NCBI RefSeq assembly: GCF_000143415.4
Contig: NW_003314310.1
Span: forward strand, 471,904 to 535,903
DNA: 64,000 bases
Direction: 5' to 3'
Origin: Selaginella moellendorffii
Taxonomy: Eukaryota > Plantae > Lycopodiophyta
The position numbers and the translations under genes were made by a program. Within the stretch, counting starts at the first letter, position 1; the number at the start of each line of letters is the position of its first letter. Shown here one piece after another: positions 1 to 64,000 of the stretch. The notes beneath the pieces are model-generated. The model worked only from the letters and a program-made list of their open reading frames with translations. It was not told the DNA's origin and made no database searches.

Positions 1-211
1 TATTGAAAATTACCTGTCGGCTAGTCCTTTCGGATATTCTTTCCTTACTGGCACAATGGCAGGAGGTCGGTATTGCTAGACCCGTTATCAGTTTCCCACT
101 TGAGCTAGTTGAGAAACTAGTCAATGACCATGTACTTAGATTGGATAAACATTAGGTAGGAACCCTATGTGTTTCTTGCTGAGAATACTCGACCTGGTTT
201 GAGAAACTTGA

Positions 212-1371
212 TGTAAGGAACCAACTCGCCGAGGTGTCGTAGGCTAAAGGAACCCCGAAAGCATGACCAAAATGACAAAGAGTTCATCGGATGGGACCAA
301 GTCGAAGATCGAGTCCAAGACCGACTCTAGGACCGAGTTCGAGATAGCGTCAGGAATCGAGTCCGAGACCGACTCAGGGACCGAGTTCGAGTCCGAGTTT
401 GAGACCGAGTTCGAGACGGAGTCCGAGATCCGAAATCGGGTCCGAGACCGAGTCCGAGGTCGAGTCCGAGGTCAGGTCCGAGATCGGGTCCGAGATCGAG
501 TCCGAGATCGAGTCCGAGACTGAATCCGAAGTCGGATCCGAAATCGGGTCCGAGATCGAGCCAGAGACTAAGTCCAAATACTAATACGGGTCAAGGGGTG
601 AAAGCCCAAAGCGTGCGTCTCCCAGGGGGGGGGGGGGGGGGGGGGCTGCAGGGGGTTCCAAAAGTATAGTAGGGATAGTGAGGTCCAGGAACCAGTTTTG
701 AAGGGACTCTCCAGTTGGGCTTCCAAACCGACTTGAGGTTGAGACTGGGACCGAGGGGCCTTGGGTGGGAGTGAGCATGGACTTGGCTGGTGCCGGAGGG
801 GCCATCCAAGGAAGTGCTCAAGAGTAGCTCCCACTCCCGAAAGGGAAACCGATTGCGGTGCTCCCGGCTCATGTGGAGTGGTGCCCCACTTGAGTACCAT
901 GCGGCTCATTGGTCCTCACCCTTCCTAGGGGCTTGGGCCTTCCTTCGGGATGGAAGTGGGGGGGGGTAGAGGTACCCATACCGGGCCGCTAAGCCACGGT
1001 GTTTCGCCCTGGCATCCCGAAGCAAGTGTTGCACTCAAGACTTGGGATTTAGAGGGTCCCATGATCAAGTCTTGTGGTACCAAGGGAAGTTAGGAACCTG
1101 GAAGCTTGGTGTGCTTGGCTGCTTGGGCTTGCGGGGAGTGTAGCCGAACCTTAAGTCTAGTTTAACCCAGGGAGGGGGATTGGGAGTGATTTGGGAATCC
1201 GTGGAAGGATGGATAACACCCCGTTGCTCGTGCAGTGAGTAGCAGAAACCAAGTAGGAGTTAGTACCATAGGCGAGAACCTTGGCAAGGGAACTTAGCAA
1301 AAGCCAAGGCAATGTTGGACGGATAGACGAGGTAAGCTGGCAAATTGGAAAGGAAAAATTTGTGGCTTACA
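212..1371 (+). repeat. 5' LTR (1160 bp)
   Basis: Direct repeat of 6999-8138. Starts TGTAAGGAACC, ends GGCTTACA. Contains a 12-bp tandem array and a long G-run. Confidence 0.96.
295..580 (+). repeat. Degenerate 12-bp tandem array (GAGTCCGAGATC-like) in the LTR; copy at ~7080-7350
   Basis: Repeated gagtccgagatc/gggtccgagatc/gagttcgagacc units. These explain the low-complexity ORFs (RDRV, ESE, SDS). Confidence 0.9.
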
Positions 1372-1768
1372 ATTTGATATCAGAGCGGTCTCGGGTCCGA
1401 CTCTGTTGGTTGGCTAGGGGAATCACACCACATGTTGATTGACATCTGGCTAGTCCAGTTTGCTCCCGCTGGGCTCGACCCGAGGGGTAGGGTGTCAAGA
1501 GAGTGAGGCTCTCGGGAGAGCTACGGCTCTCAGCTTCCGTTCACGAGGGTGTGAACTTGCAGGGAAGCGTGGTGGATTGTAAGCAACTAAAGGGAACGAC
1601 TCGAGAGACGGTCCATGGGGTTCAAATATAGAGGGAAAGGGCCCATGAACAAGAGTGCACCCCCTTTTCCAATTGGTTAAGGGTCTTGGGATTGGGGTTA
1701 AGCGTCCTTGGGTTTGAATAGTACTGGGCTGGGTGACCTCCCGGGAAGTCCAAACTCAGGAGCTTACA
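1372..1768 (+). mobile_element. Cassandra-type TRIM unit (PBS + 206-bp internal domain + PPT + one 191-bp 5S-containing LTR at 1578-1768) embedded in the gypsy 5' leader
   Basis: Closely similar to 9220-9618. 1697-1751 (GTTAAGCGTCCTTGGG...AGTACTGGGCTGGGTGACCTCCCGGGAAGTCC) matches the A-box to C-box region of plant 5S rRNA. Confidence 0.9.
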
Positions 1769-1770
1769 TT

Positions 1771-1782
1771 TGGTATCGGAGC
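1771..1782 (+). promoter_or_regulatory. Primer-binding site (tRNA-iMet type); a second PBS TGATATCAGAGC lies at 1375-1386
   Basis: TGGTATCGGAGC just after the Cassandra LTR end; canonical plant PBS is TGGTATCAGAGC. Confidence 0.88.
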
Positions 1783-4700
1783 TTTTTCCTCAGTTCTAGC
1801 GAAGGATAGAGGCGGATTGCTGGGAGATGGCAAGGGCAGGGCGTAAGCGAACCCAGGCGGAGACGGAACCTCTGCCGGAGCTGGAGCCTCCGGTCGAACA
1901 AGAGGCTATGGATGAGGAATCCTTACATGAGGAGGACTCTAGTGAGGAAATTTCCAAACAGGAGTCCGGTGGCGAGGTTCGGTCGTCCAAGGCTCGATTG
2001 GATGTGCTAGAAGGACAGTTGGCACAGACCAATGCCCTGCTGGAGACTCTCATACGCAAGTTAAAGCGTGACGAGAAACGGAAGAAAAAGCGAAAGACTG
2101 CGGATGCTGGCAGCGCAGAAGGTGCGGAACCTTCGGCAGGGACTGAGGCAAAACCAGACAAGGTCAAACAGACCAAAGTGGAATCAGTCCCTCAGGCAAT
2201 TCCCAAGTACAAACCAAAGCCCCCACCAGTGTTCAAGGGAGTGAACGACTATAAGGTTGTGGAGGATTGGTTTTACGATATGGAGGACTACTTCCGAGCG
2301 TTGCGGTTACCGAGCTCGGAGAAAGTCCCATGTGCAAAACCATACTTGGCAGATAATGCCAAGTCTTGGTGGAGAACAACGGAGGCCAATGAAGGACCAG
2401 TGGCCACTTGGGACATGATGAAGGCAAGGATCCGCGCAACATACGTTCCTCCGAATGCCACTCTACATCTTAGAGATGAGCTGAGTAGGCTGAAGCAGAC
2501 TGGAACCATCCAAGAATATGTGAATGGGTTCATGGCAAAGAGGATACTTGTCACGGACATGGGGGATATGGATGCGTTCCATGCCTTCATATCAGGTTTA
2601 CAAACCTGGGCTCGCGGTGAGGTGATGCGCTGGAACCCGACCAACTACAAAGAAGCGTTGGATGCGGCTATCAAGGTGCATTTCAATGATAACCTGCGAA
2701 AGGGGAACACGACGGGGTCGGGATCCACATTTAGCAAAGGGGCCAAACCAAGGGGAACGTATAGCAGGGGGAAATTCAAGAAGAGTTTCTCTAAGAATGA
2801 GTCCTCGGGGTTCCGAAAAGGCAAATCCGGTGGCCAGCGAGCGAGTACGTGGGGGAGTCAAGCGAAAAGAGACAAACCCACGGATAAGAAGGTCAAGTCG
2901 TATAGCAGTGTGGGAAACAACGTATGCTACAACTGCGGTGAAGCGGGACACTTTTCGAGGGAATGTCCCTACCCGAAGAAGGCCAGAGCCAATATGGCCA
3001 TCAAGTCGGGTGAAGTCCAAACTGAGGTATGTGATCTAGTCCCTAACTCAAAGTTACTCATTACACGAGCAACTTTGGTAGAGAGTCGTTCGCGACATCT
3101 ACTAGCCCTCCGAGGGAAGCTCGGAGGTAGCTTTGTTAAGATCCTTATTGACACGGGTGCTTCGGATAATTTTGTGGCTGCAGACATAGTCCGGCAAGCC
3201 GGACTAACGGTGCAGCGGCTAGGCGAACCAAGGACTATAGAGTTTGTTCAAGGTAGCCAAAGCACCGATGAGGTACTTCGACAAGCGAGAGTCGAAGTAG
3301 GGACATGGAAAGTAGACATGGACTTCACCGTGTTGGACATGGCGGGATTTAACGTGATCTTCGGAATGGATTGGTTCAATCTGTTTGTGGTAGCCCTACA
3401 TGGACAAGGTAGGAACCTTGTGGTACTGGCGAATGCCCAAGGAAGAAGATCTAGAGTGGAGGCCCAGGATCTAAAGGTAGGGCAAAGCAAGGCCAAAGAA
3501 TCCTGCTTAAACCTGATTTCCAGGAGAGGACAACTCACTAAAGGAACTAAGGCAGCCTTTTTGTGCTTACTCTCGGTGAAGAGTGACAAAAGGACAGGAA
3601 GGGAAGAAGTACCTTTAGTGATCCAGCGGGTGTTGGAACAATTCCAGGATACCATGCCGGAGGAGCTACCGGCGGGGTTGCCCCCCACACGACCGATAGA
3701 ACATAAGATTGAGCTGGTCGAGGGCGCTGAGGCTGTAGTTCATCCCCCCTATCGTTTGAACGAAAAAGAACTCAAGGAGCTCAAGTGCCAACTAGAGGAG
3801 TTGGTGGACAAAGGGTATGTTAGGTTGAGCAAGTCGCCGTATGGGGCGCCGGTGTTATTTGTGAAAAAGAAAGATGGATCTATGCACATGTGCATAGATT
3901 ACCGGTTGCTCAACAAGTATACAAAGAAGAACAAGTACCCTTTGCCAAGGATTGAGGACCTGTTTGATAGGTTGGGAATGGCAAAATACTTCTCGAGGAT
4001 TGACCTAAGGTCAGGATACTACCAGATCAGGGTAGCGGAGGAAGATGTCGAGAAGACAACCTGTCAAACGAGGTATGGGAGCTTTGAGTTTCTGGTGATG
4101 CCCTTTAGGCTGTGCAATGCGCCGGCAACGTTTTAAGCGTTGATGAACCACATCTTTGTACCCTATCTGGATCACTTCGTGGTCGTCTATATTGACGACA
4201 TCCTGATCTATAGCGAGACACTAGAGGAGCATGCCGAACACTTGGCGAAGGTGTTTGAGAAACTAAGGGAACACAAACTGTATGCTAAAGAGAGCAAATG
4301 TGACTTTGCTCAACAAGAGGTAAAGTTTCTCGGGCATGTGGTGGGCCAGGACGGGCTCAAGGTGGACCCGGAGAAGGTCCAAGCGATCCAGGAATGAGAG
4401 CGACCATCGAATGTACATGAGTTGAGGGCATTCTTGGGGCTATGCAACTACTATCGAAAGTTTATCAGACACTATTCAAGAGTAGCCCTGCCTTTAACAG
4501 ACCAAACAGGAAAAGGGAAGATGGTATGGACAGCGGAATGCGAGGCGGCATTCGTCCACCTCAAAGGGAAGTTGAGGAAGGCTCCTGTGTTGGCATTACC
4601 GGACTTTGGTAAGCACTTTGAGGTAGAAACAGATGCTTCAGACTTTGCGTTGGGCGCTGTTTTGAAGCAAGACAACCATCCAGTAGCATTCTTCTCGAAG

Positions 4701-5697
4701 AAGTTGGACAAGGCTCAACGGAAGTGGCCTGCCCATGAGAAGGAATTGTTTGCGGTGGTCAAGGCGCTCAAGGAGTGGCGACACTACCTTGGGAGACACT
4801 TCAAAGTTTACACGGACAATGTGGCAACGAAGCACTTCTTGTCACAGCCCGACCTAAGGGGAAAACAAGGTCGGTGGGCCAATGCTTTGGCCGAGTTTGA
4901 TTGCGAGATCCTGTACAAGCCTGGGAAGAGCAACATCGTGGCAGATGCGCTAAGTCGAAAAGTGAGCTTGAAGTTGGCGATATCTAGCGCGACAACAACC
5001 TTTTGGGATGATGTGCGAACTGCATACAAGAACGATGGTCTAGCACAAGAAGTGTTGCTGAGGAATCTAGAGGCACGGGAAGCTCACCAGAGAGGTGAGC
5101 TGCCAACGGAAGAGAAAACGGGCTATGCGGAACGCAACGGACTCATATATTACAAACAAACGAGGGTGTATGTTCCAGAAGGGGAACTAAGGAAGGTAGC
5201 CTTGGAAGAGTGTCATGATGGACCTCTCGCGGGACACGGCGAAGTGCCCAAGACGATGGGCTTACTCAAAAGGAAGTATCACTGGCCAGATATGGCTAAG
5301 GACATCCAAGACTATGTAAAGACATGTCCAACATGTTAGCAGGTCAAAGCCGTGACGAAGGCTAGTGGGGGCTTGTTGCAAAGCATCCCCATTCCAGATC
5401 GTCCGTGGAAATGTCTCACGATGGACTTCATCACGGGACTACCCCCAAGTGAGGTCGATGCGATATTCGTGGTGGTGGACCGATTTTCAAAGATGGCACA
5501 TTTCATACCCACCACAACGGAAGTGGACGCGGAAGGTGTGGCAAAGCTGTTCTTTGAACAAGTGGTTCGAGTGCGGGGAAGGCCGGAAGAGATTATCTCA
5601 GATCGAGATAAGATCTTCACCAGTAGGTTTTGGAGGACACTCCTAGAACAGTATCGCACCAAGTTGAAATTCAGCACAGCCTATCACCCACAGACAG

Positions 5698-5744
5698 GTA
5701 ATGGGTATTAAGTCAAGATTGATGGCACTAACACTTCTTGACAG
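5698..5744 (+). other. 47-nt spliceosomal intron in the integrase core
   Basis: GTAATG...CTAAC(5728-5732)...TTCTTGACAG; removal restores STAYHPQT-D-GQTKRVN. Confidence 0.88.
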
Positions 5745-6162
5745 ACGGACAAACGAAAAGGGTGAATAGGCAGCTGGAGGATTATTTGCGATGCTATGTC
5801 TCGGGAGACCAAACCGACTGGGTAAGTCATTTGGGACTTGCGGAAATGTGTTATAACAACTCACCACATTCGAGCATCGGGGTGAGTCCATGGGAAGTCA
5901 TCAATGGGCGAGCTATTGAAGGTCCTGTGGAACTCGGCGTGGCCGAGTATCATGGGGAGTTACCCGCAGTGGAGGCATTCACGGCGGAAAGACTTAACAT
6001 TTGGAATCTAGTGAGGGATTCCTTAGAACGGGCTCAACAAAGGCAAACTAAGTACGCGAACCAAAAGCGTCGGGATGTGGAGTTCCAAGCTGGGGAGAAG
6101 GTGTGGTTGAACACCAAGAACCTCAGGCTACCAAGTGGGATCAGCCGGAAGTTGACCCAAAG

Positions 6163-6214
6163 GTAAAAATGCATGTATTCCTGTAAATGAATTGATCTTG
6201 AGTTCCTTAAGCAG
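6163..6214 (+). other. 52-nt spliceosomal intron in the integrase GPY/F module
   Basis: AG|GTAAAA...TTAAGCAG|G, AT-rich; removal restores KLTQ-R-FAGPYEI. Confidence 0.88.
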
Positions 6215-6986
6215 GTTCGCGGGGCCTTACGAGATTGAGGCTCGAATCGGTAAAGTGGCTTACCGTCTCCGACTTCCTCGAGAGATGGGGAAGATGCATC
6301 CCGTCTTCCACGTGAACTTACTCAAGCCGTATTTTCAAGATCCGCTTCGCAAGGACCAAGTAAGACCTTTACCTGAGGTTATCCAAGGGGAGGAGGAATA
6401 CGAAGTCGAGGCCATCCTCAATGCGCGCAGGAGCAAGTGACAAGGACGCGAGGTGAGAGAGTTCCATGTGAAGTGGAAAGGATTTCCACACTGCGAAGCA
6501 ACATGGGAACCGGAGGAGAACCTAGCGAACACGCGGGATCTAGTGGAGGAATTTCTGCATGGCAGAACTCTATGTACTTATGCAAAGTTTAATTAAAAGT
6601 ATCAATTTGAGAAGTTGAGCAATGGCATATGTTGGGACCCGAAGGCGCGCCGAAGGTAAGCTAATTAGCATGGGTTAGCTAGGTCGACCAGGCGTAGGGA
6701 GCTACGCCCGACTCCCTATGGGGATGTCGAATCCGTAAACGTATTCTACGGAGGTTGGGTTCGAGTCCCAACCCCCTAGTAAAGCAAGGCTGGGTTCAAG
6801 TCCCGACCCCATACTAGGGCGTGGTGAGGTGAGGAGTATAGGGACACCTATATTCCGTTGTCATGGGCTCTTGGCCGGGGAGGCTAACTTAGGCACACTG
6901 CTAAGTGGGGGGATGCCTCCGGAGACATGGTCAACAAGTCGTAGGATAAAACGAGACGTTCGATGTGGGCATCGAACTTCTTCTAT

Positions 6987-6998
6987 GGGTGGTGGAGT
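6987..6998 (+). promoter_or_regulatory. Polypurine tract
   Basis: GGGTGGTGGAGT immediately before the 3' LTR; the same tract precedes the LTR at 21391. Confidence 0.85.
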
Positions 6999-8138
6999 TG
7001 TAAGGAACCAACTTGCCAAGGTGTCGTAGGCTAAAGGAACCCCGAAAGCATGACCAAAATGACAAAGAGTTCATCGGATGGGACCAAGTCGAAGATCGAG
7101 TCCAAGACCGACTCTAGGACCGAGTTCGAGATAGCGTCCGGAATCGAGTCCGAGACCGACTCGGGGACCGAGTTCGAGTCCGAGTTCGAGACCGAGTTTG
7201 AGACGGAGTCTGAGATCCGAAATCGGGTCCGAGACCGAGTCCGAGGTCGGGTCCGAGATCGGGTCCGAGATCGAGTCCGAGATCGAGTCCGAGACCGAAT
7301 CCGAAGTCGGATCCGAAATCGGGTCCGAGATCGAGCCAGAGACTAAGTCCAAATACTAATACGGGTCAAGGGGTGAAAGCCCAAAGCGTGCGTCTCCCAG
7401 GGGGGGGGGAGGGGCTGCAAGGGGTTCCAAAAGTATAGTAGGGATAGTGAGGTCTAGGAACCAGTTTTGAAGGGACTCTCCAGTGGGGCTTCCAAACCGA
7501 CTTGAGGTTGAGACTGGGACTGAGAGGCCTTGGGTGGGAGTGAGCATGGACTTGGCTGGTGTCGGAGGGGCCATCCAAGGAAGTGCTCAAGAGTAGCTCC
7601 CACTCCCGAAAGGGAAACCGATTGCGGTGCTCCCGGCTCATGTGGAGTGGTGCCCCACTTGAGTACCATGCGGCTCATTGGTCCTCGCCCTTCCTAGGGG
7701 CTTGGGCCGTCATTCGGGATGGAAGTGGGGGGGTAGAGGTACCCATACCGGGCCGCTAGGCCACGGTGTTTCGCCCCGGCGTCCCGAAGCAAGTGTTGCA
7801 CTCAAGACTTGGGATTTAAAGGGTCCCATGATCAAGTCTTGTGGTACCAAGGGAAGTTAGGAACCTAAAAGCTTGGTGTGCTTGGCTGCTTGGGCTTGCA
7901 GGGAGTGTAGCCGAACCTTAAGTCTAGTTTAACCCGGGGAGGGGGATTGGGAGTGATTTGGGAATCCGTGGAAGGATGGCTAACACCCCGTTGCTTGTGC
8001 AGTGAGTAGCTGAAACCAAGTAGGAGCTGGTACTATAGGCGAGAACCTTGGCAAGGGAACTTAGCAAAAGCCAAGGCAATGTTGGACGGATAGACGAGGT
8101 AAGCTGGCAAATTGGAAAAGAAAAATTTGTGGCTTACA
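6999..8138 (+). repeat. 3' LTR (1140 bp)
   Basis: Direct repeat of 212-1371. Preceded by purine tract GGGTGGTGGAGT, followed by TSD CTTGA. Confidence 0.96.
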
Positions 8139-8813
8139 CTTGAGTCAATGGCTTGCACTTGCTAGTATCAAGAACCCTCGCGATATTGAGATTGGTCCCT
8201 CAATATCGCTAGATGATAGCTTACCATGTCTGCCAAACACCCTTGCTATCATGCCCTTTGTGTTAGACTTATTTCGGTCCCAAATGCTATTTATGGAAAG
8301 TGTCCAGATTTGCTCATTTGGCATATTTACAAAATGTAGAGATTATTCTGAACACAATGGTGTTTGTCCCGTGTCCCGTGTGGCTTGGGTCTAAGCCCAA
8401 GTTCCATTCCATGCTAGCTGGTGGAGTACCTATATCCTCACGTTAAGCCACCGGTATGCTGAATCAACACCAGACTCCATTTGGCTATGTTTTGTGTGTT
8501 GGTCTTGACATTGGGATGTTAGTTGCTCCAAGACTATTCCAAGTCGCTCCGGGCTTCTGTCCCTTTGCTCCTTGGGCTGTATGCTCGGGAGTTGCTCCGT
8601 GGTTCGGTTCTGTCACTCCCTGGCTCCATGCTTGGGAGTTTGGCACTGTTCTTTTGTTCAGTGGCCCAAGGCCTTGAACCGAGGGTTCCACACCGTATTC
8701 CTTTGGACACGTGGCATGTGACACATGGCACAAAGAGGGTTTAGGTTCCGCTTTGTGGTGTTATCCTATGGTAAATCACCATAGGATAAAGGGTAAAAAC
8801 CACGTGCACTACA
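8139..8813 (+). repeat. 3' part of an LTR of a second family (B1) into which the chromovirus inserted; its left part is bases 1-211
   Basis: Homologous to 9633-10553. Ends ...GCACTACA. Subterminal 12-bp-stem hairpin TTATCCTATGGT-AAATC-ACCATAGGATAA (8761-8789). Confidence 0.75.
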
Positions 8814-9632
8814 CTCGGTCTCGGACTCTGTCTCAAATTTGGTTTTGAACTTGGTCTCGATCTCGATCTCAGAGTCGGCCTTGGACTCGATCCTAGACTC
8901 TGTCTCAAACTCGGTCTCAGAGTCGGTCTTGGACTCGATCTCAGACTCGGTCCCATCCGATAAACTCTTTATCATTTTGGTCGTGCTTTCAGGATCCTTT
9001 AGCCTTTGACACCTCGGGGAGCTAGTGTAAGCAACCAAAGGGAACGACTCGAGAGACAGTCCATGGGGTTTAAATATAGAGGGAAAGGGCCCATGAATAA
9101 GAGTGCACCTCCTTTTCCAATCGGTTAAGGGTCTTGGGATACTTGGGGTTAAGCATCTTTGGGTTTGAATAGTATTGGGTTGGGTGACCTTCCGGGAAGT
9201 CCAAATTCAGGAGCTTACATTTGGTATCAGATGGAGGTTAGGTTCGACTCTGTTGGTTGGCTAGGGGAATCACACCACATGTTGATTGACATTTGGCTGG
9301 TCCAATTTGCTCCCGTTGGGCTCGATCCGAGGGGTAGGGTGTCAAGAGAGCGAGGCTCTCGGGAGAGCTGCAGCTCTCATCTTCCGTTCACGAGGGCGTG
9401 AACTTGCAGGGAAGCATGGTGGATTGTAAGCAACCAAAGGGAATGACTCGAGAGACGGTCCATGGGGTTCAAATATAGAGGGAAAGGGCCCATGAATAAA
9501 AGTGCACCCCCTTTTCCAATCGGTTAAGGGTCTTGGGATACTTGGGGTTAAGCATCCTTAGGTTTGAATAGTATTGGGTTGGGTGACCTCCCGGGAAGTC
9601 CAAATTCAGGAGCTTACAGCTGGTTCTTTACA
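8814..9632 (-). repeat. 5' fragment of an LTR related to the chromovirus LTR, reverse orientation, interrupted by the Cassandra TRIM
   Basis: Reverse complement reads TGTAAAGAACCAGC[Cassandra]TCCCCGAGGTGTCAAAGGCTAAAGG..., aligning to 212 onward and into the 12-bp array. Confidence 0.85.
9026..9618 (+). mobile_element. Complete Cassandra-type TRIM (LTRs 9026-9219 and 9425-9618, 205-bp non-coding interior)
   Basis: 194-bp direct repeats TGTAAG...CTTACA carrying the 5S A/C-box segment, PBS TGGTATCAGA, PPT GGGAAGCATGGTGGAT, TSD GCTAG/GCTGG (1 mismatch). Confidence 0.93.
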
Positions 9633-10553
9633 CTTATGTCATTGGTTTACACTTGTTAGTATACAAAACCCTGTGATATTGAGTTTGGTCCTTCATATAT
9701 TCACTAAATAATACCTTACCATGTTTGCTAAATACCTTTGATATCATACACCTTGTGTTAGTTCCATTTGGTCTTAATTACTATTTATGGAAAGTGTCTA
9801 GATTTGCTAATTTTGCATATATATATAGAATGTAGAGATTGTTTTGAACACAATGATATTAGTCCCATGTCCAAATTTGCAATTTAGCACCATTCTATAT
9901 ATAATAATTTTTTAATTAATCACTAAGACTAACTCTTGGTACTAAGGATGGCTAAGGGTGAAAGCCCAAAGTATGCATTCCTTAGGGGGTGGGTGTGGGG
10001 GGTGGGGTGGTTCCAAATATATAGTAGGGATAGTGGGTATGTTGGGCATAGCTGACGAACTTGAGGTATAATTTAACTCTTGTTTACATATCTATCCTTA
10101 TTCTATATCTAGCTTGGGTCTAAGTCCAAGGTCCATACCATACTAATTGGTGGAGTACCCATATCCTCGCGTTAGGCCACTAGTATATTGAAATAGTGCT
10201 AGACTCCATTTATCTCCGTTTTGCATGTTGGTTCTAGCATTAGAATGCTAAATGCTCTAAGACTATTCCAAGTCACTTCATGCTCCTGTCTTTTTTCTTT
10301 TTGGGTTGTATGTTCGAGAGTTGCTCTATGCTCTAGTTTCGTTGCTCCTTGGCTCCATGCTTAGGAGTTTGGTTCTATTCCTTCATTTAGTGGCCTAAGG
10401 CCCTGAAATTTGGGTTCCACTCTGCTATTTTTGGACACATGGCATGTGGCACATAACATGTGACATGTAGCACATAAAAGGTTTAGGTTTTGCTTCGTGA
10501 TTATCCTATGGTAAATCACCATAAGATAAAAGGTAAAAACTATATGCACTACA
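9633..10553 (+). repeat. Diverged second copy (B2) of the family-B LTR
   Basis: Colinear with 8139-8813 plus an extra ~240-bp block containing GGGTGAAAGCCCAAAG/G-run/TATAGTAGGGATAGTG; ends GCACTACA. Confidence 0.75.
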
Positions 10554-11419
10554 CCCATATCCCAATGGGACTAATGCAAAAACTAGATGTGCCACCCTTT
10601 TAACAAGCTACTCTATGTGATTGTCTTACATCTCAAGTCCTAAAATAGAAGTAGTCATGGTCATTTCTTTTAGATTATGTTGATATCCAAATCTCCACCT
10701 CAAGCCAAATGTAAAACAAAGGTAGAAAGATGTCACTACCAGCAAATCTTATTATTGTCCACTCTCCCAAAACACAGAAGCTATTTGTTCCTCCACCACT
10801 CTAGTCGATTAAGTTTTGCTTATTCTTTCAAGATGGCATAATGGAGGCACACCACTGCAAGAGTGAGTCTCCATCATAAGGCCACTATTACATATATCCT
10901 CACTTATTGTCTGTCAAAATGATAGTAATTATGTGCTTCCCAAAGTGCTTACACTCTTGTCATTCTCTAGATATCCCAACACTCGTGGCCTATTGCCTCC
11001 CAAACTAGCATGCCAACTTTAGCTCTTGCCATGTCTTACCAGACTTGCATTCATTTGTGCCATCCTTGACACTAAATGCATTTCCAAGCCAGATTAATGG
11101 CTGAACCTCTTACTCCTTTGAACCTGTGGAGAATATCCCTAAAATGTTTCATAATTCTTGTGTCACCTTGAGAATTTGTTACAGTCTAAACCCTAATTAA
11201 TATATCTATTCCAATATCCTGAACACTCATAATAATAGACATTATTTTAAATAATATTTTCTAATAAAATTAAATTATTATTTCTATATCATTGTTTGAT
11301 GAGCAAAGAATGTGCTCCAATCCATCCAAGAAAAGGGGAGGATGGTGTATAATAAGAGTATAATAAACTAGAGATTCAATCCATGCTTTAGCCAGAGGTC
11401 TTTGATTATGTAGTGTGCT

Positions 11420-13606
11420 CTCACAGCTGCTATTGCCATCAGCGGCCCTCTACGCATCCCTCCTCCGCTGCTGTGGCATCTCCAGCTCGCTCGCCGACGG
11501 CTGTCGCGTCCACGAGGCCCTGTTGTGATCTTCCATCCTCTGGAACACCGCAAGTGCTTCCTCCGTGCTGCCACCCTTCGCGTACATCGAAACGAGCACA
11601 TTCTGGATTGTGATGTCTCCATGGAGGCCCAGGTTGATCATGGCGGCGTGGATCTTCCTAGAAATTCCCTGCTGGAGCACGCAGTGATTGCCACGACGAA
11701 GGTCACCGGATTGGGCTGGACGCGAGCTTGGATCATCCCCTTGAGCGTCTCCAGTGCCTGGCGGCAATCCCCAATCTGGGCCAATGCGGTGATCATCGCA
11801 GTCCACGACACTACATCCTTGTGCGGTATCTGATCAAACACCGCCCTGGCCTGCTCGATCGCTCCACACTTGGCATACATGTTGAGAAGCGCTGTGCCGA
11901 CGAACACACTCTTGCGGAGATCCGGGGAGAGAATTCTCGCGTGGATGACCATGCCCAGCGCGAAATCCTTGGCACACGCAGCCAGTGTGCTCACGATCAC
12001 CATTTAGTGGTTCCACATCCATGCGCTGGAGGAGATTGATCGCCTCGCGGCAATAACCCGACTGCACGTAGGCCGCGATGATGCAGCTCCAAGACACCAC
12101 ATCTTTCTTGGGCATCTGATCGAAGACTGCAGGCATGGCCGCGAGGCTGCTGGTGCCACCACATTTCCTGTACATCTGGATGAGGAGATTACTGAGGCGC
12201 TCTGGAGGAAGTGGCCTGTGGCGAGGATGTGACAGCATGATCGCGGCCACACACAGTCTTGCACGGCGATGGGCCTCTTCCATGGCATGAACTTGGAAGG
12301 GATCAAGCCCGACGACGTGAGCTTTCTGGGAGCTCTAAGTGCCTGCACGAGCCCTGGGTGCTTGCGATCGTGCAAGCGGATCCACTCGCAGCTGGAGCTC
12401 GCCGCGGTGCACTCTCCTCCAGATTTGAGCTTGGAGAACTCGCTTGTCACTGCCTACGCCAAGTGTGGAGATCTAGAGGCCACCGAGAGGATTTTTCAGA
12501 GAATCCCAGGCAAGAACGTTGTGTCCTGGACGGCCATGCTCACTGCTACACATTTCACGGCAATGGATCCAAAGCTCTCGAGCTCTACGACAAGATGGTC
12601 GGGCAGTCGATCCAGCCGGACAGCGTGGTGCTGCTCAACGTACACCGGATCACTGGTCGGGGACGTCGGCCTCGCGAGAAAGCTCCATGCTCGCGTTGCT
12701 TCCTCCAGCTTCGTGCTCAAGATCCAGATCCAGAATGCGTTCATCAACATGTACGCACAGTGCGGCAGCCTGGAGGAGGCAAGGTGGGTGTTCGATGGGA
12801 TTGAGAAGAAGAACTTGGTGTCATGGAACGCGATGATGGGATCTTATGTGCAGCATGGATACGTTGAGGAAGCAATTGCATTGTTGCTGGGAACTCGAGG
12901 ACCATGGAGTCCGGCTTGAGGTGCTCGGTCTCTGCGAGCTCGGACTCTAGTTTGTACACAAAGAGTGTGAAGAGCTCGGACTCCACTAACACCTCGGCCT
13001 CCACCATCTCGGACTCCATTCTAAAGCCCGATTGCATCATGGCCGTCATTCTCCTGTGTGCCCACGCCAGCCTGGGCAAGCTCGCCGAGGGGCGGCGCAT
13101 CCACGCTGAGCCATGCGCCGCGAATCCGGAGATTCTCGCGGGCCACGACCAACGTCACCCTGGCAATGCGCTGGTTAGCATGTATGCGCGCTGCGGCAGC
13201 ATGGGAGATGCCGTCGTCGCCTTCCACCTCATGAGAGCCTGCCACACGGTGACTGGAGTTCCCTGGTGGCGGGATACGCCCACCACAGCCTTGCCGAATA
13301 TGTCATCCTCCTCTACTGTGACATGCACCTCGAGGGCATCCAGCCCGACAGTGTCACCTACGTCAGCGTCCTCAACTCGTGCAGCCATGCATTTCTTCGA
13401 AGTGCATGGTGGACGTGCTGGGGCAGACGGGGTTTGTCGGGCGGGCGGAGGACGTGGTGAGGAATATGCCGTTCCAGGTGGCGTGGAACACGCTGCTGGG
13501 CTGCAAGGTGCACAGGGACGTGCGGTGGGGGGCTGTGGCAGCGTGGAACGCGGTGGGGATTAGCCCGGGTTTTCCGTGGTCAACGGTGCTGCTGTCCAAT
13601 ATGTAA
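11420..13606 (+). pseudogene. PLS-class PPR pseudogene (frameshifted, with an internal inversion)
   Basis: Fragments such as NSLVTAYAKCGDLEATERIF, NVVSWTAM and NALVSMYARCGSM lie in several frames; 11509-12232 is on the opposite strand. Confidence 0.88.
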
Positions 13607-14369
13607 CGCTCAAAATTGTCAACATTATCTGGTCAGCGTTCTTATTACTAGAGAATGCACAAAAGTTCAACCTGGACAGTGATATCAGTCAATTTTCTAC
13701 AATTTGCAGCCCCTGTTGGATTCTTGTTGGGATTTTTCTTTTGTTGCAGCTCTTGTTTGCCACATACCATGAATGCCAGGAGCATGGTTTTAAAGAAATG
13801 CTTCCAGTGGACACAACCAGTGCGTCCATATTCTGGAAAAAGCTGGAAGAGACCACACAAAATAGTAGTCAAAGTTAATCACATGGATTGTAGTGAAAAA
13901 AAAGTAAAAACTTATCTTGAAACAAGTGCCTCCTATTTTTCTAAATCGTCATTGCAAGCATTTACAAAGCTTTGGAACGTTGGAGAAATCCCGGGACTTT
14001 TTTCCTCGAGCTGGATCACCGTGTCCAATCCTTCCACCCATCGATTTCTTCTGTAAGCCTTGGCGATATCTTCCACCACCACCGGCGATGCCAAACTCAT
14101 CTCCCTGGCTAGCATCGCCCCCACTGGAGCTCGTCGAGACGATCCAGCCACGAGTATCCAACGAGCAACGCGTTGTAGCTCTCCTTGCTAAGTTCCTCCT
14201 CCTCCTCCTCCATTTCCCCATGTGTCTTGTCGAAATCCTCTGGCATTCCCATCTTCGAGTAGCCGCAGAGGAGAGTGTTGTAAGAAGCTCTCGAAATCTC
14301 TCACGTAGCTCTTCTTGTCCAAGATCGCCTCACGCGCCCCCATGGACGAAGCATTCTCGACCCGCAAAT

Positions 14370-14930
14370 ATGTTAGCTCAAAATAATCACATGGAAGAAG
14401 CAAAATGGTTTATTTATCACATGTCATTCAAAAATATTGAAAAAATGTTTTCGGCTTGGAGGGCAGTATTATCAGGCTGTAGGGAATGCACAAATTCTGA
14501 GAATTTTAAAGTGGCTCAGTTAGCATTTAAAGTTATTGTAAAAGCTGATAAAACTGATGCAATGATGCAAGATATTTACGAAACATTAAGTATGTTCATA
14601 GAAAAGCAAGGGACAGAACGTGAAAGGAAAGAACAAAAGGCATTGAAAAAACAAGGAGTAAGTTTCTGGAGTGATGATAATGGCAAAGTACATGAATTTT
14701 GGCCAGATTTGAGATGTGGAAATAAGGAAAATAAGTTGACAGAGTATGGAGGTTGTATGCACAGCAAATTAAAATATCTAAAGTATGCTTTTGGGCGTAC
14801 TAAACCTGAGAAAGTAATTCTTATCATAAAATTCACTAGAATGTGTATCAATTGCCATGAAGAGATCTTTCTCAGCAAAGGAAAGGCATAATCACAGTCA
14901 ACAATTGTCACTTCTTCCAGAATGGTAACA
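14370..14930 (+). pseudogene. AT-rich divergent PPR E/E+/DYW-domain fragment (inverted copy ~24855-25300)
   Basis: AWRAVLSGC, KKQGVSFWSD..GKVHEF, HSKL..AFG, RMCINCH, HFFQNG; the right copy continues KCSC. Confidence 0.75.
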
Positions 14931-16317
14931 CCTAAATAGTTTAAATTATATAATAATACAGAGTTTACAGGACGTGCTGTTCAAAGTGGGAGGTATCAAT
15001 ACACAGCCAGTACTCAACTCCAAATATAAAGAAATTTGAACATGCATTTAAAAAGTAATAACACTATCAGATATCAGAACATAGTAAAGCACACTTGTGT
15101 AGCAATCAGAGTCAAACATTCCAAAGAAGCAGCTAGTCAGACCATGCTATCATTGTTATGATGAAGCAGCTCCGTTCTGTAGCACTGCTTGCAATTATTC
15201 ATTGAAGAAGGAAGAAGAGTTGCTTGGGTATGAGATAAATACTTGAAAAGGAGCTTTGAAACATTGTAGAACTTCTACTCAGGAAATGGATGCAACTTGC
15301 AATGTTTAAAAAGGAACATGCAGAGACTTGCCGCTAGCTGGATTGATGTTGGCAGATTTGTGATGTTGTTTGTTGTGCTGTATTCTTGTGGAGACGACCA
15401 TTGCCTTCTGGAAGAGCTGTGAGAACGTCTAGCTAGCCCTAAACCCTAAACGGTTAAGCGGATTGATGCTTCGATATTGTTGTTCAAAGGATGCAAAGTA
15501 CAACTACCAGCCAAATGATACTTGTGAGGGCTTCCAGCAGATACTTAGTCAAGTGGCTTTCTTTTCACTTACAAATCATGGGGATAGTTTTTGATAATGA
15601 GAGCTTAGATCAGGGTTTGGAACAAATAGTTGGAAATCCTGTCAAAGTTTATCAATAGCTCTTGTGAGTGCTATCAACTAGCCTGCATATGTTGTATGTC
15701 ATCATGCATTTTTAATGGCGAAGAATTTGTTTGTTTTGTCTCAAGATATTTGGATATGCTTTTTATACTTGAATCTTCTGCTTTCTTTAAATTTTGAATT
15801 TTCATATTATTTAGAACTAAAGATAATATATTTCTTGGTTTTTGGTGTGCCGCTGCTGCGAGGAAAGCCGTCCAATCTCGTCAATAACCGTCTTTGCTAG
15901 ATAACTTTATAAATATGTATAGACTGTCTATAGTATATAGCAGAGATGTATATATAGAGTTTATACAGTAACTATCTTAAAAAACTATATTTGTTGTTTT
16001 CACAAATTAATCTTCTTTACTGGAAACATTTATTTAAGTTTCAAAATATCAGAGTTATGGTAGATATGTTTATCTTGGTTAGAATTTATAATTTTTAAAA
16101 TTTTGATTTTAAGTTTGCTATCAATTTTAGAACTAGTCTAAATTTTGGTGTGTAATGGATTTAGTTAATGTAGTGTAGCCTTTTTGTCATTGAAAAAATT
16201 AGTAGAAGGTTATATCATCTATAGTTTTGGTCATGGATATGAATTCTTTTTTAAAAAATGAAGCTAATAATCAATAATATATTTAAAAATTACATAATAC
16301 TATTATAAATAATGATT

Positions 16318-16321
<4 letters not shown>

Positions 16322-16372
<51 letters not shown>
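16322..16372. repeat. (TA)n microsatellite
   Basis: About 25 perfect TA units. Confidence 0.98.
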
Positions 16373-16375
<3 letters not shown>

Positions 16376-17259
16376 AAAAAAGATAAACGCAATAGAAGAT
16401 AATGCAGTTATTTTAGATATATTAATGTATCTAAATAAATTACCTTCTATGATACTTTGGGCTTCCACAATAATAAAAATATGCAATCATTATCAAAAGA
16501 ACTGTTAGCATTAGTTTTAACCTTAAAACCCATTTACACTTGATAGCTTTTTGTTTGTGGAACTAATTATCAAGCACCTTTTATAAGCACAATGTTATAA
16601 ATGGGCAATGTCAAAACTCCTTCCAAGGTAAATGCCACACTCGTCCCCCGTCGAAGCACCTGGAAAACATACACAATTTAGTTTGGATGATCAGAGAATC
16701 ACAGCATATCTCAATATAATTCTTGTAGTTGCATTTTCTGTCTGGGTTCGTTATAGGAGCCTGAGGATTGTGAATGCACATGTACTTGTGTCTTCCAACC
16801 TATTTGAATCAGAAATTTTTGATATATTCTTGAGCCAAGGGGGCTGGTGTGCATGGATTTTCCAGCGTTGTTGAGAACAAGAATTTGATGACCAACAAAC
16901 ACCCCAGGGTTTACAACATACACACATCTCTCATACACTAGAAAAACATATACACTTCCTTGATCAATCACAACATGAAAGAGTTCGACTATCTATATAG
17001 CCGCAACATTTATGTAATTTTTATTTAAAATATTTTTTTCATTCATTTTTTAAGCTTCTATACATATTTTTATATACATATTTGGATAGAACTTTAACTC
17101 CATAATATTTATAAGTATAAGCTCTAAGCTTTCACCACGAACCCTAAAATTTCCAGAGAAAGCCCTAATAATCTATTGATCTGACGGCTGTCGTTGGTTG
17201 AACGGTGACGATTGTTTCCAAAGACCTAATGTTAGGGTTTTTACGGCGGCGAGAAAGCT

Positions 17260-20251
17260 ATGGACGCCTCTTCATCTAGAAAGCGAGAGCCGGATGAGGA
17301 GAAGATAAAGCGACTTAAAACAGGTGAGATTGTTCATGTGAAACGTCGTCTGCAGCTGGCACGTAAGGAAATTTCACGCCTTGGAATCAAATTGTGGGAA
17401 GCCGGGGAGGATGCCGAACTAAAGGAGCAGATAGCCTCAGAGAAAGTGCGGGCGAGTCAACTCCAGGATGATGTGTCGAAACTGGAACGCGAGCTCTCTG
17501 AAATCCTCCAGCCGCCACCTGAATACTGGAAAAGAGTGGAGGGTATTGCCGAATCAGCATTTGCGCAGGAGTACCAAAGAGTTGGGGGATTAGACAACGT
17601 GGAGTCGTTGCGTGAGAAGCTGGAAGAAACAGGAGACATGTGGAAGACGAAGAAAGCCATGATAGCACCTGTTGTCACGTTAGTTCAGTCGAGTGGCTGG
17701 GGAAAGTCGAGGACTACCTGCGAGCTTGCGAATTTAGGTGTGTTCGTCATCTACTGCTCATTCGCTTCATCTGGCACCGCATACCCTCCAAGGTCTGCCT
17801 TTGCGGACTTCTTCTACACAAACGCCGTCAAATTGCTCAGCTCGGGTTCTACGTTGTCGCAGAGCAGGTTCATGCTCTTCTGCATTGACTACTTTGTGTC
17901 ATGCATCGAGGCTCTTCTGCATCTGACTTCCGGGGAGGACCCCATGGATGCCAAGAAGTTCTTGAACGATCTCATGGTTGGGAAGAACTTTTGGGACGTG
18001 GTACAGGCGAAGATGGAGATAGGAAACGCAGCCCGGGAGGAGTTTGCTAATCGCCTTGACGTCGACCTGAAAGAGAAGCCTGGCGAGAAAACCAATATGT
18101 GGGGCATCTGGGAAAGTAAGGTGTTTAAGAAGTACAACACGCTTGAAGGTCTACTGTCAAATGTTCCAGCTCCTGCCAAAGGAAAACTGAAGGTCCTGTT
18201 TGTCATGGACGAAGCCCGATGGTTTACTTTGCATGCTGATCTGACAACTGTTGCTGCATTTGTTCCTGCAAGGAGGGCTTCCAGGGTGTTGCCTGAAGAT
18301 GGAAGTGTGTCGGTGATGTTCACCGACACAAACGGGAGGCTAAACAATTTTGTGCCGCCCAATAAGGCATCCGGTTTAGGGTTTAGTAGCGATCGAGTGG
18401 CTGCGGCGGGAAAGCTAGTTGCACATCCAGCGTATTGCTTTTTCTTGGCAGACTTGCCATCGGACGAACAAACAGGTGGCCTTCTGCTTGCTCAAGTTGA
18501 AGATCTGGGTCGTCTTTGCGGCTATGGTCGGCCACTGTGGCAAGCATTGGTGAAGGCTTCCGCAAGTGCACGTGACGTGCTGCTTTTGGCTGTAGATAAG
18601 CTCCTGGGTGGCACTGGTTCGTTCAACAAGTGTATGCTTGAAAGAGGAGGTTTATCACATGAGGCTTGTCTGGCTACACTGGGCTGCAGAGTATGCATCG
18701 ACATCAATCCGCATGCCACAATTATCACTGATATGGTTGCAAGTCACCTACTTAGCGTGATGTCCATTTCTGATGACCAGACTCTTGTTTGGACGCATTG
18801 GGCTACGGAGCCACTGGTTGCAGCGGCTGCAGCACGGGTTTTGCGTGCACAAGGGAAGGTTGGGACAGGGTGGAAGGAGTGCTTGGAGGCACTTGTAACT
18901 GGGATGAAGCGTGGATGGGTTGATCGAGGTTACAGGGGCGAGTTGGTTGCACGGGTGCTGCTACTTCTTGCAGTGGACAGTCTAGACAGAGATTCATGGA
19001 AGTGCTTTACTTTTGACGAGCTTTGCCGTGGCTTAAGTGGGAAGTCACTGTCCGATCTTATTAGAGAAGGTGAGCAGAATTCAGCATCTCCGACCCCCAA
19101 AGCTCCAGGTGGTGGAGGAGAAGTGCAGGTCGAAGTAAACATGCCACCACCTCCGGCCTGGGCTTTGAAGCGTAGGGGAAGCAGGGTTAAAGTAAACAAA
19201 AAAATTCGGGGTCAGCCTCAGGTGGCTTCAGCGTCCCTGTCCAAAGCTCCAGGAGAAAAAGCGCAGGTCAAAGTAAAGACGCCGCCACCTGATGTGAAGT
19301 TGCCATCTCCAACGCTGACGGCCTCGAAAGCTCCAGGTGGAAGTACGCACAATGCTGAAGGTGAAGGGGAAACAAAACAAGCAGGTGGCTCTATAGATGG
19401 AAGTGGTAAAGAAGAAATCCACAGAAACATGGGTGAAGCCAAGTTTTTTTGCTTGCTATTCAGGAAAACCGACTTCCAACTGCAGGAGCTCACCGCAAAA
19501 GATTTGCTTGAATTTGGAAAGGCTGGCGTAGGAATCATTTGCCGTGAAAATGAATGGGGCATAGACATCGTCATCGTTGGGTTCTTTGGTGACACGTTTA
19601 GCCTGGAGACGATGACACTCATTTTGGTGCAGGTGAAACACAGAGAGAAACATGATGTTGATTTAGCATGTGCTAAATGCTCTCCGGAGTTTTCTCAGAT
19701 GTTCAGTAGCAGTGCAGGGCCTCAAGGTTGGACTGGGTTGAAGGTGCCATATGCCAGTCTGGTTTTGAATGTATGTGCCTTCCAGCAGTGTTCGTTACAG
19801 AACTAGGAAACTTGTCACAGAGGCATTGCTGAAGAAGAAGCCTGCAAATCATTCCATGGCAATGGCTCTCCATGACGCTGATCCGGAATGCAAAGGCCTT
19901 CAGGAATGGACAAAAGGCTATGATGGGGATAGATCACACCCGGTATTCAAGTCATGGGAACGGTATTTTGCTTCAGATGATCATCTCCAACACATTGTGG
20001 TCATTGAAGGTATGTTTGTGCTGTTTCATTTTCAATCACTTGATGTTATCTTTTGCACTCCAGGTTTGGATGCATTCTCATCCAAGGACAATGTGAAAGA
20101 CCTGGTCGACATCTCTCTGGATTCTACTGCAGACATGAGGAAACTAGAACAAGTTCAGAAGACGTATGCACATAGAATGTTTGGATGGGTTAAGAACACG
20201 GCAATGCGCAAGTGTTTGGAGCCAAAGCTCAGTGTGAAAAAGAGCAAGTAA
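17260..20251 (+). CDS. Crinkler/RHS(CR)-type P-loop NTPase + PD-(D/E)xK restriction-endonuclease-fold protein; 3' exon structure uncertain
   Basis: 848-aa uninterrupted ORF (17260-19806) with an N-terminal coiled coil, Walker A LVQSSGWGKSR, YPPRS, Walker B VLFVMDEA, YGRPLW, EPLVA, RGELVARVLLL and GIDIVI...ILVQVK. Probable further exons to 20251 (intron 20010-20063). Family assigned from motif recall. Confidence 0.75.
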
Positions 20252-21390
20252 AATTGAGAATTTTCTTGAGAAATAATTTTTATTGGTAGACCTGTTAAGG
20301 TGTCAAGATGAGATCACTAGATGATCTTCTGGTTAAACAAGGACAAAGGTCTTTGTTTAGGTCAAAGAATAAGATTCTTAGTTCAAAGTATTGATTTAAA
20401 CTATTGGTAATGGTGTGGCTTGATCAAGGTGATCCACTTAAAAGGAAATCAATTGTGCAGATACAAGATATATTGAGTTCAAGAAAATAGTCTCTAGGAA
20501 AGACCCATGGGAGGGTTACAAAGTTGGGTTATGGACGAAGCCCATAGCAGAAAATGCTAAAAAGACCAACTAAGGGTGAGCACCCTCTGAACTTGGCAAA
20601 GTACAATCTTTGCCATGGAACCAAAAGAATATCTTAAAAATGGAGGTAGTGATCCTATGTTATTTGGTACAACAATCAATAGATATGAGTAAAAGACTAG
20701 TGGCCAAATGTGGGCCATGAAATTCATTAGAAGAAATCCAAATCGCAAAGTTAGGCAAGAAACAAATGCTAATGCATTGTGGAAAAGGAAGTGTGTTTCC
20801 AAGGATGGATTCTTAAATGTTTTAATTTGGCAAAGGTGAAAGCTCTAAGGGAGGGAGCAGCAAAGTAGCCAAATGATAGGGCCGTGGATAGCTCTAGCAC
20901 AACTTACGATAGTTGGAATTTAGTGCTTAAAGGTGGTACGAAATAGAAAAAAGGATGATGGTGCCCTCAAGTTAGGATGGGGAAGTGGAGTTTGCACAAT
21001 ATATACAATAAAAGGTGTTAGAGACACTTAGGAAATTGACTTTGAGAAGTCAAGATTAAAGATTCTAAAGTGGAATGGTTATATCGATAGAAGTTGAGAC
21101 TACTCAAGAATGAATAGTGGGATTGAGATAGAGAAGGTGTCTTTAAAGGGTTTAACAAAAACTAAACCAACAAAAGGGAGAAAACCACCACAAATGGTCA
21201 ATCAAGTCTTTACATTATAGAGATTATGCTTCTTAGAGGATGGAGAAGGTATGGTAAGCCTTCAATGTCAAACCATTAACGAATATTGGCTAGGTGCCAA
21301 GGATGGAAGGGGTAATACATGGTTGTGTTACTTTATAAAATGGTTTACCATTCAATAAGGACATCAAACTTTGTCTATGGGTGGTGGAGT

Positions 21391-23141
21391 TGTGAGACAT
21401 TAATCCCAAAGTCCCAAAAGTGGAGCCAAAAGGGTGCCATGTAGTAGTGGCCGAAGCGGAAACCAAACGAGTGCAACACATTTGGACTAAAAGCTTTGAC
21501 TTGAAAAGTCGAGAGTGGGAGTAGAACTCCCCAAAGAAGGGCTTGAGGAAAAAGGTCAAAACAAGCAATAAATGAGTCTCTAGAAAAGGGACATGAGATG
21601 GACCTAAGATGAACCCGAGATGGAGTCCGAGATGGAGTCTAAGATGGATCCGAGATTCTCAAACTCCATCTTGGATTCCATCTCGGACTCCATCTTAGAC
21701 TCCATCTCGGATCCATCTCAGATCTATCATGGACTCCATCTCAGACTCTATCTCGGGTCCATCTTGAACTCCACATGGAGTCCGAGATGAACCTGAGATG
21801 GAGTCCAAGGTGGAGTCTGAGATGGACCCGAGATGGAGTCCAAGATGGGGTCCGAGATGGAATCCAAGATGGAGTCCAAGATGGACCCGAGATGGAGTCT
21901 GAGATGGACCTGAAATGGAGTCCGAGATGGACCTGAGATGGAGTCTGAGTGGAGTTTGAGATGGACCTAAAATGGAGTCCGAGATGGACCTGAGATGGAG
22001 TCTGAGTGGAGTCTGAGATGGACTTGAGATAGAGTCTGAGATGTGGAGTCCAAGATGGAGTCTGAGATGGACCCAAGATGGAATCCGAGATAGAACCGAG
22101 ACCAAGTCTGAGTCCGAGTCCGAATACTAATACAGGCTGTTGGGTGAAAGCCCAAAGTATTCGTCCCCCGGGGGGGGTGTAGGGGTTCCAAAAGTATAGT
22201 AGGGATAGTGTGGGGGTTGGACCCCAGTGGAGCCAATTTGGCTAGAAAAGGCTAGTTTGGCCCAGTTTGGCCATACCAGCTGTTGGGTGATGAGATAACT
22301 ATTAGGAAGTTCAAGGCTAGAGTGAATACAGACTGATAAGTGGGGTAGTTTGGTGAAGTGTTCAAGAGCCGGCTATAATTCCCTCGAGAGATTTAATGGT
22401 TGATGCTCTTAGTCCAAGCATGGGTGGCACTACCTACTTGGATACCTAGTGTGGCTCAACGGAACCTCACTCTAAGCCCATGGTTAAAGCACTCAAAGAC
22501 AGAAGGTGGGGAGAGTACCTATGAGGCTTGCGTAGGGCCACGGTGTTCTAAAATGTTGTATTAAAGTCCCAAACTATGGAAAAGAAGAGAAGTGATCCTT
22601 TGGTGTAGTGACCAAGGATACGTTCATATGGTGAGGAAGTCCCAAAGGACAATGGGACTTAATGGTCGGGCTTGTGGGCTTTGTCCTAGTGGTGGTGTTG
22701 GCGAACACCACCATGGACAGAAAAGGGATTTGGTGGGGACTGTAAAAGGGATATTGGGGAAGGGTATTCCCTATGTATGTGGGCATCTTAAAGATGCTAA
22801 GGAGTGGATCTAAGATAGTTACTCATGGACGGATGGCCAAGTCTTTGAGAGACGGGATTGCGATGCAGGTGGTGTTGGACCATTGGTGTGACCAAGGTGA
22901 ATGGGCATGGCCTTAGCGTAATAGGCTGGTATAGTGGTGGTACCTTGGGGTGTCGGTCATGGGATTAGACATGTGGAGCACTTGGACTAAGTGCAAAGGT
23001 TGAGTGGTATGGATGCCATTCTTGGGGCTAGTAAGCCCTAAGTCCTGAATTAGACTTATGGATGTTGTGAATGAGACTCCTCTAAATGGTCGGAGGTGTG
23101 GTTAAGTGATTAAAGTCGAATGGAAAAATTAATCACTTACA
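21391..23141 (+). mobile_element. 3' LTR of a related, decayed gypsy element (degenerate interior ~20300-21390)
   Basis: PPT CTATGGGTGGTGGAGT then TGTGAG...CTTACA. Has a 12-bp GGAGTCCGAGAT array (21595-22125) and the shared GGGTGAAAGCCCAAAG...AAAAGTATAGTAGGGATAGTG core. Confidence 0.8.
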
Positions 23142-25339
23142 AAAGCTTTTAGCATCATTCACAAGTGGGGGCATGCTTTCAACCCAAAACTCTGGTAAAA
23201 GTGACTCAACCTTTGGAACAGGGGAATACTCAACACTAAAACTGATCAAAGACTCTATCAACAAAAAAAAAGCAAGATTTTCAACTTCATGGACACACTC
23301 AACATCCAAATAGTATAAGGAAGATAGAAAACACTCAACTTAACACTGGACTGAGAATAAGAATCATGAGAGTTACAAATTATTGACATGCTAGGAGAAG
23401 ATGTAGATGAGGAAGAAATACTAAGAATATAAGAAGGTGGCTCATGCCAAGAAAAAAAAAAAAAGGTTAGAAAAAAGGAGAAGGGAAAGAGAAATGATCA
23501 AATGGCAGATTAAAAGATTGACACCTACCCCGTGAAATCTCCACTTCATCTCCAAAGCTATCTCCATAATAATCAAGTTCATTATCACACTCTGGAATCC
23601 ATTTGAGCTTGTACACATTATCTTCCTATAAACTTGATCCTTAAACATTCTCCAAAAATTGGATTGCATCATCCAAAACTCGCCAATCAATGTCACAATT
23701 ACACTTTATATCAGCGGGAGATGGCAAAATACTGAGAATAGGACAAACTGTGTAATCATGTCCCATGGAAGCTGGAAATGGCAACACATCAAGGATAGGT
23801 GCAATACCAACATGATTACACCAAAAGTTTAGGATTTCTTGGTTATTTGCTCAGAGACTCAGAGACTAAGAACCAAGATAAACATATCTACCATAACTAT
23901 GATATTTTGAAACTTAAATAAAAGTTTCCAGTAAAGAAGATTAATTTGTAAAAACAACAAATATAGTTTTTTAAGATAGTTCCTGCATAAACTCTATATA
24001 TACTGTATTCTCATCTCTGTTACATAATATAGACAGTCTATACATATTTATAAAGTTATCACCAAAAACCAAGAAATATATTATCTTTAGTTCTAAATAA
24101 TATGAAAATTCAAAATTTAAAGAAAGCAGAAGATTCAAGTATAAAAAGCATATCCAAATATCTTGTATTGATAAACTTTGACAGGATTTCCAACCAGAGC
24201 CATGGCTATTTGTTCCAAACCCTGATCTAAGCTCATTATCAAAAACTATCCCCATGATTTGTAAGTGAAAATAAAGCCACTTGACTAAGTACCTACTGGA
24301 AGCTCACAAGTATCATTTGGCTGGAAGTTGTGCTTTGCATCCTTTGAACAACAATATCGAAGCAGTCTCTCAATCCCCCGTGCTTAACCGTTTAGGGTTT
24401 AGGGTTTAGGGTTAGCTAAACCCAGAATACAGCACAACAAACAACATCACAGATCTGCCAACATCAATATATTTCCAGCTAGCAACAAGTCTCTGAGTTT
24501 TTCTTTTCAAACAATGCAAGTTGCATCCATTTCCTGAGTAGAAGCTGCTTTTAAAGTATTTATCTCATGCCCAAGCAACTCTTCTTCTTCCTTCTTGAAT
24601 GAACAATTGTAAGTAGTGTAACAATGATAGCATGGTCTGACTAGCTGCTTCTTTGAAATGTTTGACTCTGATTGCTACACAAGTGTGCTTTACTATGTTT
24701 TGATATCTGATAGTGTTATTACTTTTTAAATGCATGTTCAAATTTCTTTATATTTGCAGTTGAGTACTGGCTGTGTATTGATACCTCCCACTTTGAACAG
24801 CACGTCCTGTAAACTCTGTATTATTATATAATATAAACTATTTAGGTGTTACATATCACTCACATGAACACTTACCATTCTGGAAAAAGTGACAACTGTT
24901 GACTGTGATTATGGCTGAGAAAGATCTCTAGTTGCATCATGGCAATTGATACACATTCTAATAAATTTTATGATAAGAATTACTTTCTCAGGTTTAGTAT
25001 GCCCAAAAGCATACTTTAGAGATTTTAGTTTGCTGTGCATACAACCTCCATACTCTGTCAACTTATTTTCCTTATTTCCACATCTCAAATCTGGCCAAAA
25101 TTCATGTACTTTGCCATTATCATCACTCCAGAAACTTACTCCTTGTTTTTTCAATGCCTTTTGTTCTTTCCTTTCACGTTCTGTCCCTTGCTTTTCTTTG
25201 AACATACTTAATGTTTCATAAATATCTTGCATCATAACATAAGCAGATGCATCAGTTTTATCAGCTTTTACAATAACTTTAAATGCTAACTGAGCCACTT
25301 TACGCGAGGATGATCTCTTATGCCGGAGTCGTTCGGAGC

Positions 25340-25991
25340 CTGAGGCTAGCACGCATCTGGTTCCAAAGGCAAGGGGCTCAAGCAATCGACGAAGTGCTGC
25401 AACGCTCTCATCCTCGCCTACGCCAAGAAAGGTGACGCTTAAACCGCACTCTCCATCCTCGAACAGATGAAAGCCTTCCGTAAGGGGTGCTCGCCAAACG
25501 CAGTCACGTACTACATCCTCATCGCCATGTTTGCGAGGTTGGGGGATGCGCCAGGCCTTGCAAATCTCCTGGGCGACAGCAAGTGCTCGAGCTTCCGTCC
25601 CGATGCCATGACTTACAACACTCTCCTCTGCGGCTACTCGAAGATGGGAATGCCGGAGGATTTCGACAAGACACACAGGGAAATGGTGGAGGAGGAGGAG
25701 GAACTTAGCAAGGAGAGCTACAACGCATTGCTCGTTGGATACCCGTGGCTGGATCGTCTCGACGAGCTCCAGCGCTGTGTGGGGGCGATGCTAGCCAGGG
25801 AGATGAGTCTGGCATCGCCACTGGTGGCGGAAGAGATCGCCAAGGCTTACAGAAGAAATGGATGGGTGGAAGGATTGGACACGGTGATCCAGCTTGAGGA
25901 AAAAAGTCCCGGGATTTCTCCAACGTTCCAAAGCTTTGTAAATGCTTGCAATGACGATTTAGAAAAAAAGGAGGCGCTTGTTTCAAGATAA
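25340..25991 (+). pseudogene. P-class PPR gene fragment (shorter inverted copy at ~13920-14285)
   Basis: GCSPNAVTYYILI, FRPDAMTYNTLLCGYSKMG and ESYNALLVGY; antisense to the neighbouring PLS/DYW fragments. Confidence 0.75.
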
Positions 25992-26329
25992 GTTTTTACT
26001 TGTTTTTCATTACAATCCATGTGATTAACTTTGAATACTATTTTGTGTGGTCTCTTCCAGCTTTTTCCAGAATATGGACTCACTGGTTGTGTCCACTGGA
26101 AGAATTTCTTTAAAACCATGCTTCTGGCATTCATGGTATGTGGCAAACAAAAGCTGCAACAAAAGAAAAATCCCAACAAGAATCCAACAGGGCTGCAAAT
26201 TGTAGAAAATTGACTGATACCACTGTTCAGGTTGAACTTTTGTGCATTCTCTAGTCACGTTGACCAGATTCTGGAAATAGATAAACCCTAAACTGACGTT
26301 TAAATCTATGCACTCAATCTCTGGATACA

Positions 26330-28500
26330 TATTGGACAGCAGCACCGTTGACCCCGCAAAACCCGGGCTAATCCCCACCGCGTTCCATGCTGCCACAGCC
26401 CGCACGTCCCCGTGCACATTGCAGCACCCCAGCAGCGTGTTCCACGCCACCACTGGAACGGCATATTCCTCACCACGTCCTCCGCCCGCCCGACAAACCC
26501 CACCTGCCCCAGCACGTCCACCATGCACTTCCAGTGGTTGGGCCATGCTGCCAGGCAGTGGTCCTCAACCATGGACACGAAGAAATGCCGCGCCTGGGCA
26601 TGGCTGCACGAGTTGAGGATGCTGACGTAGGTGACGCTGGATGCCCTCGAGGTGCATGTCACAGTAGAGGAGGATGGCATATTCGGCATGGCTGTGGTGG
26701 GCGTATCCCGCCACTAGGGAACTCCATGTCACTGTGTCGCAGGCTCTCATGCGGTGGAAGGCGGCGGTGGCGTCTCCCATGCTGCCGCAGCGCGCATACA
26801 TGCTAACCAGCGCATTGCCCAAGAATCTCCGGATTCACGGCACATAGCTCAGCGTGGATGCGCCGCCCCTCGGCGAGCTTGCCCATGCTGGCATGGGCAC
26901 ACAGGAGAATGACGGCCATGATGCAATCGGGCTTTAGAATGGAGTCCGAGATGGTGGAGGCCGAGGTGTTAGTGGAGTCCGAGCTCTTCACACTCTTTGT
27001 GTACAAACTAGAGTCCGAGCTCGCAGAGACCGAGCACCTCAAGCCGGACTCCATGGTCCTCGAGTTCCCAGCAACAATGCAATTGCTTCCTCGTTGTATC
27101 CGTGCTGCATATAAGATCCCATCATCGCGTTCCATGACACCAAGTTCTTCTTCTCAATCCCATCAAACACCCACCTTGCCTCCTCCAGGCTGCCGCACTG
27201 CGCGTACATGTTGATGAGCGCATTCTGGATCTGGATCTTGAGCATGAAGTTGGAGGAAGCAACGCGAGCGTGGAGCTTTCTCGCGAGGCCGACGTCCCCG
27301 ACCAGTGATCCGGTGTAGATTACGTTGATCGACTGCCCGACCATCTTGTCGTAGAGCTCGAGAGCTTTGGATCCATTGCCGTGAAAGGTGTAAGCAGTGA
27401 GCATGGCCGTCCAGGACACAACGTTCTTGCCTGGGATTCTCTGAAAAATCCTCTCGGTGGCCTCTAGATCTCCACACTTGGCGTAGGCAGTGACAAGCGA
27501 GTTCTCCAAGCTCAAATCTGGAGGTGAGTGCACCGCGGCGAGCTCCAGCTGCGAGTGGATCCGCTTGCACGATCGCAAGCACCCAGGGCTCGAGCAGGCA
27601 CTTAGAACTCCCAGAAAGCTCACGTCGTCGGGCTTGATCCCTTCCAAGTTCATGCCCTGGAAGAGGCCCATCGCCGTGCAAGACTGTGTGTGGCCGCGAT
27701 CATGCTGTTCCACGAGACCCTGTTGTGATCTTCCATCCTCTGGAACACCACAAGTGCTTCCTCCGTGCTGCCACCCTTCGCGTACATCGAAACGAGCGCA
27801 TTCTGGATCGTGATGTCTCCGTGGAGGCTCAGGTTGATCATGGCGGCGTGGATCTTCCTGCCCTGATTGAGAAATTCCCTGCTGGAGCACGCAGTGATTG
27901 CCACGACGAAGGTCACCGGATTGGGCTGGACGCGAGCTTGGATCATCCCCTTGAGCGTCTCGAGCGCCTGGCGGCAATCCCCAATCTGGGCAAATGCGGT
28001 GATCATCGCAGTCCACGACATTACATCCTTGTGCGGTATCTGATCAAACACCGCCCTGGCCCGCTCGATCGCTCCACACTTGGCATACATGTTGAGAAGC
28101 GCTGTGCCGACGAACACACTCTTGCGGAGATCCGGGGAGAGAATTCTCGCGTGGATGGCCATGTCCAGCGCGAGATCCTTGGCACCGGAGCACGCAGCGA
28201 GTGTGCTCACGATCACCATTTAGTGGTTCCACATCCATGCGCTGGAGGAGATTGATCGCCTCGCGGCAATGCCCCGACTGCACGTAGGCCGCGATGATGC
28301 AGCTCCAAGACACCACATCTTTCTTGGGCATCTGATCGAAGACTGCACGCACGGCCGCGAGGCTGCTGGTGCCACCACATTTCCTGGACATCTGGATGAG
28401 GAGATTACTGAGGTGGACGCTCTGGTGTGGCGAGGATGTGATCATGGACGCGACAGCTGTCGGCGAGCGAGCTGGAGCGGATGCCGCCAATGGCAATAGC
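26330..28500 (-). pseudogene. PLS-class PPR pseudogene (inverted copy)
   Basis: GTALLNMYAKCGAIERARAVFD, DVVSWSCII and E-domain-like AWNTLLGCC in shifting frames. Confidence 0.88.
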
Positions 28501-28635
28501 AGCTGTGAGAGCACATCTTGGATGGATGGGAGCACATTTTTTGTTCATCAAACAATGATAATAATTTAATTTTATTAGAAAATATTATTTAAAATAATGC
28601 CTATTATTATGAGTGTTTAGGATATTGGAATAGAT

Positions 28636-29034
28636 ATATTAATTAGGGTTTAAACCCCTCTTTATATAAAAAAATTGCTACGCGTTGCATGTAGCAATAC
28701 TTGATTTGCTTAATACTAGTGTTATTATTACTTATTAATCCAATTGATCAAATAAAGTTTATAATTATAAGCATGTTTGTAATTTATATATATAAGATTA
28801 ATTTTATTACATATCAACCATTAGATGGTAGAATAAAAAAGAATATACTAGAAAAGGTTTAAGAAAGTTTATAAATTATAAACATGTTTATAAATTATAA
28901 ATACAAGATTAATCTAAATGAATAACAACCGTTAGATGGTAAAATATCCTAGAATATCCAAGCATATTCTAGGTATATTCACTACTATCCCAGTCCCCTT
29001 ATAGGTTTGCTTAAGCAAACCAACAAAAAGTGTG
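28636..29034. repeat. AT-rich dispersed repeat (non-autonomous DNA-transposon/Helitron-like); second copy at ~53345-53640
   Basis: Absent from the left arm of the inverted duplication. TTGCTACGCGTTGCATGTAGCAATACTTGATT... aligns with TTGCTGCATGTTGCATGCAGCAGTGCTTGATT...; both share ACAAGATTAATCTAAATGAATA. Confidence 0.7.
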
Positions 29035-30090
29035 GCAACAAATTCTCAAGGCGACACAAGAATTATAAAACATTTTGGAGTTCAAAGTTAAGAGTGGGGA
29101 TATTCTTCACAGGTTCAAAAGAGTAAGAAGTTCAGCCACTAATCTAGCTTGGAAATGCATTCAGTGTCAAGGATGGCACAAATGGATGCAAGTTTGGTGG
29201 GATGTGATAGAAGTTAAAGTTGGCATGCCAGTTTGAGAGGCAATGGGCCATGAGTGTTGGGATATTTAGAGATGACAAGAGTGCAAGCACTTTAGGAAGC
29301 ACATAATCAATATCATTTTGACAGACAGTAGGTGAGGATATATGTAACGGTGGCCTTATGGTGGCATTGGGATTGCGCCTGAGGGGAGAATCAACACGAG
29401 GACAACTCATACAAAGTCACTCTAGACGAAGACTAAAACTTGGGAGTGACAGCTAGAAATTTCTTCTTTTGGCCAACACAAGGTATTGATATTGATAAAG
29501 TCAACATTGATATGAGAGAGAGAGAGAGATCCCAGCCGTTGGTCCCGTGTGAGAGGGAGTCCTTGGAAGCTGTCTTGAAATACAAATTCCGCATATTCAT
29601 TCTATCACACAACACAGGTACACAAGCTCCATTCATTCATGGCTGCTACTTTGCTCCATCAAATACTGTAAAACCCAACACACACACACACACACATGCA
29701 CACAATCACAATCACACACTGCAATTCCCAATCACTGCCTTCGAAAGCCGAAAGTGTACGACAGTCTCGTTGCTGGGGCTAGATCCTCCCCACCGAATGG
29801 CCTCAGAACTCTGGTAGTACCGGCACGTAAATCGTAGGCGTATAGCTCCTTGTGTGCCGTGACCATCGCACCACTACCGCCACGAGCCATCCATGCTTTT
29901 GCTGTGTGATCTGGAATGTCACGTAACTTGAAGTAGTGCTCCCGAACAGCTTCCGTGTCCATGTCGTGATGACAATGACTTGATTCTCGTTGAGTAGATT
30001 GCGACCGAACTTGGCAGCCGCGATAGCCACCACCCTCGTCGCTGCGTCCACGGAGAAAGCCACCTAAAACAATAGAGCTTTCCTTTTAGC

Positions 30091-32568
<2,478 letters not shown>

Positions 32569-32730
32569 CGCCCGCGAGGAAGAGAATAAAACTTTATAAA
32601 CCCTAAGGAGGGGTTTCACTGGTCCCAGGCTCGAGTCCGGCGAGATGGAGATTTCACCGAAAGCAGTTAAAAACTGACAAGAGGATAAACCCTAAAACCA
32701 AGAAGAACGAAGAACAGGGGAACTGCGGGT

Positions 32731-35274
32731 CTACTTGGACTGCGGGGAATTGGGATCCGAGCTCGCAACCGATGGGAAGGAATGAGAGCTGTGGCTGTCG
32801 TCCTTGCTCACCGCGACAAAATTTAGAGGGACAGTGGCGAGAGGCCTGGAATCCCTGCGATTGTTTCCTCCCGGAGTGCTTAGCCGGTGCCCATTTGTGC
32901 GAGGGGTCTCGGGGCTCACGGGCTGGAGGAGAGCTCCGCCCAGGGAGAGCCTTCTACTCATCATCCCATTGCTCCGGGGCTGGGCCTTTTTGATGCTGCT
33001 GCTTCGCGGCGTGCTGCTGGGCTTGGAGCCGAAGATGGATTCTTGCTCGGTGAGAAGTTGGTCTTGGAGCTTCTTTTGATCCTGGAAGAGAACCGATGGG
33101 GAGCGATCAAATGGAGAGCATTGGTGACGAGAAAGTTTTGCGTACCCTCATTCGCCGCTTCTCTTCATCCCTTTCGTGCCTCAAGAGGTTGTATTCTTCC
33201 AGCATTGCCAGTAATCTCACCTGTGGAACAAAAAAGAGAGAAAAAAAAAAAAAACATTCTTTTAGAGCAAGCAAGAGACCTCTATACAAAAATTGAAACA
33301 AGGAGTTGAAGGAATGGAAAATTTCCAGAAAGCTTGGAAACAAAGTTCGAAGTTGGAAGAACTTACCCCGTCGTACATGAAAAGTTGGCTTCTTTCTTCC
33401 TCCCAAGACCTCGTCCTTGCAATCAAAGACTCCACAAGAGCTGTGCAGCGAGATCGATCAATGCACTTATCACAAACAAGCGAAAAAAAAACGTTTTTTT
33501 TTCTACCAGGGAGCTTCGTAACGGTGACTCTAGCTCGCTCGGCACGCTTGAGATTAAGATGAGCGCCTCTACCACCAGCATACCGATTTTGATCCTAGAA
33601 AAACCACATTGTGAAGTTTTTCAAGCTCTTGGGAGCATAGAGACTAAAAGAACACACCTTGTTGTAGTCATCCAGCCAGCTCTCCTCCTCGCAAGCTCCC
33701 ATCCATCTCTCGATTTTGTCAAGAATGTCTCGCCGGCTAACAGCGTCTTCTTTCGCGTAGGCGATCTGTTCTTCTATCCTTGACAAGAGCTCCGATGGAT
33801 CCACCATACCTGTCGTGAAACTTCATCAAGCAACGAGAGAGAAAAAACGAGACAAATACTCTACCAGAATCGATGAGAGCATTGGTTTTATCTTGCGAGG
33901 TGCTGTTATCCGGCTCCATATGAGTCTGCCGGCAAATCTCCTCGAGCTCCAGCCTCTTTCTCATCACCAGCTCTTTCATCTTGCTCGCTTTGAGACGCTC
34001 CAGCCTCTCGACTTCCACCTCCGCCTAGATCATTACAAGAACAAACGAGAGAAAACGATGATCTTGAGTTGAAAGTTCTTGTCTAGATTGTTTACGCTAG
34101 TACCTCTTCGATTATGTCAAACGCAAGAGATCCAGGAACACACTCGGAGCTCGCGACGTTGCAAGTGAGGTGTCTAAACAGCTGCTGTTCTTCCTTTGGT
34201 GTCTCCATGAGATTCCACAAATCCACGAGCTTCGTCCCAAGTTCTTGCAGCTAGAAGCAAAAGAAAAGATGATCATACGATCACTTCCATGAACTTCAAA
34301 GAAATCCAGACCTTTTTGATCCGGCGCTTCTTTTCTTCCTCGAGTGACTGGATCGTGTTGGCCAGCCGATCCAGCGTCTCGTTGGTGATGCTCCTCGACT
34401 GCACGCTGTGGGAGTCATCCAAACTCGGGTGAACTTCGGTGATGATCTTGAAGAACTCGAGGCCCAGCTCGGCACAGAGGTCGTGCACACTGTTCACGTA
34501 CTCGAGAACCTTGTGAAGCCTGTTGCTCTGCGGTGAAAGGCAAAAACTCTCGTTAAGCTCTTTGGAAATCCAATGCTAGCCAACCTTTTCTTTCTGGAGT
34601 GCATGGAGCTGGGCTTGGTACTCCTCGAGCCTCCGCTGCGACAAATCCTCAAACTCCGCTTTAATGTCTCCGTTTGCGAGCTGGGAAGTCGCGGAGCCAA
34701 CGATCTCGCCGGATATCTTCTGAATTTGCGACGAGATTTCGTTGAAGTGCTTAAGCCGCTCGTCCTTCTTCACTCGCAGCTCCTCCAGCTGAGGAGCCAC
34801 TCCTTTAACCTGCTCCCGCAAAGTTCCAGAGGCTTTCTTCTCACCCTGAGAGCAAAGTTCCAAGATAAGCACACGAGCACGAAGAAACAGCGGAAAAAGC
34901 AAAAGAATGAAAAACAAAACCACACTTTTGCCAAAGAACATAGAAGAACTCACTCGAGTGAAAGTTGGATGTTCTCCAAGAGCCGAGTGAAGAGTCTGGA
35001 GCTCGGCCTCGGAGTCGGCTAGAGCTTGGCGGAGCTTTGCCCGGACATGGCTGGCTTGATCTACTTTCCTCCTATACACCTCGAGACACTCTTGCTCCAG
35101 CTGCATTAGCATTCTATCCCGCTCTGTGTCATCCTCTCCAATCTCATCCCATATGTGCTGCAAGAAGAACAAACCCATCACGAATCCATCGCTACAGCCC
35201 TCTCGTACCTGGAGCTCCCGCAGCAAAGATCCACACGTAGATTCCACCATCTGGGCCTGTGTGATCGAAGGCAT
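32731..35274 (-). CDS. MAP65: 65-kDa microtubule-associated protein (MAP65/Ase1 family), multi-exon
   Basis: [17 protein letters not shown]...[43 protein letters not shown]. Confidence 0.95.
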
Positions 35275-37665
35275 GGGCGGCTATGGTGGGTCTTTGTAGC
35301 TCTCAGTTCTTAGTTCTTCCTTCTAACGCATTGTGACAATGAATGAGAGAGAACCACCCACGTACAGTGGGATTGATGCTTACCTTGGCACCCACACCAC
35401 TACGATTGTCACACTCGCGCGCTCACAAAGGCTCCATTTTTTCTTGTTTCTTCCAGTGGTACCTCAAACAGCGACCTGCGATAGCGCACAAAAAATGGAG
35501 ATTTGAGTGAGTGTTCTTCCTCGTCTCTCGCAGATCTCTCGCAACCAAGGAAGCCCTTTTGAATCTATGGGTCTCTCATTCTTCTAGCAGCCCATTCACA
35601 TTCACTCTCATTTCCTTCTCGCGCATTCAAACCAGGAAGGAGAGGAGAGTAATAAAGCCCAGCAGCGGAGTCTCAAAGATAAAGTGGAAGAGAAAAAGGA
35701 GCAAAAAAAAGAGGGAGAGAGGAAAAATAAAAATTCTGTCCACTGCAAAGCAAAGGGCGGAAAGAGGAAGGCAAGAAAAACACACCCAAGTTAATACCAA
35801 CACGGAGAGCTTAACCGACCACCATAGCCAGCAAGCTTGCAAAGCTAGAGGCAAAAATAATCTCCACTTTGGAATAGAAGCTTAGATTTGAGAATGTAGC
35901 ACTGGGTGGTCTGGTAGACCCTTCTTTTCGCAAGTGGTGGTGACACCATCGACCAGGGAGATAAGAAAAAAAGGAGAAAAAACTCTGCCTTTGGGACAGA
36001 TCTTTGGCATTCACGAACGCTGCTATTGCCAGAAATGCATTGCACTGATTTTGGAACACTGCGGAGAAAGGAAGAATAGACAAAACCCACAGGCAGAAAA
36101 AAAGAAAAAAAGGAACAAAAGATAAGAGAGAAAATAAGATCTATGAAGAAGACTATGTAACTAGAAGAAGCTCGCTAGCTAGAAACAAAGCTATCACAAC
36201 ATACACAAGGCACGCATTGGAGTTTTAGAGCATACGATATCTTCTTCCTCCTCCTTCCTTTGTTTTCGTCATGGGCTGTTTAGCTCGATTCTTTTCGCTG
36301 CGTTTGATTTGATCGCCACACACTGGCCACTGCCACTGCACTGCGCGCTGCTGCCCAGCTTCTGAAAGCCCCCTTTGTTGTCGATCACTGTCTCTCGCCT
36401 CTATCAAAGCTTAAACAAACATGAACCCAGCTTAAAACCCAAAAAGAAAAGCAGGAAAAAAACGATTTTTAAGCAGAAAAACTTGAAAATTCCCATTTTT
36501 TTCTTACCGAGCGTTACTCGTTCTTGCCCAAGGCGTGGGTTTTACAGCATTTGATGCAGCAAAGTAGCAGCCATGAATGAATGGAGATAGAAATGGACTA
36601 ACTTTGTGCGTTTTTACCTTGAACACCAGGGGAAAATCAGGGGATTTAGTCAGCGCCGCATGTCATAAGCCGGACCCTTCCGGATTTAGCATGCCTATGT
36701 CATAAGCCAGTACCAGCACCCCTGACACTGAAAGCCTACCAACACAAAACAACAAAAGAAAGCCACCATTGCATATCTAAATCTTGGGCTATAGAATCCA
36801 AAGCCCTATCTCCACATTTCCCACTCTTTTCCCCTCCAATTTTTATGTTCTTCCCTCAAAATTCGCCGTGCCCCATGTCATACAAGACCAGTAAAATCCC
36901 AATCTTGTCAACATTGGTCATGTCACACTCCCAGGAACTTGGGCTTGCATTTCTCTAGCCAAATTTTTACATGCTCTTGCACATGCCTTGTCCACAGGAT
37001 TTCTGAGTCAAAGTTAAATGTTATGACAGTAAGAAAAAGCCTTAAAAACGTGACTTTTTTTCACCTTGGCGCAAAGAGGATTCGAACCCAGGATCACCCA
37101 AGGTGGTCAATTCCCCCTTCGTTGACAAGGACAGTCCTACGCTGTGCGTGCAATGCAAACGTTTCACCAAAAATTTCATCGATTGATGCAAGCGTTCGTT
37201 GGCTTTGTATTTTCCCGAAGTATTTTTGTAACAAGAAAAATAACGAATATTTTATTTCGGAAAAGAAATGGCTTGCAATTCGATCGATGATGGAATCGAG
37301 AGAGATATCGTTGCGTGAAGTAAAAAGAGGCTCAATTATCACTGTCGCTGTGTGTTCTTGTCTGGTACTCACCAAGCATGGCCTTCACTCCATCATCTCC
37401 TATCAAACAACGAACTTTTTAGGGTTTCTTTGGTTCTTGCCCGATCCAGGGATCGAATCCCTTTAGCAGTGTGCAAAACTCGCGGGATTCGAACCCTCCA
37501 CGTGCCAAGCAAACCTAAACCCGGGGCATTCTAGGGTTTGAGCGTGTGGCGCGTGGCTCGTGGAATCGATCGGCCGGTGGATTGATTTGGCGCTACATTT
37601 CCCGGATTCTGATCGCGAGCAGCGGTATTTTGGGTAGAGTATGATCCATCGGCCTCGCGCAGAGG

Positions 37666-39789
37666 ATGAACAGGCTATTCTCCGGGGCTGCCCGAGCTGC
37701 CTGTGAGAGAAGAGCTTGCCACAGGTATGGATTCTTGCCGCATTTTCACCTAAAGACTCGATTTTGATGCTTTTTTTGGTAGAACTTGGTCCAATTCCAG
37801 TTTTTCTCGGATTGGATATGGACACCATCACTATGGAACTCTTTCGCAAGAAGCAGCTGCCAGTCCTCTCCAGGTACTCTCGAGGAATCTGGCTAGACAC
37901 GGCGGGAATAGGATAGTCTTTGGTTTCTCTAGAACAGGAGTAGAATTCAAGGATGGCTGGAAGAAGAAAGGGACTGGCTTTGCCGGGTGGAAGCTCGGGA
38001 GAGGCACAGGGAGAGCCTGGAAGAATTCTTGGCTGGGAAGATGCTACTACCATCATCCACTATGGAAAGTCGTGGGGACGATGAGCTTGGCAGTCGTTCG
38101 CTCGCAGTTTAGTCCCAGGATCGCAGCTTTTCTGGTCGGCGAAGCTACGCTCATGCGCAGGCTGGTGGCCGAGTCCGAGGCTCCGACGTGTGTTCCTCTC
38201 TCGTACCACTCCGATATCCAGCCTAGTTACGTGCTGTGGATCTTTTCGTCGCTGGTGGAAGGAATGATGCTGCTGCTTCGAGCGCTGTACTTGGTGGTGG
38301 TTTTCGCTCCAGCGCTCGCTGTAGCTCCATTTGCCGACCCGTCAGACGCCAAGCTGCGGCTTTTCTGGCTGGAGCTTTTTCACAGCAGTCTGGAGCGAGC
38401 AGGGGCCGCTTTTATCAAGTGGGGGCAGTGGGCAGCCACAAGGCCGGACCTTTTTCCCAAGGACGTGTGCGAGACGCTGTCCAAGCTCCACTCGAAAGCT
38501 CCGGCGCACAGCTTCTCGCAGACCCGGAAAACTGTGGAGGGCGCTTTCGGGAAGAGGATCGAGGAGCTGTTTGAGGACTTTGAGGAGGAGCCGCTGGCGT
38601 CCGGGAGTGTTGCTCAGGTCCACCGCGCGGTTTTGAGGGGCCAGGGGAAGAAGCCGGTGACGGTAGCTGTCAAAGTCCGGCATCCGGGAGTCACAGAAGT
38701 GATAAGGCGTGATTTCATTCTCATCAACTGGGTGGTGAAAGCGTGCAATCACTTCTCCGGCTTACGGTATCTGAGGCTGGAGGACAGCGTGCAGCAGTTC
38801 GCCGTGTTCATGCTGACGCAGGTCGATCTCGCGAGAGAAGCTGCGCATTTGAGCCGCTTTCTCTACAACTTTCGGAGCTGGAAGGACGTATCTTTTCCCA
38901 AGCCGCTGTATCCCCTCGTCCACCCGGCCGTGCTCGTGGAGACGTATGAGCGCGGGGAGAGCGTATCGCGCTTTGTGGATTCTCCCAAGAGATCCCACAT
39001 CAACAGCGCGTTGGCACACATTGGCACGCACACGCTGCTCAAGATGCTGCTGGTACGTCTTCTCTGGTTATCTTTTCTATTCTTTTCTTTTCTTTTCTCA
39101 CTGTTTTGGCATTTCACAGGTGGACAACTTCATCCATGCAGACTTGCATCCTGGCAACATCCTGGTGCGAATGGAGCGATTTAATCCCGTGCCTGGCAAG
39201 GGACTGTTTCGATCGCATCCGCATCTAGTTTTTCTGGACGTCGGCATGACAGCAGAGCTCTCGAATAAGGACCGGCGCACGCTCCTCGAGTTTTTCAAGG
39301 GGATCGCAATGCGAGACGGCCGCAAGACTGCGGAGTGCGCTCTCCAGTTCTCGGAGCTGCAAACTTGCCCCGATCCAAAAGGTTTTGTCAGAGTAAGTTC
39401 TAGCTCGTTGGTTTGATCGTTTTGTATCCTCATCGTTTCCTCATTTGCAACAGGAAGTCGAGGACTGTTTCAAAGACTGGAATGCGATGGATTCTGCTGT
39501 ACTGCACACGGGCGACTGCATACAAGAGCTCTTGGAGCGCGTACGCAGGCACAAAGTAAACATCGATGGCGATGTTTGCACTGTGATAGTGACGACACTC
39601 GTTCTAGAGGTAGGCGTTCTTTAAAGAGTTAGCTCCAAGGGATGCAAATTCATGGACCACTTTGCGCAGGGATGGCAGCGAAAGCTAGACCCCGAGTATA
39701 ACATCATGGAAACTCTTCAAAGCCTGGTTTTGCAGAGTAATATGGCGACCTCGCTCTCGTATACGATAGACTCGATCATGGCGCCGTGA
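37666..39789 (+). CDS. ABC1/AarF (UbiB) atypical kinase, probably mitochondrial
   Basis: AFIKWGQWAATRPDLFP, LASGSVAQVHRA, VAVKVRHP, NFIHADLHPGNILV, FLDVGM; first exon 37666-37724 splices in frame. Confidence 0.93.
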
Positions 39790-39979
39790 GAACACAAGTT
39801 TTTCGAGGTTGGGTCTCGTCCAAGTAAGAAAGTATATACGTAGCTATAGTTTTTTTGCCAGTGATTAGCAGTGTACATAAAGAGCAAAGAAAATAATGGA
39901 TAGTTCTTCCTCGATCGAGACAAAGCTCTTTTGTTTCAATTGCTTATCGTGGAACTATATCTTCTTCCTCATCACAATG

Positions 39980-41554
39980 TTATACCGCCTGCTGGAGAAG
40001 GTCTCCAGAGTTTTGTTGAGCACATCCACACTTTTGATCTCGCTGGATCTCAATTCCAAAGCTTGGCGGCTTTGGAATGAGTCCCAGGAGCTGGAACATC
40101 TGCTGGTCTTCGCTAAAGCTGTTGTTTGGAGTGGTCAGAAGTTTCTCGCCTGTGAAGATGGAGTTTGCGCCAGCCATGAAGCACAGTGCCTGCTCCGGCT
40201 GAGAGAACTTTACTCGCCCCGCCGAGAGCCTCACCATCGCCTTGGGCATGCAAATCCGAGCTGTGGCGATCATTCTGACCATCTCCCATATCTCAACCGG
40301 CTGTAGAAACACAAGGAGAGAAATTCTCGAGTTTAAAGCTTTGATGGAACGAGAAGAGTTACCTTTTGATTTTCCAAAGGAGTGCCTTTGACAGCAACTA
40401 GAGCGTTGATTGGGACACTCTCTGGATGCTGAGGGAGCGTCGAAAGAGTGTGTAGCAAGCCTATTCTATCCTCTACTTGCTCTCCTAAACCAATGATCCC
40501 ACCTGATGTTTCAGCCATAGTTTTAGCTAGTTTCATGGAGAAAAAAAACGCGGAAGAAAAAGAGAAAGCTTGCCTGAGCACACGCTTATGCCCGCGTCTC
40601 GGACAATTTCCAAAGTTTTCAGGCGCTCGTCGTAGCTCCTCGTGGTTATAACGTTTGGATAATACTCCCTCGACGTATCCAAGTTGTGATTATAGGCTGT
40701 TAAGCCGGCCTCCTTGAGAGCTTGGGCGTGCTTTTCTTCGAGCATTCCAAGCGTGCAGCAAACTTCCATTCCCATACCTCTGCTCGCATAGCCAAAAAGA
40801 ATCGAAAGTGAAGACACGACTAGCTATAGAATTCTTGAAAAGAGTGAATGATCCACACCTGATCTGTTTCACGTAGTCGAGTATTTGATTGAAGTTCGTG
40901 TTTCTTCCCACTGTGTCTCTCCAAGCCGCGCCCATGCAAAATCTGGTACTACCAGCATCTTTAGCCTGCGTAGAAAAAAAAAAGTATGAAACAATCCAGC
41001 CACAAAGAAAAAAGAAATTCTTTCACCTTTCTAGCAGCGTCAAGAACAACGTCTTCACTGAGGAGCTTTTGTCCCTTCACACCAGTGCTATACCTGGAAG
41101 ACTGTGGACAATAGGCGCAATCCTCAGAGCATCCACCAGTCTTGATCGATAGCAGCGTACACTGCTGGACTTCGCGAAAATTGTGAGCATGGCGATGGAC
41201 TTGAGCCTACATTGTCGCGAAGAAGAAGAAAAAAAGAAGAAAACTAGCGATGAGAACCTTTTGCCATGCATGTCTAGAAAGCTTTACCCCATGGAAGAGA
41301 AGATCGAGCAGCGGCGAGTCGTAAATCTCCTGGATCTCCTGCCGCCTCCAATCCGTCCGCGAGCCCTCCCGGATCGCTCTCTCCGCGGCCAGGGACGCGG
41401 CCACAGGCCCCGATCTGAGCTGCTCGGCGCTGGATTGCGCGGGCGATGGAGGCGGAGGCACAGGAGAGGATGGAGCTGGCGCGCTAGAGGAGAATCGCAA
41501 GCCCGCTGCTAGGAGGAATCGGTGGTGCGAGGCCTTGGCCAGTGCCAACGCCAT
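39980..41554 (-). CDS. BIO2: Biotin synthase (radical SAM), mitochondrial
   Basis: [64 protein letters not shown]. Confidence 0.96.
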
Positions 41555-41769
41555 TGCCGGCTAGAAAGAACACGAACAGCCAAATGGTGTGAGCAAAATA
41601 TTATATGCTAGGCTAGGGTTTTAGGGTTTTTGTCCAGGTGGAGTGGCTATGGCGCCAGCGACTCCTCGATTTCCCGTGAGGTAGATCTCTCATTTTCCAT
41701 AGCAAACCTATGGCAGACTCGCATTTCTCGATTCCAGGATTTCTTGCGCTCCTGGTTTGGGATCGATCA

Positions 41770-42148
41770 AGAAATTTGTGGCTCCGGTACAAAGATCTCA
41801 CCTTCTTTCCGGGTAAGCAAGAAATTCCATAGCATTAAGCAAGGAATTCTATGGCATTCCTTCCTGACAATCTCTCCAGGACCGAACAAGCAAGAAATTC
41901 CTTTCTGACGATCTCCAGGACCTTCGATCGGGAGCCTTCTAGCAAGAAATTCCATAGCAGTCCTTCCTTGCGAGGTAAAATTTCTCTCCAGGGCCTTCGA
42001 TCGAGAGCCTTCTTTCCGGGCAAGCAAGAAATTCCATAGCATTCCTTCCGGACGATCTCTACCGAGAGCCTTCTTTCCGGGTAAGCAAGAAATTCCATAG
42101 CATTCCTTCCTGACGAGGAAAATTTTCTCTCCAGGACTTTCGATCGAT
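41770..42148. repeat. Imperfect tandem repeat (about 5-6 units sharing AGCAAGAAATTCCATAGCATTCCTTCC)
   Basis: The motif recurs at ~41816, 41888, 41941, 42022 and 42083. Confidence 0.85.
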
Positions 42149-42149
42149 G

Positions 42150-43535
42150 CTATCCGGGCCTGGATGATCTTCGGTGGCCCGGATGAGTGCTCTCGTTCCC
42201 TCGCAAGAGCTGGAGCTGCTGCTCCAGCCTCTTCACTCGCTCCAGCACCGAGAGACGCTCTTCCTCCACGGCCTTGATGGTGGCGGACGTCTCCTCCTCG
42301 CTCGAGCTCTTCCTCTTCTCGCCGCCACTTCCACCACCACCCGGGGCCTCCTCCTCCCTGTGCTCTTGCCCATTGCCACTCCTGCTCGATCGCCTGTAGA
42401 TCTCAATCTCCTCCTCCAGCACCGTCTTCTCGGCCTCCCTCTTGAGCAGCATCTCCTTGAGTATAGTGATCGCCTTGTGGTCGTGGAAAGCCTTCTCCTC
42501 CACCATCCTTTGGTACTGCCGCGCCTCCATGAGCAAGCAAGCCTTTTCTTCCTGGAGTCTCGTGATCATGGCCATGCTCTCATTGGCAGCCACCGCCGCC
42601 GCGTTCCTCTCTTGCTCCAGCTCGTAGTAGAGGCTCTCGATCTCCTCCCTCTCGCCTTTCAATGCCTCCTTTCCGTCAACTTCCTGTTCCTGGTGGATTT
42701 CCGCATTGGCGGGACGATCACCAGTCGATGAAAAGCTCTCATCTTGGTGTGGATCCAAGCTCTCGCCATGGTCTTCCCGCCCCAGCGTCCTCCAGCACTC
42801 GCAAGCTCCCCTGCAAACTGGGCCTTTTGAGCAGTCACACCTCTCCTTGCCATGTCCCTCCCGCCTCAAGCACTCGCAACGAGAAGGAGAAGACCGAGAA
42901 GGAGAAGCTCGAGAAGAAGTCCGAGAAGGAGCCTTTTGGTGCTGCTCTCGATCCGGCGGACACGACGTGATCCTCAGCTGGAGCTTGTCCACCAGCAGTT
43001 CTACGTGCCGCCTTAAGCCATCGCTCGACGAACAAGCCGGAGGAGATGAAACAGTGACCAGGTTCCTACCATCTGCCGCTGCCGCCGCGTCCATCATGAT
43101 CTCCTGCAAGAACAACCCACTACTCCCGCCGCTGGATTCCTGCGCTCGAGGTCCCAGCACCCGCATGATGCAGCTGATACAAATCCCCTCCAGCCTTCCG
43201 CTTCGATCACAGGTGAGACAACTTCGCGTGCTCTCCTGCGATTCGTAGCGAGTAACTTGTTGCTGCAGGTGATCATTGTCCTGGGACAACGAGTGGTGCT
43301 CTTGGCAGCGATCGTGTTCTTCCGCGGCTGTTGTTCCCGACCAGCACGAGGCCAGGCTGCTGCAAAGCTGCGTCATCCTCGAGACGAGGAACAGCGTCGC
43401 CATCGCCAGGACGAGGCAGGCCAATGCGAAGTCGACGAAGGGGCAGATCACGAGCGACGATGTCCAGTAACGATCCACCATGCTGCTGCTGTGATTGGCA
43501 TTCTTCTCGTGGCATGCCAATGCTATCATCTTCAT
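42150..43535 (-). CDS. DUF593 / GTD-binding (zein-binding, myosin-binding) protein
   Basis: N-terminal hydrophobic segment; LYYELEQERNAAAVAANESMAMITRLQEEKA...EARQYQRM. Start and 3' end uncertain. Confidence 0.88.
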   Translation of the reverse strand: MKMIALACHEKNANHSSSMVDRYWTSSLVICPFVDFALACLVLAMATLFLVSRMTQLCSSLASCWSGTTAAEEHDRCQEHHSLSQDNDHLQQQVTRYESQESTRSCLTCDRSGRLEGICISCIMRVLGPRAQESSGGSSGLFLQEIMMDAAAAADGRNLVTVSSPPACSSSDGLRRHVELLVDKLQLRITSCPPDREQHQKAPSRTSSRASPSRSSPSRCECLRREGHGKERCDCSKGPVCRGACECWRTLGREDHGESLDPHQDESFSSTGDRPANAEIHQEQEVDGKEALKGEREEIESLYYELEQERNAAAVAANESMAMITRLQEEKACLLMEARQYQRMVEEKAFHDHKAITILKEMLLKREAEKTVLEEEIEIYRRSSRSGNGQEHREEEAPGGGGSGGEKRKSSSEEETSATIKAVEEERLSVLERVKRLEQQLQLLRGNESTHPGHRRSSRPG

Positions 43536-44697
43536 CGCATCGCTCTTCTCTTTCTTTTCTCTTCCATTTTGTTTGCGCGTCTCTTCCCGGAGCGAAATCG
43601 CAACCGTCTGATACCAACTGTCACTATCCGCGGTTCACGGGCGCCGACGGCCAAGATTGAAAGCATCTCAGATTTTTATTTTCTAATGGTTGAAAGGTCA
43701 AACTTTGGTTCTCTGGCCGAGATTTTGGTCAAAGTCTTTGCTTTCGCAATCCCCACCGATCGATCGAAGAGGCCTGCGGTAACATCAAACGCATTTGAGA
43801 AACTCATTCAAAGAAAGCTCCAATTTCTTTTGCTCTTGAGAAAACAATTCCAAAGAAATAGTTTTTACCAGTGGATCTAACGCTCCCCTTCTCCATTCCA
43901 CGCGGAAGATGTCCTCGCTGCTTCAAAACGATTCTAGATCCACTCTAGAACTCGCCCAAGTTCGTTAGATCAATTCTAGAACTCGCCCAAGTTCCAGATC
44001 GCCCAACTCCTTGCTTGATCCGGCCAGAGCCATGGAACCACTGGGGAAAAGAGAGAGTGGGCGACACACGAGACCAAGGGGGAGGGCCGCCAAGCACCAA
44101 TTCTCACTCTGGCGGCCCTCCCACGACACAAAGAGCCGATTTTATTCCACTCGATTTGGAGGCCCGCCCCGTGAGCGCACCCGTAAGGGCAGGGCCTCCC
44201 CTATCCTCGTACAGCCATAGCCATACATCCTTTCTCAGATCAAAAGCGGGGAAGAAAATTTCCACCGCGAGAAAGGAATTCAAGGAGGAAGATGCGAGAA
44301 GGGGGAATTTGAGAAGCAATTGCGATGAGATGTGGTAGATTCCAAGGGAACCAGGCGAGATCCCGACATACCTTAGCTATGCCAAGTCAATTCCACATCA
44401 ATATCCTCCACATTACCTCGCGCGCGCGCCATAGCTGTGGCGCCATAGCCACGATTTATATACTAACAGCACACCGACCTTTCTTGTCACGTGTCTAAAC
44501 AGAATATTCTTTGCAATGGGAAAGAATATCCTTTGCAACTCAAGAGCGCGAGATCTAACGGTCGAGAATTTGCAAACGTACCAGAATTTTAATCACGGTG
44601 CCGGGAGATCGACGGTGAAGAATTTGCAAACGTACTCACGGTGTCGATTGAGTCGTGGGAGATCTGACGGTCGAGAATTAATTAGCAAACAATTGTT

Positions 44698-46528
44698 CTA
44701 AGAGGTGGTGCTTGCCATGAGCAAATACGCAGTGGCGTTCTTCTCGTCCAGCCTTAGCCACGAATCAAACGCAAACTTTCCCACCTCGGCGTTCTTCCAC
44801 TTCTTGCAAGCTCCCAGCAGCGTGCTCCAGGTGATGACGCTGGCTGGAAACGGCATAGCTCTCACCACCGCCAGCGCTTCGTCCAGCCGGTTTGATCGCC
44901 CGAGAAGATCCACCAGGCAGTGGTAGTGCTCCTGGACGGGCGTCACTCCATACCGCGAGCTCATCTCCGCAAAGTAGTGCCTACCTTGGTCGACCAGCCC
45001 GGCATGGCTGCAAACCGTGAGGATCGAGAGGAACGTCACGGCGTCCGGCTGGATCCTCTCCTCCGCCACCATCTTCTCGAAAAGCTCGAGCACGCTGGAA
45101 GTGTCCCCCTGGTGGCTGTAACCGGCCATGAGAGCCCCCCAAGTCACCACGTCCTTCCTCCAGCGTCTGTTCTCCACCATCGCCTCGAACACCTCCCTGG
45201 CCTCGGCCATGCTGCCGCACTTCCCGTAGAAGTCGATGATGCAATTCCCCAGGAAAGGATCGCTGTCGAGGAGCTGGCGATGGTTCCTGCGTAGCTCGTC
45301 GTGGATGCTCCTCCCGAGTTGCAGTGCCGCTAAGTTGCCACAGGCGATGAAAGCCGCGAGGAACGTCCGAGCAGTAGGATGGTGATGCTGCTTCATGGCC
45401 TCGAAGAGCTCCAGAGCCAAGCCCGGCTCGCCGTTCTCGGCGTATCCCAGCAGCAGCGCGTTCCACGACACCACGTCCCGGGAGCTCATGCGGTCGAACA
45501 CCGCGCGGCCGTCCAGCAAGCTTCCACACTTGGAGTACATGTCCACCAGAGTGTTGGAGACGAAGACGTTGGTGGTGGAGTCGAGGCCACTGCGAGCGGC
45601 AGAGGAATGTATCGCCATGCCTCGTTCCAGTGCCTGGAGTTTAGAGCTTCCATCCAGCCTCGACTTCTCGCACACGCTCGCGCAGGCTGTGAGAGCCGCG
45701 ACGTAGGCCTGAGCATCCGAGACCGAGTCCATCCTCGAGAAGAGATCCAGCGCGAGCTCGGCTTCGCCGTTCTCGACGCAACCCAGCATGAGAGCAGTCC
45801 ACGAGACCACCGTCTTCTTCTCGAGCTTCTCAAAAACCGAGAGAGCTTGCTCCACTCCTCCGCACCTCGAGTATAAACTTATCAAGCTGTTGGCGACGAA
45901 GGGGTGGGAGTCACAGCCAGCCTCGGCAGCTCGCCCGTGGATTTCGCAAGCTTTCGTCAAGCTTTCCTCTCGCACAAGCCTGCCATTGATCTTCCGGCCC
46001 TGTTCCCTGGCAGCTATGTCGCCGCATGCCTTGAGAGCCGCGAGAAACGTCGTTGAGTCGGCCTGGCAGCGGCAGTCTCTCATCTTGGATAAGATCTCCA
46101 AGCCAACTTCTCCCTGGCCATTTTCGGCATACCCGAGGATCAAAGCTGTCCAAGCGACTGCGTTGCGTGACTGCATTGCGTCAAAAACTCGCTGTGCCTG
46201 GATCATATTTCTACACTTCGCGTACATGTCGACGAGTGTTGTGGCCACGTAAATGTCGCAGCTCAAACCAAACTGGACGGTATCTGCGTGGACGAACTGC
46301 CCAAGTGTGAGATCCATGGAGCTGCCGCATGCCTTTAGAGCAGCGATGGCAATGCCGCAGTCTCTTCTTCTGGTGGTTGATGCGAGCTCGGGAGTGAAGT
46401 AACTCCATCTCCAGATCTTCCACTGCTTTAACAAGCGCACTGTTTAAACGCAAAGGAAAAGCAGCAGCACACTTACAGCTTGTCCTAGAGTGAAACACCG
46501 CAGAGGCGTAGCGACCATGAAAATGCAT
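44698..46528 (-). CDS. PLS-class PPR protein with E domain (organellar RNA-editing factor type)
   Basis: 580-aa ORF 44698-46440 with P/L/S repeats and HYHCLVDLLGRS...TWSTLLGACK. Start at 46528 requires a 37-nt intron (uncertain). Confidence 0.9.
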
Positions 46529-46645
46529 TGTTGGACTTACGCTCTCGAAGGTGCGCCTTCTTGCATTCTATAACCTAGGGCGAGCACTCAGAAAAGAAAC
46601 GAAGTTATTGAGATTATAATAAAACTTCCTTGTACCACAGACGCC

Positions 46646-49164
46646 TTAGCAGCAGAATTGTCGCGGAATAATTTTCCCAGGATTCATAATGTTGTCGGGA
46701 TCGAGGCACTTTTTAATCTTTCCCATGGCAGACAGCGCTTCGCTTCCAAACTCGGCCTCTAAGTACTGCACACGAACTTCAGCCACTCGTGCTAAGAACG
46801 AAGGTATACATACCTTCATCTTGCCGACGCCTACTCCGTGTTCCCCAGTGCAAGTTCCTGAAAGATAAACAAATATGATGAAAAACAGATACAATTTCCT
46901 GAGTTCTCAACCTTCCATCGCTAAAGCTATGTGCACCATCTTATGACATAAGTGCTGAGCTTCTTCGGCCTCGTCTTTGTTGGCCGGATCAAACAGGATC
47001 ACTGTGTGGAAGTTCCCATCGCCAGCATGTGAAATTATAGCACTGCAAAGCAAACCTTTGAACCAAATATATCCGGGAATTTCCTTACCTTGGAAGTGCG
47101 GACGCATCAAGTATTTCTTTTGACGTGGAGATGCACTCCGCTAGCCTCGACAAAGGAACACAGACGTCCTGTGGCAATTGACAATTCAATACAAAGTAGA
47201 AAAGAAAGCTCCACATACAGTGACCATGGCCTCTGCTCCAGGTCTCAACGTCGAACAAGCCCAGAAAGCCTCTTTCCGAACCTGAAATTTCAAACGAGTC
47301 GGAATAAACGCGGCTGAACAAAGTTCTTGCTTACTTTCCACAAATCCTCCTTTTCTTCCGGCGTGTTTGAATAGACAAAATCAGAACCACTGTGTTCCAC
47401 AACAATTTTGTGGACAAGCTTTGCCTGTTCGAGAGCATAGTTTTCTGCAATGAGAAATTCTTAGGATTCATAACTAAACATTAAGTAGAAGAATACCTGT
47501 TCCTATAAACTCGAACATAAGCGTTGGTTGTTCAGGATAATTCCTTCCATTCGCAAGATTAATTGCTTTTACTTGCATCTCATCTAAGAGCTCAACCCGT
47601 GACACCTGCAGAGATTGGAAGGCCACTTCGCTTAAGTTGGAGAATGCATGAATACCTGGATTCCCAAATGCATCGTAGCTATCGCAACATCAGCTGCATC
47701 TTTTACGGAAGGAAAGTTGCACATGGCCACCTGCAGCAAACACTGTGAATAATTCAGACAGGCTCTGAAGCTTACAATTGAGGCTTCGGGAATTTTTTGA
47801 AGACGCAGCGTAACCTCCGTAATGACACCCAGCGTTCCTTCACTTCCAATCATAAGTCTCGTTAAATCATACCTGGGAGATCAAGCTTAGCCCATCAACA
47901 GTCGAGGTACATCTAAGAAACTACCCGGCGGCACTTTTGCGCGCACGAGATCCCGATTTAACTTGGTCTCCATTTGCCACCACTGCCTATAGTACAGAAA
48001 ACCATCAATACAAGAAAACTAAATGCCCAACCAAGCATACTTTCAAGGATATCACGTTGTCCCGCATTGTGCCATAACTAATAATCACGTGATTCAGGAA
48101 ATGAGCACTAACTGGACTGTCAAAACTATTACCGAACTGCCAACGAACCCGAGCATCTGGTTGCGCACATTCCTCCAATTGTAGCTCCCGGACCTGACAT
48201 AAACTAATGGATTTCGGATACAAGTGAAACGTAAACTTACCTGGATCTAGTGGGAAAAATAAACCGTAAGGCTTTAGAAACTCGTTCAGTTCAATCCATC
48301 CGAGTCCTGGCTCTACAACCACATCCATATCTTCAATATGCAAAGCTTTTACTTTCTGTTCAAAGAAAAACTTAGGAGAAGAGAGAAACAATTGAAGCCA
48401 AACCTTCATCAACTGCATATCAATGCTAACACCGCCAGAGGGAGTCAGTGTTTGTCCCTCTAGAGAAGTAGCCCCTCCAAAAGGAACAACTGGAACCTAT
48501 CCACCAAATATCAAAACACATTCATTGACAAGAAAGCGGACCTTGTATTTTGCGCAAAGCTTTACAGCTGCCTGAACTTCATCGGCCGACCTTTCAAAAA
48601 AGAAATTTGCCTTTTTACTCTTTCGCAAAACGTACTAATTTGTACCTTGGATAGACCACAACGTCGGGAATGTGTTTAACGGGATGATAAGTATTCCATG
48701 GCTTTCCATGGTTGAACCTTTCATCTGGATCAAAAGCAATTCTCTCGGCCTGGATAGAACTATAAGAAACTGGACATACAAAATTTTATTTACCTCGAAG
48801 ATGGCTTGCAGCTCCGAAATGAAAGATTCATCGAGCTTGCGAGCCTCCTTCGTTGTCACTAAAGCTTCTACACTGCACGATCCAGAGAGATTACAGTGAA
48901 AGCTCCATAATGCCAGCAACTGAGGTACCTTTTCTGTTCATCCTGCTCCAGAAGGGCAGCCTGATTGAATCCGAGCTCCACCAAAGCAAATGTGAACACT
49001 CCAGCGGCTCCCAGAGCTGCCAAACTCTGACTCTTCCCATTCCATGACGACGACCCACTGGAGAAAATTGGTGCCTCCAAGCACCTCCTGGAAAGAAGAC
49101 TAGCCACTCGGACACTACAAACCCTAGACGCGAGCACACGACTGGCAAAGCGACGGAACGCCAT
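46646..49164 (-). CDS. D-lactate dehydrogenase (cytochrome), mitochondrial FAD-linked oxidase, multi-exon
   Basis: FFPLDPG, YGTMRDNV, IGSEGTLGVITEVTLRL, HAGDGNFH, GTCTGEHGVGVGK, DPDNIMNPGK. Confidence 0.94.
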
Positions 49165-49336
49165 AGAGGACACCAAAATACGAGAGAGCTAAATATTTAT
49201 AGTCAATCAAAGGCAAACAATGAAGCACACTTGACATGTGATCCTCAAGAGCCAAGACTTCAAAATCTAGAGCGCCTAGATAACCCGAGAACCGAAAAGG
49301 AAGGAAAAATAGCAACCTGGAGACCAACCTCAAGAT

Positions 49337-50737
49337 CTAGAAGCACTTTCTGTGCACAATCGATGGACCCGACTCATCGTACTCGGACTTTGCAATCCAC
49401 ATCTGCGAGAAACGAAAAAGAAAAACAAGGCTGATAAGAAAAACGAGCAAAAGAATGTTGTGGTACCTGTTGGAAGGTGCTGAGCGAAGCCAGGATAGAA
49501 CCTCCAATCCAGACGCTGTACTTCCTCTCCGGAGGAGCAACCACCTTGATCTTCATGCTGCTGGGAGCCAGTGCCGTGATTTCCTTGCTCATGCGGTCCG
49601 CGATGCCAGGGAACATTGTGCTGCCTCCGCTGAGGACGATGTTGCCGTAGAGGTCCTTTCGGATATCGACGTCGCACTTCATGATCGAGTTGTACGTCGT
49701 CTCGTGGATACCAGCGGCTTCCATTCCAATCAGAGACGGCTGGAACAGCACCTCGGGGCACCGGAACCTCTCGGAGCCGATGGTGATCACCTGCCCATCC
49801 GGAAGCTCGTATGTCTTCTCCATCGAGGAGCTTTGCCTGGAGCTCTCCAGCTCCTGCTCGTAGTCCAGGGCGACGTACGCCAGCTTCTCTTTCATGTCTC
49901 TCACGATCTCACGCTCCGCCGTGGTGGTGAACGAGTAGCCTCTCTCGGTCAGGATCTTCATGAGCGAGTCAGTCAAGTCGCGACCGGCAAGGTCCAGCCT
50001 GAGGATTGCATGGGGCAGTGAGTAGCCTTCGTAGATTGGAACAGTGTGCGTGACACCGTCACCCGAGTCGAGAACAATACCTGATCACAAACCACGATCA
50101 TACAACGTGTTAGAGGGAAAAACAAAAGTAGAACCAACTTGAAGCATCATGTCTATCGCAAGCAACGAAGAAAAGAAACACGCATCAACCATCTTGTCTA
50201 GAACAAGCAAGGGATAAAAAAACTCCATACCGGTAGTGCGTCCACTCGCGTAGAGTGAAAGGACTGCTTGGATCGCCACGTACATGGCCGGGACATTGAA
50301 GGTCTCGAACATGATCTGGGTCATCTTCTCGCGATTCGCCTTTGGGTTGAGCGGCGCCTCGGTGAGAAGAACCGGGTGTTCTTCCGGAGCCACACGGAGC
50401 TCGTTGTAGAAAGTGTGGTGCCAGATCTTCTCCATGTCGTCCCAGTTTGTGACGATCCCGTGCTCGATCGGGTACTTCAATGCCAGGATACCTCGCTTGG
50501 ATTGCGCCTCGTCGCCGACATACGCATCCTTCTGCCCCATTCCAACCATGACGCCCGTGTGCTTGGGCCGGCCCACAATGCTGGGAAACACGGCCCTGGG
50601 AGCATCGTCTCCGGCAAATCCAGCCTGCAAGAACACACCCCCCGGATCAAAATCCACAAGAAACCGCGCCAGGAGCGCACCTTGACCATCCCGGATCCAT
50701 TGTCGCACACCAGGGGCTGGATTTCTTCCTCCGCCAT
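49337..50737 (-). CDS. ACT: Actin
   Basis: [19 protein letters not shown]|[15 protein letters not shown]...[11 protein letters not shown]; three introns at the usual plant-actin positions. Confidence 0.98.
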
Positions 50738-51111
50738 GGAGAAACTCGCTAGAAACAGGGCGCTAAGCGAGAGCGGCGATGTGAGCCACAGAGCTCGATC
50801 GATCAGACCTGTGACGAGCCCGGGGATGGATCGATCGATGGATCGCCTCCTCCAATAATCCCGACGCTGTCGCAGTCGCCCACACAAAAAGCTTGAAACA
50901 ATAGGGCGGTGGCCACTGTGGTCCGTGCAGGCCAATCCCAGCCGTCGATCCGGGAATAGTTTTTAAAATCGCGAGACGCCGCCTGGGCGGGAAGGATGAA
51001 AACTCTCAAAGAAGCCCAGTCAAAAACAATCAGCCCCAGTCAAAGAAGGCAAGAATTTCTTATTGATTTTATTGATCTACAAAATGAGATTTACCATTTG
51101 TAAATTCTACT

Positions 51112-51432
51112 CTAAAAATTTTTCTTCTCCTCCTTCTGCTTTGAATCTTCGTGATCCATATTGCAAATGTTGATATTGATGTTGATGCTGTTGTTGTTTT
51201 TGTTGTTCTTCCTCCCTTTCATGTGCTTAGGACGTTGATGATCATGATCATCCACCTCTGGAGGATATATTTGATCAGAATTGGAGGCTGGTGCTACTGC
51301 TGATAAATCCTGAGCAGCAACACCATTATCCTCCAGAGACAGAAGCTCTCTTTTACTCAAAGAAGAAGAAGAAGAAGATAATGTAAGAGTGGCAAAGGAA
51401 AACAATAGAAAGCACAACAAAGCAGCCTTCAT
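51112..51432 (-). CDS. Small secreted protein / peptide precursor of unknown function (106 aa)
   Basis: MKAALLCFLLFSFATLTLSS signal-peptide-like start, then KRELL; paralogous decayed copy at ~51890-52238. Confidence 0.6.
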   Translation of the reverse strand: MKAALLCFLLFSFATLTLSSSSSSLSKRELLSLEDNGVAAQDLSAVAPASNSDQIYPPEVDDHDHQRPKHMKGRKNNKNNNSINININICNMDHEDSKQKEEKKNF

Positions 51433-51579
51433 TGTTGTAGTAGTAGTGATGGATGGAGAGCTGATTCTCAATGGTTGGAGCTTGGAGGGCTTATGTATTA
51501 TGTTACAAGGTCCAGCATGCATTGTCCATGCAATCACAAATTGCACCATTAGTCCAAATCCAAGATTACAGGATAGATT

Positions 51580-51624
51580 GTCAGGATGGCCGAGCGGTCT
51601 AAGGCGGCAGACTCAAGTTCTGCT
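51580..51624 (+). pseudogene. Truncated 5' half of tRNA-Leu(CAA) made by a 143-bp-period tandem duplication
   Basis: Identical to 51723-51767; lacks the variable arm, T-arm/B-box and 3' acceptor strand. Confidence 0.9.
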
Positions 51625-51722
51625 TGTATTATGTTATGTATTATGTTACAAGGTCCAGCATGCATTGTCCATGCAATCACAAATTGCACCATTAGTCCAA
51701 ATCCAAGATTACAGGATAGATT

Positions 51723-51806
51723 GTCAGGATGGCCGAGCGGTCTAAGGCGGCAGACTCAAGTTCTGCTCCTCATGCGAGGGCGTGGGTTCAAATCCCACTT
51801 CTGACA
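51723..51806 (+). tRNA. tRNA-Leu (CAA)
   Basis: GTCAGGA/TCTGAC acceptor stem, A-box TGGCCGAGCGG, anticodon arm GCAGA-CTCAAGT-TCTGC, long variable arm, GGTTCAAATCC. Confidence 0.96.
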
Positions 51807-51889
51807 TTAAAGGAAAAAATGGATGATTGGTTAGAGACAAAAACATTCTTGAAACTTTTATTGATTTGACAAATGAGAACATAAAAGGA

Positions 51890-52238
51890 TTGAACTTTTT
51901 CTCCTCTTCCTTGCTTTGAATCTTCATGATCGATGGACTTCCTCCTCCAAACATTGTTGTTGTTATTGTTGTTGCTCCACCTGTGATTGCGAGAGCCATG
52001 GACTGGAGAACTTCCATCTTCATGAACATGAACATGATGATGATCATCCATCTCCCGAGGGTGCATTAGAGATGTGGATGCTGATTCTCCAACGGACGCG
52101 CTGATGAACTTCATGATGCTGATTCATCAACGGACCGCTGATGAGTCATAAACACCAGCACCATTTTCCAAAAGCTCCCTTCGACCCAAAGAGAGTGGCA
52201 AAAGCAAACATCAGGGACAAAACCAAAGCAGCCTTCAT
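51890..52238 (-). pseudogene. Frameshifted paralogue of the 51112-51432 secreted peptide gene
   Basis: MKAALVLSLMFAFATL, then a frameshift to RELLENG, stops, and later DHEDSKQ plus the matching GAGAAAAAG tail. Confidence 0.6.
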
Positions 52239-52425
52239 TCTTATATTTGCAAAACGAATAACACATTTCCAGCCCTGGTCAACGCTGGAGGTTTGGCATG
52301 GGTTGGCCCGTGATTCCCGTCTGGAATTTTGATCTTTGGCTCACCAAATTCCAGTTTTCCTTCCAGTTCTTGGTAGTTCTTTTCTTCCAATTGCCTCGAT
52401 TATCTTCTTTCGCGGACGCACTACG

Positions 52426-53120
52426 ATGGCGATCCTGATTCTTCTCGCGATTGCGGGGGCCCTGGCATCATCCCAGCAGCAGCAAATCCACGCGCAGCAG
52501 CTTCCCCAAGGCTGCGGTCCAAAGCTCGGAGTTCTCCTCCCTTGCCTTCCATTCTTGCAGGGCCAGGGAAGCAATCCCACGCAGCCGTGCTGCAATGGCC
52601 TGGAAACGGTCGTCAAATTGAATCCAGCGTGCCTGTGCGCGCTCGTGAATTCTCAGTTGGGTAATCGGATCAATATCACGCTCGCGCTCTCGCTTCCCAG
52701 CCTCTGTAACTTGGCCGGAGTGACCATCGATCTTTGCAACCCCACCGGTAAGTTCTCTTTCAAAATCTAAGTTCTCGATGGTTCTCTGGGGTGTTTTGTG
52801 TAGGTCCTCCTGTGGTATCGCCACCGGTTCTAGCACCTCCAACGCCACTATTGTCGCCCCCATATCCTTCGCCAGCGCCTCCAGTTGATTATACTCCGCC
52901 ACCTCCTATTCTTTCGCCATATCCTGGTGGATCAACTGGATCATCACCAACACCGCCTCTTTTAAGTCCAACTGGATCACGAACAGTCCCGCCACCCTCT
53001 TCAAACGAAGAGTCAGATTATCAGATTCCATCAACCAGCGATGGAAATCATGTGAAAATCTCTGTGAAGAGGACTTGTTGGAACTTTGCTGTGCTCTTTT
53101 CTTGCTTAAGTTTGATATGA
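52426..53120 (+). CDS. GPI-anchored non-specific lipid-transfer protein (LTPG/xylogen-like)
   Basis: Signal peptide, 8-Cys motif C..C..CC..CLC..C..C, intron ~52749-52803, Pro/Ser-rich linker, hydrophobic tail. Confidence 0.9.
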
Positions 53121-54685
53121 TAATGTATTGGTTTGCAATCACTATTTTTTTTAATTATCACTTATGTTGCCAGCAAAGTTCTCAAAACCTATTATGAGAA
53201 CTTAAGCACACAAGTTTTAGTTTTCTTATCTTTTATCCAAGGTTTAACAAGTATTAATCAGTTTACAACTTATAAAATTATAGTCTTATACAAATAACTT
53301 CATATTAAAAATATAATAAAATTTTTATTTTCTTAGAGAAAATTTTAAATATTTTGCTGCATGTTGCATGCAGCAGTGCTTGATTTTCTTAATAGTGGTG
53401 TTATTTTTGTTTAGTATTATTTATTGATCCAGTTGATCAATTGTAAGCTTATAATTATAAACATGTTTATAATTTATAAACACAACATTAAATATGATTA
53501 AATGGTAGAATGAGCTAGAATATACTAGGAAGTGTTTATGAGAATTTATAAATTATAAATACAAGATTAATCTAAATGAATAGCAATCCTTAAATGGTAG
53601 AATATCTCAAAATGTTCAAGCATATTCTAGACATATTTAACAAGAAAACCAAAATTCAAAGCACATTGTAAAAAACAATTGTTTTCTAGTTTTTATCTAT
53701 GGAAAGCGTTTCAAAATTTTGTTATTATTTGAACCAATTATGTAGAAAAATCCGTCATCCTCAACATAAAGTATTGTTGATTTACAGCTTGGACAATGAA
53801 AGTTTAAAAACCATATTTCTATATCTTTATTATTAATTTTTTAGTTTCTAACTGTAACAGGCAACCAATTCCTTTATTAGTAGTCAAACTTTCCCATAAA
53901 ACATGTTCCATTTTCCATGTGAAGACTAAATTGCAATTTTTATTGAGACTTAATGCATAATAACCATATGGAGAAATTAAAAGATTTAATTTGAGTTAAT
54001 ACGATCCTAAATCATATTTTTCACCACTCACAAGACTAGACCTGTATATCCAACAATTAAGATCTGTATTTAGATAACTTCTATGGGTATTGATCATAAT
54101 ATTATTGTTATTTTCAAATTCAGTACTAGGCCTCTTATATCTTCTAGTATTTAGAAGTTTATATTTGATACCAACAAAATTCAAAGTAGCAACTATATAA
54201 CCATAATTTCCCACACGAGCTTCTTTTAATACATCTAATAAAAGGCTATTAAGTTTTCCTAGAATTTCTTCTCCTGGTGCTCCTGTTCCTGTTAAACTCA
54301 TACTACACATGCCATGAGGCTTTTTACTATAGATCGAAATGCCAACTTCAACAACTTCGTTTGCTAAATAGAGATAATCAGTCCAAGTAAATGTGCCATA
54401 GTATTTTTGTGTTTCTACTATTTTTGTATCCATCAACTCTATTAAAGATTTTCCTATTCTGTTAATATCATCTCTATTAATATAATTGTAAAGTGAAATA
54501 GCATCCCAATTTACAACATCTGCTTCAACAACTAGATATGCTAATTTCAAAATTAACATAAGAAGAATAATAACAAACTAATAAGGAAGAAAAGTAAGGT
54601 AATAAGCAAAAAAGCTGCCTAATAAAACAATTGTCAATTAAAGTATAATGGGAAGAGAATGGTTTAGGGTTTAGGGCTTTGGAAG

Positions 54686-56132
54686 ATGATAGGTTTGGCG
54701 CGGAGGAGGAATGTGCTAGGGCGCGTGCTCCACACCGCGGCGGTGTACAGCTTTGGCGATGGCAGCAATGGCGCCCTTGGCCAGCCCCATTCCTTCACGA
54801 ACGATTCCTTTGAGCCGGCCCCAGTGCCAGACCTGCCCCCATCGATTGCGCGCGTCGCCTGTGGCCACTACCACTCCCTAGCTCTCACGCAATCCGGCGA
54901 GCTATGGGCATGGGGGAGGAACAACGAGGGGCAGCTAGGCCGCGGCGAGAAATCCATTCTAAGGTAAGCATTCTTTTGTTTGTTGGTAAAAACAAACATC
55001 TTTCTTGCGTTTTCTCGATCCAGTGCGGCTACTATCACTCCACAGCGAGTGAGGGGAATGGAATCCACCAGAGTTAGAGCGGCAGCGGGGTCTGGAGTGG
55101 TGTCCATGGCGATTTGCGAGGATGGATCGCTCTGGTCGTGGGGGTCGTCCAAGAGAGGCCAGCTTGGTCTCGGACTTGGAGTGACTAGATCGCTACTTCC
55201 ACAAAAGATCCATGCACTGGCTGGGAAAAGTGTTCTTCAGGTGCTATAGGTACCTTCTCACACATCTTTGATCTTCCTCGAGAGTAATTCTTCTTTTTCT
55301 TCTCAAAGGTGTCGCTTGGATGGGGTCACGCTCTAGCTTGCACGATGGATGGCGAGCTATTCTCGTGGGGCTACCACGACTCTGGACGTCTCGGCTATTT
55401 GCTCCCGCAAGATCAACCTTCGATGATCCAGCCTTCGAAGAATACTCTCGATCGCAACGACGTTGGAGAGAAGATGTTGATGGAGCAACTGCGTAAAGAG
55501 GACGCCCCGATCTTGCAGTGGGAACCAAAGCTCGTGGAACTTCCAGAGCCATGCAAGATCATCCAAGTTGCCTGTGGCCTCGACCACTCTCTTGCGCTCT
55601 CCGGTAAGCATTGAAATCGTTCTTCCTCGAGCCAGATCGTTTGTCTATCGTTCTTGCAGAGAGCGGTCTACTCTTTAGCTTTGGAGACAACAGCACCGAT
55701 CAACTCGGTCGCGAAATCACCGAGGATTCACCGATTATCTCCCGCGTTGGAGGCGATCTAGAAGGCAAGCAAGTAGTCGCGATTGGAGCCGGATGGGGCC
55801 ACTCGTTGGCTGTCGAGAGATGCTCGAGGGCTGCCTATACTTGGGGTTGGTCGTCTGGTTCGCAGCTGGGACGCTCTGGCCCGAGCTCGGTTCCAAAAAA
55901 GCTGGAAGAACTAGACGATCCGGTTGTCTCGGTGGCTGGAGGACGCGTCCATTCGCTGGCCTTGACGTCCAAGCACCAAGTTTGGACGTGGGGGTGTGGC
56001 CGGAATGGTCGTCTTGGCCTGGGAAGCTCGAGAGACGAGAATCTGCCTGTGTTGGTGGACAGCTTGGAAGAACACGCAGAAGTTATAGACGTTTGTTGTG
56101 GATACGATCACAGTTTACTTCTCGCTCGGTGA
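54686..56132 (+). CDS. RCC1-repeat family protein (UVR8-like beta-propeller)
   Basis: VACGHYHSLAL, WAWGRNNEGQLG, GWGHALA, VWTWGCGRNGRLG; telo-box TAGGGTTTAGGG upstream. Confidence 0.92.
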
Positions 56133-56225
56133 CACGATCTAAAGTTTGAAAAGACTTGCGATCTGAGAATAAAAGCATTAGAGTTACGAGGTTTTTGTGT
56201 CTCAAAGGAGCTTACCAAATATCTT

Positions 56226-58944
56226 TCATTTGTATGTAATGCGTGTGCAAAGACAGTTGTGCGTGTTGGCCCGAAGAAAAAAAGGTGAAGAGAGCTTTGT
56301 AGTCGTCGGGGGAGTCTTTAGCCTTGACGAAGGGATTAGAGAATGCATGGCGCAGTAGCCACACGGCGCTCCTCTCATAGCTTCAAAATCTCCGGCATCC
56401 AGCTGCCTTTCCGGTTCCTTGTACTCGTAGTCACCCACAGCTGAAAACAAGGAAACGCTCGTTCCATTGCCAAACCTTTCAACTCCAGAAAAAGAATCTT
56501 ACCCAAAGAGTACGAGGCGCTTGGCAGATTGATAACTGTAGTCTTGATCTTGGTCATAAAGTTGATGCTATTGGTCACTCCTTGCGAGCCAATTCCGCTA
56601 TCGCGAATTCCCTGGTCAGATAGAAAGAAAACTTAGGAAAAAGGACGTCCTTGCAAGTGAATTACCTGGAAGGGAAAATGATCTGGACCCCGTGCAGGAG
56701 CCGCGTTGATTTGGATAGTCCCGCTTTCCATTGCATCACTCACAAGTATCGCTTTGTTAATGTCTTTCGTGAAAACACACCCCTGCACAAATACAAGAGA
56801 AACTTCCCGTAAAGTAATTCTTCCCGTGGTTTAAAGCACAGACCTGGAGACCGTATTTGCTAGAGTTGCAGTGTTCTATGCCTTCCTCCACACTCTTGAT
56901 GCGCATGACGGGAATCACAGGACCAAAGGGCTCTTCCCAAGCGATTCTCATTTCAGTTGTCACATTATCAATGAGCAGCGGCCATATTTTGTTACCTCGC
57001 CTCTTCCACCCCTGAGAAGAGAAGAAGAACGTGAAGGTTTGCCAAAGCAGCACTGTAAAAAATACTTACCTGGCAAATCTTGGCACCGTTGTCGATCGCG
57101 TCTGCTACAAGAGACTCAATGAAGTCCGCAGATGCTTCACTAACAACGTCGACGATGTCGGTGTCAATTCTTTCTGGTGGCCCGATTTTAAGTTTCGCAA
57201 TCTGTGCATTTACTTTGGAAACCAGCGCGTCAGCTATGCCTTCCATAGCCAGAACAATTTTTACTGCAGTACAACGCTGTCCACTACAAACAGAGATCCA
57301 CGAAATTATTGGACTGACAAACAAAAACACATTCCGATAGACTCACCTGTACGAAAAACCTCCCTTGATAATGTTAGTTGCTGCAAGGTCTAAATCAGCA
57401 TCCTCGAGAACTATCATGGCATCTTTGCCCCCGAGCTCCATTTGTAAAGGTATCATTCCAGCTTTTTGTGAGATGGAAATTCCAGTCTCACAACCCCCTG
57501 TGAAACTACAGCGATGCAAAAGTCAATACTTTGCCTGCGATGCGAGAGAGTAGCTCACCTTATGCAGTTTACTAATGGATGCGTGGTCATATAATCACCC
57601 AATTCCGAGGCTTTGATCGTAACACACGAGATCAGGCCCTTTGGAAATCCTGACATATGGAAACAGTGTATCATGTGGAGCGTCGAGACAGCACCCTGTG
57701 TTGGTGGTTTGATAACCACGGCATTGCCAGCAATCAGAGCTGGTCCAATCTTGGAAACCGTAAGATTCACAGGATAGTTGAATGGAGGTATAGCAAGAAT
57801 AATTCCCAGTGGCACCTGCGCAAACCATATAATGAGAATGAAGAAAAAGAAAAGAGACGCTACCTTCGACGATAGACATAGTTTGTTCCTCTCATTTCCT
57901 GGGAACGAGTCCGAAACAAGGAACTTCCCCTGCGAGAGTATCCGGATTCCTTCTTCGGCAGTATAGGACAGCAAGTCCGCGGATCGCACAACCTGCAGTG
58001 ATCCACACACAACAAAGAAAGCACCTTAGTTAAACAAAAACGGGATGCTCAAAAGCTGGTGCTTACGTAGAAACAGTAGTGCTTGTTGGTTTCATGATAA
58101 TAATTTGGAAACCTCGGTGTAAGCATCCTTGTCTGGCTTTGCGACTTCTTTGATTAGGCACTCGGCAATCGCCTCCATGTTTTTCTTCTCCTTCATGACG
58201 CCCGCGACCTTGTGGAGCATTTCGGCACGCTTGAAAAGCGGTGTCTTGGCCCATGACTTCTGAGCTTCTTTGGCGCTGTGAAATGCTTTGTTCACCTCAC
58301 AGCGTGTACACGCTGCATGAAATTCAGATGTTAGTCTGAAAGTAGAAAAAACAATCCTAGAGCAAGCTTAAACCGCACAAACTTTTGGTTCGTAGACAAC
58401 AAAAAGATCAAACTTGACAGAAGATGGATCGAAGAAATCAAGACAAACTCTTCGAGTAATTCAAGAGAAACGAAAGAAATATCAAACAAGAAGGAATCCA
58501 ATGAAAAAACAGACAATTTCAGAAAAACAACAGCAAGAGCACAGCACGAAATTTTTGGTTCGTAGACAGCACAAAACAAGATCGAACTTGCAGACATATT
58601 GCAAAAAATGATCGATCGAATGAAATCAAGACAAACTCTTCGAGCTAAGAAAGATAATTCAAGACAAACAAAAGAAAAAATCAAACAAGAGGTAATCAAA
58701 CTTTGGATCGACGAGGAACTAGATCTAAAATCCTAAAAACAGACAATGCGGCAGGACACTTACCCGTGATCGCGAAGAAGGGCTCCCGAGAAGTCGGATT
58801 GATGACAGGCAGCGACTCCTCTGACGACGAGATTTTCCAGGCGCCATCGGCGTAGTACTTGAAGACGCCGTTGCCATCGACGATCTCGCCAAACGCATCG
58901 ATCTCCTCGTCCACGCAGCAGCGGCAGTCGCCCCCAATCGACAT
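56226..58944 (-). CDS. GAPN: Non-phosphorylating NADP-dependent glyceraldehyde-3-phosphate dehydrogenase (ALDH11); C-terminus atypical/uncertain
   Basis: AIPPFNYPVNL, KPPTQGAV, MELGGKDA, SGQRCTAVK, AWEEPFGPVIP, RGPDHFPFQG, KTTVINLP. Confidence 0.93.
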
Positions 58945-59078
58945 AGCCCTAAAATTTGAAAAAGAAAAGAGTGCTAAGACTTAACCATTATGGCTTTAGA
59001 ACTATCGACAGAGAAATTTCTTTACAGCAAAGGTTAGATCGATGGATGGGGAGAAAAGAATACAACGAATTTTTCCTA

Positions 59079-60334
59079 TCAGCTATAGTCGTCGTCGGCG
59101 AGAAACCCCTGGTATGAAGTTCCATTGAGCTCCCGGAAAACTTCCTTCCAGTTGGTTATCGACTGCGAGAGTGGCCCCCGGTGGATCTTCCATTGCCTGC
59201 TTCGCAGCCTCATCACTGGAACGCTCAAAAACTCCTGGACGGTTCGTTGCATCTCCTGGAGTTTGATCCAAGATGAAGATCGCCAAAGAAAGAAGTAGCA
59301 AGAGTTACCTTTCGGTTCTTGACAAAGTCCTCGTAGTAAATGACCAGCAAGCGGGTGCCCTCGAAAGCGCGGAGCGCGTTCTTGATCATGAGGTCGTAGC
59401 GATCCAAGTTGTTCTTCAGGAATGCGACGTCGACGGTCGGCTTGTAAGACGCGAGGAGATCGGCCTGCAAAAGCGAGAGATCGTTTCAGCAAAGCCAGGA
59501 GATCTTATTGCTCGTACCGCCTCTTCGGAGTGGACGTGTGAGACGTGAGTTCCATTCATTGGCTGCCTGCGATCGTAGGCATTGGCGAGGATGGAGATGA
59601 GACGCTTGAGTCCATTCCGGCGAATGAGAAGAATCACCGAAACGCCTCGTCTCTTGAAGTAGCTTGAAACCTCGCTGCGATACTCCATAGCACCCTGGAG
59701 ATCACACCAAGTTAGCAAGAGAGATAAACACAGCATTACTACCAGATTACCTGGTTTAGCATCCACTTAAAGCCCACCACCGACGTGCACGAGTTCTTCG
59801 AAGCGCTGTTGTGCCAGTCGAGATTGTACAGAGCGTCGAGAGTGTGCGAAACAATGGAGAAGTTGTGGCGTCGCGGACGAACGGAAAAAATCTCGCCATG
59901 CGAGGTGATGTTGGGGTGACTGTTTAGCAGAGTCTCAAACCATCCACTTCCGGATCGCTGCGTGGACAGGATGACAAAGTTGTGCACAGGAGTACAAGCG
60001 CATTCGCCCCTGGAAGGAAGGAAGAACATCACAAAACAAAGCGTTCAATCGAATCGAAGAAAGGAAAGGAAAGCAAAGCTCTACTCTACCTGGAGTATGT
60101 CTTGGGCCTGGGATAGTGCTGTGCAAACTCAAGCTTGGCGAATCGCTGGGGGCAGAAATCCTCCTTTCTCCAGGCTTGTAGAAGCGGATCAAGCCTCAGG
60201 CTATGGTAGCTCAGGCCATGGTCGGCTCGCGAAAGGAAGAGGTAGACTCCAAGCACTCCAGCAACGAAGAGGATCGCGAGCTTCCACACAAGGCTCACGC
60301 GCAGGAACGATTTGCCACCATCCTGGACAACCAT
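59079..60334 (-). CDS. NodH-like P-loop sulfotransferase family membrane protein, multi-exon
   Basis: N-terminal TM helix; FVILSTQRSGSGWFETLLNSHPNITSHGEIF, GFKWMLNQ, YYEDFV, KIHRGPLS. Confidence 0.9.
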
Positions 60335-61221
60335 AGCCAAACTAAAATTAAAGAAAGGGAGAGAAGTGAGAAATCCACCTCTAATATCATGGTCCCGCTA
60401 GAAGCACGCCTCGGCGCATCGCATCACAGCGATCGATCGGCCCTGGCGATCAAGAACTGGAGAAATCAAACCAGATGAACAATCCGGGGATCCAAGCTTG
60501 GATCGCGATGAAGCGCATCCCCAGCCGCGGCATTCCCTCCTCACGGGAGGAACATCCAAGAAACACGGCAAGAAGCAGCAGCAGCACCGCTCATTCATGG
60601 CGGCAGCCACGCATTTCTCCGCCGCCGCCGCCGCGTGATCCCTGTGATGATCGTCGATCCTCCTCGCTTTTCCTCTCTCTTGCCCTAATTCTCTTCGCGT
60701 GCTTCGTCAATCCCGCGCGTTTCTTGGCAATCTTCCCATCAAACAAACAAATCCGCCCGTTATGACACGGTCGACAAAAGATCCTCGTTTTGATCCCAAA
60801 AAAAAGTGTACGACTCTTCTCTTTCGATCGATCAACGCAAGAAGTATGATAGGATCTTTTAGATGATCTCTTTGTCTCGAGATTGTTTCTTCCAGGATCA
60901 TCACATCTCTTCGTGTAAATTCTTGTCATACTATCTTATTTCCTCTCTTTTTTTTATTCAAAACGAGGATCGTTTTCCTTGATTTAGATGATCTCTTTGT
61001 CTCGAGATAGTTCATCCACGATCATCGTGTAAATTCTTGTGACTTATGTACGATCACGTTTTGATCTAAAAAAGAGAAAATAAGACTCGCAAGATCATCT
61101 GAAAGAACTTAGTATGATCGTATAGCCACAAGAATTTACACGAAGAGATCTCATGATCCTGGAAGAAACTAAGATCTCGAGACAAAGAGATCATCCATCT
61201 AGAAGAAAACATAAAAAGTGG

Positions 61222-64000
61222 TTACCTGCGATTTTTGCTAGATTTCCCGCTGACCACCGACAGCATATCGGTGTGAGCCAGCGCCGCCTCGGCGTTCTTC
61301 CGAGCTCCATTTCTCCCATGCTTGAAAACTTCCACCAGCGCCCGGACCAGCCCCTGATCCAGCGAGTAGAGCCGCGCGTGTTCTTCCACCCGGAGGATCC
61401 TCTCCACCAGGAACGCTCCCTTCTCCTGCGCTTCCCCGGATCGCTGCGTCTGGAACCACTTCATGAACGCCGCCACTCCCCTCGCTCTCGAGATCTCGCG
61501 GACTCCGGCCTCCACGAGGCTGTCACTGCTAACCAGCGTCGAGAGAGCTTCTACCGCTGCGATCTGGACAGAGGCTTGCTCTTCGTCCTCCTCGAGCAGC
61601 TCCACGAGCAGGCCGATGGCTCCGGCCTCTCGCAGGCAAAAGTTGGCGTCGGGATCACACCGTCTCTTGTGGATCGAACACACCGAGTCGGCGAGAATGG
61701 CCTGATCCAGCGACGAGTTCTTCGAGGAGAAGCACGAGAAGAGGTTGTCCATCCAGTTGTTTTTCCTCCTGGAGCTTGAGCTTGCCATCACCTCTGGGGA
61801 TAGAATCAGGCCTCTCTCGGACAAGTACCCGAGTCCAGTGGCTGCTCGTTGCTTCGCCACCCAAGCCCGGCCTTGATGGAGCTGCAGTACCTGCTTGAAT
61901 TGCGAGAAGAGCTTGCTTTGCTTCATCGCGTCGATCGTTTGAGAGTCCCGGCAGCGAGTAAAGTGAAGAAGCACTCCCAGCAGGGCCTCCAGCATGGATG
62001 AAGTCACGCGAGCTGATCCCATTCTTCGCGTTTTGAGCTCTTCGATAGTGGCCAGACTCCAGCTTATCATCTCCAGGCCGAGGAAGTTGATCGTCTCGTG
62101 CTCTGTGAGAGGAATGTTGGCGATGATGGACGCGGCAAAGATGCTCTCCTCGGCGTTCTTGAGCTTGACTATCTCTTTAAGGCTCTGGAGGTGCCTGGTT
62201 TCAGCGATGGCTTGACTTATCTCTCTGCCGGCTCTTGCTGAAAGAACACTGAGTAAGCTGAGAAGATGTTGCCGATGCGCGTCATCGCTGGTTGGGAGAA
62301 GAGTGAGGATAATGGCGATGCCGTTTCCAGTGACGACGTGCTTGACAGCATTATCTGTCGGCAAAAACATAAACTATGCCAAAGATGGATCGCGGAAGGA
62401 TGGAAAAAAGAAGAACATTACCTGCGGCTTGTGGTGATGAAGCGACTCCAATAAGAATTTTCAGGAGCTTTGCTGTTCCAATCTGGCCCAACCGATGACA
62501 AGAGCCCCAGGAGTCTGTGCACAAAGTACTCCGACTGGACTAAATTCCCTTCGGAGTCGATCTGCACTGTCTCCCAGCTGCCAGCGACGGCGACGACGTT
62601 GGCTAGTGTCGTCGCAGCCTTTTCCTTCGAATTTCCTCGCAAGCGATTCGATGAAGTTGGAACTGAGAGGATGATTTCAACCACTGGGGGCAGTATGCCA
62701 GCTTTCACTAGAACTGGAACGTTCTCTTCCAGGGATGAGAGGTTCAGCAGCGCACCTATGGCCGCCTCTTTTTGCATGGAATTGGCTGATAGCATATGAA
62801 CAAGAACTTTTCCTGCTTTCCTGGCGACAAACTCTTTCTGGCTGTTGACAAATATCTTCTCTGCGAGATACTCGGCCATTTCGATCTTTGTAGCTTCTGG
62901 TCCTGTAGCAAAACAATCAGCCATGAGTAAGAATTATGTAAACTACTATCAGTACCTTTGCAAAGGCGTGTGATCAATGGCTCAAGCCGCCCAGCCTCAG
63001 CCATCTCCCAAACGTTTGAATCTATTTGTTCCAGATTTCTTAACGTCCTGTCCGCAAGGACCGATAGGGAAGCGTTTCCCGAAGAGTTCGAAGAAATGCC
63101 AAGAAGATGAATGAGCGCTCCTTTCTCTTTGCCAATCAGCTTTGCAAACTCTGGCTTCTTTGATATCTCTAGCAAAAGCTTGAGAGCACCCTCCACCTCG
63201 TAAACGTGGCTGCTCGAAAGGCTTCTCACGGCGGCCTTCAATACTCCTGCTTCAACCAAACACTCCTAAAGAAATATCCATCAAACATGGAGAAAGAAAA
63301 GAGGAAAGAAACTTACTTGACTGTCGATGTCGTCAGCAGCAATTCGTTGCAAAATATACAGCGCCTTCGTTCGAACTTGTGAACCACCCGCCAGCCTCTT
63401 CCTCCAAAATTCCAGCGCCGAGGAAGTAAAGTGAGATTTTCCAAGCCTGTACTGAGTCACCGGCCCGTCCCCACAAACCTTAAGAATGCTATCCAAGGCT
63501 TCCTCCACACCCGCCAAACTCTTCATGGAGGAGCTCTTCGAGAGTTGAGACAACGCCTTGTGAATTCGTATCCTAGCGTTCCTCTGGCACCATTCCTCGA
63601 TGGTATGCCTCAGCATGATGTTGCTTCTCATCTCCGTGGATGCCAGCAGCACACCAGTGGCCGGGCAAGTCACGGATCGTCCCTCTTCAGCGCAGGTTTT
63701 GAACCATCTCTCAATCGCGCTGCGCTCGTAAGTCAGCTCCGACTGGATCATAACCGGCTCCTTCATGATCTGCTTCGTCAGCGGACACACGAACGACTCG
63801 AACGGTTGCAGAGGCTCCTCTTCAGCAGACTCCTTGTAGCTATACATGCGTGTGAGCTGCGGCTCGGCAGTAACTTGCTCCACGATCTTGAGAATGTTCC
63901 GCATCTTATCAAGCTCTCGATCCATGCTGACATCGACCATCGTCACCTCCTTCTTCAAAAGCTGGACTTGCTCTTCTAATGCTCGAGAATTTGTCGGCTC
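61222..64000 (-). CDS. U-box/ARM-repeat E3 ubiquitin ligase (PUB43/44 SAUL1-like); 5' end may lie outside the window
   Basis: FVCPLTKQIMKEPV...TYERSAIERWF..CPATG U-box; MAEAGRLEPLITRL; CSIH..C...FCL.EA.AI..LV. Confidence 0.92.

What the first reader, a model, noticed from the sequence alone, without database searches (positions are those of the whole stretch)
1372..1782. Autonomous-type chromovirus carrying a Cassandra (5S-containing TRIM) unit in its 5' leader
Seen: the order is gypsy LTR - PBS - Cassandra interior - PPT - Cassandra LTR - PBS - gag-pol - PPT - gypsy LTR. There is one Cassandra LTR, no TSD, and both junctions fall exactly at the shared ...GCTTACA-(2-3 nt)-PBS boundary. This is not an integrase-made nested insertion. 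Inference: it arose by template switching or recombination at U5/PBS between co-packaged RNAs or cDNAs, or the family stably carries the unit and can release TRIMs. It also places 5S Pol III A/C boxes about 75 bp upstream of the gag ATG and gives the RNA two PBSs and an extra PPT.
Basis: partly seen in the sequence, partly recalled or inferred. Interest (0 to 1): 0.9.

Follow-up and report, generated by a model that had tools for sequence, protein, structure and literature searches.

The report
Cassandra hitchhiker fused to candidate helper
In a spikemoss genome, one copy of a large jumping gene carries a tiny parasitic jumping gene joined exactly at the priming signal the two share, likely a rare copying accident inside one particle that would name the long-unknown helper of these parasites; the large element's integrase gene also holds two short inserts that are likely introns.

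Summary
The arrangement is real. A 397-bp unit (1372-1768: primer site, Cassandra interior, polypurine tract, one 5S-containing LTR) sits between the 5' LTR and the leader of a chromovirus bounded by one 5-bp target duplication. The host is Selaginella moellendorffii and the element fits SM1-Galahad. Each LTR keeps its own spacer (ATT, TT), so both switches lie in about 15 shared bases around the primer site. The family does not carry the unit: in two small read sets all leader depth comes from a contig without it, and the published consensus is 7.5 kb (7,530 bp here without the unit). No listed contig bridges the fused junctions, so the locus rests on the assembly. Best reading: a rare heterodimer made by plus-strand transfer between co-packaged cDNAs (0.6). 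Three-LTR complexes are known within families; a chromovirus-Cassandra one was not found in my searches. It matters because Cassandra's helper is described as unknown, and the two also share LTR ends and polypurine tract. In passing: two GT-AG inserts (47 and 52 nt) split the integrase, are skipped in one RNA-type contig, and explain the published 'extra ORFs'.

The parts
207..211 (.). Left target-site duplication CTTGA
   Evidence: same 5 bases at 8139-8143
212..1371 (+). 5' LTR of the chromovirus (SM1-Galahad-like), with a 21-nt G tract at 625-645
1372..1386 (+). Chromovirus spacer ATT plus first primer-binding site (one mismatch); first switch point
   Evidence: family spacer from joint 1371 to 1768
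1387..1577 (+). Cassandra interior ending in its polypurine tract
   Evidence: aligns with the interior of the free copy 9220-9424
1578..1768 (+). Single Cassandra LTR, 191 bp, with a 3-bp deletion near 1691 relative to the free copy
1696..1738 (+). 5S-type A box (1696-1707) and C box (1726-1738)
1769..1782 (+). Cassandra spacer TT plus second primer-binding site (one mismatch); second switch point
1783..1826 (+). Chromovirus leader, starting with T5
   Evidence: (contigs joining it directly to the LTR)
1827..5697 (+). gag-protease-RT-RNase H-integrase (N-terminal and core part), one frame, three premature stops
5698..5744 (+). Likely intron 1, 47 nt, GT-AG, with CTAAC near its 3' end; splits the HPQT-D-GQ motif of the integrase core
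5745..6162 (+). Integrase, end of core and linker
6163..6214 (+). Likely intron 2, 52 nt, GT-AG, inside the SH3-like part of integrase
6215..6596 (+). Integrase C-terminus and chromodomain, one premature stop at 6438
6986..6998 (+). Polypurine tract of the chromovirus
6999..8138 (+). 3' LTR
8139..8143 (.). Right target-site duplication CTTGA
9026..9618 (+). Free two-LTR Cassandra-type TRIM, 593 bp, 5-bp duplication with one mismatch; the reference for the unit

Best explanation
This is a dead SM1-Galahad-type chromovirus copy with a Cassandra interior and one Cassandra LTR joined in at the shared primer-binding site, likely a rare heterodimer formed during reverse transcription when the two RNAs were packaged in one particle. 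Shown: the order of parts, the single outer target duplication, the two spacers, the rarity of the fused form in the read sets. Inferred steps: (1) a Cassandra RNA and a Galahad RNA were co-packaged and both primed with the same tRNA; (2) each made a plus-strand strong-stop DNA consisting of its own LTR, its own spacer and a copy of the tRNA end; (3) the two strong-stop DNAs transferred crosswise, pairing by the identical primer-site sequence, which gives Galahad LTR-ATT-PBS-Cassandra interior and Cassandra LTR-TT-PBS-Galahad interior; (4) the Cassandra LTR duplex was not displaced, so one linear DNA with Galahad LTRs at both ends was integrated and the host sealed the nicks. The structure has no function of its own; its value is as a record that this chromovirus likely mobilises Cassandra in this plant.
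For: One 5-bp duplication around the whole 7,927 bp and outer LTRs only 3% apart are the criteria used for template-switch complexes in PMC1950507 (whole text read). Each LTR keeps its own spacer, which fits a molecule that ends in LTR-spacer-PBS; plus-strand transfer through primer-site homology is described in PMC6894440 (passages). No similarity between Cassandra interior and the chromovirus beyond chance (130 of 200, 53 of 100 and 61 of 100 shuffles score as high), so the primer-site block is the only joint homology. Shared cis signals: first 13 LTR bases 12 of 13 (free copy) and 11 of 13 (unit), last 7 of 7, purine tract plus LTR start 20 of 23 with one gap; a related LTR at 21391 has the same tract but another terminus (one control only). 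Rarity: in runs X5 and X9 (one sample) the whole depth over 1788-1840 (38.1 and 49.7) is one contig that joins 1371 to 1768. The unit has 6 substitutions, among the 40 rows shown of 52, where 70-100% of depth in all four runs reads otherwise, about 1.5% of 397 bp, which matches half the LTR-LTR distance.
Against: One locus only. None of the 32 pieces listed, of 16,940, bridges either fused junction, and the deep runs' tables are cut, so the locus itself is unconfirmed by reads. DNA recombination through the same 15-22 bases gives the identical sequence. Step 4 (no strand displacement, nicked ends-in dimer) is my inference and comes from no paper read; PMC1950507 models the switch at the R region, within a family. 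The shared termini may be common to several Galahad families (SM2-Galahad is listed with TGT..ACA ends), and PMC13570524 section 37 argues that non-autonomous elements use any available machinery. A further resemblance of the Cassandra U3 to the Galahad TATA region was weak (9 of 500 shuffles for the unit, 135 of 500 for the free copy).
Confidence: 0.6

Rival explanations
1. A one-LTR Cassandra circle (or another Cassandra DNA) recombined into a Galahad cDNA or an integrated copy by a single crossover in the shared 15-22 bases.
For: A single crossover with a one-LTR circle gives exactly this order, spacers included (follows). The outer duplication would be kept. Inter-element recombination of Cassandra is reported in pear (PMC4079214, passages).
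Against: The homology is 15 identical bases, 21-22 with a gap, short for homologous recombination (own knowledge). The unit's drift from its family (about 1.5%) matches the age of the host insertion, which is compatible with joint integration but does not decide.
Confidence: 0.18
2. A low-copy subfamily of Galahad carries the unit and has moved with it, using the first primer site, and could release Cassandras.
For: The deep runs X1 and X2 could not be read out fully (one search says counts were cut; 16,908 pieces not shown), and 3-16% of X2 depth keeps the window's base at five of the six diagnostic sites (about 30% at the sixth).
Against: Unit-less joint carries all leader depth in X5 and X9; the window's bases at 1452 and 1523 have no depth in X4, X5 or X9; published consensus 7.5 kb against 7,530 bp without and 7,927 bp with the unit; an RNA-type contig in X15 has depth 8.91 on LTR and gag while the unit's middle bin has 6.25.
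Confidence: 0.09
3. Assembly chimera of a Cassandra and a Galahad copy.
For: No listed contig bridges the junctions. No genome or long reads were available.
Against: Two misjoins 397 bp apart, each through 15-22 bases, would be needed, with matching outer duplication and each spacer kept. Both primer sites and the unit carry their own mutations.
Confidence: 0.07
4. Ordinary nested insertion of a full Cassandra at the base between spacer and primer site, then loss of its 5' LTR by a deletion between short repeats.
For: An insertion duplicating TTTGG followed by a microhomology deletion reproduces the sequence (reasoning). The free Cassandra nearby did insert into a Galahad-like LTR.
Against: Needs one exact base out of about 7,500 and then one exact deletion; no trace of a second Cassandra LTR.
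Confidence: 0.05

Closest known systems
Template-switching three-LTR complexes (Sabot and Schulman 2007, PMC1950507; whole text read)
   Same: LTR-interior-LTR-interior-LTR, one outer target duplication, near-identical outer LTRs.
   Different: Their four cases are each assigned to one family (Angela twice, Squiq, Opie) and the model switches at R. Here the inner LTR belongs to an unrelated 5S TRIM and the switches map to the primer site. The paper names VejuL and BARE2 as products of switching between different RNAs, so inter-element chimeras as such are known.
Cassandra TRIMs and their tandem arrays (PMC7215508, PMC10853983, PMC4079214; passages)
   Same: 5S A and C boxes 18 nt apart in the LTR, TGGTATCAGAGC primer site, 593 bp total, 5S part ending about 9 nt before the primer site as stated for ferns (8 nt).
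   Different: Reported from ferns and angiosperms; no lycophyte report in the passages seen (one search lists 3 papers with all terms; Gao 2016 supplement names no Selaginella Cassandra). Arrays described are Cassandra-only. The 5S part lies at the LTR's 3' end, not mid-LTR as in PMC10853983.
SM1-Galahad, Galadriel-clade chromovirus of Selaginella moellendorffii (Novikov 2012, PMC3350952; passages)
   Same: 7.5 kb, LTRs over 1 kb with G tract, Met-tRNA primer site, ORF of 3,885 bp ending here at TAA 5709-5711, separate downstream ORFs with the chromodomain.
   Different: This copy has the extra 397-bp unit. The paper reads the end of pol as two extra ORFs; the word 'intron' occurs 0 times in it. 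Here the breaks are GT-AG inserts skipped in an RNA-type contig.
Chimeric non-autonomous elements of sugar beet (PMC13570524; passages and section 37)
   Same: Elements with an extra LTR donated by another family.
   Different: Those join non-autonomous families; none with a coding chromovirus in the passages seen.
Ogre and EVADE introns (PMC6317226, PMC12786077; passages)
   Same: LTR retrotransposons that keep an intron in genomic copies; in Ogre, splicing allows translation of the whole polyprotein.
   Different: One intron between protease and RT (Ogre) or a large alternative intron (EVADE), against two inserts of about 50 nt inside the integrase coding sequence here.

Membership tests
Template-switching complex insertion | Internal third LTR between two interiors, each with primer site and purine tract | tested here: met
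Template-switching complex insertion | One target duplication around the whole; outer LTRs near identical | tested here: met
   CTTGA both sides; K2P 0.030
Template-switching complex insertion | Formed in reverse transcription rather than by later recombination | not testable with these tools
   sequence outcome is the same for circle recombination
Cassandra TRIM | 5S A and C boxes in the LTR, 18 nt apart | tested here: met
   one mismatch per box; Rfam scores below gathering
Cassandra TRIM | Short non-coding two-LTR element with primer site, purine tract and 5-bp duplication | tested here: met
   free copy 9026-9618; duplication has one mismatch
Cassandra TRIM | [quoted passage not shown] | tested here: inconclusive
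   boxes lie at 62-84% of the LTR; PMC7215508 gives 8 nt to the primer site in ferns, which fits
Cassandra TRIM | Pol III transcription from the 5S promoter | not testable with these tools
   RNA run X22 has 4 and 2 reads joining Cassandra LTR to interior; polymerase unknown
Cassandra TRIM | Common descent with fern and angiosperm Cassandras | not tested
   no reference sequences on hand; independent origin, as argued for Ajax in PMC10886601, is open
SM1-Galahad | 7.5 kb, LTR over 1 kb with G tract of 11-25, ORF 3,885 bp, chromodomain in a downstream ORF | tested here: met
   7,530 bp without unit; G21 (and G10 in the 3' LTR); ATG 1827 plus 3,885 ends on TAA
SM1-Galahad | Over 80% nucleotide identity to the family reference | not testable with these tools
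Chromovirus (Ty3/gypsy) | Order gag-PR-RT-RH-INT with C-terminal chromodomain | tested here: met
   Pfam hits
Autonomous element | Intact reading frame in this copy | tested here: not met
   four premature stops
Family that carries the unit | Unit present in most copies | tested here: not met
Spliceosomal introns (two inserts) | GT-AG ends; removal restores colinearity with intronless relatives; absent from RNA | tested here: met
   RNA evidence is one contig of one run whose RNA status is a guess

The most novel reading that the evidence does not exclude
SM1-Galahad is the helper of a lycophyte Cassandra: this locus is a frozen co-packaging event, and the shared LTR ends, purine tract and primer site are Cassandra's adaptation to Galahad enzymes. 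Galahad itself keeps two introns in its integrase gene, so the RNA it packages must be unspliced and encodes an integrase cut off before the third catalytic residue, while working integrase must come from a spliced RNA. Such an element works in trans by design, which would make it an easy host for TRIMs.
Probability: 0.45. Interest if true: 0.83.

Novelty: new variant of a known kind. Interest (0 to 1): 0.62.

Why it matters
Papers read describe Cassandra's autonomous partner as unknown (PMC7215508: 'unknown autonomous retrotransposon partners'; PMC10886601: 'no indication'). A junction-level fusion names a testable candidate, a Galadriel-clade chromovirus, and suggests a general method: look in genomes for TRIM-retrotransposon fusions at the primer site to map parasite to helper. 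It also extends 5S TRIMs to a lycophyte as far as my searches reach. The two likely introns inside integrase would add a new way for an LTR element to separate template RNA from message. The limits are one locus, no read across it, and one contig for splicing.

Tried and rejected
No whole genome is held, so copies could not be counted at loci. Pattern scans: metagenome contigs 0 matches for the LTR-primer junction and 0 for the Cassandra LTR end; genome contigs 0. No RNA holder on record was listed among indexed runs. RNA reads of X22 (149 laid, about 12% of the run read) left most of gag-pol without cover and showed no intron joint, with depth at most about 1.2 there. Protein searches found only distant relatives (33% and 39% identity) and none for the middle integrase piece; the search of protein representatives was still queued and gave no result. 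Earlier findings: nothing by sequence or place; one unrelated fungal intron report by words. Folding 1372-1826 gave z -1.99, 2 of 100 shuffles as good: no claim made. Similarity of Cassandra interior to the chromovirus: chance level. The pattern was built from the two sites it found, so its chance estimate is no test. Summed contig depth in X1 was not used as copy number. PMC7750724 (sugar beet Cassandra) is not held; Kalendar 2008, Sabot 2005 (VejuL) and Repbase were not seen and may bear on novelty. Literature searches for prior reports: (listings; none of the papers opened reported this fusion or these introns in the passages seen).

Full report
Observation. The window holds a Ty3/gypsy element from 212 to 8138 with LTRs of 1,160 and 1,140 bp (K2P 0.030) and the same five bases, CTTGA, on both sides. 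Pfam finds gag, zinc knuckle, protease, RT, RNase H, integrase and a chromodomain in that order. Between the 5' LTR and the leader lies a 397-bp unit: spacer ATT, a primer site with one mismatch, an interior, a purine tract, one 191-bp LTR, then spacer TT and a second primer site with one mismatch. The unit is 91% identical to a free two-LTR TRIM at 9026-9618. All three TRIM LTRs match the 5S rRNA model below its gathering score (E 0.0012, 0.0001, 7.5e-6) and carry A and C boxes 18 nt apart with one mismatch each to the published Cassandra query. The C box ends 89 bp before the ATG, and the copy has four premature stops.

Identity of the parts. One of four window proteins looked up is in the collection, clustered with a protein named from Selaginella moellendorffii. 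The element fits SM1-Galahad as described in PMC3350952 (passages): 7.5 kb, LTRs over 1 kb with a G tract, an ORF of 3,885 bp and the chromodomain in a downstream ORF. Here the length without the unit is 7,530 bp and ATG 1827 plus 3,885 bases ends on a TAA. The reference sequence itself was not seen, so the assignment rests on these features.

Is the unit carried by the family? No genome was held, so I used public read sets (24 runs listed, 7 different runs laid). In X5 and X9, two small runs of one sample and unknown kind, the entire depth over the leader (38.1 and 49.7) comes from one contig that goes straight from LTR position 1371 to 1768. X5 also shows Cassandra LTR joined to Cassandra interior (depth 18.5), and X9 and X4 show 3 and 8 contigs with Cassandra-LTR-like letters before 1372. 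The deep run X1 shows the same unit-less joint in 4 contigs and 37 loose ends of that kind. None of 32 pieces listed, of 16,940, bridges a fused junction; the tables for X1, X2 and X4 are cut, so a low-copy carrier group and the locus itself stay untested. The published consensus length agrees with the unit-less form. The family is therefore normally without the unit.

Where the switches lie. The unit-less joint shows that the chromovirus spacer is ATT; the free TRIM has TT. In the fused copy each LTR is followed by its own spacer and then by the other element's interior. The crossovers thus fall in the block of about 15 identical bases made of spacer end and primer site. Elsewhere the Cassandra interior resembles the chromovirus no more than shuffles do.

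Mechanism. A plus-strand strong-stop DNA is LTR, spacer and a copy of the tRNA end, and it transfers by primer-site homology (PMC6894440, passages; details from own knowledge). Crosswise transfer between two co-packaged cDNAs gives both junctions at once; if the inner LTR duplex is not displaced, one linear molecule with chromovirus ends results and integrates with a single duplication. These steps are inferred. A single crossover with a one-LTR Cassandra circle gives the same sequence and cannot be told apart from sequence alone. I put reverse-transcription origin at 0.6, DNA recombination 0.18, carrier subfamily 0.09, assembly error 0.07, nested insertion plus deletion 0.05. The unit differs from the majority of its family at 6 sites among the 40 rows shown of 52, about 1.5%, in line with half the LTR-LTR distance; this is compatible with joint integration but not decisive.

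Helper relationship. The two elements share LTR starts (12 of 13 and 11 of 13 bases), ends (7 of 7) and purine tract plus LTR start (20 of 23 with one gap). The 3' match is partly implied by the 5' match, since both form the terminal inverted repeat. A related LTR at 21391 shares the tract but not the terminus, a single control. Against over-reading: other Galahad families may share the ends, and a sugar beet study argues for generalist mobilisation (PMC13570524, section 37). A TATA-region resemblance was weak.

Introns, found on the way. Two inserts break the integrase frame: 5698-5744 (47 nt) and 6163-6214 (52 nt), both GT-AG and richer in A+T (62% and 67%) than the flanks (50% and 49%). One contig of run X15, guessed to be RNA, lies in three consecutive pieces whose gaps equal these inserts exactly. 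Ty3 Gag-Pol aligns up to residue 1267 before insert 1 and from 1269 after it, and an intronless relative is colinear across both. The published 3,885-bp ORF ends on the stop inside insert 1, so the consensus of many copies has it; contig depth in X1 shows no dip over either (weak). The paper does not use the word intron. By the Ty3 alignment the third acidic residue of the D,D-35-E motif (own knowledge) lies after insert 1, so unspliced RNA would give an incomplete integrase. The raw RNA run X22 had too little cover to test splicing.

Comparison and novelty. Three-LTR complexes with one duplication are known and rare (PMC1950507, whole text: 2 among 400 LTR insertions in Triticeae), as are Cassandra-only arrays (PMC7215508, PMC4079214, passages) and chimeras between non-autonomous families (PMC13570524). 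I found no report of Cassandra fused to a coding element, of Cassandra in a lycophyte, or of these introns, in ten searches of an open-licence library; Repbase, Kalendar 2008, the VejuL paper and PMC7750724 were not seen. Two papers state that Cassandra's partner is unknown. Verdict: real structure, rare rather than family-wide, a new variant of a known kind, interest 0.62 because it makes the helper question testable and because of the likely introns.

Noticed in passing
window 5698-5744 and 6163-6214: Two GT-AG inserts of 47 and 52 nt inside the integrase gene, skipped exactly in one RNA-type contig and apparently kept in the family consensus; they explain the 'extra ORFs' published for SM1-Galahad. 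Worth its own study.
   Followed up: yes
window 9026-9618: Free Cassandra-type 5S TRIM in a lycophyte genome, inserted 10-14 bases from the terminus of a reversed SM1-Galahad-like LTR fragment (8815-9632).
   Followed up: partly
window 8139-8814 and 9633-10554: Two diverged copies of one repeat, each directly following a Galahad-type LTR end at the same position, once forward and once reversed. Could be target preference or a rearrangement; two cases only.
   Followed up: partly
window 21391 to about 22300: A related long LTR with the same purine tract, 12-bp repeat array and TATA region, but another terminus; part of its array is inverted.
   Followed up: partly
window 51491-51806: tRNA gene with anticodon CAA at 51723-51806, and an exact 134-bp duplication (51491-51624 and 51634-51767) that includes its 5' half.
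   Followed up: no
window 10871-16080 and 23871-29364: Inverted segmental duplication, 80-94% identical, holding broken pentatricopeptide-repeat-like frames (the family label is my reading of the translation).
   Followed up: no
window 1697-1753, and 21 loose ends: Reads and contigs from another locus match only 1697-1753 and end in a T run, as a host 5S gene would (inference); a second kind matches from 1699 with different flanks and may be another 5S-derived element.
   Followed up: no
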